Shown one piece after another: positions 1 to 64,000 of a stretch of 64,000 nt of DNA; position 1 is the stretch's first letter; every line of letters begins with the position of its first letter. Below the pieces are notes generated by a model. It searched no databases. It was given only the letters and a program-made list of their open reading frames with translations, and was not told the origin of the DNA. The stretch spans positions 21,514,001 to 21,578,000 of the forward strand of contig NC_043012.1 of the NCBI RefSeq assembly GCF_006345805.1, read 5' to 3'. This DNA is from Octopus sinensis. Taxonomy: Eukaryota. A program made the position numbers and the translations under genes.

Positions 1-1146
1 TAAATATTTTTTTGTTCTTTGAATGGTTTCTGTCAATGGATTGTGACCATACCAAGAAGAACCGCCATCAACGGTTTCAATCAATTCTACTGACCCCAGT
101 ACTTCAGTATACATTTTATCAACATCGGAAAGGTGAAAGTAAAATTACCATCAGTGTAAAAAGATGTAACTGAATACAAAAAAGTATTTTTATTCTACAT
201 TCTTCCAAATCTGTCATGCAGCAATGAGGATTCAGTTGTTTGACTTCGACTGAATTATCTGCTCCTGAATTAATATGTAAGTATACCCTTAATGTAATTC
301 ACAAGCAGAATCTTTGTGACGAGGTTTGTGACAAGGCTGTACCTTTTACATTATGGACACAATCCAAGCAATAGGCTCAATACAGGTTCTCAATTTTACT
401 CACAAAGTATGGGTCAACCCAGAGCTATAGTAAATGACATTTGCCCAAAATGCCATGCAGCAGGATCATGTGGTTGCTTCCCAACCACATGGTTCCAGGC
501 TCAGTCCCACTGCATGGCACCTTGAGCAAGTGCCTTCTACTATAGCTCCAGGCCAACCAAAGCCTTGTGAGTGGATTAGGCAGATGGAAACTGAAAGAAG
601 CCCAGTGCGTGCATCCTTCTTGACAACTGGAATCAGTTTGTTTATGTCTCCCATCTCTTAGCAGTTCGGTAATAAGGGACCAATAGAATAAGCCCCAGGC
701 TTAGAAAGCTAAGGCCTGCAGTTGATTTGTTTGACTAAAACCCTTCAAGGTGGTGCCCCAGCATGGGCGCTATCCAATGACTGAAACAAGTAAAACACAC
801 ACACACAAAAAAAAAATACAAACATCTGATACACTTCCACACAGTTTCTGTCTCCCAGACATCTCTGATGGCTTTGTTTGTGGCAAAATCAGATCAGATC
901 AGATCAAATGTGAAGTGAACTTATTAGGCTGGCATTAGGTGTGCCTCTTACTTCTTTCAGGCCATGCTGGGGCAACACTTTGAAAAGTTTAGTCAAGCAA
1001 ATCAATACGAGTACTTATTTTTTTTTTAAAGTTTGGTATTTATTGTCATACCACAAAGTTATAAGGTCATAGACAAACCAACACTGGATGCCAAGCAGCA
1101 GTAGGGAACACATAAACACACACACACACAGATATATATACTCTCT

Positions 1147-1553
1147 TTTTACTCTTTTACTTGTTTCAGTCATTTGACTGCGGCCATGCTGGAGCACCGC
1201 CTTTAGTCAAGCAAATCGACCCCGGGACTTATTCTTTGCAAGCCCAGTACTTATTCTATCGGTCTCTTTTGTCGAACCGCTAAGTGACGGGGACGTAAAC
1301 ACACCAGCATCGGTTGTCAAGCAATGCAAGGGGGACAAACACAGACACACAAACATACACACACATACATATATATATATACATATATAAGACAGGCTTC
1401 TTTCAGTTTCCGTCTACCAAATCCACTCACAAGGCATTGGTCGGCCCGAGGCTCTAGCAGAAGACACTTGCCCAAGATGCCACGCAGTGGGACTGAACCG
1501 GGAACCATGTGGTTGGTAAGCAAGCTACTTACCACACAGCCACTCCTGCGCCT
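1147..1553 (-). mobile_element. tRNA-derived SINE family A, full length (head, microsatellite, tail)
   Basis: A box TGGCTGTGTGG, B box GGTTCAGTCCC, (TAAAAGAG)n tail; nearly identical to the copies at 32318-32746 and 55451-55868. Confidence 0.85.
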
Positions 1554-1956
1554 ACCTGTATATGTATATATATCGTGACAAAGTTACAGTATTTGCTAAC
1601 AGACTAGGGATATTAATTAACAAATGGAAATATAAGTTGACATTGTTAAGATTAACAATTCAGAGAAAAGACATTTATTAATAGAGTAGCTGAGCAGTAT
1701 TAATTAAAAGATTAAGAGATATTAATCAACAAATATAGTGGCACTGTTAATCAATAAGGTAAAAGTATTATGCAAATTAATTTAACAGAGAATGGGAGGA
1801 GTGTAATATTATAATTCCCCATCATGGAGTTGCCACATCTGGGAAGATGGGAGTAGAAGTGAGGGTGGGTGTGTGTGTGGATTACTTTGAATTTGCTTGC
1901 AGCATATAAATTTTGTCAGTTTCCTCATTGCTTGCATGTCTTGCTCTGCGACCATG

Positions 1957-2008
<52 letters not shown>

Positions 2009-2481
2009 TCATATTTTGGCACAAGGCCAGCAATCTCGGGGTAGGGAGTAAGTCGATTACATTGACCTCAATGCATAACTGGTGCTTATTTTATCGACCT
2101 CAAAAAGACAAAAAGCAAAGTCGACCTTGGTGGAATTTGAACTCAGAACATTAAGACAGACAAAATGTTGCTAACCATTCTGCCTGGCATGCTAACCATT
2201 CTGCCAGCTCCCTACCTTATACAAACATATATATATATATATAAAAAGCATTGTAGAAAATGAAGGAGAGTATATTTTTCTTGAAAAAGAAATTGGTTTA
2301 TCTTAATTTTGAAAAATATAAGAAGTTTAAAAAAACTACATTATTAATGGGATGACCCAACATATATATATCATCATTATCATCATCATCATCATTTAAC
2401 GTCCGCTTTCCATGCTAGCATGGGTTATATATATATCATCATCATCATCAAAACGGACGCTAAACGATGATGATGATGATG

Positions 2482-2520
<39 letters not shown>

Positions 2521-2521
<1 letters not shown>

Positions 2522-3805
2522 TGGGTCATCCCATTAATAATGTAGTTTTTTTAAACTTCTTATATTTTTCAAAATTAAGATAAACCAATTTCCTTTTCAA
2601 TCTAAAATATACTCTCCTTCATTTTCTACAATGCTTTTCCACCTGGTAGACTTGCAAGGTCCCTTTTCTAAAATTCACTTGTCTATGACGAAAAATACTC
2701 CTCTAGTACTGATGTCATCAACAGAATTCATATATTTTTCCCTCTAAATGATTTTGAAGACTGCGGAATAAATGATAATCAGATGGGGCAACGTCTGGTG
2801 AATATGGTGGGTGGATAAGGTAGTGAGCTGGCAGAAACATTAGCATGCCAGGCGAAATGCTTAGCGGTATTTTATCTGTCTTTACGTTCTGAGTTCAAAT
2901 TCCGCCGAGGTTGACTTTGCCTTTCATCTTTCCGGGGTCAATAAATTAAGTATAAGTTGCATACTGGGGGCGTTCTAATCAACTGGTCCCATCTCCAAAA
3001 ATTTCGGGCCTTGTGCCTAGAGTGGAAAAGAATATGATGGGTGGAGCATTGACTTGAAACCAAAGCTGGTCGTTCTTCTTCTAGTGCTGACTTAAGCCAC
3101 TGAAGCTGCTCACAATAGATCTTCTTTGTTATCGTTTATAGAGAACCCATTTCTCATCACCAGTCACTATTCAGTCCAAAAAGGGTTCATTCGCAGGATG
3201 TGACAGTAAAGAAGAGCACACATTCACTCTCTGTGCGCGATAAGACTCGGAAAGTTTGTGAGGAAACCATTGATCCAATTTGCTGACTTTTCCAACGGCA
3301 TGCAGGTGTTGATGAATGATTCAATGACCAAATCCAAGCTTCTCTGCTAGTTCCTCAATACTTACAATGAGATTTTGTTCCACCAGGATTTGCAGGACAT
3401 ACTCATTGAGCTCTACAGATCTTCCAGGATGAGGTTCGTCTTTTAGGCTGTAGTTTCCGGCTCGGAATTTCTGGAACCACCGTTAACACTAGCTTATGCT
3501 TATTATCCCCATATACTGATCCCCATATACTGCATTAATATTCCTCGGACTTTCTGTTGTGCTGTTGTCTTTATTGAACTCATAAAGCAAAATATGTTGA
3601 ATATACTCCTTTGTCACTTCCATTCTAGCTTTGAAAAAAATAATTTAAAATCGAACTGCACTCTTCAAAACTTGCACTAAGAATAAAAGCAAGGTAAAAT
3701 TACAACCTGCCTTTATAGCAAGTTGATGCAGGTAGTTTATCCTGTCCCCCCTCCAACTTTTAGTTCATGCAACTGAAAAAGCTGCATTATTTATGGTATG
3801 ACCAA
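2521..3805 (-). mobile_element. Mariner (DD34D-type) transposon, both ends present, internally deleted and decayed, interrupted by a SINE
   Basis: TIRs ttgggtcatcccattaataatg / gcattatttatggtatgaccaa plus TA. Translation: MEVTKEYIQHILLYEFNK..., WFQKFRAGNYSLKDEPHPGRS, FLD*IVTGDEKW, HPPYSPDVAPSDYHLFRSL. Confidence 0.92.
2816..3030 (+). mobile_element. tRNA-derived SINE family B inserted into the mariner, 15-bp TSD
   Basis: TSD aatatg(g/a)tgggtgga at 2801-2815 and 3031-3045; body contains gcctttcatc...gtcaataaattaag (core possibly Meta-domain-like, from memory). Confidence 0.85.
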
Positions 3806-3967
3806 TATATATCATACAAAGAGAAGCGATGATGTTTTCAACTAATGGAAAGTAGAAGGAAAACAAAGTTATTATATGAATGGATGAAAGAGAAAATTAA
3901 AAGCAAATTTAATTAAGAGTGATCTGCTAACGAGCGGTTCAGCATGAATTTCACAAATCAAACCTAC

Positions 3968-4052
3968 TTGACCAAGATGGTTGCCATGATTCTGGGTGAT
4001 GACCAGATATACTCAAACAGATCTTTTTGTTAACTTCGAAACGACCATTGGG
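3968..4052 (-). CDS. UBE2J1: UBE2J1 coding exon 4 (85 nt, catalytic Cys in KICLSIS)
   Basis: ctttcag|CCC AAT GGT CGT TTC...TGG TCA A|gtaggt; PNGRFEVNKKICLSISGHHPESWQPSWS. Confidence 0.97.
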
Positions 4053-4487
4053 CTGAAAGAAAGAAGAAGAAATTGATATTATTAGATGAGAAATCAATAT
4101 TAATGAACGAGAAAGAAGAAATGGAGTGGAAAGGCAGAAGAAAATATGGTGAAGAAATATGAAGAGAGAAAAGGCAGAAAGCGAAACAGCGTGATGATAT
4201 GTAGATCGAGATCAGGGCAGGGAAAGAGTGAAATGAGAGAGAGAGAGAGAGAGAGAGAGTGAAATGAGAGAGGGAGAGAAAAAGTCTCAGGAAAGAGAGA
4301 GAGAGAAATGTAAAGAAAAAGAAAAGAAGACAGAAATAGGAATTCAAACAGAGAAAATAAGAGGAAAGGGAAAGATTTTTTAAAATGTGTACATGAACGA
4401 GAAGATGATTGTGTTTGAGGTTCTGAGAATGTGTATGAATAAATATTAGCACGATGTGTGTGTGCGTGCATGCATGTGTGTGTGTGT

Positions 4488-4528
<41 letters not shown>

Positions 4529-4733
4529 TGTGTGGTGCAAACATTAGTGCTTGTATAAGAATGTGACAGCAAATGAGCATTTGTGCATGTGATCAGCTGC
4601 AAGTATTAGGCATGCATGAATAATGTGTTTGTTAGAACAATGATAATATGAATGTGAAATGTATATAAAGAGAAGTATAAGGAAGTATGTCAAGTGAACT
4701 TTTGTGTGTGTGTGTGTGTGTGTGTGAGTGTGA

Positions 4734-4770
<37 letters not shown>

Positions 4771-5329
4771 ACAGCATAACTGTGTATCTATACAAATGAG
4801 GACTGATTTTTTATTTGTTTTTTTTTTAATTGGTAGTTCTATGCTTGAATGACATGATGGCATTTCTTCTCCTGAAGCAAAGTTCCTGCTGGGTTTTGAA
4901 CCATCATTCTCAGATTTTCCCAGTGCAGGATCACAACATAGCATACTACCATAAAAGGCAATGTGTCACCATAAAAGGCATTAAAAATATAGCTTGACGA
5001 ATCAGCACCAGATGGCTTAAAGTTGATGTGGCAAACTCCAAATGAAGTGTTTGTTTTCCTGCTAAACAGCTAGACAGAAAGTTCTAAAAATTTTAGCTAA
5101 TGATTATAAGATCTGTCAAATCCACCCTCAGACCACAGCTACCCAGCAATGCACATGAAGTGATATCACTCTGCTCAGTGAGATAGTTTCTCACCCTCTT
5201 AATGTGCTAATGTCATATTCAACAAAAGGTTTGAACCGCGAGTTGTAATTTCGAATCATATCAAGCACAAATTACACACATACATACAATAGATCTACTT
5301 CTTTTTACTTATTTTGTTATGAATAACTA

Positions 5330-6410
5330 TGAAAGCTAGAAGTGGTTGATAGCTTCAGTTATTTAGGTGACCCAATGAGTAGCGGAGGCGGATGCTCCAA
5401 GAATGTAGCTGCGAGAATAAGAATAGACTGGGCAAAGTTCAGAGAGCTTCTACCTTTGTTGGCAACAAAGGACCTCTCCCTCAGAGTGAAAGGCAGACTG
5501 TATGATGCCTGTGTGTGAACAGCTATGCTACACAGCAGTGAAACATGGGCTGTGATCAGTGAGGATATACGTAGGCTTGAAAGAAATGAAGTTAGTATGC
5601 TTTGCTAGATGTGCAATATCAGTGTGCATGTTCAACAGAATGTGAGCGCTTGAAAGAAAAGTTGGGCATAAGAGGCATCAGGTGGGGTGTGCAAGAGAGA
5701 AGAATGCATTGGTATGGTCATGTGATGCATATGGATGATGACAGCTGTATAAAGAAGTGCCAATCTCTAATTGCAGAGGGAACCTGTAGTAGAGGTAGAC
5801 CCAGGAAGACATGGAACAAAATGGTGAAGCATGATCTTCGAACGTTGGGCCTCAAGGAGGCAATGACTCTTGACGAAGACTGTTGATGATTTGCTGTGCT
5901 TGAGAAGACCCATCAAGCCAAATGAAATCATCACAGTCAAGGTCAATGCCAGTGTCACATTGCACCTGTGCTAGTGACATGTAAGAAGCACCATTCAAGC
6001 ATTGGGCCTCACAAAGGCAATGTAGCCAATGCTGGTGTCACATAACTGCCTCCCATGCCAGTGGCACATAAAAAGCACCATTTGAGTGTTGGGCCTCACA
6101 TGAGGCAAAGACAAATGACCAAGACCCTTGGCAATATGCCATGCTTGAGAAGAAGATGCATCAAGTCAAGTAAAATCATAATTGTGACTGTTACTGGTGT
6201 CATACAACTGGCACCCATGCCGGTGGCACATAAAAGTACCTATTACACTCTCAGAGTGGCTGGCATTAGGAAGGGCATCCAGGTATAGAAATCATGCCAA
6301 ATCAGACTCCAGTCTGGTGCAGCCCCTCAGCTTACCAGCCCTGGTCAAACCATCCAACCCATGCCAGCATGGACAACAGTCATTAAACGATGATGATGAT
6401 GATGATGATG
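5330..6410 (+). mobile_element. RTE LINE, 5'-truncated and decayed, with 3'UTR and (GAT)n tail
   Basis: KLEVVDSFSYLGD...AKFRELLPLL...RRMHWYGHV...GRPRKTW; homologous to 23697-24410. Confidence 0.9.
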
Positions 6411-6560
6411 AAATAATTTCATATTATCTTGACCCTGTACTCCACAGGAGAAGTGTTTAAGCCACTACCCCTGGTGAAGGGGATTGGCCTGCAAGAGTCT
6501 TGTGCCAGTCCCACATAAAAATGCTCAAAACTGCTGGCCTTGCACCTAAATTAGAAACCA

Positions 6561-6927
6561 TTATTATTACCTCCACCTTAGCAAAGGCAGAGGTATTGTT
6601 TTCAGTTGTGTTTGTTTGTTTGTTTGTCCGTGGACAAGATATCTCAAGAACTGCTGGATGGATTCAGATGAACCTTTCAGGGATGTTTGGCCTCATGACT
6701 GGCACAAACTGATTAGATCTTGGGATCGATCTGGTACCGGACAAGGATTCTGGATTGTTTTTCCTGTTTATTTTTTTTACTTAATTTTTGAGAGTGATCA
6801 GGTTCATTTTTAATATTCTCGTTTGTGAGAGCAGTCAAGTTTATTTCAGATTTTTAAAAATCGTCTCTGGCTAATCATTAAGAATACGTTGCCTTGGTGA
6901 AGATTTACGCTCTAGAGTGCTCTTGTT
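6561..6927 (+). mobile_element. Helentron-associated (HINE/DINE-like) non-autonomous element
   Basis: Starts ttattacctccacc, has a (GTTT)n tract, ends gctctagagtgctcttgtt, and has no TSD. An inverted fragment of it lies at about 7640-7710. Confidence 0.5.
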
Positions 6928-7294
6928 ATTATTATTATTATTATTATACATATATATTTTTAGATTATGAGATGGCAGAACCATTAACACACTAAATGAA
7001 ATGCTTAGCAGCATTTGGTCTGTGTTCAGGTCCCGAGTTCAAATTCCACCTCTGGCACTTTACAGTGGGAGTTACACATCAAATATATTCTTTTCTGGTC
7101 TAAGCACAAGGCTCGAAATTTGAAGGGAGGGGGCCATTCGATTAGATCAACCCCAGTACGCAACTGGTACTTAATTTATTGACCCTGAAAGGATGAAAGG
7201 CAAAGTCGGCCTCAGCGGAATTTGAACTCAGAACATAAAGACAGACAACATACCGCTAAGCATTTCGCCCAGCGTGCTAATCTTTCCGCCTTAA

Positions 7295-7515
7295 CCCTTT
7301 AGTGTTCGCATTATTCTGCCAAAATTAATCCTTTTTTATCCACATTACCTTGAACTAATCAGGCATTATCTTGGAGCTATGAGATTTTGATGAGGTAGCT
7401 GTTAATTTTTAAAACGATATTGTAGGGTTGGTGTGAGAGACCAGATCTGGCCAGTTTGAACATAAAACAGGCAGAATACTTTTGGCCGGATACGGCCGGT
7501 TTAAATGCTAAAGGG
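7295..7515. mobile_element. piggyBac-like MITE
   Basis: TTAA|CCCTTTAG...CTAAAGGG|TTAA. Confidence 0.85.
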
Positions 7516-7813
7516 TTAAATGTACATGAAATATATTAGCTTTTCAAATGACTCAGTAAAAAGCTGACAAAATATGCTTGTTTTAGTTCTTGGAAACAGT
7601 CTTGAGTTGTGTGGAGTTTTGTAGCTGTCCACATAGGATCTGCTTCAAACATCCCTGAAAGTTTCATCTGAATCCATCCAGCAGTCCTTGAGATATCACG
7701 TTCAGACAGGGTTTTTTTACATGCCACTGGCATGGGGGCCAGTCACAGGATACTTTCAAGTATCCTTATTAAAAAATGAGAAATTAAGAAAGAAAAAAGC
7801 ATAATTAACTTAC

Positions 7814-7945
7814 AGTCAAAATAATAATACTGGGAGGTTTCATGGGGTAATCTGGTGGAAGAACAATACGGCCATGGAAAATTCCACCATCAAAATCCGT
7901 ATCGATTGGACCGCGAATTGTGAAATGCCACTCAAATAAGTTATC
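7814..7945 (-). CDS. UBE2J1: UBE2J1 coding exon 3 (132 nt)
   Basis: ctttag|GAT AAC TTA TTT GAG TGG...ATT TTG ACT|gtaagt; contains EWHFTIRGP and PPDYPMKPP. Confidence 0.97.
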
Positions 7946-8317
7946 CTAAAGAAAGAGGCAAATAATACATAAATTTTATTTCTCACCATTAAATTAATGA
8001 CTTTTCCAAATCAAACAGAAAAAGAGAAAAAACACAAAAATGACATATTTCAATTATGTAGAATTTGCATGGTTTTATTTAAAAGCAATATAATATTCAT
8101 AGGATTCTAGGGAAGAATTTTTATGACATAATAAACATAGAAATATTTATGGCTATGTGGTTAAGAAGTTTGCTTCCCGACCATGTGTTCAGGTTCAGTC
8201 CTGCTCCACTGAGTGGCACCTTGGACAAGTGTCATCAGCAATAGCCCCAGGTCAACCAAAGCCTTGTGGGTGGATTGGGTCAAAGCAAACTGGAAGAAGA
8301 CCATATTTTATATATAT

Positions 8318-8721
8318 ACTAGCAGAATCGCCCGGCGTTGCTCGGGTTTGTAAGGGAAATAACTACATAAGCATTTTTAGAGAGTTATAGCAAAAAAATA
8401 GCAAAAAAATGCATTAAAAATGGAAAAAAAATGATGGTAATTTTTTTTTTTAAATCGTTGACTCATCGTAAACATTTTTAGAGAGTTACTTCCCTTATAT
8501 AATAGCGAAAAATGCATTAAAATGGAAAAAAATTATGGTAAATTTTTTTTTAAATCGTAGACTCATCGTAGACGCGCGCTAATACCCAGAAGGGCTCGAT
8601 ATGAATCACGACTATAAGATACCCGAATTTGGTTAAACTGCACCGCAAAATGTGGGAGTAGTTAGGAATCTAAATCGAAGGGGACAGACACTCACACAAC
8701 TACAGTTTTATATATATAGAT
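8318..8721 (+). mobile_element. Non-autonomous Helitron-like element, copy 1
   Basis: 5' ACTAGCAGAATCGCCCGGCGTTGCTCGGG; 3' ...gacagacac...ttttatatatatagat; internal tandem repeat of about 115 bp; relatives at 43201 and 54453. Confidence 0.6.
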
Positions 8722-10899
8722 AAACATAGAAATATTTATGGCTATGTGGTTAAGAAGTTTGCTTCCCAGCCACGTGTTCAGGTTCAGTCCTGCTCCACTG
8801 AGTGGCACCTTGGACAAGTGTCATCAGCAATAGCCCCAGGTCAACCAAAGCCTTGTGGGTGGATTGGGTCAAAGCAAACTGGAAGAAGACCATATTTTAT
8901 ATATATATATATCGGGCATGGCTGTGTGGTTAGGGAGCTTGCTTCCTAGCTACATGGTTTCGGGTTCAGTCCCACTGCGTGGCACTTTGGGTAGTTGTCT
9001 TCCATTATAGCCCCGAGCCGACCGGAGCTTTGTGATTGAATTCGGTAGGTGGAAGTTACTGCCGTGTGTGTATGTGTGCGTATAGCTGCTCAGTGCCTCT
9101 CTGAAAGAGAGAGAGAGGGATATCTACACACACACACACACACACCACACACACACACATATATAAGACATTCTTTTGCAGGATATTTCGCATGCTTTCA
9201 ACGTGACATCGAAATCATGCATAAATGGCTCCTTTCACCTTTGGCTGCTATTTCTTGCATGCCCTGCTACCATGAAACAGGTACTTCGGGTATTTTATCG
9301 CAAAAGCTATTACGTGGTAGCAGGTCGTGCTAGAAATAGCAGCCAAATCTTTGGAGCTGAGATACGTTGAATGCACTTGAAAAATATTTTGTAATGGTAT
9401 TCCCTTGGGGTGATCTTTCGCTTTGACTCTCAGAACTGTCATCTGGATCAGCTGATTTTGTTTATTAATTAACGTATAGCATGAATTTTGTGCATGTGTG
9501 TGAATGACCTTGACTTAACAGCACACAATAATTGTAAGAAAGTGTTACCCTCATTCAAGCGATGGCTCCCAATTACAATTTTCTGGGTAAATATGACCAC
9601 CCATGAGGAAATATTCTTTTCTACTCTAGGCATAAGGCCTGAAATTTTGGAGGAAAGGGGCCAATCGATTAGATTGACCACAGTACACAACTGGTACTTA
9701 ATTTATAGACCCCCGAAAGGATGAAAGGCAAAGTTGACCTTGGAATTTGAACTCAGAGCATAAAGATGGACGAAATACTGCTAAGCATTTTGCCCGGCAT
9801 GTTAATGTTTCTGCCAGTTCACTGCCTTACCCATGGGGAAATACTACTTTGCTTAGAAACAAGCGAGAGTTGGCAGCAGGGAGAGCATCTAGCTGTAGAA
9901 AATTTGCCCCAGTGAATTCCGTCAGGAAAAGTGGACACAAAAACAATGATGGTGATGACAAGCAGTGTCAGTTTGTTTACATCCCTGGAACAAAGTGGTT
10001 TGGCAAACAAGACCAACAGAATAAGTACCAACTTAATAAGCACTAGTGGGGGAGGCTTTGTCTAAGTAAACCCTTCAAAGAGATGCCCCAGCATGGCTAC
10101 AGTCTCATTACTGAAACTAGTGAAAGATAAGGTACAGATATACACATAATTAATTAATTAATTAATGTACATATGTACGTACGTATGTATGTATGTGTGT
10201 GTGCATATATATATATATATTTATATAATGTACATATATAGTGATATACATACAAATGTATACTTATACATGCGCGCACGCACACACACACATACATACA
10301 TACATACATGATGGCTGCCCCCTCATTATCGAGTATGGCCATTGCACGAAGCTCAACTGTTACTGGTGCTGTGATCGAATGTGACTTTTATTTGCTTTTT
10401 AAGGCTACAGCCAGTCATTCAGTTGAGACTCACAGCACCATCAACAATCATGAACAATGTTATCATGCAATGCCTGTGCAAGAAGACTTTTTTTTAAAGT
10501 GAGAAAAGGCTGTGCATTGAATCAATCCCACTCACTAAGCAACAGCAGCCATAATCCAAAAAGAAGAACAAGTCAACATCATCGGTAACCACTGAGCCGC
10601 AGGTTTTATGTCGGAGTTATCCCAGTTACCTGTGTTACCTTCTCCTAGAAGGATGCCCTAACAAAGGCTAGGAGTCCTTCACTCCCAATGGTTTAACTGC
10701 GCAATCGGGTATTCAGTCCAATTATTTCTATGTCCCCGCACATGATACAGCCTTAAGCCATAAGAAGAAAAAAAAAAATTCCACTTTTATTGGATGGCCG
10801 TTGACTCTCAAGAGTTCCTCCGCCCTCTGATGGGTTTTGTTTTTCATCCCACAGGGTGTCCAATAAACACCCTCCTCACCAAGCAAGCTTGGTGAACCG

Positions 10900-11764
10900 G
10901 ATTACAACCTCCCACTTTGAAGGGTATACGTTTGCAATCCAGGAACTGGAAATATCAAAAAAGTACCTGATGCACAAAAGGGACTAAGATACAGGAAAAG
11001 CAGTAAAATGTGACAACCAATGCAGACTTTGTGGAGTTCACACTGAAGATATCACCCACATCATAAGCAGTTATCTGAAAATGCGATCACGGTATTATTT
11101 ACCGATGAGACATGATGTTGTAGCTAGAACACTCTATAGTGAAATCCACCAGAAAGATAACCCCAGGGACAAAAGAAATAAAAAGGAGTACCGGTGGAAT
11201 GTCCCAATGAAAACCTCAATAAAATGTAAGCACAACAAACCTCATGTAATGATTTGGAATAGAGAAGAGAAACTGTGACGATGATGAATTGTGAAAATTA
11301 GCTGCCCAGCAGATGTTAACATAAAGCTGAAGATCAGTGAAAAAGAGAATAGCTATACTGAACTATTGAGAAATCTGCAGTTACTCTATCCAGATTACAA
11401 GTTCAGATTTATATCTGTAATTATTGGGGTCCAGGGATATGTAACACACTGCCTAAATACTTATCTTGAGAAATTTGGCTTCTCAAAACCAGAAAGGAGA
11501 AAGCTAATTCGAAGATAACAGATCCAATCCATCACTAGAACTGTAAAAATCTGTAAAACTTTCCAGAAGTTTAGCATCTAAATATATATGAGCATATCTA
11601 GATATGCAACTATATGCATGAGAATACATACATAAAATAAAACATACAAATCTGCACATATACATACATACAAACAAAAATAACCTGTTGTTGACATTGA
11701 AATTCCAGTGAAGGAGTCTTGGATCTAGGTTAAAAACTGGTTCTTTATTGGCTAGAAATCTTGA
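10900..11764 (+). mobile_element. R4/Dong-like (restriction-like endonuclease) non-LTR retrotransposon, 3' fragment
   Basis: CRLCGVHTEDITHIISSY zinc knuckle, YxxMRHDVVA, NKPH..IW, ISCPADVNI..K..EK..Y..L; frameshifted and contains stops. Confidence 0.8.
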
Positions 11765-11792
11765 CATACATACATTATATATATATATATAT

Positions 11793-11825
<33 letters not shown>

Positions 11826-12509
11826 CAAATTGAGATAGGGATAGATATATCCGATATACTGCTAGTGAAGTACCCAACAAAGTTAATACATAAATGTTAA
11901 GGATTGCGATGAAATCAATTCATTTACTGTATTATATGGGCAAAGGTAAAATGATTTACCACAAATTATCTTGTATATATATATATTCCATTATTAATGG
12001 GACTAACAGAAAAGCTACTCCATCCAATGAAAGATAAATATCATTTAATATAAAAAGGCTTTAAATGTCAGCTGCTCTAAGTTCCATACCTTTGATAATA
12101 CGATTGTCAGATGAGCTTGTATAGCCTAAACCTAAATGATTACCTGATAGAACACAGCACGCTATAGAAGTATGTATCACTATTGAACTATCAGAGCTAT
12201 GTAGCTTAACTGATACACATGCACACACACACACACAGCATAACTATACAGACAATACACATTACGCTAAAGCCAGTCTTCATGCAAGCTGTCAACCATA
12301 CACTCACACACTCGTATACAATGCAAACACACGACACAAGCTTAGCTTCTCGCCTACACATATCTCTAGCTATGAACATTTATCCCATCCTTAACCACAC
12401 ACATACACACACACACACACACACACATATTGCTATAGTGATTCTGCAAGGGGGTTGGTTACATTAAGGGTACACATGAATGTGGAATACTCGGTTGCTT
12501 TTATACTAA

Positions 12510-12740
12510 GGTGGCGAGCTGGCAGAACCGTTAGCACGCCGGGCGAAATGCATAGCCGTATTTCGTCTGCCGTTGCGCTCTGAGTTCAAATTCCGCCGAG
12601 GTCAACTTTGCCTTTCATCCTTTCGGGGTCGATTAAATAAGTACCAGTTACGCACTGGGGTCGATGTAATCAACTTAATACCTATGTCTGTCCTTGTTTG
12701 TCCCCTCTGTGTTTAGCCCCTTGTGGGTAATAAAGAAATA
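12510..12740 (+). mobile_element. SINE family B, full length, 17-bp TSD
   Basis: TSD ggttgctt(t/a)tatactaa at 12493-12509 and 12741-12757. Confidence 0.88.
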
Positions 12741-12970
12741 GGTTGCTTATATACTAAATCAATGAGCAAGTAGTTGCATACATCAAACAATTAACCCCCC
12801 ACCCCATTGCCAAAAATAATGGAGATCCATTCACGCTCACTGACAGTCAAGCGTTTGTATTTGACCAGAGCTCTGGATATATTCAGATATTATGTGCTTG
12901 TGTATTTACGAGAGAAAGACAGACGGGAATCAATACATTTATTTATTCTGTGCCACTCATAACACATATA

Positions 12971-13187
12971 TAAATATGTATATATACCAATTAAGGACTG
13001 AACACGAAAAGTGGACAGTCAACATGCTAGATATAGACGTCAAATCGCCATTTTCCACAAAAGATTATGTTCTCAAATCATTTGAGAACATAATCTTTTG
13101 TGGAAAATGGCGATTTGACGTCTATATCTAGCATGTTGACTGTCCACTTTTCGTGTTCAGTCCTTAATTGGTATATATACATATTTA
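12971..13187. repeat. Perfect palindrome: 108-bp arms with a 1-nt centre
   Basis: 12971-13078 is the exact reverse complement of 13080-13187 (checked base by base). Confidence 0.97.
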
Positions 13188-13314
13188 ATCTTCGGATTCT
13201 TTTTTTAATATGCTAGACCACTGGTTTTAATTGATAAATATTGATTTCTACCCTTAATTAATTAATTTTATATAAATATGTATATATGTACGCATGTATT
13301 AATATGTATTAATA

Positions 13315-13346
<32 letters not shown>

Positions 13347-14291
13347 CATGTGTGTATGTATACATATATATGCAAAAAGAATAAGAGGCTAGCACCTATA
13401 CGCTAGCTAAAACAGCATTTTGGTAGTTATACATACATATGTACATACATACACACGAACACATACATATGATGATGATGACGATGACGACAACGATGGT
13501 AGAATCTTCTGTTGAAGACAACGTGTGTTCGTTGAAGAAGACACATCACCAGTCTAGCAAAAGGACATAGATACAGAACTGGTTATCTACATATTGAGAG
13601 AGAGCGAGTGAGAGAGAGAGAGAGAGTGAGAGAGAGAGAGAGAGTGTGTGTGTGTGTCAACCAAAATAATTTATTGTTCTAAGTAATTATGGCTGTATGC
13701 TGTCCTGTTTACTCACAGGCTGATGGTCCATCCAGTCCTGCTACACTAACTTCCATCCCTGGTTCACTCAAAGTTGAGGAAAAGAGGCGGGGGGGGGGGA
13801 GAATCAGGCTCATAAACATAACAAGTGGAGTAAACCAGTGAGATGGAGCCTCCAGCTGACTGGGTGATGCAGCTGCTAGAAATAGAAGTCACATCTCTCA
13901 CAATTCACACTCTCCTATCTTAAATATCTTAGGAAACAGACTTTATCATTCAAATTTATGGAGCTGCCTGGCCCATAGGTGCCTTTGGAAGAGTCCACTC
14001 TGTTGCAAGAACTCAAGCCAGGTCTGAGAATAACATCCTTCTTTCTTCACAGCAAACCAGAAGGCTCTGATTTTAAAAAAAAAAGTCATGTGCACTGTCT
14101 CATGAGTCAGCCATAATGAAAAAAAAAATGAAGGGACAGTCACTGCTGGAACAATTTTAACCCTTTGACTAACTAATTAAATATCATGGTCATTCCAATA
14201 ACAATATTAATTATCTACCAAAAAAATTAGAACTGATATTATCTGCTTCTGCAGTACTTTTTCAGTATCTCCTGTTTCTCCTATTCACACA

Positions 14292-14625
14292 TGGCTCAGT
14301 GGTTAGAGTGTCAGGCTCACAATCATGAGGTAGTGAGTTCAATTGCCGGACCGGGCTGTGTACTGTTTTTAAGCAATACACCATATTTCACGTTGCTCCA
14401 GTTCACTTAGCTATAGAAACTGAGTTGCAACATCACTGGTGCCAAGCTGTATCGGCCCCTTTGCCTTTCCCTTGGATAACATTGGTGACACGAAAAGGGG
14501 AAGCTGGTATGCATGGGCGACTGCTGGTCTTCCCACAGACAACCTTGCCCAGACTTGTGCCTCAGAGGGGAACTTTGTAGGTGTAATCATATGGTCAGTC
14601 ATGACTGAAGGGGGTCTTTACCCTT
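14292..14625 (+). mobile_element. tRNA-derived SINE family C (CORE-like central domain)
   Basis: ggctcagtggttagag (A box)...gagttcaattgcc (B box), followed by a tttcacgttgctccagttcac segment. Confidence 0.6.
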
Positions 14626-16440
14626 TACCAATTTTACTATTCACCCCATATTAACAAAGAACCTACAAAGAATGGTCTAAACACTGGTGACCAGTAGCTC
14701 TCCTTCCTGGCTGAGTTACCATGCCAGTCAGGTTAGTTGGTCAACACAGCAGTTGAACAGGCAGAAGAACTAGTCTACACATCTTTTAGCTGTTTCAGTC
14801 ATTAGACTGTGGCCATGCTGGAGCACCACCTTCAATTTTCAGTTGAATGAATTTACCCCAGGACTTAGCTTTTTTTTTAAGCTTGATATTTTATTCTGTC
14901 AGGCTGTTTTGCTGAACTGCTAAGTTATGGGGACATAAACACACAAACACCAGTCATCAAATGGTGGTGGGTGACAAACACAAAGACACACACACACACA
15001 CACATACATGTGTGTGTGTGTGTGAGTGAGTGTGTGTACGTGCGATGAGCTTTATTCAGTTTCCGTCAACCAAATCAACTCACAAGGCTTTGGTCAGCAC
15101 AAGGCCATAGTAGAAGATACTTGCCCATCGTGTCACACAGTAGGACTGAACGCAGAACCATATGGTTGGGAAGCAAGCTTCTTACCACACAGCTACGTCT
15201 GCGCCTGCACACAGACTGAGAAGCAAAGCTGTCGCATGTAAAGTGTGAACAGATGCCAAAGGACAGATAAGTAGAGAGATAAATCATTTGAGAGAAAGAA
15301 AAGGTGAGAGAGAGAGAGAGAGAGAGAGAAGAAAAAGAGACGAGAGAAAAAGAGAGAGGCAGAGATATGAATGTATGTGAAATTGCTGTCATAAAAGGTC
15401 AGATTTTCAGCAATTTATTTTCTGCTGACCAAAACATTGATCTATAGTTCCTAAATAGTATGCCAGGACCCTTGTTTTATGTTTATCTTCTTTCCAAAAT
15501 TTTCAAGTCCAAAGTTCGTAGGGTTTCTTCAAGGTCAGGCATTTTTTAACACAAGGAAATCTGATGTGTGTGTGTGAGAGAGAGACAGACAGACAGACAG
15601 AGAGTATATCACCATCATCACCACTGATTTAATGTCCACTTTTCCACATTTGCATGGGTCATATGGCATTTGTTGAAGCAGATTTTCTGTGGCCAGATGC
15701 CCTTCCTGTCACTAGCCCTCACTTGGCACCAAGCAAGGTAACATTTTCACATGACCAGACACGTTTTCATGGAAGGCTAGAAATGATTGACAGCACAGGT
15801 ATGACCGTAACACTCAAGCATGATTCAGGTTTTGGCTAACCACATCAAATGATATGGGATAACTGGGGATTACTTACAGTAAACAATCTCATGGTATTTC
15901 ACCCGTTGGATTATAAACAGTTGGCCAAGTGTACAGCACGGACATTACGGTTCAACTGGGGTCTGGGAAGCCAGAAGGCTGCACCAGGCCCAGTCTGATC
16001 TAGAAACATTGCCAGATCAGACTGGGCCTGGTGCAGTCTTCTGGCTTCCCAGACCCCAGTTGAACCGTCCAACCCATGCTAGCATGGAAAGCGGACGCTA
16101 AATGATGATGATGATGACGATGATGGAGAAATATACTTCTACATATTTTTTTTAAATTATTATTACTGTATCTTACTGTGAAACATTTAACCAGGATGAA
16201 TCTTAATGCAGCTGAACTAACAGGATGCAAATAACCACCACATAACAAAATATCCATACAGCAGAAACATATACCAGACGGAGGTTTAAGGAGAATATAT
16301 TGTATAAAAGACAGTAACAATAAAAAAAAACAGAGATGATGTATAATTCTCCACACACACACACATATATTTACAACAGGCTTCTTTCAGTTTCCATCTA
16401 CGAAATACATTTACAATGCTTTGATTGACCTGTAGCTATA

Positions 16441-16660
16441 CAAGGAGGTGCTGAAAAGTTCCTGGCTTTAAAGGTATCGTGAAAGGGTTGGTTGGAAGCC
16501 CAACCCTCTGGAGTTCTTTTACAGGGTATAGAAAAACTGAAGGACCCCTGCAATATGTGTGTGAATCTGAGAGGGGAATTTGGTGAATAAAATCATAATT
16601 AACTCATCCTCTTGTATTTTTTTTTTACCCAAAGCCAGGAACTTTTCAGTACCCCCTTCA
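16441..16660. mobile_element. Mariner-derived MITE with TA TSD
   Basis: TIRs ...gtgctgaaaagttcctggcttt / aaagccaggaacttttcagtac...; carries a transposase C-terminal remnant; inverted relative at 52659-52876. Confidence 0.85.
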
Positions 16661-16769
16661 TATATTTGTCCAAGACACCATGCAGGGTGGCTGAACTCCA
16701 AAAATGTGATTGAGAAGCAAACTGCTTAACCACACAGCTATATTTCAAAGAGTAAAGTAAGCTCCTTAC

Positions 16770-16843
16770 TTCTAATGGTTGGGCATAGAATAACTCAGTT
16801 GGATCTTTCAGTTCTTGTGCCTCTTTCATTAGACGCTTCACAG
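16770..16843 (-). CDS. UBE2J1: UBE2J1 coding exon 2 (74 nt)
   Basis: tttgcag|CT GTG AAG CGT CTA ATG AAA GAG...CCA TTA GAA|gtaagg; AVKRLMKEAQELKDPTELFYAQPLE. Confidence 0.97.
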
Positions 16844-17281
16844 CTGCAAATAGAAAGAAAATAAACATTTAGACATTTTTTCATCAAGTAAAGATGACAC
16901 ACACACACAACGTGAGTGTGGTCGAGGTATTGATCTCCTGACCGCATGGTCATTAATTCAGGCTCCACGACAGACATTGTGACGTGTCTCTAAACAAGGT
17001 GCACAGCTCGTTCAAAGCTGATTGATTAACAATAACCATAGCAAACAGTCAACAGTAAAAAAAAGATCTATGCAAATATAAAAATTAACAACAACCACCA
17101 AAAGAAAAGTCATTGTAGTTAGAGCTGAATGTGAAAATGGGGATTTTAAATATTAGCCATGTATTGAAATGAATATAATCAACTTGTCCCTTCCCTGCAA
17201 ATTTCAGGCCTTGTGCCTACAATAGAAAGGATTATTATTAATTATTATTATTATTATTATTATCATCATCATAAAAAATAA

Positions 17282-17644
17282 AAATCGAAATCGATCAACA
17301 TCAATGGAAATTGCAGCTGTGATACCAGTGCCGGTGGTATGTAAGAGAACCATCCGAACGTGGCCGTTGCCAGCGCCGCCCCGACTGGCCTCGTGCCAGT
17401 GGCACACAAAAAGCACCATCCGATCGTGGCCGTTTGCCAGCCTCGTCTAGCACCTGTGCCAGTGGCACATAAAAAGCACCCACTACACTCATGGAGTGGT
17501 TGGCGTTAGGAAGGGCATCCAGCCGTAGAAACATTGCCAAATCAGACTGGGCCTGGTGCAGCCTTCTGGCTTCCCAGACCCCAGTTGAACCGTCCAACCC
17601 ATGCTAGCATGGAAAGCGGACACTAAACGATGATGATGATGATG

Positions 17645-17645
<1 letters not shown>
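17282..17645 (+). mobile_element. RTE LINE 3'UTR fragment. Similar copies at about 30176-30470(-), 35440-35786(+), 45300-45828(+), 46345-47040(+, two), 49251-49730(-), 57278-57875(-), 59520-60325(+), 63717-64000(-)
   Basis: Same sequence as the 3'UTR attached to the RTE ORF at 23090-23700; (GAT)n tail. Confidence 0.85.
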
Positions 17646-17680
<35 letters not shown>

Positions 17681-20503
17681 GTCCTCTCATCCTTCGCCCT
17701 TGTGGTAAATAAATGAAATCATTATTATTATTATTATTAAAGGTTGTGAGCTGGTGGTTAGCAGCTTTTCATCTATCTTTATGTTCTGAGGTCAAATCCC
17801 GCCAAGGTTGACTTTCCTCCTTTTGGGGTTGATAAAACAAGTACCAGTCAAATACTCGGATCAATGTAATTGACTTCTCCTTCCCCTCACAAACTGCTGG
17901 CCCAGTGCCAAAATTAGAAAGCATCGTTATTATTATTGAGTGAGAGAGCAGCACATGCCATCAAAGTGACCCTGGAGTACAATTATACGAAGCCCAGTAT
18001 ACCCATCATGACTAGCCATCTGATAAGTATAAACCAAGCACAAGCATTACAACCATATGTGCACGACAAGGTGGTCTCATATCAAGATAAACAGCGCATG
18101 ACCTTGCAGGTGGGGCCCAGTTAGAATTTTCTTCAGGAGAAATTCAATGGGATTGAAACTAGAACCACATAGTTGTGAAGTGAACTTTTTAACTACCTAG
18201 TCATGCCCACATCCTTAAGAGAGATATAACCAAAAGCTATTCATATGTTATTTAGTTACAGTTATGAATTCCATTTGAAAACCTGAATGAAATATCATCG
18301 TCATTTAACGTCCACTTTTCAATGCTTGCATGGGTCAGACAAAATTTATTGAGATTTTCTATGGCCAGAGGCCCTTCTTGTTGCCAACCCTTACCAATTT
18401 CCAAGCAATATTTCCTCATGAACAGACATGGAAGACTGGAAATGAACATTATTTGTTTGATGTTGATGCTCCTTTGCAATCATCACATGATGTCATGGAT
18501 ATACACAAACACACAGACACAGAAACACAAACACACAGACACATATACACACATACATATGACAGGCTTCTTTCAGTTTCTGTCTACCAAATCCATTCTC
18601 AAGGCTTTGGTAAGCCTGAGGCTATAGGAAAGACATTAGACATTTACTCAAGGTGCCAAAGTGGGTTTCTTAACCACACAGCCATGCCTTCACCCATACA
18701 TTTTCGTATTCCTTAGAGTGTTTGTAAAGGGACACAAATTCCTTCCAGAAACATGAAAAATCAAATTTCAAGCTTGGAAAAAGACTAAGATTAGTAAACA
18801 AACATCTAATTAGTGAATGGCATCAAATCTTTACTACTGTCTTGAGTTAATTAGTGCACCTGAGTTTGACAATGAAATTGGTGGGGTTATACAAACACGC
18901 AAAAGTTTCTAAACACATTAATAAAACATTAATCAATCAATGACAAAACTGGAACACACACAAACTCACAGTATAATTTCAGATTAATGACAGGTTGCTG
19001 GAGTTGTTGTTTAACCCTTTAGATACCAGCCCAACTGAAATTTTCCCTGGTTTGAAAATACAAGTTTCCTATTTTAGAGTGATCTAAATTAGGATTTCCG
19101 ATGAAAATTTCTTGATCATTTTTGTTCCATGCATCAACTTAATAATAACAAGGTTATTTTACTTCATTCTTTGTTATTTTTTTAATTAATTGAAACATAG
19201 GTGCAGGTATGGCTGTGTGGTAAGAAGTTTGCTTCCCAGCCACATGGTTGAAGGTTCAGTCCCACTGCATGGCACCTTGGGCAAGTGTCTTCTACTATAG
19301 CCCTAGGCCTTCTGGGTGGATATGGTAGATATATTTCTTTATTGCCCACAAGGGGCTAAACATAGAGGGGACAAACAAGGACAGACAAAGGGATTAAGTC
19401 GATTACATCGACCCCCAGTGCGTAACTGGTACTTTAATTATCGACCCCGAAAGGATGAAAGGCAAAGTCAACCTCGGCGGAATTTGAACTCACAACGTAA
19501 CGACAGACGAAATACGGCTATGGCGTAGATAACAAATGAAAAGAGTCCATCATGAATATGTATAACTTTGCATCAACATGTACCTTCTTGCGACAATGTA
19601 GCCTTTAATCTAATCAAGATATCCTTGGCCTGAAGAGTAGCCAGCATTATACACCTCACTTGGATCTTACCATTTGAAACATATGAGAAAAAGAAACCAT
19701 TTGAATAAGTTTAAAAACCAGAATAAGCTTAAAAAAAAAATAAAACAAGTTCTGGGATCAATGTGTTTGACAAAACCCTTCAAGGTGGTGCAGCAGTATG
19801 GCCATAGTGCAGTGGCTGAAACCAGTAAAAGATAAAGATGGTGAAATGCAGAATTGTTAGAGCATCAGACAATACATGGCTGTATTTAGCTACAGCCCTT
19901 TTGAACTCTGAGTTCAAATTCTTCCAAGGTCAACTGTACCATAACAGTTCTGGAGACACAAAAAGGCATCCAGTACAGACTTAGTATTTGGTAATCAATC
20001 CAAACAGCAACAAAACCAGACTCACGAGGACTCTTTACTTTTCTTGATGTCATGGTAAACTTTACAGCTGGCACCATGAAAAATGTACTCATTGCATTCT
20101 GTAAAATTGTCAGTGTTAGGAAGGACACGCAGCTGTAGAAACAAAGCCCAAAAATGGGACGCAACATTGGAGGAAGATGTGGTTCTGACCAGTTGAATTC
20201 TCTCAAAATGTTCCATCCATGCCAGCATGGATAAGCAGATATAAAATGATGATGTTGATGATGATGACATATATATGTATATATCTATGTATGTGCATAT
20301 ATATATATATATTCCTTTATTTCTTTCAGCCATTTTGACTGCGGCCATGCTGGAGTACCACCTTTAGTTGAGAAAATCGAATCCAGGACTTATTCTTTGT
20401 AAGCCTTGTACTTATTCTATCGGTCTCTTTCACTGAAACGCTAAGTTACGGGGACATAAACACACCAGCATCAGTCGTCAAGCGATGTGGGGGGGGGGGG
20501 CAA

Positions 20504-20548
<45 letters not shown>

Positions 20549-20774
20549 TATATATATACACAACAGGCTTCTTTCAGATTTTGTCTACCAAATCCACTCA
20601 CAAGGCTTTGGTCAGCCCAAGGCTATAGCAGAAGACACTTGCCCAACACTTTTGTCAGCCTGGGGCTATAGTAGAAGGCCTAATGTGCTACACAGTGTGA
20701 CTGAACCCAGAACCATGGGGTTGGAAAGCAAACTTCTTACCACACAGCTAATCTTGAACCAGCTGTCACCTTAA

Positions 20775-20994
20775 CCCTTTCGTTACTGTATTTATTTTGA
20801 GATGCTCTGTGTTTCTTTCAATTACTTTAAATATAACAAAGAATTTAGTAAAATAACTTAGTTACCATTCAGATAGTGTTAGGAACATAAATTGTGGCTA
20901 AGGTTTGGTGGAAGATTTTAATTCAAAACTTATGAAAACAAGACATTTGTACTCAGAGCCAAGGCTGGTTTCAGCTGGGTTGGTAACGAAAGGG
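20775..20994. mobile_element. piggyBac-like MITE, second family
   Basis: TTAA|CCCTTTCGTTAC...GTAACGAAAGGG|TTAA; decayed relatives at about 19013-19190 and 55240-55410. Confidence 0.88.
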
Positions 20995-21943
20995 TTAATT
21001 AAAGACGACATTTCTCAAACAAATTTATTTGATTACATCTGATCTGCCAGCATGCCATAAGATCTATTCTAGAAGATATGAATGAGGCAAGTGGGGTGGT
21101 TGTGGTTATTCAACAATAAACAAAAAGCAAAAAATAATAATAAAAAAAAAAAAAAGAAACCAATGACCTTCTCATATGTTTAGTCCTAGCTTCTTAATCA
21201 GTTTAAGCAATCTCCTCTATGGCAACAATGATCTATGCAGACTGTATTTTAATCATAGCAAGATCAAATTCCCAACTTTCCATTTGTATCACCACAAAAT
21301 TACATGTTTCCATCACTTGACCCATTATTATTTTCCTATGCTGCAAAGTACACAATAGAACTGTTCTTGTTGTTGAGCTCCAGGACATTTTTTTCTCATG
21401 ATCATAGACATTCTACCTATGACCATCCTGCCTTTTTTTTTTTTTTTTTACACACAAAGTATATACCAAGGGCTACACTTTCTGGTATGCCATTCCATTT
21501 TTAAAACCGTAGGGTGAAAGTTAAGAAAGATTTGGCTGCTATTTCTAGCAGGCTGAACGACCAAGTAGAGGCTTCCTTATTAGTCTGTTCTTAATGCAAT
21601 TGTTTTCTTAATAAGTTGCTGTTTAACCCCAGGTCGACCTTCATCAAGTGAATCAAAATGAAATACCTTCTAGCCATATCTAACCTGTCACTCTGTCATC
21701 AATGCATTTCAGGCTACATTATCCTGTATATCCTTCCATTATTACTACAGTAAAGTGTCAGTTTGAAGGGAACTTAGCTGCTATATTTGGCTGACTGACT
21801 GAACAAGTTGTACAGATTCCTTCACTGGCTCATACGTAAGACAGTCATTTTAATGGCTTGGTTTTGTTCATATCCAACCCATACAAAATACAGTTTGAGG
21901 CAAGCACGATAATTCACATAAAACCCACAAAAAATATTTAACT

Positions 21944-22130
21944 CAGGGGTCCCCAAACTTCTTAAACCATCCACCCGCTTCATGAAATCCTTGACCCCTC
22001 ATCGACTCCCAGGCATGTACAAGAAAACAAATAACCAAATAATAGTAATTAAGCAGATGTGCATTTATCGACCCCTTGAATAGTCTCAGTGACCCTCAGG
22101 GGTCTATATCAACCACTTTGGAAACTCCTA
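21944..22130. mobile_element. hAT MITE with 8-bp TSD
   Basis: ATTTAACT|CAGGGGTCCCCAAACT...ACTTTGGAAACTCCTA|ATTTAACT. Confidence 0.85.
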
Positions 22131-23089
22131 ATTTAACTAACCATCATCATGATATCTGGTTGGAAATAAATATACCTCAAAGGAAGTTTCTATGCCATCA
22201 TTTGATCCACTAATCTCAAATCTCACTTTTACTAACTTGAAAACAGGAAAGCACACATCAGATAAAATACACCCTAATATCAGAAAGAAAAAAAACAGGG
22301 TGGTCACAGCTGAAATATATCTTGGTCATACATCTGCATGATCAACCCTAACCCTAACCCTAAGGGGTCAAACAACAGCAATGATCTTTAAGTGGCATTT
22401 TATCTGTTTTAGCTTAGAAGTTTCACAATGAAGAAAGTTCTAAGTAAGGCACAGCTTTAAATAACTGAAGCCTATTTCATGTCATTGTATTAACAGCTGC
22501 TACAGTGTCAACAATTTATCATATCTTTCTAAAGGCAAGCAACGTTATGTATGTTTCTGATCAATAGTGCTGATAATAAAGATATTGTTTAGCAAGCCAG
22601 TGGTAAGAGCTTCAATTCTTAACAATAGTAGAGATTCAGTTGTAAAGGCTTTGATATCTGGCGGCATGATGTACTTTCTCACCCAACTATAATGCATTTA
22701 ACTGAAAAAAGACGTTTATCTGATCACTGTGGTTAAGGCTGCAGTTCGTCAGGCTAAAAAAAATTTACCTTCGCTGTGCAACTCATTAAACAAGCAATGG
22801 TCATATTCATTACTGAGTCAACTTCCATCACATCATCATCATCAGCAGTTTAATGTTTATGTTTCCATGCTTGCATAGGTCAGACAGAAATCATTGAAGC
22901 AGATTCTCTGCAGCTGGATGCCCTTCCTGTCACCAATCCTCAACTGTCTTCAAGCAAGCTAATATTCTGTTATGGCTGGACATGTCCACACAGAAGACAT
23001 GAAACAAAGCACACTGCTAGAATGACAGTGGCATTCTTTATAACTATCTCATATCATGACAAGGAGACGTAAACATAGATGCCTCTCTC

Positions 23090-24410
23090 ATCATCATCAT
23101 CATCATCATTAGCGTCCATTTTCCATGCTAGCATGGGTTGGACGGTTCTACTGGGGTCTGTGAAGCCAGAAGGCTTCATCAGGCCCAGTCAAATCTGGCA
23201 GTGTTTCTACGGCTGGATGCCCTTCCTAACGCCAACCACTCCGTGAGTGTAGTGGGTGCTTTTTACGTGCCACCCGCACTGGTGCCAGACAGAGCTGGCA
23301 AACGGCCACGAACGGATGGTGCTTTTTATGTGCCACCGGCACGAGGGCCAGGCGAGGCTGGCAACGGACACGAAACGGGGCGGTGCTGGCAACGGTCGCG
23401 AAACGGAAAGTTCTCTTACATGCCACCGGCACTGGTAACACATCTGCAATTTCCATTGATCGATTTCCATTGATCGATTTCGATTCTGATCCTCACTTGC
23501 CTCAATGGGTCTTCACAAGCAGAGTTTCGACATGCCACCGCACTGGTAGCACATCCGCAATTTCCATTGATCGATTTCGATTCTGATCCTCACTTGCCTC
23601 AACACGTCTTCACAAGTAGAGTTTTGTGTCCCAAGAAGGGAAGGTATGCATACGTAGGCTGGCTCCATCCCATGTAGAAGGCCACGGGTTGTGGACTCAC
23701 TTGTCCTGCCGGGTCTTCTCGCGCACAGCACACTTCCAGAGGTCTCGGTCTCTAGTCATTTCCTCAGTGAGACCTAAAGTTCGAAGGTCGTGCTTCACCA
23801 CCTCGTCCCAGGTTTTCCTGGGTCTGCCTCTTCCACAGGTTCCCTCAACCGCTAGGGTGTGGCACTTTTTCACACAACTATCTTCATCCATTCTCGCCAC
23901 ATGACCATACCAGCGCAAACGTCTCTCTTGCACACCACAACTGATGCTTCTTAGGTCCAGCTTTTCTCTCAAGGTACTTACACTCTGCCGAGTGTGAGTA
24001 CCGGCATTACACATCCATCGGAGCATACTGGCTTCATTTCTAGTGAGCTTACGCATATCCTCAGCAGTCACGGCCCATGTTTCACTGCCATGTAGCATGG
24101 CTGTTCGTACACACGCATCATACAGTCTGCCTTTCACTCTGTGCGAGAGGCCTTTTGTCACCAGCAGAGGTAAGAGCTCTCTGAACTCTGCCCAAGCTAT
24201 TCTTACTCTAGCAGTTACACTTTCAGCACACCCGCCCCCGCTGCTGACTTGGTCACCTAGGTAACGGAAACTATCAACTATTTCTAGTTTTTCTCCCTGG
24301 AAAGTGACGGAAGTTGGTCTCAGAGCATTTTCAGTGTTTATTGTTCCTGAGCATCTGCCACATACAAAAACCATCTTCCTAGTTAGCCTTCCTTTGACAT
24401 TGCTGCATCT
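23090..24410 (-). mobile_element. RTE LINE, 5'-truncated, uninterrupted ORF C-terminus (about 235 aa), 3'UTR and (GAT)n tail
   Basis: ORF 23697..24437: ...EIVDSFRYLGD...KGRLYDACVRTAMLHGSETW...RLRWYGHVARM...GRGRPRKTW, typical of the region downstream of the RTE RT domain. Confidence 0.93.
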
Positions 24411-24699
24411 ATATATATATATATATATATTAATCAAAATAAAAACATGATGCCAAGGATTCAGCAGTACATATGTTTCGGGCCTTTATTAGACGGATTT
24501 ACAACAATGCATAATGTGTGTCTATGGCCTTCTTTAGCCGCGCACAATTACTACTTCAAGGACATGTATTACATCAAAAATTCTACGTTGGGGATGCAAA
24601 TCCTCTCAGTCGCGTACGACATAATGCGGTACCAGCACAAAAATGAAGTGTCCATCCCGTCCTTCTCTCAATGTGTATATATATATATATATATATATA

Positions 24700-25090
24700 A
24701 ACACAAGTAAAACACCGCCACGTCCAATGGATGGTGCTGAGTTGTCAAACATTTAAACCAAATTTTCTTAAAACAACTTGTCCGACTGTCCCATTTTGTG
24801 GCATTTCAAGCCAGCCGGCTTTTTTTGCGCAAACTGCACGTGCATTTTTCTCGCGTACATGTAGTATCGATTGCATCAGCTGAAGTGCTTACACGTACAA
24901 ATGCACGTTCCCACGGCTTTATCGATCGCATTCTCACCTGGAATCGATTTTTGTAATTTTTTCAAGACTTATACACGCCCTGACACCATCGGTATCTACA
25001 TATAAAATTTGAGTGTGCAATTGGATGGAGGATGCCCGAGATCCGAGAAGACACACACACACACAGACAGACCGAATGGATTTTATATAA
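24700..25090 (+). mobile_element. Helitron/Helentron-like non-autonomous element (tentative)
   Basis: 3' end aaatttgag...ccgagat...acacacagacagac...ttttatata has the same architecture as the other Helitron-like copies. Confidence 0.35.
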
Positions 25091-25478
25091 TATATACATA
25101 CACACACATACACACATATAGTGTAAACTGAGTTAGCAGTTATAGTAACCAACTAAGGGATAAGATATCTGTATGTACTATTGGTATCCATTACCCGTAT
25201 CCTCATCAGGCATAGGTGTGCAGGCACACTATACACGTAGAGTGCAGGTAACAACAGAATAAACAAGAGTTTATCAGGAAACAAATACAAATAATCAGAA
25301 AATGGAGAAAACCTCAGATTAACAGACACATCGATTGGACCACATTTATAGCTTATTTTTTAATAGAAAGCATGACATAACAAACCTTACGGCCATTTCT
25401 GCATCCATTGCCAAATACTGTCTACAAAATAATTGTGAAAATAAAATTCATCTTCACAGGACATTCGAAGGTAGAGCT

Positions 25479-25529
<51 letters not shown>

Positions 25530-27041
25530 CACACACACACACGCGCATACACATACACACACATATCTCTGTGTGTGTCTTTTGTGTGTTGTGTTTATAC
25601 CCCACCACAGCTTGACAATTGCTGTTGGTTTGTTCACAGCCTCGTGACTTAGCAGACCAGCAAAAGACTAACAGAATAAGAACCAGAATTAATAAATATG
25701 TGGTGGGTGTGACTTATTCGACTAACCCTTCAAGGTGGGGGCCCCAGCATGGCCACAGTCCAATGAATGAAACAAGTAAAAGACAGAATGTGTAGAATGA
25801 TAAAGGTCTTGGTACATTTAGAAGAATTAGTAGTTAAGAATTAGTTAACTGGATCATTTTAATCTACTAGATTGATTTTAATAAACCATAAATTTTTCTC
25901 TCTTTCTGGCACATTTTGAAATACTAACAACCCTCAGGGGGTATGAGGGACCCATGTTGGTTTTTCTGCACCAGACCCATAGGAGGTAGACAAATTTCTA
26001 TTAATTCACAACCTACTTTCTAAAAACAGAGACAAACACATTGGATAATGATGTGAGAAGTGATACAGAATGATAAACTGTCAAAGGTGATTTGGCAAAA
26101 AGTCAAAATGAATGATGAAGTGATGTGTCTGTAGACAGCAAACCTATCCAACCCATTACAACAAAACTAAAAAAAAAGAAGAACATTATGATGACAACAA
26201 TGCTGATATATTGATTTCTGAAATGATGACTAAGACATTTTTTTATTCCTTGTTAAAGGAAAGTTTTAAATTGATTGTATGTTACTTGAACATTTATTTA
26301 ATTTATTCATTGACTAAAATTCTTTCTAATGTTGGCACAAGGCCAGCAATGTTGAGAGGAAGGGGTTAAGTCAATAACATCGACCCTATCCCCCGCCCCG
26401 GGTTCAACTGGTACTTTATTTTATTGACCCCCGAAAGGATGAAATGTAAAGTCAACCTCAGTGGTATTTGATCTCACAATGCAAAGAACTGGAAGAAATG
26501 CTACTCAGCATTTTGCCAACAGCATGGTAATGATTCTACCAGCTCACTGCCCTTTTATTGACTCTAGAATTATAAAAAAAGACAAGACCGACTTCAACAT
26601 GATTTGAACACAAAATGTTAAGGATCAGAATCAAATTCTGTAAGGCGTTTAATTGGGTATTATCATCACTGCTATCAGAAATATATTTCTTCAATAAAAC
26701 TTTGGTATTTAAACCAATCATATCCAGCCCTCTACCTGCTTTATGTTCAGACACAGTCCAGATTTGGCCTCTCATACCTACCCTACAACTGTCATTCTCA
26801 AAATAAATAATCACATCATCAAAAGCTTGAAGCTGCGAGATAACACAGGATGAATTGAAAACAATGTGAATAAATGGTTTCAAATTTTGCCACAAAGGCA
26901 GCCATTACATCAACCCCATTGTTCAACTGGTACTTAATTTAGCAAACCCAAAAGAATGAAAAGCAAAGTCGACCTCAGCAGAATTTGAACTCAGAACATA
27001 TTGGCAGACAAAATACCGCTAAGCATTTCGCCCGGCATGCA

Positions 27042-27872
27042 AACCCTGGTGGAACAAAATCCCATCATAACTGTTGAGGAAAACTAGCAGGGAAACTCAG
27101 ATTTGGTCGTTCAGCCATTCATCGGCACCTGCATGCCATCAGAAAAATCAGAAAATTAGGTCAATGGGTTCCTCACAAACTGTCTGAGTCTAATCAGGTG
27201 CAGAGAGTGAATGTGTACTCTTCTTTGCTGTCATGTCTCACGGATGAACCTTTTTTGGACTGAATAGCAACTGGTGATGAGAAATGGGTCCTCTATAGAC
27301 ATGTCAATCACCAAAGACAGTGGGCAAGGGCAGGAGAAACACCAGCACCCCAGGCTAAAGATGGTCTTCACCCACATAAGGTGTTGTTATCTGTTTGGTT
27401 GAATATGAAAGGTTTGGTCCACTTTGAACTTTCGTAAGTCAGTGCCAGAAGAAAAAGACCATCTTTGGTTTCAAGGTGAAAGGTGTTCTTCAATCAGGAT
27501 AATGCTTGGCCACATACAGTGAGGATGACATTCCAAAGACTGGAGCAGTTTGAATGGGAAATGATGCCCCATCTACCATATTCGCCAGACATTGCCTCAT
27601 CTGATTATTATTTATTCTGCAGTCTTCAAAATCATTTGGATGGAAAAAATAGGAATTCTGCAGACGAGGTCAGAACAGTACTGGAGGAGTATTTTTGTCA
27701 CAGACAAGGGAATTTTGGAAAAGGGACCTTGCAAGTTTACCAGATATGTGGAAGAGCATTGTAGAAAAATGAAGGAGAAAATATTTTAGATTAAAAAAGT
27801 ACTTTGTTTTATCTCAATTCCGAAAAATAAAAGAAGTATAAAAAAAACAGCATTATTTATGGGATGACCCAA
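27042..27872 (+). mobile_element. Mariner, 5'-truncated and decayed; same family as 2521-3805
   Basis: WVPHKL, FLD*IATGDEKW, QDNA, PYSPDIASSDY; TIR ...ttatgggatgacccaa|TA. Confidence 0.92.
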
Positions 27873-28538
27873 TAGTACCAGACTAAGATAAGTACCACAT
27901 TTAATATGATCGCCTAAGTCTCTTAAATGTGGTACCACAACATGGCATCCTTCTTAGTTATGTATGTAACAGCAGTGTTCTCATTCCTAAGTGACAAAAT
28001 ATAATTTCTTTTTATGGACCTATATGTCGCCGTGGTATGAATAACAACTGCAAACAGTACAAAACAGGTCAGAGTAAGAAACAAAGAAGAGAGAGAGAGA
28101 AAAGCACATTTTACAAAGAGACCAGTACAAGAAGTATAGAGAGTCTTGTCAATTAAAAACAGGTATTGAGTTTATAAGATATTTCTCTGAATGTTTAGAT
28201 TTGTTATATATTGATTGATTAGTAAAACAAAGGAATCTCTGCTGGTAAGCACCTGATAAAGTTTGGTCAACACCATCATCATCAGTATTTTAACACTCAC
28301 TTACCCTTGCTTGCAGGTGTCAGATGGAGTTATTGTGGCAGATTTTCTACGACTGAATGCCTATCCTGTCACCAACCCTCACCTCTTTCTAAGCAAGGTA
28401 ATATTTCCCCAAGGTGAGACAAATTCTTGCAAAACATTGTAAAGAACAACACTGCTTGTATGACAGTGACACTCATTTACAACTATAAAATGATATAAAG
28501 ACAAGCAGACACAAACACACACAGATAAATATATATAT

Positions 28539-28906
28539 ACTAGCACTATGACCCAGCATTGCTGGGTCATAGTGCTAGTGCATGCATATACAGCTGCGTG
28601 CTTGCCCACATACACGCGAGTACTGTCCAAATATCTGACCAATCACATACAGCTAGCTGGCATTCAATTGGCATATCAAGTTTCAGGCACTTTGATTGGG
28701 TTTTGAATAGAAAATTCAGAAAAAAGTCACTTCTATTGATTTTTTAATGGCTTTGTGGGGTGACTAGGGAAATGTAAAGACGTGCACGACCACCCTTGGA
28801 CAGTTTTGAATGACCATAGAAAGTGCAAGCCTTCTAACTGAAAAATTGTGGATTTGTATAAAGGATACACACAGACAGACATTTTGCCATTTATATAAAG
28901 AGAGAT
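28539..28906 (+). mobile_element. Helitron-like element beginning with a perfect 41-bp palindrome
   Basis: ACTAGCACTATGACCCAGCA-T-TGCTGGGTCATAGTGCTAGT; 3' end acagacagac...tttatataaagagagat. Confidence 0.55.
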
Positions 28907-29170
28907 AAATCAAAGGTAGGACAGAAAGAACAAAACAAGCGGAAATCCAACAAAATACAACATACGGAAAAATAGATGATAACAAACGAGAAACTGGACA
29001 AAAACAAGATACACGGGCCATTCACAGCTGATTTCCTTGTCAGTCAGTGTCCAGAAAGTTGTAGCAGTTTTGCGCTTTTTTACCCGAGACCACTCAAATC
29101 TGGAAAGCATCAGAGCATTAAGCTTCTGGGAAAAGCATATGAATGTATACAAAAACAAAAACAAGAATGA

Positions 29171-29213
<43 letters not shown>

Positions 29214-29974
29214 ATATGATAGGCTTCTTTCAGTTTCCATCTACCAAATCCAAGGGTTTGGTCAATCCAAAGCTATAGCAGCCACAGCAGAAGTCATTTG
29301 CCCAAAGTGTCACACAATGGAAATGAATCAAGAACCATGTGGTTAGAAGGCAAACTTCTTACTGTGCGGCCCCACATCTGCACATACAAGCATTCCAGCA
29401 GTTGCAACAACAAGGGTTCCAGTTGATCCAATCAACAGCCTGCTGGTGAAATTAACATGAGAGTGGCTGAGTACTCCACAGACATGCGTGCCCTTAATGT
29501 AGTGCTAAGGGAAATTCAGCATGACACACAATTTAACAAGACTGGCCCTTTGAAATACAGGTACAACTCATTTTTGCCAGATGACTGGACTGGAGCACTG
29601 TGGTCATGCTGGTGCCCTGCCCTGAAGGGTTAATCAATTATAGCAATCCAAATACCTGTTTTGAAGTGTGATACTTATCATATAGTTCTCTGTTTGTTGC
29701 ACTGTTAAGTTAAGGGACTTTTTCCTCTTTTTTTTTGCAAGCAATTTCAATGTTCCAACGGACATAGAGATTAACACATAGAAGCATACATGGGATGCCA
29801 GTCCATTGCAAGGTTACAAGTTAACAGCTGAGTAGAATGGGCCAGTGTGAAATTAACTGTTTTGCTCAAGAACACAATGCAGCTACTGATCTGAAACCAT
29901 GATCTTGCAATTCTGAGTGCAACACTCCTAATCATTAGGCCAGACACATCACCCGGCTCACCAATAATTGGTGG

Positions 29975-30175
29975 ACCCACGCAGTTGTCGAGTGGTGCCC
30001 GCGTGAGTGGAAACGACTACCCGGAAGACCTAAACAATGGTGGAATTATGATTTCAGGAGGACGATTGGGATCACGTGGATGAGAAAGGCACGATCCAGA
30101 GAGGAGTGGACAGTGTGCTGTGACCAGCGGTGTCAAATGGACGCCTGACGGACTGGTCGGTCAAGGTGATATATA
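29975..30175 (+). mobile_element. 3' end of a second RTE lineage
   Basis: THAVVEWCPREWKRLPGRPKQWWNYDFRRTIGITWMRKARSREEW...*; matches the RTE C-terminal pattern W.PR..KR..GRP..W...G..W.R.A..R..W. Confidence 0.75.
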
Positions 30176-30469
30176 CATCATCATCATCATCGTTTAACGT
30201 CCGTTCTCCATGCTAGCATGGGTTGGACGGTTCGACCGGGGATCTGGGAAGCCAGAAGGCTGCACCAGGCTCCAGTCTTATCTGGTAGTGTTTCTACAGC
30301 TGGATGCCCTTCCTAACGCCAACCACTCCGTGAGTGTAGTGGGTGCTTTTTACGTGCCACCTGCACAGGTGCCAGGCGAGGCTGGCAATGGCCACGGTCG
30401 GATTGGTGTATTTTATGTGCCACCGGCACGGAAGCCAGACGAGGCGGTGCTGGCATCGGCCACGAGTCG

Positions 30470-30695
<226 letters not shown>

Positions 30696-32317
30696 CAACT
30701 GATCAGCTGCAACCTTACACACACAGCATGTGTGTGTGTGCAGGTATGAGAGTGTATAGGCATATATGAGTGTGTCTATGTCAAGGTGTCAACCATCTAA
30801 ATACTAACTAGGTTTGATGTTGTTCAAAATCTGGTGATCAAGAGAGAAATAGTATTTCAACTTTGATAATTTAATAATTTATTTATCCCTTGACCAGGAG
30901 AAAAACTTGTGTGTAACCTTTTGAGTGGCCCTAAAACTAAAGGGAGGGAAGAAGAGATCAGGCCCAAATGCTTGCCTCAGTGTGGACTCAGCTAAAAGCA
31001 CTCAAGGTATCAGGTTGTGGTCTTAAACTAGGAGATAAATTAAGTCTACCAAACAAATAGACCATGGTGAGATTTGAACTCATAACACAAACAACCTGAA
31101 CAAATACCAGAAGGCATCATCAAATCTGGTATGCTGGTCCACTGCCCGAAAGCAGAGCTTTACTAATCAATGCAAGAAGAATGAAGGGTAAAGTTAACCT
31201 TGGCAAGATTTGAATAGTAAACACAAGGAATGGAAATGAAGAGTACAAAGCATTTTGTCTGGCATTCTAACAACAGCAGGGGTACAGTAAGTCTGCTTGA
31301 CCTCTATATATTACTGGTATTTGAAATGTAGGTACAAGCATAGCTGTATGGTTAAGAAGCTTGCATCCCAATCAAGTTACCCCTTGAGTTCAGTCCCACT
31401 GTGTAGCACCTTGGAAAAATGTCTTCTATTATAGCCTTGGGCTTAGAGAAGCCTTGTGAATGAATTTGGAAGACAGAAACTGATAGAAGCCCATTTTATA
31501 AGTAGACATAAACATATGTGGGTGTGCTTGTCTTAACATTATGTGATGGTTGTAAATGAACATCACTATCATACAAGTGATGTTTGTTTGTTTACTGTCT
31601 TCCATGCTTGAAAACAGATGAGGGCTGGTGACATGAAGAGCATTCAGCTGTAGAAAATCTGTCTCAACAAATTCCATCTGACACATGCAAGCAACAGTTG
31701 ACATTAGATGATGATGATGTCCTCAATCCCCAGAGGAACAAAGACAAGATAACATAAAAGAAAGTTTAAACAGTAGGAAGCCGTCTCAGGCAGCAAGTTA
31801 GATTTGACTCACTTGCAGATTGAGAACTTCTGTCATTTTATAATTACAACAGAAAATCATATGAACTAATTTTTACAGCTGAAACAATCTTAATAGCAAC
31901 TTGTCTGAAGCTGTCTCTCTTTCTATAACACAAAACTTAATGCTTTGGTGTTCATATTTTCAATTAAAACTTTGTCATAATTTTATTTCTGAATCCTTCT
32001 TTTATGTCCCGAACACCAACTCATTAATAGAAGTTAGTCATTTTACTAAATTCTTCCAGACTTGATTATTTTCGACATTAATGGAAAGCACATCGGCAGT
32101 GTATTTCATTAGCAATCTGGTTAGGAAGTTGTAAACAAGACAGACGTCTGTAACATAATGAAGAGACACTATTTACTAACAACTCAGGACACCTTTGAAC
32201 AGTGATCCTCAAGCACTGCACAGTAAGCAGTATCTAAAGTGCTCTGCAGATTTTGAAAAATATCATTTAACTCTTTCATTGCCATAGTTGACTTTTATTT
32301 ACACTGGACAGTATAAT

Positions 32318-32511
32318 ACTCTTTACTCTTTTACTCGTTTCAGTCATTTGACTGCGGCCATGCTGGAGCACCGCCTTTAGTCGAGCAAATCGACCCCGGG
32401 ACTTATTCTTTGTAAGCCAGTACTTATTCTATCGGTCTCTTTTGCCGAACCGCTAAGTGACGGGGACGTAAACACACCAGCATCGGTTGTCAAGCAATGC
32501 TAGGGGGACAA

Positions 32512-32580
<69 letters not shown>

Positions 32581-32746
32581 TAGATACGATGGGCTTCTTT
32601 CAGTTTCCATCTACCAAATCCACTCACAAGGCATTGGTCGGCCCGGGGCTATAGCAGAAGACACTTGCCCAAGATGCCACGCAGTGGGACTGAACCCGGA
32701 ACCATGTGGTTGGTTAGCAAGCTACTTACCACACAGCCACTCCTGC
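32318..32746 (-). mobile_element. SINE family A, full length and young
   Basis: Near-identical to 1147-1553; most CpGs retained. Confidence 0.87.
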
Positions 32747-33033
32747 TTACTTTTTCTGTATAAATTTACTAAAATCATTAAATGGTTAACCACTTTTTGA
32801 AGTCTGACGTTCCTTCTGGTAAACATGGTCCAGGCCATATTTTACATTGCTTGGAGTTTCTACCTATCGCAATGGAGCACCATTGACATACATAGGGATA
32901 TGGATATTCCTGACTGCAAAAAATGTAATGATATGGATAATCTTAATTGTATGTTTTTATTTCTGTCTGTTTATTACTAGGCACTATTTTAAGCTTGTCA
33001 TACTGTTCACGCCAATTTCGAACATTGGTTTTA

Positions 33034-33174
33034 TAAGGTTGTCCCAAAAGTTCGTAGAAAGTCTTGGAAAATAATGGTCTTTATTTTGAGGAATAATTTT
33101 TGCTGTTTTTGTTAGTACTTGGCGAGTAAAAATTCAATTTTCGCAAGTGTTTACGAACTTTTGGGACAACCTAA
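33034..33174. mobile_element. Short mariner-type MITE (141 bp) with TA TSD
   Basis: aggttgtcccaaaagttcgta / tacgaacttttgggacaacct. Confidence 0.85.
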
Positions 33175-33898
33175 TATTAACATTAAAATGCCTTCCAGCA
33201 GCTCTATTGCCACATTCAAATGCATATTCAACATATTTAATTTCTCCTTTGCAGTAAATGATTCATAATTTCTACCCATACTGACAATAACAGTAATGAC
33301 AAATGACAAATTTTAAAGTAAGCTTGATATTTTATAAGTGTAAAAGGGATTAAAATTTCAATAGTCCATACTACAGGTCCCGACAAGAATAAGCGGTAAA
33401 GAATTCTGTTTACATAATTAGTTTGATCGGTCACCTTCCTCTGTCGGTTGAATAAAGTGTCATCCAAGCTGATGTTTATTGGTAATTAAACTTAATTTGC
33501 AACACCTGTGCATATTTATCAGCTTTGTTTTCTGTTGATAATTCTTATCAACAACTTTTCCTATGATCATGATTTGAGAGACATACAGCAGTATGCTAAA
33601 GATCGGACATAATCTCTTGTGGGCAAGAAATGTAAAATAAAGTTTATTATAAACAACGTGATACCTGTTAAACAGAAATTATTTTTATTTAATGAAAATT
33701 TAATAAAATCTAATCATAAGTAAGTGAAATTATGCTAAATACAACTAAATTGAAAACCTTTTTCCCCCGACTATATCAGCAATTCTGAAAACTTTTGGGT
33801 GTGAATTTTACATGAGCAGAAGCTTGTTTTAACAAATTTTATCCTGAAAATCACCTGCGCAAATTACATAGGTGTGCAAATTACATGGGTTTTTATGG

Positions 33899-33931
<33 letters not shown>

Positions 33932-36900
33932 GCATGTATATATACATGTAGATGTCGGTACGTACATATATGTTTGTATGATTGCATATATTTTATTTAT
34001 TACACTATATATATATATATATGTAACACATACACACACAATAGGTTTCTTTCAGTTTCTGCTTACCACTTCCATTCCCATGGCTTTGGTCAGCCCAGGG
34101 CTGTAGTAGAAGACACTTGCATAAGGTGTCAGGCAGTGGAACTAAGACCAAAACTACATGGTCGGGAAGCAGACTTCCTACCACACCCATGCCTGTACCT
34201 ACAACTTTTAAAAGCTGGTTCTTATTTTATCTGAACTAAAAATGGTAGTTTGTGTGGCCCCTTAAGATCAATCAGGCAAACACAAGTCGTTACACAAAAT
34301 ATAAAAAGAGTTTGTATTCTTATGGAATGCTATCTATAACTATGGTTGAATCTAAGGGCAGAAAGTGTTCGATAATGACCATCATCATCATGGTCAAGAT
34401 AAAGCACTGCCAAAGGTATTATAAGTGGCCTTTCAAATTAATGGAGCACTTCCAACAGAAGACATGGAACTAAACTAGACTCCAACTTGCATACTGAAAT
34501 TCATAATCAACACTAAATTATTAATTTTTCCTGTCTAAAAACGTACAATTACTAGCATGGAACACTGCTGTTACTTTTCCTCCCTCTCTCTCTCTATTGG
34601 AAAAAAATACCATTAAGAATGGTATGATGCGACTTCAGGGAAATTTTGGTTGTTATTTCTATTTTTTCTTCAGGGATTACATAGGGCAAGGATAGGAAAT
34701 CTTGTTTATTAGTAGAACTTGAATGATTTTAATAGCATCTCGCCTAGGTTACCTCTGTTTCTGTAACACTACAGTATGTACGTATGTATGCATGTATGTA
34801 TATTATATGAATATGTTAAGTGGATAGGTTTCATCTACCACTTTCATTCAAAGAGCATTGGTCGGCCCAAGGCCATAATAGAAGACACTTGGCCAAAGAT
34901 ACTATACAGGTGGACTGAACCCAAGACTACATGGTTGTGAAGTGAACATCTTAACCACACAGCCATGCTTGCACCTGGATGACCAACAAGATTGGGATAC
35001 TGACCAAATGTTCAGAACTAAAACGGTAATTTTCTTTTTAATGTCAGTTTCTTAAAGCCCAGCAAGAGATTTAAACTTAGCACTGAAAGCTAATGAAACA
35101 GTCATCATCGTTATCACCATTCAATGTCCATCTTCCAAACTGGTAGAGGTCGGACAGTTCGATCAAATCCACAAAGCTGCATTGTGCTCCGTGTCAACTT
35201 TGACAAGGTTTCTATGGGTAGATGCCTTTCATAATGCCAACCACTTCACAATGTGTACTGGGTGTGGTTTTCATGCCACAGACACAAGAGGGGTTGTCGA
35301 GTACTTGCAAGAAAGGAAGGAACAAGCAAAAGGAGGAGGACCCTTCTCAATCAAACATGGGTGGTGGAGAGAATTTGAGAGGATGAAGAGGTCATTTTAT
35401 GCCAGAGATAAGCAGCATGGCTTCCCTGAATTTATATAAAGATCAAATAGAAATTGTAATTGTGATACCTGTGCCGGTGGCACGTAAAAAGCACCATCCA
35501 AACGTGGCCGATGCCAGCGCCGCCTTGACTGGCTTCTGTGCCGGTGGCATGTAAAAAGCACCAACCGATTGTGGCTGCTGCCAGCCTCCCCTGGCACCTG
35601 TGCCGGTGTCACGTAAAAAGCACCCACTACACTCACGGAGTTGTTGGCTTTAGGAAGAGCATCCAGCTGGAGAAAAACAGCCAGATCAGACTGGAGCCTG
35701 ATGCAGCCTCCTGGCTTCCCAGACCCCGGTCGAACCGTCCAACCCATGCTAGCATGGAAAACAGATGTTAAACGATGATGATGATGGGAAAGAGTATCTA
35801 GGAAAAAGACAAAATGGTAGTGGTGGGGTGCTAGAGTGAAACCCCCATTTATGAGACCTCATTCATACGGAGAAAAATAATGAACCTTTAGTAATACAAA
35901 TAATTGACAAGGCAGCATGTCGTCTATTTAGTGGCATTTTGTCCATGTTTACATTCTGAGTTCAAATTCCGCCGAGTTTGACTTTGCCTTTCATCCTTTT
36001 GGGGTCGATAAATACTGGGGGGTGGGGTCGATGTAATTGACTTACCAACTACTCAGAAATTACTAGCCTTGTGCCAAAATTCGAACCCATTATTACAAAC
36101 TCATAGTTTGGAAATATATTAGAATTACTGTATTGGTGTTAAGACTTTAAACTATTCTTTTCAAATGGGTTTTTCATATTCTCCTTCGGTAAGCAAGTTT
36201 GGCAGTTAGACTTGTGTACAGAGGGATTAACAATGTCCAGATGCAATGCTTCTCACACAGAAGAATGAAAGAATAAAATAACTACACATAGACTGTATGT
36301 GGCATTAATTTATAAATAGCTAAATATAACTACTAAATGAATATGGCACACTGGCTGTTTTCAAATGCCAATGTAGAAATATTATTGGGTTAATATTCTA
36401 TTCAAATGCTATGAAATACAATATTGAAAAGCTGAAGAGAATTATAGGACAGCAAGCAATCAAGTATGAGTGATTGATTAATTGAATATTGAAAATTTCG
36501 ACTATTTGATATAAAAAGTATCACCGAGATTATTATTTGGCCAGCTTTCATGAAGAGAGATTATTATTATTATTATTTAGCAAATTGAGAGGGGTCGGTG
36601 ACAGATGGCTACAACACAGACTTATAGAACAAATGCTAATGGTTTGTAATGATATATGTGTGTGTGTGTGCGTGCATAAGTCTGGGTATACGTGCATGTA
36701 TGTGTGCTTGTGTGTCTGTCTGTCTGTCTGTATGTATGTATGTATGTAACAACTGACGAGGAAGATACTTCAACATAAAAATCACCACCGACGATTTAGT
36801 AAATTAAATTACTTGAGTTTATTTTTTCATTACATACGCATACACAGCCATTAACAACTGCCTCAACATCCTTTATTTTATTATATTTTCACTAACTCGA

Positions 36901-38118
36901 CCTGTAAATTTCTCAAAGCTAACTCTGGGCTTGCCCGAATTCTGTCTCGACGTTAGATTTGAGTTACTGGTCCGGTATGAGCACTTAATTGTCATTTTCT
37001 AAACATTAACCTTTTCTATTATATGCCTATTTTGACGTATCTTATACTAATTATATGCGTGTGTGTGTACATACATACATACATACATACATACAATGTA
37101 CGTATAATGTTGTTGTTTTTTATTATACAAGGAAACGGTCGGCTGACGGCGTACGTACACTGTCCACGTTTTCTTTGTAAAAAAAGAATAAGTACTCTTT
37201 AAAAGAAATAACGAGTAATCTTTGAGTTTAATGTTGACTTGTTTTTATAAATGTTAACTTCACACGGAAACATCACGTTTACATTACGCCCTTGACAAGA
37301 ACATCACAACTTCTCCCAAATATTTGTTCGTACAGCAGTCAAACAGGAAATTCATCGGCCTCTTTGCTTCCTGAGTCAGAAGACGGACGGAATTTTGGGC
37401 AAATGCAAGAATGAACGATCCAGAGAATCGTAAATATAGATATAAAATCCAACCGTATCACAAGTGATCGATTTTTCGATTGCTTCTTTAAAAAAGGAAT
37501 AATAACTCTTGGCTAGTGTGAAGATTATATTAATATCGTCAGATTATTAAGGCCATCGTAGACAATGTCACGATTATTATTAGCGAGCTAAGAAAGGCCT
37601 TTTATACGTGGTCACTCAACTTGCTAGAAATGGCAGTCAGATTTCTCTCAAATCTCACCCTACTGTCTTTAAAAAGAATGTAGTACACCCTGAATAATGT
37701 AGTGTTAGTTACACTGTTTGAAGAAAGGATGAGTTGCCACGGTTGGAATAGCTCGAATATTGTTGAAAAACAAATGTTCGAGCTATTCCAAGGGTTAAAT
37801 AACAAACATATGACTATCATTATTACTATTATCGTTGTCAGTATTATCATATTAACTCAGGGGTCGACTTCGTCTTTCATTCTTCTCGGAGAGGGCGGGT
37901 GGAGAGTTAGATCAAAAACTAAGTACCAGTAATATCTTAATGTCGAGCGATATAATATAATTGGTGATGATAGTCTTGCTTCTGCAAACATTTCAGTCTT
38001 ATGCTAAGTCATAAACTAATTCATTATTATTATTATTATTATTACTCGTCATTAGTGGCAGTAGCTGTTTATTAAATACTAAATCATCAATCTCTAAAAT
38101 GACAAATCAAGAAAATTA

Positions 38119-38119
<1 letters not shown>

Positions 38120-38149
<30 letters not shown>

Positions 38150-38555
38150 TGTCATTTCATGTTGTTATTATGCAAGCCCTTGTGGCCAATAAAAGAATTA
38201 ATTATTATTATCATTATTTGTCATTTCCTGTTGTTTTTATGCAAGCCCTTTTGGCCAATAAAAGAATTAATTATTATTATTATTATTTGTCATTTCCTGT
38301 TGTTTTTTATGTAAGCCCTTTTGGCCAATAAAAGAATTAATTATTATCATTATTATTATTATTATTTGTCATTTCATGTTGTTATTATGCAAGCCCTTGT
38401 GGCCAATAAAAGAATTAATTATTATTATTATTATTATTATTATTTGTCATTTCATGTTGTTATTATGTAAGCCCTTGTGGCCAATAAAAGAATTAATTAT
38501 TATTATTATTATTATTATTTGTCATTTCATGGCCAAAAAAATAATTAATTATCAT
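38120..38555. repeat. Minisatellite: about 5.5 units of a ~52-bp core plus variable (ATT)n
   Basis: Core tttgtcatttc(a/c)tgttgtt(a/t)ttatg(c/t)aagccctt(g/t)tggccaataaaagaatta repeated in tandem. Confidence 0.95.
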
Positions 38556-38844
38556 TATTATTATTAATAACACATACACGCAGACAGACAGACTGGGGCT
38601 CTGTTGTTCCCTTTTCTTTCCTTTTGAGAGACACACCTATTTAGTTCTCTCCCAACATTTTTTTTTTTTCTCAGTTCAACATAAAAAAAATAAAAAAACG
38701 CTCCTCTCATCGAGGCCATCACGAGCTTATAGTAAATGTATGCGATCAGTTTGGTAGTTTTCTCAGTTATCATTATTATCATTATTATTATTATCATTAT
38801 TATTATTATTAATAAAAATCATAGAATTATGGCAGTAAGCTTAC

Positions 38845-38875
38845 CTGGACTACGCATGTTGTATTGGCTCTGCAT
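38845..38875 (-). CDS. UBE2J1: UBE2J1 coding exon 1 (31 nt, MQSQYNMRSP+G)
   Basis: ATG CAG AGC CAA TAC AAC ATG CGT AGT CCA G|gtaagc; resembles the vertebrate N-terminus METRYNLKSP; the phase-1 donor fits exon 2. Confidence 0.9.
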
Positions 38876-39170
38876 CGCGACGATGTATTTGTGAAGATTG
38901 CTCTTTGTTTCACTGTATTTCTTTCTTTTTTTGTTTTTTGGGGTTTTATTTGTTTCTTATCGGCTGTTAACAGTCGCTATGTGAAAGATTTAAGTAGGAA
39001 TCATTCATTAGACCATTTATCAGTGTCTAAAAAGTAGTGGCTTTTTGCTGAAAAAACTACGTGGCGATAACGTGGGGACTTGTGATAAATAGAACACAGA
39101 CGATACAGACGAAGCGACCAATGACGATGCCGCTTACAAACACCGTCCTTGGAATTCAGCCAATCAACTA
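38876..39170 (-). promoter_or_regulatory. Putative UBE2J1 5'UTR and proximal promoter
   Basis: CpG-containing unique DNA upstream of the ATG; two ACGTGG (CCACGT on minus) at 39059-39064 and 39070-39075; CCAAT at 39118-39122 and 39160-39164. TSS is not known. Confidence 0.5.
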
Positions 39171-39495
39171 AGCTCTCTTAATCGTCTACGAACGTTTGGT
39201 TATAAGTAAACCAGAGTTAACTCCCATGAGTATGTAATGACAATTTGTTCATAGAAGTCCTGCATTCACGGGCACTTTAACCGGTTGAGTGCACTTTGTT
39301 GTATAATACGACTAAAAAAGACACTTTCTTTATAAAGTGTCTTGGATGTAGACGTGGAATAAACAAACTACAGCTTAGGGCCTCAAAATAATTTATTTAT
39401 AGACATGTATGTTTTCAATTTTTGTGAGATCTTTAAGCGTAATTTTTTTTTTTTAATCATGAACCTCTATCTTTCATAGCTTAGATCCTCTATAA

Positions 39496-39921
39496 GGGCG
39501 ATCTTTCGTCTCTAGTAGACCTCTCCGTCGATTTCCGTAAAAATTTTTTTTTTTGTTTTTACATATGGGCTTGCGGGAACTTTTGAAGTAATATACATAC
39601 ATATACACATACACCGAGTAAAAAATTTCAGTTATCTCTTTCTTTCACACATTACTCTGTCTCTTCACACACACTAACAGAAGCACTTCACTTACACAAC
39701 ATACTGTCTGTCTCCCACACCCCATCAAACACACGCACACACATATACATCAATGCTTCACATGCACGGTAACTTAAAAAGAACTTCCCTCGTCATACAA
39801 TCGCTTTCTCTTAGTCTCTTTCGCTCTCATTACTTCAAAAGTTCCCGCAAGCCCATATGTAAAAAAAAAAATTTTTTTACGGAAATCGACGGAAAGGTCT
39901 ACTAGAGACGAAAGATTGCCC
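39496..39921. mobile_element. PIF/Harbinger-like MITE, ~95-bp TIRs, TAA TSD
   Basis: TAA|GGGCGATCTTTCGTCTCTAG...CTAGAGACGAAAGATTGCCC|TAA; arms at 39496-39592 and 39829-39921. Confidence 0.88.
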
Positions 39922-40614
39922 TAAGTTTAAATCGTATGCTTGGCCGAGTTATTAGGATTGTCGATCCGCTGGTTGAAAGCCTGCTGTGAACAGTTGAATT
40001 TTTACATTAGGCATTCGTCCTTATTTACATTTTCCGTTGTAGCAGAGTGTCGAGTTCAAAGCTTCGCAACAGACTGACATGTTCCCCAAGCGTTTAGGAA
40101 ACCTTGCAGAAAGTCCAGTCATACCTACAATGCTGAATGGTTTTCGGTAACATACACAGCTCAGACTTTTGTGGAAAAGGCAACTGGAATAAAGTTCATT
40201 CGACAGCTCTCTCTTTCTCTCTCTCTCCAAACACACACACTGTGATTAAAGTTTTGCTTCCCAACCACATGGTTTCGTGTTCAATTCCACTACGTGGTAC
40301 CTTGGTTTAGTACTTTATACTGTAGCCTCAAGCAGACCAAAGCCTTGTGAGTGAATTTGGTAGACGAAAATTGAAAAAAACCAAGGCCGGTTTATGGGAT
40401 TACATTTGGTTTCACGTCTATAAAGCGCTTTGCTTTACGGCGTATCATCAGATCCCAAAACCTGTTGGCTTAAGGCCTCTTTAGCGAGTTGCTTCTCTAG
40501 ACGTAAAACCAAAGATAATTCCATAAACCGGCCTACTCTAACTTCATATCATACACTGCTCTATAACTTAGATTGTGCTTCTTTTTCGGATTTATGTTCT
40601 GCCGACGATATATT

Positions 40615-40698
<84 letters not shown>

Positions 40699-41059
40699 TG
40701 TGTGTGTGTGTGCGCACGCGTGTTTAGCCTTGCGTTTCTGTTTCTCCCTGCAACCGCTAGGCAACTGCTGTTGGTTGCTTACGTTCCCGTAACGTAGCGG
40801 TTCGGCAAAAGTCACCGATAGGAAAAGTACGAGACCTAAACTCTTTAAGGCGTTGCCCCAGCATGATCTCAATCCAAGGCGTAGCTGTGTGGTAAGAAGC
40901 TTGCTTCCCAACCGCATGGGTTCCAGGTTCAGTTCCACTGCACGGCACCTTGGGCAAGTGTCTTTTACTATAGCCTCGCGCCGACCAAAGCCTTGTAAGT
41001 AGATTTGGTAGACAGGAACAGAAAGAAGCCCGTCGTATATATATATATATATATATATA

Positions 41060-41370
41060 CGAGGGTGAGTCAAAAAGTAATGCCATTTTGTTTAGGACAG
41101 GTATAATTAATTACCAACACAGAAACATACATACATCAAAATGAAGCTTGTCCTCTGTGGATCACATCCTACTTCTCAACATAGTCACCGTTTCTCTCAA
41201 TAGCAATGTTCCACCATCGAATGAGTCACGTATCCCTGCCCCGTAAAATCCTGTTGACTCTTCTTTGAACCACTTCTTCACTACAGTTTTCATTTCCTTG
41301 TCACTGGACTATCATATCTTCGGCCCCATGAAAGAGGATATGAGAGGCAAACATTATTCCAGTGACGAAT
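41060..41370 (-). mobile_element. Mariner 3' end with an internal micro-inversion
   Basis: TA|CGAGGGTGAGTCAAAAAGT TIR; minus strand SSDKEMKTVVKKWF...; plus strand DYHIFGPMKEDMRGKHYSSDE. Confidence 0.8.
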
Positions 41371-43200
41371 AATGTGTGTGTGTGTGTGTGTGTTCTTGGC
41401 ATCGTGTCATAGCTGTAAATGAGTGTCGCTGTCACACAAGCAGTGTCATTCATTTCCATATTCTACGATAAACATGTTTGGCCATGTCTTGCTTGGAAAC
41501 AGTTAAGGGTTGGTAACAGGAAGGGCAGGCGGCCGTTGAAAATCTGTCACAGTAACAAAATTCAGTCCGACCCATGCAAGCATGGAAAGATGATATTGAC
41601 GGCCCCAGGACCAACAAACGGTGAGAGTTTGGAATAACAGGTATTTCCGTTTTGTTGATGACGAGCACTCGTCGATTTTGAAAGCGTTCAGAGTATTTCA
41701 GAGAGAAGAGGCCACTGTGGGAGACTCATCATCCGAGATGCAATTAGTCATCCTCTACAGAAATGGAGAAAGATAATGTCTACAGACTTACACCAACATT
41801 TGATGAATGTTCTAATAAAGAATCGTAAGATCATCCAACAGGCGGCGGACATGCCATTCACCTTTGTCTTTTGTTTTGTTTGAATCCTAGGACTCATAAA
41901 GCTGGTTTCCTGGTTTCTAAGGCGTATAAGTGAAAGAAATCAAAACATTCCTTCTGAATGGAACGAGGGTCCGTTGCAGGGTTCAAGTCCATCAATTTTA
42001 AGGCGAGGAGACAAGGTTACACTGATTCCAGTACTTGACTGGTATTATATTTTATCGATCTGAAAGAATGAAAGGTAAAATTGACCACAACGGTATTTGA
42101 ACTTTGAACGTAAACCACTTGGTTCGACTTCCTAACGATTCCGCCCGCTCGCGCCTTTCACTTTTAATTATTATTTAATAATAGTTTATTTTTACTGTAG
42201 CTTGCATTAACGTTTTAATTACACATAAGAAACCTGATATTTAAAAAAAATTGTAAGATTAAGAATTATGGACCATGAGAACTCTTTTATTCAGCTGTGC
42301 CATTTTCTCTGCCAAATTTCTACCTGTAACATTTTCTAATTTCTATTTTAACCTATGCAATTTTTACACTGTCCCAGTCTTATATATGACAATTTTACCG
42401 TGCTCCGGTTGATCTGTTTAACTACGTTTAATTATAACTGTACAGCTGTCTAGGATCGTTTCTTTTCCTTCTTACTTTACTTCAATAAAGGGTTCACCCG
42501 AAACATCAGTCTACCTCTTTTTTTTTTCCTCTTTTCAACGTACTGTTAACCATACACAACTTTTATTTTTATCCGTGCGTTCGCTTGTGTTTACACTTTT
42601 TCTATCATTTTCTGAAATTTTTGTCTGTCTGTGGTAACCTCTCGCATTGTCCGTTTGTTCGCCTCTTATTCTCTTCGCCCCATTTTGTGTTCTTTCACCT
42701 TCCATGCAATTCCAACGCAATCTGTTCAGGATTTCAGTAACAATGAAAGAGTTTTTATGTGATCGCTCGACCAGCCAGAAACAAAAGCCAAATTTCACTC
42801 AGGTCACACTCTACTGTAACAAAAAAAGGCCAAGAAATAGTGAAGGTAAAAAGAAAAGAAGCGATGACAACGGCTCGAGCACCCTTGCTTGATACTAAAC
42901 GACAACAAAAATATTAAGGTTTTCGAGTGTATTTACACTCCGATCAAATATTTTCCCTGTCCTTTAATATCGGTAATAACATGAACAAAACCAGTCCCGT
43001 CTCGCCCTTTTTCTGTCCAAAATTAATCAAGGGTCTTTATCCCGAGGTCAAGATATTTTACGTTCTAACAGTGGTGTACCACCCAGGTCAACTCTTGAGT
43101 TTGTCCTCTTCTCCACCCCTCCATCCCTCCATCCCCACACACCTGAACTCCAAAACCAATACAGGTTTATTCAACAGACCCCAATGTATATTTATATTCT

Positions 43201-43715
43201 ACTAGCAGTATCGCCCGGCGTTGCTCGGGTTTGTAAGGGAAATAACTATATAAGCATTTTTAGAGAGTTACTTCCCTTATAGATGCCAATTCGGGCTTTC
43301 TTAACCATTTCTGTTTTGGTGTCTTCAAGCCATGAAGTCGTTGTTCTAAAAGAACGCTGGTCTCCTTGACAACGCTTTACGACGTTGATTTCCTTACACT
43401 CCCTTTCCCACAGCTTCACGAGGGAGGGAAGAAGGGGGAGAAGCAAACAGGTGCAGGTGTGACCATGGACGCCAACTCCGCCGCCATCGACACACGAAAA
43501 ATTATGCATTAAAATGGAATAAAAAATGATGTTAAATTATTTTTAAAATCGTAGACTCATCGTAGACGCGCGCTAATACTCAGACGGGCTCGATATGAAT
43601 CACGACTATAAGATACCCGAATTTGGTTAAACTGCACCGCAAAATGTGGGAGTAGTTAGGAATCTAAATCGAAGGGGACAGACACTCACACAACTACAGT
43701 TTTATATAAATAGAT
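43201..43715 (+). mobile_element. Helitron-like element, copy 2, with an extra internal module
   Basis: Ends nearly identical to 8318-8721; unique segment at about 43280-43500. Confidence 0.6.
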
Positions 43716-46700
43716 TTCTGCTGAAGGCGACGAGCTGGAAGGATCAATGCTGAGCTGGGCAAAATGTTTAACGGCATTTCTTCGTGCTTTACATTAGTAC
43801 CGTCCAGGTTAACTTTACCGTTCATCTAATCGGGTTGATAAAATAAGTACTACTTGAGCTGTGGAGCAGTTGTAATTGATGTCCCCCTCCCCTCCAATTT
43901 TTCCAATTTTTTAATTTTATTTCAGCGCATTATTTAAACCATTGCAGAAAAAATTGAATGATGTAATTCTTCTTTAATTCATTAGTATCATTGGATTTTT
44001 GTTTGTTTTTAATGACTGGTATAAATTGATGAAAGAACTATCTTCCTTGTGACACGTAGCAAAACAGTTAGGCAGACGTGGCATTTTAGAATAAAAATCT
44101 CTGGTCACAACTTCGTTGATAGACGAATAGATCTAAGGGACGTTACTCCTCCAAAGCGAAAACAAAATTGTTTGTTTTAAAGGAATTCAATATTGTGACA
44201 TAGTCCTTTTTTTTTTCTGGTTCATTTTTCAGATGTTGAATATGTATATTGTAATGTCGATTTGATAAAATAAAAGTGTATGGTCCGAGTAAATTACCGA
44301 TGGTCAACGTTATTCGTTAGTGAATACATATGTCTTTTACATGTCATATGAGGTGAACAGCTTCGAGCAACTAATATTATCCCAACAACTAGTTGACAAA
44401 AACTCCCTCTGTGCATAGAGTTCTATGAATTAAAAACGAAAACAGAAACTTCCCAAATGTTCCCTTTTTATCCCAAAAGGTCAATATTACAGATAAGACA
44501 GTAATTTTTTTTGTTTTTTTGTCTCTTTCCCTGTTCATCCTTTTCCATTTTTTGCTTCTAGTTTTGGATTTTAATTATAACTGACTTTATTATAACTGAT
44601 TTTAATTATAACTAGAAATTCGTGAAAACTGACTTTTTCTCAAATATTAAATCCATACAGAAACAATAAGTATACATCACATTATATAGTATTTATATTA
44701 TCATATTACGTAGTATATATTATATAGTATTTAATTAAATCTATATATTATATTACATCTATATCTGTATATCATATTATATTATATTAATTTTTTTCTT
44801 TTTTCTTTTTAATTTTTTCAGTTGTGTTCTCTGTGTTGTCCAGTTTTCTAATTTAAAATAAAATTGTATTTCTGAAATGCAATGAATAATTATATTATTA
44901 AAAATAAATTAATATAATATAATATAATATAGATGTAGATATAATATAATATCTAGATTTAATTAAACACTATATAATATATACCACATAATATGATAAT
45001 CATCATCATTTAACGTCTGCTTTCCATGCTAGCATGGGTTGGACGATTTGACTGAGGACTGGTGAACCAGATGGCTGCACCAGGCTCCAATCTTGATCTG
45101 GCAGAGTTTCTACAGCTGGATATAAATATTATGTAATATGATGTTTCTGTATAGATTTAATATTTGAGAAAAAGTCACTGTTTTCACCAATTCCTAGATA
45201 GCTCTACAGTGATCATTAAAATTAACTTTGTATAGAAACCTTTTCAGACTTCTGGTCTCTTTGAACCATTTTAGATTTAAAGCAAAATCAAAAACAAATT
45301 CGATGACTGGCATCCATGCTGGCAGGATGCAAAGAGCACCATACAAGCATGATCATTGACAGAACGGCTAACCAGCTTCCGTGCCAGTGGCATTTAAATG
45401 GCACCATTCGAGCGTGATCGTTACCAGCGTCGCCTTACTAGCACTTGTGCCCGTGCTAGTAGGGTGCCAAGGCACCATCCGAGTGTGATCGTTGCCAGAG
45501 CAGCCAACTGGCTTCCATGCCAGTGGCACGTAAAAGGGCACCATTCAAGCATGATCGTTACCAACGTTACCTTACTGGTGGCATGTGTAAAAGGATTCGA
45601 GCGAGGTTGTTGCCAGTACCGCCTGACTGACCCCCATGCCGGTGGCATGTAAAAAGCACCCACTACACTCTCGGAGTGATTGGCGTTATGAAGGGCATCC
45701 AGCTGTAGAAAATCTGCCAGATCAAGATTGGAGACTGGTGCAACCATCTGGTTCACCAGTCCTCAGTCAAAATCGTCCAACCCATGCTAGCATGGAAAGT
45801 GGACGTTAAACGATGATGATGATGATGATTTTTAATGTGGTTTTGTAAGATATATGTATTATATACATATGTGTTATATTCCAATAAAATGTAAAGAAAA
45901 TAATGGTGAAAAATGTATGCGTAGGAAATAGATAATATGGTTGTTTGGAATAATTCTTTTAAAATAAAATATTAAAAGGAAATTATATTTAAAATGTAAA
46001 GAGGTGTCCTTTTAGATTTCTTTCAAATGGAGGTGTACAAAATGTTTCTTTTTCAGATTTATATCAAAAGCTGTACCATGGTTACATGAACCACTCAGCA
46101 TATACACAATGGAAGGAAGGCAAGAACTGGACAAAATTATGAATGATTTTGGTCAGCATTAATACAGACAGGGACGCATCCTTTCTTACTCACGTGAAGA
46201 AAGTTGTGAAATGACTGAAATCCTACGGAAGTTACCTGGTTAAATAAATATATATTCCCCTCTCGTTACTCTTGACATTATGTTTATATAATCGTGTGTA
46301 TATATACATATAAAGTGAATTCACAGCTGTAACCTACACCAGAGTCGCATAACCAACCCACTCAAAAGTACCTTGGATCGTAGGGTGACATGCCATGCTT
46401 GAAGAGACCTATTGAGTCAAGTACATCAAAATCAAAATCAAGTGGAAATTGTAGTTGTGATCCCTGTGCCGGTGGCACATAAAAAGCACCAACCGATCGT
46501 GACCGATGCCAGCCCTCTCTGGCCCCTGTACCAGTGGCACATAAAAAGCATCCACTACACTCTCGATGTGGTTGAAGTTTAGAAGATCATCCAGCTGTAG
46601 AACACTGCCAGATCAGACTGGAGCCTTGTGCAGCCTCCTGGCTTCCAAGACCCAGTCAAACCATCCAACCCATGTCAGAATGGAAGATGGACATTAAATG

Positions 46701-49700
46701 ATGATGATGATGATATATATATATATATGCCGGTGGCACGTAAAAAAGCACCATCCGTTCGTGGCCGTTGCCAGCCCCGCCTGGACCCCGTTCTGGTGGC
46801 ACATAAAAAAGCACCATCTGATCGTGGCCGTTTGCCAGACTCGTCTGGCACCTGTGCCGGTGGCACGTAAAAAGCACCCACTACACTCATGGAGTGGTTG
46901 GCGTTAGGAAGGGCATCCAGCTGTAGAAACATTGCCAGATCAAACTGGGCCTGGTGCAGCCTCCTGGCTTCCCAGACCCCAGTTGAACCGTCCAACCCAT
47001 GCTAGCATGGAAAGTGGACGCTAAACGATGATGATGATGATATGTATATGTGTGTGTGTACTCAATTTGAGGATGTAATGTTCTTAAGGATTATAAAATC
47101 ATAATAAAATCACAATAAAAACATATCAAATAATTTAATACAAATAAAATTTAAAGGAACATAAAATAACCTAAAATAAGCATAAAAAGGGCCCACACGG
47201 GTTTCCAATCTGGTCACTAAGAAAACAGTGCTTCGGATCCGAAGGATTCAGACCATGTTAAGAGTTGTAAATGTGAAAACAACCTAATTTGACCAGATAT
47301 CTTCAGGGCTGCCCATTGGAAAAGGCAAATGTTTACATATTTTTCAGAAAACCTCTGAAAACTAAACCAGTGATGGCTTAACTGGCCAAATCTATGAAGT
47401 TATTGTCAATACTATTCTAATTAGAGATTAATAAATTTGTTCTCTACAAAAGTATGGAGTAACCCTTATGATTAATGTAAAATTGTTTGTTTTTATAACT
47501 AAACATAAAAACAACCATTAATACATACATGTGTGTGTGTGTATAAACTGTGTGAAAGCCTGTAAAATATATGTAAGTGTGCCTACATATTTGTGTGTGA
47601 GTGTATGTGTGTGTGTCTGCATCTGTGTGTCTTTGTGTTAACATTTGTCTCCCACTACTACCTGACAACTGGTCTTGGTTTGTTTACATCCCATAACTTA
47701 GCCATTTGGCAAAAGGGAAACAGAGATGAGGTACTTGACCAAACTATAAATCCTGGTATCAATTTATTTGACTGAACCATTCAAAGCAGTGCTCCAGCAT
47801 GACCACAGTTCAATGACTGAAATCAGTAAAAAAATAGCCTCTAAAAATTCAGAAAAATCACACAGTTCAATATTTAATATCAATCTCTAAGTTGAAGATG
47901 TAGCTTAGCTGTAAGTAACAACATGGCTTATTCTTTTCTATTCTAGGTACAAGGCCCGAAATTTTGGGGGAGGGGGGCAGTCAGTTAGATCGTCCCCCAC
48001 CCCCACCCCACCCAGTACGCAACTGGTACTTAATTTATCAACTCTGAAAGGATGAAAGGCAAAGTCAACTTCAGTGGAATTTGAACTCAGAACGTAAAGA
48101 CAGACGAAATACCTATTTCTTTACTCCCCACAAAGGTCTAAACACAGAAGGGACAAACAAGGACAGACAAACAGATCAAGTTGTACGTTCTGAGTTCAAA
48201 TTCCACCGAGGTCAACTTTGCCTTTCATCCTTTCGGGGTCGATAAATAAAGTACCAGTTTTGCACTGGGGGGGGGGGATATAATCGACTCAATCCCTTTG
48301 TCTGTCCTTGTTTGTCCCCTCTATGTTTAGACCCTTGTGGGCAGTAAAGAAATATATATCGACCCTAGTGTGTAACTGGTACTTTTTTAATCAACCCCCG
48401 AAAGGATGAAAGGCAAAGTCGACCTCGGCGGAATTTGAACTCAGAACGCAGCGGCGGACGAAATACCGCTAAGCATTTCGCCCAACGTGCTAACGTTTCT
48501 GCCAGCCTGCCATCTTAACAACATGGCTTATTGAATGAAGATAATCATTTTGAACTTTTTATGATCAGCAAAATAAATATGTACTAATATCTAGATGAAA
48601 TGCAAACAGATGGTGCCTAGAAGATAACAAACGGGGGTTGTGGGGGTCAATCTTGATCTTTTTGTTTTTTATTCATTTCCATTTGAATTTGACATACTTT
48701 AATGTCGACGTGTGTACATGTAAAACATGGATATGTGTGTTTGTGACTATTTTTTTGCATGTGCTCTTAATGTTCCAATCTGTATTCACTGTACATATGT
48801 TACAGGAAAGTGTCTGTTTTAAAACACATGTACAATACCTATGAAACACACACACACATGTGCATACATACACACATACAAACATGCATACGCATTCTCA
48901 CACAAGCACACATCAATAGAATGAAAGAGAGGGAGAAGGAAAGAGAAAGAGATATTACAATTTACTAATTGAACATGAGTGACATAAGCACCTCCCCTCA
49001 TAGGCAATAAGAAAAATATGCTCACAGATGTAAACAGAGAGAAGGAGAGAGAGGGGAAGACAGGCAGACAGACAGAGACAGTGAGGGAGAGAACATGTGA
49101 ACCACTAATGTGTCTGGTGTCAAATAAATCAGTGTTGAATGAGTGACATCAAATAGGTAGCACAAAAATGGTTGTGATGAAATGCCTCATACCCCTTTTG
49201 GGTAGACAAGATAGATAGTGCCTATTCAGACAAAAACTATAAATATGAATCATCATCATCGTTTAACGTCCGTTCTCCATGCTAGCATGGGTCGGATGGT
49301 TCGACCAGGGATCTGGGAAGCCAGAAGGCTGCACCAGGCTCCAGTCTGATCTGGCAGTGTTTCTACAGCTGGATGCCCTTCCTAAAGCCAACAACTCCGT
49401 GAGTGTAGTGGGTGCTTTTTACATGCCACCGGCACAGGTGCCAGGCGAGGCTGGCAAACAGCCACGATCGGATTGGTGCTCTTTACGTGCCACCGGCACG
49501 GAAGCCAGTCAAGGCGGTGCTGGCATCGGCCACATTCGGATGGTGCTTTTTACATGCCACCGGCACAGGGATCACAACTGCAGTTTCCATTGATTTTTGA
49601 TGTTGGTGTACTTGACTCAATGGATCACCTCAAGCACAGGGTCGAAACGGTGTTTCTTTACTTGCCACCTGCCAGGTGCCAGTCATAGGATTGGTTCGAT

Positions 49701-50597
49701 TTCGATTCCGATTTCACTTGCCCCAACATCAATTATAAAAAATACAGGCTTTCCACTTTGTTACTAAAACAATAATTCAATGTACCAAATGAATTTGATA
49801 TATTTCAGTAGAGATGGCTGCGATATTGATGCTTAGAAGTGCAAGTTGCCATGCTTTTCAATGCTTGATGTTTGTGCTACTACTTACAACTTAAGTCCTT
49901 TGCTCATGTGGAGCATAGGGCATTGGTGACCTCTCCCCACTGTTCTCAACTCTGGCCTGTTCTCTCTCAGGTCTGGCAGGTTTTGGATTGTTATTCATGC
50001 TTCTGTAACTTTACTTTTTCTACATGGGGTTGTTCACCTTATGTAAACTCATTTTATCTCTGAGAAGAGATGGACCATAATAGTCTGACCCCTATCCTAC
50101 GACCTACCCAACATGAAAGGCCCTACCAGGTGCTTACATTCTGCTGACTGGACTTAGTAGTGGAATGTCTATACTAATCCTGATTATATTAAACACATGT
50201 GCCAATAGCTCAGTTCATAAATACAGTGAAAATAAAGATGTGATTAGTTTTTGGTTTTGTCCAGTATCATAACGGAATGATAAGTACTTTCTGCTAAGAG
50301 ATCATTGCCAGCGTTCTTTGTCAACCCTTCAATAATTGTGTTCCTTCACTGAATGACGATTCTTCTCTCCCCTTAATGTCTTTGTGGAACTTTTAATGCA
50401 GTTTTAAACCAGTTGTATAAGCCTTGATGTTTGGTTTGGTTTTGGTTTTGTTCACTTCCAACTCAGTTGAAAGGCAAGTTTGTTGCAAATGTTCAAAGTT
50501 TTCCAATATAACTTCCCTTTCCTATTGGCATCAACTGCAAGATGGTTTATCTATACTTGAGAGAGTTGTCTGTTTTTCCTATCTTTTTGTTCCTGAC

Positions 50598-50914
50598 CAA
50601 TGGTTCTCAACTGGAGTCCATATAAGATTTTTGTTAGGTCCACACAATATAGTAAATAGGGGATTCACAGTACTATTTTAAAGGCACTGAAAAAAATTTG
50701 CTTTAGATGTATGTATTGCAAGAAATAATAGGCTTTCTTTCTCTAACATTTTACATAGTTCAATCCATAGAAGTTAATGTGTGAAAAACAAATTAAGAAT
50801 TTTGAAAGAATTATCTATAAAACTAGTTTTTGAACATTGAATGGCTATGGGTGTCCACCAGGATAAAATAGTAATCAAAGGGGTCCATAAATAAAAAATG
50901 GTTGAGAACCCCTG
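50598..50914. mobile_element. hAT (Charlie-like) MITE, older
   Basis: caatggttctcaac / gttgagaacccctg; degenerate 8-bp TSD ttcctgac / ctccagag. Confidence 0.7.
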
Positions 50915-51443
50915 CTCCAGAGTCCCAGCTTAAAGAGGAATTTTGTGTGCTTGGGAGACTTTGGTCAGCCTAAAAGAATCAGATTTACTTTAAGTTAATG
51001 TACAGACAACTTGGTTCAAATTTTGGACTAAATTACTCTAACCCTGCTTCATTCTTATGCTTTTAAGGATAAGGGAATTGGAAGGGGGCTGCCAACCACT
51101 CAGATTTTACCTTTTACTTGTTTCAGTCATTACACTGTGACCATGCTGGAGCACTATCTTGGAAAGTTTAATGGAAAAAATTAAAGCTAGTACATATTTT
51201 TAAAGTCTGGTACTTATTTCTATTCTATCATACTTTGTTGCCAAATAGCGGAGCTATGAGAACGTAAACAAACCAATACCTATTGGCAAGTGATGGTGGG
51301 ACAAACAAAAAGACACACGCATGTAACAGGCTTCCATACTGACAGCCAACTAACCAGAAAGGAAATATATATTAATTTTTTCTTTTATTTTCTATAAACA
51401 TAACTTAAATAAAAACAACTTGAAGTTCATTGTAACCAGAAGT

Positions 51444-51852
51444 GGATCTTTTCGGTTTGAACGGCAGTTTTTAACATAATTTCTAGGTAACTAAAAAAAT
51501 TTAAACTTCGTATACTGGTAGAATGTGTTTATAAAACATCTTTTTCTCTTGGCTTTATTGAGAAAATTTTATAGTTTGTGAGATATTTGTTGTTTTTTCT
51601 TCAATTTCTGCAATTCCAACCAATCACTGACGTCCATTGAGGTAAACAACATTCTGTATCGTATGAATCGTTTAAAAAACAGATTGGGTTTATTTACATT
51701 TGTGAAGAAAAAAGATACCCTTCCCCCACCCCTAACTAACCCTAACCCTAAAATAGATTGAAATGCAATAGATCGATACTAGGGTCATAATTATGGGTGA
51801 CAATTTCATATGACACCGCTAGAAAAAATTGCCGTTCAAACCGAAAAGATCC
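51444..51852. mobile_element. MITE with GG-starting TIRs and a perfect 8-bp TSD (Merlin-like, tentative)
   Basis: CCAGAAGT|GGATCTTTTCGGTTTGAACGGCAGTTTTT...AAAAATTGCCGTTCAAACCGAAAAGATCC|CCAGAAGT. Confidence 0.85.
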
Positions 51853-52184
51853 CCAGAAGTTTTTAATTTTTGCAAGACGTTGAGTAAAGTTGAATTGCCG
51901 ATAACTATAAGAAAAAGAAAAAAAAAAGGTGAAGCCAGAGATCTTGTAAAATTTTTTTCTTCCAATGTTTTTCAAAAACTGTAATTTAGCATGCTGGTGA
52001 TGAAAATCGCATTCTTAGAAAATAATCTGGAGACAATTTGAAGTGGTTGGGGGGGGGGGGGAAATTTAACAAGATCTGTAAACTGTTTGGGTGTCAGTTT
52101 TGTTTCCACTTGCCAAATTGCTTGTCGCCCGTCTGTTGTTGTATATTTCAAGAAAGAGACATGTACTTTTAGTGGCAATTAATT

Positions 52185-52303
52185 ATTAACCAATCACAGA
52201 GTTCGGCTGAACAGTTACTGCGGTATTTTAATTATAAACTAAACTTCCGCTCTTCCGACCGCATGTCCTTGACGGCATGCGAAGAAGAAGAAATTAAAGG
52301 AAT
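52185..52303 (+). promoter_or_regulatory. Putative NSUN4 proximal promoter and 5'UTR
   Basis: CCAAT at 52190-52194 and tandem ETS-like CTTCCG at 52244-52249 and 52252-52257, directly upstream of the ATG. Confidence 0.5.
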
Positions 52304-52411
52304 ATGTTCACCAATTCGTTGTCGACGATGCTTCGTTGTCATCAAACAACGCTGACTCGATATACAGACTTATTGATTCAACCGAGACGGTTTAGATATA
52401 AAAAGAAATGG
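52304..52411 (+). CDS. NSUN4: NSUN4 coding exon 1 (putative mitochondrial presequence)
   Basis: MFTNSLSTMLRCHQTTLTRYTDLLIQPRRFRYKKKW|gtattt; Arg/Ser/Thr-rich and ends at the conserved RYKKKW. ATG 52304 is assumed; the in-frame ATG at 52328 is an alternative. Confidence 0.88.
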
Positions 52412-52658
52412 GTATTTATTCATTTCTGTAATTTGTTTGTATGTAATTAAGGGGACCGTTTGTTTACAAAATTTGACGAAACTTTATAAATTTCTAACTA
52501 TAAGTAAAACATTGATTTTCCGGAATTTATGTTCTAAAATTATTGTTCCAAAGCCATTCCGGATTCCTGATTGTTTTTCGAACTAGGGATGGTAACACTC
52601 TAAATTAAACAAACATTAAATTTACTTAGATAATTGATATACAGGTACTTGTACGATA

Positions 52659-52876
52659 CGAGGGGTGCTGAAAAATTCTTGGATTTGGGTAAAAGAAAAT
52701 ACAGGAGGTATCAATTAATTATGAGTTTATTCAACATATTCCCCTCTGAGATTCATACACTTATTGCCACTGTCCTTCAGTCTTTCTAAGCCCTTAAAAG
52801 AACACGGAATACCGGGCCTCAAAACCAAGCCTTTCTTGATACCCCTAAAGGCAGGAACTTTCCAACACCCACTTAC
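52659..52876. mobile_element. Mariner-derived MITE, decayed, in NSUN4 intron 1
   Basis: TA|CGAGGGGTGCTGAAAAA...; inverted homolog of 16441-16660. Confidence 0.75.
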
Positions 52877-53540
52877 ACATTAGTATAAATGAAATAAGTT
52901 TATTAGTGTGTAACTAGTCAGTGCACAGTTACCAGTAAACTAATCTGGTAGCCGCTGGAATTTAAAGTCCCTTGTTAGTAAATTAGTGAGGATTATAAGA
53001 TGTTCCTTATCTCACCTTCATATTGTTACGAAGGACCTCTATATTCAAGTAGTGCCGCCCTTACATTAACCCCTAACGACATCGGAGAGGTGCATTTCTG
53101 AAGAAACTCCCTATTCTTTGGCAAGTGATTTGATTACGAATTGCGTGTTACGATTAAACGGCTGCACCGTAGTAGTCATTCCAGCCATTAAAAACATATA
53201 CAATGTCACATTTACACTTTTTATTAGTGTGATATTGTAGGTACCAGTCAAGCACTGGGGTCGATGTGATCGACTTGCCACTCCCTCTAAAATTACTGTT
53301 GTGATATTGTATGTATGCGAGCAGTGAAGGCGCAGTGTGTTGGTCTCAGGTTCGTGCGGTGGTGGTTCACACCAGGCACTGCATTGTGTTACTGCAACAA
53401 AATAATACGCTCGGATGAAAATGAGATTCTGATACGGGGTGGAGGAGTGTTGTACTTTTTGTAGCTTTATGCATCATGGAAATCGAGCTTTGCTCTGGCC
53501 GTAGGAGCTTGTAGGCTTGTGACAGGCCCAAAATTCTGTG

Positions 53541-53548
53541 TCTGTCTG

Positions 53549-53605
<57 letters not shown>

Positions 53606-53610
53606 TTATC
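53541..53610. repeat. (TCTG)n(TATC)n microsatellite
   Basis: Direct reading. Many other (TA)n, (CA)n, (GA)n, (ATT)n and (ATC)n tracts occur throughout the window. Confidence 0.95.
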
Positions 53611-54452
53611 TTTCTATCAGCTGTCTGTTTACAGAGAGAGGTGGGGAGGAGAAACATTTACAAGGATCGCCTTTAAATCATATAAATATGAAAAGATTTG
53701 TTTGTATAATGTTAAACTGTGACAGGTGCTAGTGTTTGCATGTCGTTACTGTTTAGCCTCAGGTCAGCCTAGTTTAGTAGACTTGTGATCAAAAGCATTC
53801 CAGCTATAACCGCCTGATCCTTCTGGGTATTATGGTATTCCAGAGCACATAAATTAATATGTCTTTTCTTTTTTATGACTGTCCAGTGTAATATAAGAAA
53901 GATTTGACTGCTATTTCTAGCCGATCAAAAAGCAATGTAGATGTTTATTCGTTGGCTCATAAAATAGATGGATGCTATTACATTGTAGTAGCAAATTTCC
54001 AATAATTTGAGTGCATGATGGCCTCTGCTCCTTGGATCCGGCTGCAATCATGCTACCCCCATTCAGGTATTCCTGCTCCACTCATCTCTCATCCTCCCCT
54101 TGCTGTGTCCAGTACTAATTACTACATCCATCAGTGATTTGTACATTAATCTTCTTCATACATTAGGCCCTGGGTTATATCCAGTATTTCCTTCCTAGAA
54201 TGTCATCTCTCAGGAATCTCTACTATACTCATGTCTTTTATATCTGTTTTGACTTACAAAGCTTCACAGCGAAACATTAATCACATCAATCTCACCAGTC
54301 GTGGATCACCTGCAAAGGCCATGGCCCTTTTCTCCAGATTCAGCAAATACACAAAATTCATTAGAAAAAGCAGCAATATCCAAATATATATTGAGATTTT
54401 CCTGGTATTTTTTTTTCTCTTGTTAGGTCTTTGCTGAAATAATTATGTCTAA

Positions 54453-54827
54453 ACTAGCAGTATCGCCCGGCGTTGCTCAGGTTTGTAAGGGAAATAACTA
54501 TAAAGCATTTTTAGAGAGTTATAGCCAAAAAATAGCAAAAAAATGATGGTAAATTTTTTTTGAGAGTTAAAAAAGGTGGAGTTGCGTCCCCTAGACGGTC
54601 TGTGGTTTGGGTTTCTGATTCTCGACCCCATGTCGAATTTATCGATTTTTTTCAGAACTGGGGGAACTTTTCAAAATTTTCGCTGTGTTAGTTTTGAATT
54701 ATGACATTGGGCTATGTGTGTGTCAAGTTTCATCAGAATCGGTTGAAAGCCGTGGTCAGAGTGAGGGTACGAGAAAACAGACACACAGAAAACGCACAGA
54801 CAAACTGCCGTTTATATAGAGAGAGAT
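54453..54827 (+). mobile_element. Helitron-like element, copy 3: shared 5' end, different 3' half
   Basis: ACTAGCAGTATCGCCCGGCGTTGCTC...; ends acagacaaactgccgtttatatagagagagat. Confidence 0.55.
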
Positions 54828-55450
54828 GAACAAGTTTGGAATTTTCATGTTTTGTTTTACGGAATGGCTGTGTGGTTAAGAAGTTCACTTTGCAAACATG
54901 TGTTTTGGGGTTCAAATCAACACTGGTTGTTAAGGGGAGATGGGGTAGAAACTGAAAAAACAAAGGCAGACACCAACATGTATATAAATATATATGACAG
55001 GCTTCTTTCAGTTTCCCAAGGTGCTATAGAGTGAGACTGACTGAATCCAAGACCACAAGTATGTTTTTCCATATTGACATGGGATAGACAGGACTGTTTG
55101 AAGCAATGTTTTAACAACTTAATGCCCTGTCTGATATGAGCCCTCCTACTCACCTCTTGTGACATGCAGGGGTATGGTTCACCGATTCTAACCTGGTCTA
55201 TGCATGTTATCTAAAAACTGTGATGTAGACACATTATTAACCCTTATGATACCAACCCACCTGAAACCGCCTCTGGCTCTCTAATACAAATGTCTTGTTT
55301 GCAAAAGTTCTGAATTAAAATCTTGCACCAAACCTTCATCACAATTTATGTTCCTAACACTAGCTTAATGATAACTAAGTTATTTTACTAAATTCTTTGT
55401 TATATTTTTAATATATATATATATATGAGACCTTAGTGCTTTATTTATAA

Positions 55451-55868
55451 GTGCAGGAGTTGCTGTGTGGTAAGTAGCTTGCTTACCAACCACATGGTTC
55501 CGGGTTCAGTCCCTCTGTGTGGCACCTTGGGCAAGTGTCTTCTACTATAGCCTCGGGCCGACCAAAGCCTTGTGAGTGAATTTGGTAGACGGAAACTGAA
55601 AGAAGCCCATCGTATACATATATATATATATGTATGTATGTGTGTGTGTGTATATGTTAGTGTGTCAGTGTTTGTCCCCCCAACATCTCTTGACAACCGA
55701 TGCTGGTGTGTTTACATCCCCCTAACTTAGCGGTTTGGCAAAAGATACTGATAGAATAAGTATTTGGCTTACAAAGAGTAAGTCCTGGGGATCAATTCGC
55801 TCGACTAAAGGCAGTACTCCAGCATGGCCGCAGTCAAATGACTGAAACAAGTAAAAGAATAAAAGAAT
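55451..55868 (+). mobile_element. SINE family A, full length, ending about 30 bp before the NSUN4 exon 2 acceptor
   Basis: Head gtgcaggagttgctgtgtgg; tail gtaaaagaataaaagaat. Confidence 0.87.
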
Positions 55869-55895
55869 ATATGTTTTTGTTTTTTATCATTATAG

Positions 55896-56454
55896 GCAAC
55901 TCACTTCAAAGAAAAAACACACTGTGACCGTGCCCTTGAATATTTTGATGTGTTCTACAAACCACTTTATGGGAAACTCTGGCCTTCGATTCGGATTTCT
56001 CTCCTCTCAAATCATAAATACTGTGCTCTTGTCAATAACTTCAGCTTCGTTGAAAACACCACCAAGTTTCTTGAGAAACTTGGCTGTCATGATATTATAC
56101 AGCGTGCTAAGACTACAGAACCTCTGTTACATGAAGATTCTGTTGAGAGAAGCAAAATAAGTGATATTTCAGAATCAATTGTAGAGAACACTGTTGGTTC
56201 CGATGATTCAGATGTTGAAGACCATAATCGAACTAATTTGACTGCATTTTTACCAGTGAAGAAAGTATATTCATCTAAACAGCTTCAGAAGAAAGAAGAA
56301 TTGGAACAAAGTGTGTATATGCCACAGAACATTGCATTAAAAGTGGTTCCTTGCAGTATTTCAGCTCTCCCAGAACATCTGAAAGTTTACTGCTTTAAAC
56401 GTGGAAATACCGGTACATTTCCATCTCCCAAGATTCACAAAACTGGTCTTTTAG
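55896..56454 (+). CDS. NSUN4: NSUN4 coding exon 2 (559 nt)
   Basis: tatag|GCA ACT CAC...GGT CTT TTA G|gtaagt; overlaps ORF 55950..56465; includes an acidic low-complexity segment (SDDSDVED) not seen in my recollection of vertebrate NSUN4. Confidence 0.95.
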
Positions 56455-58332
56455 GTAAGTCTTAAGAATCATTCATAATGATAGGATTAAATAAAAAAAA
56501 AAGAAACTGAAGAATTTGCTGAAATTGTTCTAAATGAATTAGTGTTATTATCTTTGGTTCCATCAACACCTACTTTCTGATTTCCCATTAACCACATTTG
56601 TTGTTGTATTCCTGTTGAAATAAACTGCCGTAGTTTCAATTTATTAACCTTCTTGTACCTTGAGAAGCACTACCTGGCCTCTCATCCTCACCATCACTTT
56701 CCTCTTTTTCCAGCTGCAGTAGCCATGTATCTCGTCTACAGCAAGATACCTGTTCCTGTCCCACTGTCATACTTTAATCTGTCAACACCTGGCATAAATT
56801 CGCCTACCTCATTACTACATCCCTGCTCAGTGGAAGGGGTCTTGTCTTGCATAACACTGGTGCTGGTGCCAAATGAAAAGCAGCAAGTACACTCCATAAA
56901 TGGTCCACTGGTTCTTCAGATACTGTCCAACCCATGTCAGCATGGAAGGTTAAACAATGACAATGAATTTAGTTGAGCCACTACTTCTCCACATAGAAGT
57001 TACAGCTCAGACATGTAGTTAGGTTGTTGCAAGAAGGGATCAGATTCTTTAAGCTAAGTTAACAAGCAGAAGATCTAGGGAGCAGACCCAGAATTAGAAG
57101 GTTGGATAACATCCATCGTTTCAGTTGGTCATGCTTGGGAATCCAGCCAGAAGTGCAATGATGATTGCACCTGATTGGATGCTCTGGAATGGGTACCTGA
57201 AGACTGTTGCAACGACCTTCCCAGAAATAATGGGCTGTGAAAATGGATGGATGAGTTTTAATGTAATGTGAGAGAATCATCATCGTTTAACATCCGCTTT
57301 CCATGCTGGCATGGGTTGGACTATTTGACTGAGGGCTGGTGATCGAGAAGGCTGCATTAGTCTCCAATCTGATCTGGCAAAGTTTCCACAGCTGGATGCC
57401 CTTCCTAATGCCAACCACTCCGAGAATGTAGTGTATGCTTTTATGTGCCACCGGCACAAGGGCCAGTCAGGTGGTACTGGCACTGGCCACACTCAAATGG
57501 TGCTTTTTACATGCCACCTGCACAGGAGCCAGTCTGGCGGCACTGACAATGACCACGCTCGAATGGTGCTTTTTTTATGTGCTCTAGGCACGGGAGCCAG
57601 TCAGTGGCCCTGGCAATGATCACGCTCGAATGGTGCTTTTAATGTTCCACTGGCACGGGTGCCAATCAGGTGCTACTGTCATCGGCCACAACAGCGATTT
57701 CACTTGCCTCAACAGGTCTTTGCAAGCATAGTTTATTGTCCAATGATTGAAGGATACTCTTAAATGGGCTGGATATACAGCAATGATATAGGCCAAGGTT
57801 ATGGTCTCACTTGGCTTGCTGGGTCCTCTCAAGCACAGCATATCTCCAAAGGTCTCAGTCACTTTCATTGCATCGGTGAGGCCATGGAAGAGAAGGCGTT
57901 TCTAGCAGGGATGTTTGGAATAAAGAGAGGTGTATGCAAACTAGAATAGAATATGGTAGAAAGAAATGCAATGAAGAACAGATGTGACTGAGGCATTTAA
58001 GTAGAACCATAGAGCAGTTGCCAAGTCCTAAACAGCAGAGTAGATGATAATGTCACAGAAACTAAGAGAGAATAACTGCATACCAACGTAGCAGTAATTG
58101 AACATCATCATCATCGTTTAACGTCCGTTTTCCATGCTGGCATGGGTTGGACAGTTCGACTGGGGTCTGGGAAGCCAGGAGGTTACACCGGAAGAATTTT
58201 TAACCCAAGTGATGACTTTTTCCTGGGAACACATTTCACTATTTCAAAGTGTTTCAGTCAAAATATAAGAACGTCCCAGTGTCAGAATTCTTCTCATTTT
58301 GTCTTTTCTCTACCATAATTGTGCTTCTGTAA

Positions 58333-58518
<186 letters not shown>

Positions 58519-59069
58519 TAGTGGAACGTTTCATCTTTCTTGTACAATCTCCTCACAAGAAAACTTTCTGTATCTCTATTTTCATAGTTGCTTCATCATC
58601 ATTGTCATCATCATATTAACGTCCACTTTTCTATGCTTGCATGGGTCAGACAGAATTTGTTGAGGTAGATTTTCTATGGCCGGATGCTTTTTCCTGCTGC
58701 CAGCCCTGACCTCTTTCCAGGTAATGTAATATTTCCCCTAGACCAGAATATCATAGAATATTGTTTTTCAAAATTTGACACAAGGCCAGTAACTTCATGG
58801 GATGGAAGTGGGTTGGGAGGTTAAGTTAATTACATCAACCTCAGTACACAAATGGTACTTATTTTATTGACCCCCACCTAAAGGATGAAAGGCAAAGTCG
58901 ACCTTGGCAGAATTTGAACTGACAACATAAAGACATACGAAATACTGCTAAGCATTGTGCCTGGCATGTTAACGATTCTACCAGGCTGCAGTCTTAATAT
59001 CACAGAATATTGGAAATAAAGAACTCTTGCATTACAATGCTTGCATTATAGTGGCACTCATTTACAACT

Positions 59070-59440
59070 ATCATGTGTTAAGTTAAGTTAATTTTTTGGC
59101 TCAAAAAGCAAAAAGCAAGGCCATGTAGGGGAACATGGAGTTATATACAGGGAGGGTGTTCATGCAAAGAGTTCAGACCATTTCTGGTCAAGAGAGACTT
59201 TGAACCAAGCCGTCGTCGGCATCTTCACTATCTCGTCCGGCAGCTTATTCCACGGATCCGCAACTCGGATGGAGAAAGCCCCTCTCCTTCGATTGAGATG
59301 AAATCGTCGCAGATAGAGCTTTTTGGAGTGACCCCGCAGCCGACACTCTGGAGCAGGAGTGAAGAACAGCTCTTTCGAGAGGTTACACTTTCCGCTTATG
59401 ATGTTGTGAGCAAGAATGAGATCACCACGGCGTTGTTGTT
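59070..59440 (-). mobile_element. CR1-clade LINE 3' end
   Basis: ORF 59160..59453: RRGDLI...RLRGHSKKL...FSIRVADPWNKLP; short (TAACT)n tail. Confidence 0.85.
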
Positions 59441-59765
59441 TTTCTGTTACCATAGCTGTGTTAATAAGAATGGCTGGATCTTTTCTCCATGCTCATGTTT
59501 AATGGCCGAATATTGCTACCTTCTGAAGTGACGAGTGAAATTGCAGTTGTTGCTGATGCCAGTGCTGTCTGACTGGCACTTGAAAAGCACAGTTCATGCA
59601 TTGGGCCTCGTGGAGACAGTGATGTCAGACCAAGTGAGATTGTAGTTGATGCCTGTGTCACATAACTGGCCTGTGAAAAGCACCCTCCAATTGTTGGGCA
59701 ATACGCTGTGCTTGTGAAGACCTGTTGAACTGAGTGAAATCATAGTCATGGCTGATGCCAGTACC

Positions 59766-60000
59766 TATTTCTTTACTACCCACAAGGGGCTAAACATAGA
59801 GGGGACAAACAAGGACAGACATAGGTATTAAGTCGATTATATCGACTCCTCCAGTGCGTAACTGGTACTTAATTTATCGACCCCGAAAGGATGAAAGGCA
59901 AAGTTGACCTCGGCGGAATTTGAACCCAGAACGTAACGGCAGACGAAATACGGCTACGCATTTCGCCCGGTGTGCTAACGTTTCTGCCAGCTTGCCGCCT
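59766..60000 (-). mobile_element. SINE family B inserted into an RTE 3'UTR, 9-bp TSD
   Basis: TSD GCCAGTACC at 59757-59765 and 60001-60009. Confidence 0.87.
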
Positions 60001-61052
60001 GCCAGTACCATCTGACTGGCACCTGTGCCAGTGGAATGTAAAAAGCACCATTTGTGCATTGGGCCTCAAGGAGGCCTCAGCGATATACCATGCTTGTGTT
60101 TGACGTGTCAAGCCAAGTGAGACCGTAGCTGTGACCAATGCTGGTGGCACATAAAAAGCACCCACTACACTCTTGGAGTGGTTAGCGTTAGGAAGGGCAT
60201 CCAGCTGTAGAAACCTTGTCAAATCAGATTGGAACCTGGTGCAGTCCCCCTCCCCCGGCTTACCAGTTTCCAAATTGTCCAACCCATGACAGCATAGTAA
60301 GCGGACATTAAACAATGATGATGATTGTCTTATATTTGACTGATCCAGATGTACCTGGGGATCAATAAATAAACTGAACTCCTCTGTGGCTGTGTGGTAA
60401 GAAGTTTCCTTCCCTATCACAGGGTTCCAGGTTCAGCCCCACTGCATGGCACCTTGGGCAAGTGTATTCTGTTAGAGCCCTGAGCCGACTAAAGTCTTGT
60501 GAGTAGATTTGGTAGACAGAAACTAAAAGAAGCCTGTCATATGTGAGGGTGTGTGTGTATAATATATATATATATATATATATATGCGCAGGAGTGGCTG
60601 TGTGGTAAGTAGCTTGCTTACCAATCACATGGTTCTGGGTTCAGTCTCACTGTGTGGCACCTTGGGCAAGTGTATTCTGTTATCGCCCTAAACAACCAAA
60701 GCCTTGTGAGTGGATTTGGTAGACAGAAACTGAAAGAAGCCTATCGTATATGTGTGTGTGTGTCTATTTGTACCCCACTACTGTTTGACATTTGATGTTG
60801 GTTTGTTTATGTCCCTGTAACAGCAGTTTGGCAAAAAAGACCAACAGAATAGGAACCAGGCTTAGAAATGTAAAAAGTCCTGGGTGTCAGTTTTTTTTTC
60901 CAACTAAACTCATCAAGAGAGTGCCCCAGCATGGCCACAGTCTAATGACCGAAACAAGTAAAGGATAAAAATATTTGCAGCCTTGTAAAAAAAAAACCAT
61001 TTTAATTTCTATTTTGTCTTTTTTAATGAACAAATTCCTTTCTTATTTGCAG

Positions 61053-61201
61053 AAGACATAGTCTGCAATGACATTTCCTATTCCCGTTTGAGTCGTCTCA
61101 AGAATATGCTACGCTTCTACATTGGTGACTTTGAAAATAACTTTTCCTTGGAATTTAGCAAGAATAACGGCTGCCATTTTAACGAGCCATTTTTTGATAA
61201 G
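61053..61201 (+). CDS. NSUN4: NSUN4 coding exon 4 (149 nt)
   Basis: ttgcag|AA GAC ATA GTC TGC AAT GAC...GAT AAG|gtgctt; IVCNDISYSRLSRL...FDK. Confidence 0.93.
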
Positions 61202-62395
61202 GTGCTTGAATTTGCATCATTTTCTATTTTTAAACAAACCACTTTGACTTTTTTTTTGTGTTTTTTTTGTATTCTTATTCCTTCTCTCTTCATTATTTCT
61301 TCTTTTTTTTTTTTTGCTTCAATTTCCCTCTTTGAGTGACAGAACCTCTTAATCTTCATCATCATCTTATCATCTACTTTTCTATTGAAGCAAATTGTTC
61401 ATGGCTGGGTGCTCTTCCTGTTGCAAACCCTCATCTGTTCTCAAGTAAGGTAATATTTTGCCATGACCAGACATGTTTTCATGGAAGATTGCAAACAGAG
61501 GACAGTGTATACATGTCAATGATATTCACTCACAGCTATCATGTGATCTCATGACAAGATGACAATAACACACACACATTCACAAGCTTCCATACAGTTT
61601 CCATGATTATAGATGTAGGTGTGGTCATAAGTGCAAGTGTGGCTATGTGGTAAGAGGTTTACTTCTTAACCATATGGTTTTGGTTTCAGTCCCTCTGCAT
61701 GTCACCTTGGGCTTATTTTAACCCTGGGCCGAGCAAAGCCTTGAGGGTGGATTTGATGGACAGAAACTGAAAGACACCTGTCGTGTGTGTGTTAGTACCT
61801 CTTTGCCTTGGTATTGTATAATAGTTGTAAACGAGTGTCTGTATTTTGTATGTGGTATCCTTTATTTCCAGTTTTTGTCTGACCATGGGGAAATATCACT
61901 TTGCTTGAAAACTAGTGAAGGTTGATGTCAGGAAAGGCAACAAGATGTAGAAAAATCCTCTTCAACAAATTTCACCCAGTCCATGCCAGCATGGGAAAAT
62001 GGACATTAAAACAATGATGATGATGATGGTGATGAAGGCATTGGTCATGCTAAGGCTACAGTAGAAAACAATGTTCCCAAAGTGCAGTGCTGTGAGATGG
62101 AACTCAGTACCATGTAGTTATAAAGTGAACTTCTTATCCACACAGCTTTGCCTATGCTTATAACTATAAGTTAAAAGTTTTCAAAAGCTCTGATATTCTA
62201 TATTATTGTTTGCAGTTGAATTCTATTGAATATAAATCCCAAACTGTAATAATTCTCCCTTATGCTTTATTTCTGTATTTATAATTTAAATTTTCAAAAC
62301 ACCTGAGCATTAAATGAACAGGTATTGAATGTTGTGATGATAGTAATCACAGCAACAGCCTTCATATAATGACTTTTTGTTTTCTATGACTTCAG

Positions 62396-62520
62396 GTGCT
62401 TGTTGATGTTCCTTGCAATACTGATAGACATGTTTTGCTAAGTGAAGATAACAACCTTTTCAAACCTGGCCGTATCGATGAAAGAGTCAGTCTGCCAGAA
62501 CAGCAGAGAAATCTACTTGT
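62396..62520 (+). CDS. NSUN4: NSUN4 coding exon 5 (125 nt, motif IV DVPC)
   Basis: ttcag|GTG CTT GTT GAT GTT CCT TGC AAT ACT GAT AGA...CTT GT|gtaaga; VLVDVPCNTDRHVLLSEDNNLFKPGRIDER. Confidence 0.97.
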
Positions 62521-64000
62521 GTAAGAAATTTCTGAATTGAACTTTTTTTTTTCCTTCATTATCTCTTTTCCATCTTTTCCTTAAATCACTTGTGACTTTC
62601 ATCATCATTAACATCATCATTTCACATCCACTTTTCCATGCTTGTTTATAAACAACGAAGATGATGTATTTGTTAGTTACCTCTTTTCATCTTTCCAGAG
62701 TTAGCTTCTTCTTAGCTCCCATCTTGGTTAAGTTTGGTCATCTTGCTCATAACCTCATCCCAATTCCTACCCACTTAGATGTCTTGCTGAGAGGAGAGGA
62801 GAAGTGTAAGTGCTTCATGTGTAACTGCTCAGGTACAAACTGGATTTTTGAAATGTGCTAGTGAGGACTTGGACAAGCCATATTGCATTGTCCAGTTCAT
62901 ATCTAGCTAGAGTATTTGTTGGGTCAGCAACTTCGGATAGCACATTGGCTCATAAAAGAATATTATGTTCATAGGTTTCACTGGTTGATTTCACAGACCA
63001 GAAGTTTGTGATTCGCATGGTTACCTTACGAAGAGACATAAACTGGTTGCTGGAACTCAAATGTGTTGTTTCTGACTTGGAAAGTCTACAGCAACCTGGA
63101 TTAAACAACTAATAAAAAAGAAGTTGATGGCAGTTATTAGCAACTGGTGATGAATCTTTGGACTACTATGCTTGGGGTAAAAATGGTTCTCAACTCAAAG
63201 CATAAAAGTTTGTGTGGCCAGAGCACAGAGTAAGATGATAGGCTGCAACTGTTTGGATGCTGGCAATCTGGAATGGCCGACTGGACAGTCAACCTATTTT
63301 AACAATCGTAGTTTTTAGCACTAGAGGCAAATACACGCACACACATGTATGTGCATGCAGAAATATACACCTACATATAGAAAGAGAGAGAAATTACAAT
63401 TGATTTAACAAGATCGACATAAACACTTTCCCTCTCCTCAAGCACATAAAGAGTTTAGCTTAATGGTAAAGCACTTGACACGTAATCACAGGGATGTGAG
63501 TTTGAGTCTTATGGCTGGCCGCCAACAGATTTTTCTGCAAAATATGGATAGTTTATCCTGTTTATGCTCTGTTATTAGCATTATCTTGCTTTTGAGAATA
63601 AAATTATTTCCTTATCTGTATCTTTCAATAAATCTCAACGCTTCTAAAGCCAACTTTGTTTACTTTCAACGTAAGTTCAATTTAATGTACGATAGCGTCT
63701 TATAAAGCTAAACTTCATCATCATCATCGTTTAACGTCCGTTTTCCACGCTAGCACGGGTTGGACGGTTCGACCGGGGTCTGGGAAGCCAGGGGCTGCAC
63801 CAGGATCCAGTCTTGATCTGGCAGTGTTTCTACAGCTGGATGCCCTTCCTAACGCCAACCACTCCGCAAGTGTAGTGGGTGCTTTTTATGTGCCACTTGC
63901 ACAGGTGCCAGGGGGGTCTGGCATCGGCCACGATCAGTTGGTGCTTTTAACGTGCCACTGGCACGGAAGCCAGCCAAGGCGGCGCTGGCATTGGCCACGT

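What the first reader, a model, noticed from the sequence alone, without database searches (positions are those of the whole stretch)
12971..13187. Perfect 217-bp palindrome (108-bp arms, 1-nt loop) in UBE2J1 intron 2
Seen: zero mismatches over 108 bp, built from non-repetitive sequence found nowhere else in this window. The outermost TA dinucleotides could be a TSD. Established: spacer-less palindromes this long are unstable and normally decay fast; when transcribed they give perfect dsRNA for ADAR or Dicer. Inference: a very young fold-back element, a gene-conversion-maintained hairpin (hpRNA/endo-siRNA source or splicing modulator), or a fold-back sequencing artefact. This is the strongest unexplained structure in the window.
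Basis: partly seen in the sequence, partly recalled or inferred. Interest (0 to 1): 0.7.

Follow-up and report, generated by a model that had tools for sequence, protein, structure and literature searches.

The report
Young fold-back palindrome in a UBE2J1 intron
A perfect 217-bp DNA palindrome deep inside an intron of a mollusc UBE2J1 gene is most likely a recent, neutral fold-back copying accident, one of several in this window, and not a mobile element, a functional RNA gene or an assembly error.

Summary
Arms 12971-13078 and 13080-13187 are 108 nt long and 100% complementary, with one central C. The 92-nt core of each arm occurs nowhere else in the 64-kb window. The palindrome lies about 3.6 and 5.0 kb from the nearest splice sites in intron 2 of a minus-strand UBE2J1 gene.

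It is not alone. The same window holds three more fold-back palindromes:
- a perfect 20-nt-arm palindrome, also with a 1-nt centre
- a 55-nt-arm palindrome sitting exactly at the 5' truncation point of a SINE
- a decayed palindrome with about 165-nt arms and an asymmetric centre

Block shuffles give perfect arms of 14 nt at most. Aged relatives, gene order that stays collinear across the site, and arms far shorter than whole-read fold-back artefacts all argue against an assembly error.

Best reading: a one-step snap-back or template-switch inverted duplication at a stalled or broken DNA end, young (under about 1.4% divergence per arm) and neutral. As a by-product it puts a 108-bp perfect dsRNA hairpin into the pre-mRNA.

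Still open: a palindromic MITE, an artefact, or a functional hairpin RNA. No reads or related genomes could be reached, so none of these is excluded. This is a known kind of structure and of modest interest.

The parts
12971..13078 (.). Left arm of the palindrome (108 nt: 16 nt of TA-rich outer end plus 92 nt of unique core).
   Evidence: The core is unique in the window.
13079..13079 (.). Single unpaired central base (C on the + strand, G in the pre-mRNA).
13080..13187 (.). Right arm, the exact reverse complement of the left arm.
12967..12985 (+). 19-nt direct repeat, copy 1 (TATATAAATATGTATATAT). It spans the left edge of the palindrome: 4 nt of flank plus the first 15 nt of the left arm.
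   Evidence: (family D4). Most of its 12-mers occur only here and at copy 2. The three 12-mers lying within the arm's outer 15 nt also appear in the right arm as reverse complements, and ATATGTATATAT is a common microsatellite word with 9 occurrences.
13269..13287 (+). 19-nt direct repeat, copy 2, lying 302 bp downstream of copy 1. It may be a target-site duplication, or it may be independent evidence that the left flank and left arm are natively contiguous.
7946..16769 (-). UBE2J1 intron 2, the host of the palindrome. It is transcribed on the minus strand.

Best explanation
The palindrome is a real, evolutionarily young inverted duplication of local intron sequence, made in one step by fold-back (snap-back or template-switch) DNA synthesis. 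A 3' DNA end at about 13079, either a stalled nascent strand or the end of a nick or break, re-annealed a few bases back on its own or the complementary strand. It copied about 108 nt in reverse and was then rejoined to the original duplex. The rejoining happened in a TA-rich, partly self-complementary stretch.

The break may have come from the LINE/SINE retrotransposition machinery (an endonuclease nick followed by snap-back synthesis). That machinery demonstrably left at least one fold-back of this kind elsewhere in the window.

The structure is selectively neutral. Its expected fate is loss of symmetry at the centre and divergence of the arms, as in the older palindrome at 2244-2638. As a by-product, every UBE2J1 pre-mRNA carries a perfect 108-bp dsRNA hairpin, which is a likely ADAR substrate.

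Shown: the structure, its uniqueness in the window, its intronic position and its companions. Inferred: that it is real, its mechanism, its neutrality and which arm is the original.
For: 1. It is a perfect reverse-complement copy of adjacent unique sequence with a 1-nt centre. This is the signature of one-step template switching, which is documented to create perfect hairpins of up to 83 nt in primates.

2. The same design recurs in this window (shuffles give perfect arms of 14 nt at most):
- Palindrome A, 28539-28579: 20-nt arms, 1-nt centre, perfect, unique sequence, next to a TA-rich tract.
- Palindrome B, 15947-16068: 55-nt arms with one mismatch and a 12-nt loop. The right arm and loop are the body of a 5'-truncated SINE. 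The left arm is an inverted copy of that SINE's last retained 55 nt. Four other SINE copies continue with normal SINE sequence at that point.
- Palindrome C, 2244-2638: arms of about 165 nt made of unique sequence, (TA)n, (ATC)n and a SINE 3' end, around an asymmetric centre of about 50 nt.
B and C carry mismatches and microsatellite length differences, so they are aged genomic features, not assembly errors.

3. Snap-back synthesis at cDNA 3' ends during target-primed reverse transcription is experimentally documented. So are L1-endonuclease-induced inverted duplications of flanking DNA with 2-bp microhomology, some without any inserted element. If the right arm is the new copy, the junction with the right flank shares 2 nt (AT); this is read directly from the sequence.

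4. The 19-nt direct repeat runs from the left flank into the left arm and recurs 302 bp downstream. This suggests the left flank and left arm are natively contiguous, or that the repeat is a 19-bp target-site duplication.

5. Exons 1 to 4 keep their order and orientation across the site, so there is no misjoin.

6. Zero differences in 108 paired sites gives a 95% bound of under about 1.4% substitutions per site per arm. That is younger than B (1 difference in 55) and than the SINE copies, which are 77-96% identical to copy B.
Against: - No read-level or cross-species evidence could be obtained. No protein from this species is in the searched collections, and arm k-mers are absent from the metagenome, prokaryote and viral collections. 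Reality and ancestral state therefore remain inferred.
- 108 nt is longer than the template-switch events reported so far (up to 83 nt).
- No retroelement fragment sits at the centre of this palindrome, unlike B and C.
- No target-site duplications were found for B or C, so the retrotransposition link is circumstantial for the main palindrome.
- The 19-nt direct repeat is TA-rich and could be coincidental.
Confidence: 0.58

Rival explanations
1. It is a palindromic non-autonomous DNA transposon (a MITE or foldback-type element) that inserted recently at a TA dinucleotide. The two arms would be its full-length terminal inverted repeats.
For: - Its size (213-217 bp), moderate AT-richness (68%) and hairpin potential fit MITEs.
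- The outermost TA/TA is compatible with a Tc1/mariner-type target-site duplication.
- Several other inverted repeats that are unique in the window could be other MITE families (39495-39922, 6638-7697, 44612-45197).
- A 64-kb window has almost no power to detect a family of about 1000 copies in a gigabase-scale genome.
Against: - There is no second copy of the core in the window, exact or diverged.
- The TA is uninformative because it lies in a mirrored TA-rich stretch, and no longer target-site duplication exists.
- MITEs normally have an internal non-palindromic segment and imperfect terminal repeats. A 108/108 match with a 1-nt centre is the signature of a fresh inverted duplication.
- Palindromes B and C in the same window are demonstrably built from local and SINE sequence, not from a transposon family.
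Confidence: 0.13
2. It is an assembly, polishing or sequencing artefact, such as a fold-back chimeric molecule or a local mis-assembly, and is not present in the animal's genome.
For: - Fold-back chimeras are a known long-read artefact and can recur at the same site.
- Perfect identity and a spacer-less centre are what an artefact would give.
- Exact long palindromes are uncommon in most genomes.
- No reads could be inspected.
Against: - Reported fold-back artefacts fold the whole read at its midpoint, so the arms are about half a read long. They occur in about 0.6% of ONT genomic reads and virtually never in HiFi reads.
- An artefact here would need two precise switches 108 nt apart and a return to collinear unique sequence. 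Gene order is intact on both sides.
- Graph assemblers tend to break palindromes, not create them.
- The window has three more palindromes of the same design, two of them with accumulated mismatches.
- No adapter or vector sequence sits at the centre, and the plasmid collection gives no match.
Confidence: 0.2
3. It is a selectively maintained hairpin RNA gene (an endo-siRNA source, a miRNA-like precursor or an ADAR-recruiting element), with arm identity kept by gene conversion.
For: - It is transcribed within a broadly expressed gene and folds into a perfect 108-bp duplex.
- Template switching is known to seed new hairpin genes and can re-perfect their stems.
Against: - No Rfam family reaches its gathering score. 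The sub-threshold hits are generic long-hairpin models, for example plant MIR859 at 67 bits against a threshold of 130.
- A 108-bp stem with a 1-nt loop is far from the roughly 35-bp stem and 10-nt-or-longer loop preferred for miRNA processing.
- It lies 3.6-5 kb from the splice sites.
- There is no second locus or target match in the window.
- Perfect identity is explained more simply by youth.
- No conservation or expression data are available.
Confidence: 0.05

Closest known systems
Template-switch mutations (the Ripley model; the four-point model of Loytynoja and Goldman; Monttinen et al. on de novo hairpins and miRNAs)
   Same: A single event writes the exact reverse complement of neighbouring sequence next to it. 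This gives a perfect stem from previously unstructured DNA, often in introns.
   Different: Reported events are mostly tens of bases, up to 83 nt. This one is 108 nt with a 1-nt centre. The ancestral state needed to call a template-switch mutation could not be reconstructed here.
Snap-back 5' junctions and endonuclease-induced inverted duplications during non-LTR retrotransposition (R2 PRINT insertions; L1-induced break-end remodelling)
   Same: A 3' end primes synthesis on its own strand. This produces an inverted copy of cDNA and/or flanking genomic DNA with a tiny hairpin and about 2 bp of microhomology. Palindromes B and C in this window have exactly this topology at truncated SINE ends.
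   Different: The main palindrome has no recognisable retroelement at its centre. The only hint of retrotransposition is a 19-nt direct repeat flanking a 302-bp interval.
Human palindromic AT-rich repeats (PATRR17-long at 187 bp, PATRR11, PATRR22)
   Same: They are spacer-less, nearly perfect palindromes of about 190-600 bp that persist in the germline. Their derived alleles have lost central symmetry, which parallels the fresh palindrome here and decayed palindrome C.
   Different: PATRRs are defined by AT-richness and by mediating recurrent translocations. This palindrome is only 68% AT, and its behaviour in vivo is unknown.
Palindromic MITEs and foldback elements
   Same: They are short, AT-leaning and hairpin-forming, and insert at TA.
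   Different: There is no evidence here of multiple copies, of a real target-site duplication, or of an internal non-repeat segment.
Drosophila-type hairpin RNA (hpRNA) loci
   Same: They are long intramolecular inverted repeats that give Dicer substrates.
   Different: hpRNA loci are conserved, often have tandemly repeated imperfect arms, and have matching target genes. None of this could be shown here.

Membership tests
Template-switch mutation (TSM) | The new segment is an exact reverse complement of sequence within the same replication-fork neighbourhood. | tested here: met
   108/108 complementary and directly adjacent.
Template-switch mutation (TSM) | An outgroup or ancestor lacks the inverted copy, so the change is explained by a single switch-and-return path. 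| not testable with these tools
   No genome of the same or a sister species could be reached.
TPRT snap-back junction or endonuclease-induced inverted duplication | The inverted copy abuts the 5' end of a truncated retroelement, or an endonuclease nick site. | tested here: inconclusive
   This is met for palindrome B and for C. For the main palindrome no retroelement sequence is recognisable at the centre, and the segment 13080-13268 has no other copy in the window.
TPRT snap-back junction or endonuclease-induced inverted duplication | A target-site duplication flanks the whole insertion. | tested here: inconclusive
   A 19-nt exact direct repeat lies at 12967-12985 and 13269-13287, but it is TA-rich. 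No target-site duplication was found for B or C.
MITE or foldback DNA transposon | Multiple dispersed copies exist. | tested here: inconclusive
   There are no further copies in 64 kb. Genome-wide copy number could not be tested.
MITE or foldback DNA transposon | A target-site duplication lies immediately outside the terminal inverted repeats. | tested here: not met
   The only candidates are a 2-nt TA and a 3-nt TAA at offset positions, within a TA-rich context. Nothing is 4 nt or longer.
PATRR-like unstable palindrome | A near-perfect palindrome of about 200 bp or more, without a spacer. | tested here: met
   217 bp, perfect, 1-nt centre.
PATRR-like unstable palindrome | It is AT-rich throughout and polymorphic, with alleles that have lost central symmetry. 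| tested here: inconclusive
   The arms are 68% AT; the outer and central 18-nt blocks are 78-83% AT and the rest 61%. Polymorphism could not be tested.
Known RNA family (miRNA, hpRNA or other Rfam family) | A match at the family's gathering score. | tested here: not met
   There are no hits at gathering score in the whole window. Only sub-threshold generic hairpin hits appear at the locus.
hpRNA or endo-siRNA locus | 21-22-nt small RNAs come from the stem, and the locus or a target is conserved. | not testable with these tools
   No expression or comparative data are available.
Long-read fold-back artefact | The arms are about half a read long (kilobases), and the sequence continues on the opposite strand rather than returning. 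| tested here: not met
   The arms are 108 nt, both flanks are unique and collinear, and exon order is intact.

The most novel reading that the evidence does not exclude
Fold-back synthesis at retrotransposition-induced or TA-tract-induced DNA ends may be a frequent, ongoing source of long perfect hairpins in the introns of this mollusc (probably a cephalopod). This would continually seed new dsRNA substrates for ADAR or Dicer. On this reading the 217-bp palindrome is a freshly born member that is already processed, either hyper-edited or diced into endo-siRNAs.
Probability: 0.1. Interest if true: 0.6.

Novelty: new member of a known kind. Interest (0 to 1): 0.3.

Why it matters
If it is real, this is a clean, datable example of a palindrome caught at birth. 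Older stages of the same life cycle lie a few kilobases away: one mismatch, then an asymmetric centre with microsatellite growth. Two of those older companions are anchored at truncated SINE ends.

That makes the locus a convenient natural series for two questions. The first is how spacer-less palindromes arise and decay in an animal germline. The second is whether retrotransposition machinery is a major source of long intronic dsRNA in a lineage known for heavy RNA editing.

On its own, one neutral intronic palindrome is a curiosity and not a discovery.

Tried and rejected
- I tried to reach orthologous or independent copies of the locus through proteins. A UBE2J1 query of 97 aa returned only short fragments, best 87% identity. 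A query padded to 286 aa returned full-length proteins, but the best was the gastropod Pomacea at 91%, with no same-species or sister-species entry. No comparable intron could therefore be fetched.
- The 79-aa ORF across the palindrome has no relative among 5.8 billion proteins and no Pfam domain. Ten window ORFs are not in the collection.
- Arm 22- and 23-mers are absent from the metagenome, prokaryote-genome and viral collections. These collections do not hold animal genomes, so this says little.
- The plasmid collection gives no match, which rules out an obvious vector origin.
- Rfam gives nothing at gathering score and only generic hairpin noise at E < 1.
- A 10-bp target-site duplication (GTATATATAC) was considered and rejected. 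The 10-mer is self-complementary, and the mirror symmetry continues 7 nt beyond it (TAAATAT / ATATTTA), so the whole 108 nt is inverted repeat.
- A piggyBac-type TTAA reading was rejected for the same reason.
- No target-site duplications were found for palindromes B and C.
- A tandem-duplication reading of the 19-nt direct repeat was rejected, because nothing else aligns between the two intervals.

Full report
**Observation**

Positions 12971-13078 and 13080-13187 are perfect reverse complements over 108 nt, separated by a single C at 13079. The symmetry ends there, because 12970 and 13188 are both A. Chance cannot produce this: local-composition shuffles of the window give perfect non-simple arms of 14 nt at most.

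The outer 16 nt of each arm (TAAATATGTATATATA) resemble the TA-type microsatellites that litter the window. The inner 92 nt have no other copy in the 64 kb, exact or diverged. The best local alignment scores 20, against 18.5 +/- 2.1 for shuffled queries.

**Context**

A probe with vertebrate UBE2J1, followed by inspection of splice sites, places a UBE2J1 orthologue on the minus strand:

| Exon | Coordinates | Note |
|---|---|---|
| 1 | 38875-38845 | MQSQYNMRSP, GT donor |
| 2 | 16843-16770 | AG acceptor, GT donor |
| 3 | 7945-7814 | |
| 4 | 4052-3968 | |

It is 3.6 kb from the donor and 5.0 kb from the acceptor.

The closest proteins in the public collection are molluscan, with Pomacea at 91%. 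The abundant SINE with a (GAT)n tail looks octopod to me, but that rests on memory only. The left flank at 12571-12743 is another SINE-like repeat with more than ten copies in the window.

**Is it real?**

I could not reach reads, a second assembly or a sister species:
- No same-species protein exists in the searched collections.
- Arm k-mers are absent from the metagenome, prokaryote and viral collections.

The case therefore rests on internal evidence and on published descriptions of artefacts.

First, exon order and orientation are intact across the site. The structure is a local addition of 108-109 bp with two precise breakpoints, not a misjoin. Published long-read fold-back artefacts are whole-read palindromes that fold at the read midpoint. 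They are seen in about 0.6% of ONT genomic reads and essentially never in HiFi reads. Graph assemblers tend to split palindromes rather than invent them.

Second, and more telling, the window holds three further palindromes of the same design:
- **A, 28539-28579.** 20-nt arms, a 1-nt centre, perfect, made of unique sequence, and abutting a TA-rich tract.
- **B, 15947-16068.** 55-nt arms with one mismatch and a 12-nt loop. The loop and right arm are the body of a 5'-truncated SINE whose (GAT)n tail follows. The left arm is an inverted copy of that SINE's own last 55 nt. Four other SINE copies continue with ordinary SINE sequence at that point.
- **C, 2244-2638.** The arms run through 119 nt of unique sequence, (TA)n, (ATC)n and 11-32 nt of a SINE 3' end, up to an asymmetric centre of about 50 nt. 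The two arms differ in microsatellite length and in a cluster of mismatches.

B and C have aged, so they are genomic features and not assembly errors. With one perfect long, one perfect short, one slightly diverged and one decayed palindrome in 64 kb, a fresh member is what a steady birth-and-decay process predicts.

**Mechanism**

The signature is an exact reverse complement of adjacent sequence with an almost absent loop. That is the signature of one-step fold-back synthesis. Two documented routes produce it.

1. Replication template switching creates perfect hairpins in a single event, with lengths of up to 83 nt reported in primates.
2. Snap-back synthesis can occur at a free 3' end. During target-primed reverse transcription the cDNA 3' end can prime synthesis on the cDNA itself, or on nearby target DNA, before the 5' junction forms. 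L1-endonuclease-induced breaks give inverted duplications of flanking genomic DNA with small hairpins and about 2 bp of microhomology, sometimes with no inserted element at all.

B fits the cDNA snap-back exactly. C fits a snap-back that ran through a very short SINE copy into the flank. The main palindrome has no retroelement at its centre, so for it the second route is only circumstantial.

Two details bear on which arm is the original:
- If the right arm is the new copy, its junction with the right flank shares 2 nt (AT). The empty site would then read ...CTCAAATC|ATCTTCGG... (read directly from the sequence).
- A 19-nt direct repeat (TATATAAATATGTATATAT) spans the left flank/arm boundary at 12967-12985 and recurs at 13269-13287. 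Most of its 12-mers occur only at these two sites. The exceptions are the three within the arm's outer 15 nt, which also appear in the right arm as reverse complements, and one common microsatellite word.

The direct repeat has two possible meanings. It may show that the left flank and left arm are natively contiguous, which makes the left arm the original. Alternatively it may be the 19-bp target-site duplication of a 189-nt insertion (13080-13268) whose 5' end snapped back, as in B, and joined the target through 15 nt of homology. The two models predict different empty sites, and both are testable.

**Age and stability**

Zero differences over 108 paired sites, including three CpGs per arm, bounds divergence at under about 1.4% per arm at 95% confidence. 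That makes it younger than B and much younger than the SINE copies, which are 77-96% identical to copy B.

The 187-bp human PATRR17-long is a nearly perfect palindrome that segregates in the population and shows negligible cruciform extrusion at physiological salt. Its shorter alleles have asymmetric centres, which parallels palindrome C.

**Function**

Nothing supports a function:
- No Rfam family reaches its threshold in the window. At relaxed thresholds only generic long-hairpin models score, at about half their gathering score or less.
- The ORF across the palindrome has no homologue and no domain.
- The site is far from the splice sites.
- Identical arms give no covariation signal.

The pre-mRNA would nevertheless contain a 108-bp perfect duplex (-188.7 kcal/mol, z = -29). 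From established ADAR and Dicer biochemistry this should be edited or cleaved. I regard that as a consequence of the structure, not as its purpose.

**Rivals**

- **Palindromic MITE (0.13).** It cannot be excluded without a genome-wide copy count. It is disfavoured by the lack of a real target-site duplication, by the perfect spacer-less symmetry, and by the clearly non-transposon origin of B and C.
- **Artefact (0.20).** It remains possible because no reads were seen.
- **Maintained hairpin RNA gene (0.05).** It has no positive evidence.

**Verdict**

The most likely explanation is a young, neutral fold-back inverted duplication, a new member of a known kind of structure. The more interesting lead is the recurrence of such palindromes in this window and their association with truncated SINE ends and TA tracts.

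Noticed in passing
window 15947-16068: Palindrome B has 55-nt arms (one mismatch) and a 12-nt loop, and sits at the 5' truncation point of a SINE. The left arm is an inverted copy of the SINE's own last retained 55 nt, whereas other SINE copies continue normally there. It looks like a cDNA snap-back junction from target-primed reverse transcription. No target-site duplication was found.
   Followed up: yes
window 2244-2638: Palindrome C is old and about 395 bp long. Its arms contain 119 nt of unique sequence plus (TA)n, (ATC)n and 11-32 nt of a SINE 3' end, around an asymmetric centre of about 50 nt. The two arms differ in microsatellite length. It is nested between two inverted SINE copies (2000-2223 / 2812-3035).
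   Followed up: partly
window 28539-28579: Palindrome A is a perfect 41-bp palindrome (20-nt arms, 1-nt centre) of unique sequence in UBE2J1 intron 1. It is flanked by TA-rich microsatellite-like sequence, so it has the same design as the main finding at a smaller scale.
   Followed up: partly
window 12967-12985 and 13269-13287: An exact 19-nt direct repeat (TATATAAATATGTATATAT) brackets the palindrome plus 81 nt of its right flank. It may be a target-site duplication of a 302-bp insertion, or a coincidence of TA-rich sequence.
   Followed up: partly
window 39495-39592 / 39829-39922; 6638-6689 / 7646-7697; 44612-44687 / 45120-45197: Three more local inverted repeats are unique in the window: arms of 52-98 nt, 85-96% identical, with spacers of 236-956 nt. 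None has a convincing target-site duplication. They may be MITE-like elements or older inverted duplications.
   Followed up: partly
window, many sites (e.g. 17526-17646, 46924-47040, 23088-23209, 30178-30296; a second family at 12571-12743, 59763-59938, 19332-19502): There are two abundant SINE-like families, one of them with a (GAT)n tail. Many copies lie in inverted pairs within UBE2J1 introns (e.g. 474-602 / 1395-1523 and 48003-48096 / 48184-48277), which would form extensive intronic dsRNA.
   Followed up: partly
window 23697-24437 (minus strand): A 246-aa ORF reads to me like the C-terminal part of a non-LTR retrotransposon reverse transcriptase. Pfam gave no hit at E <= 0.01, and the exact sequence is not in the protein collection.
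   Followed up: partly
window 55950-56465 (plus strand): A 171-aa ORF without low-complexity sequence may be an exon of a neighbouring gene. The only Pfam hit is weak and below threshold (JAKMIP_CC3, E = 0.006).
   Followed up: partly
window 30491-30689: A long (TA)n tract of about 200 bp, with interruptions, is itself a quasi-palindrome. TA tracts adjoin the outer or inner ends of three of the four fold-back palindromes (the main one, A and C).
   Followed up: no
tool behaviour: The hits listed by the search for homologous proteins fell within about 0.75-1.75 times the query length. Padding a partial query with X to full length recovered the full-length orthologues.
   Followed up: yes
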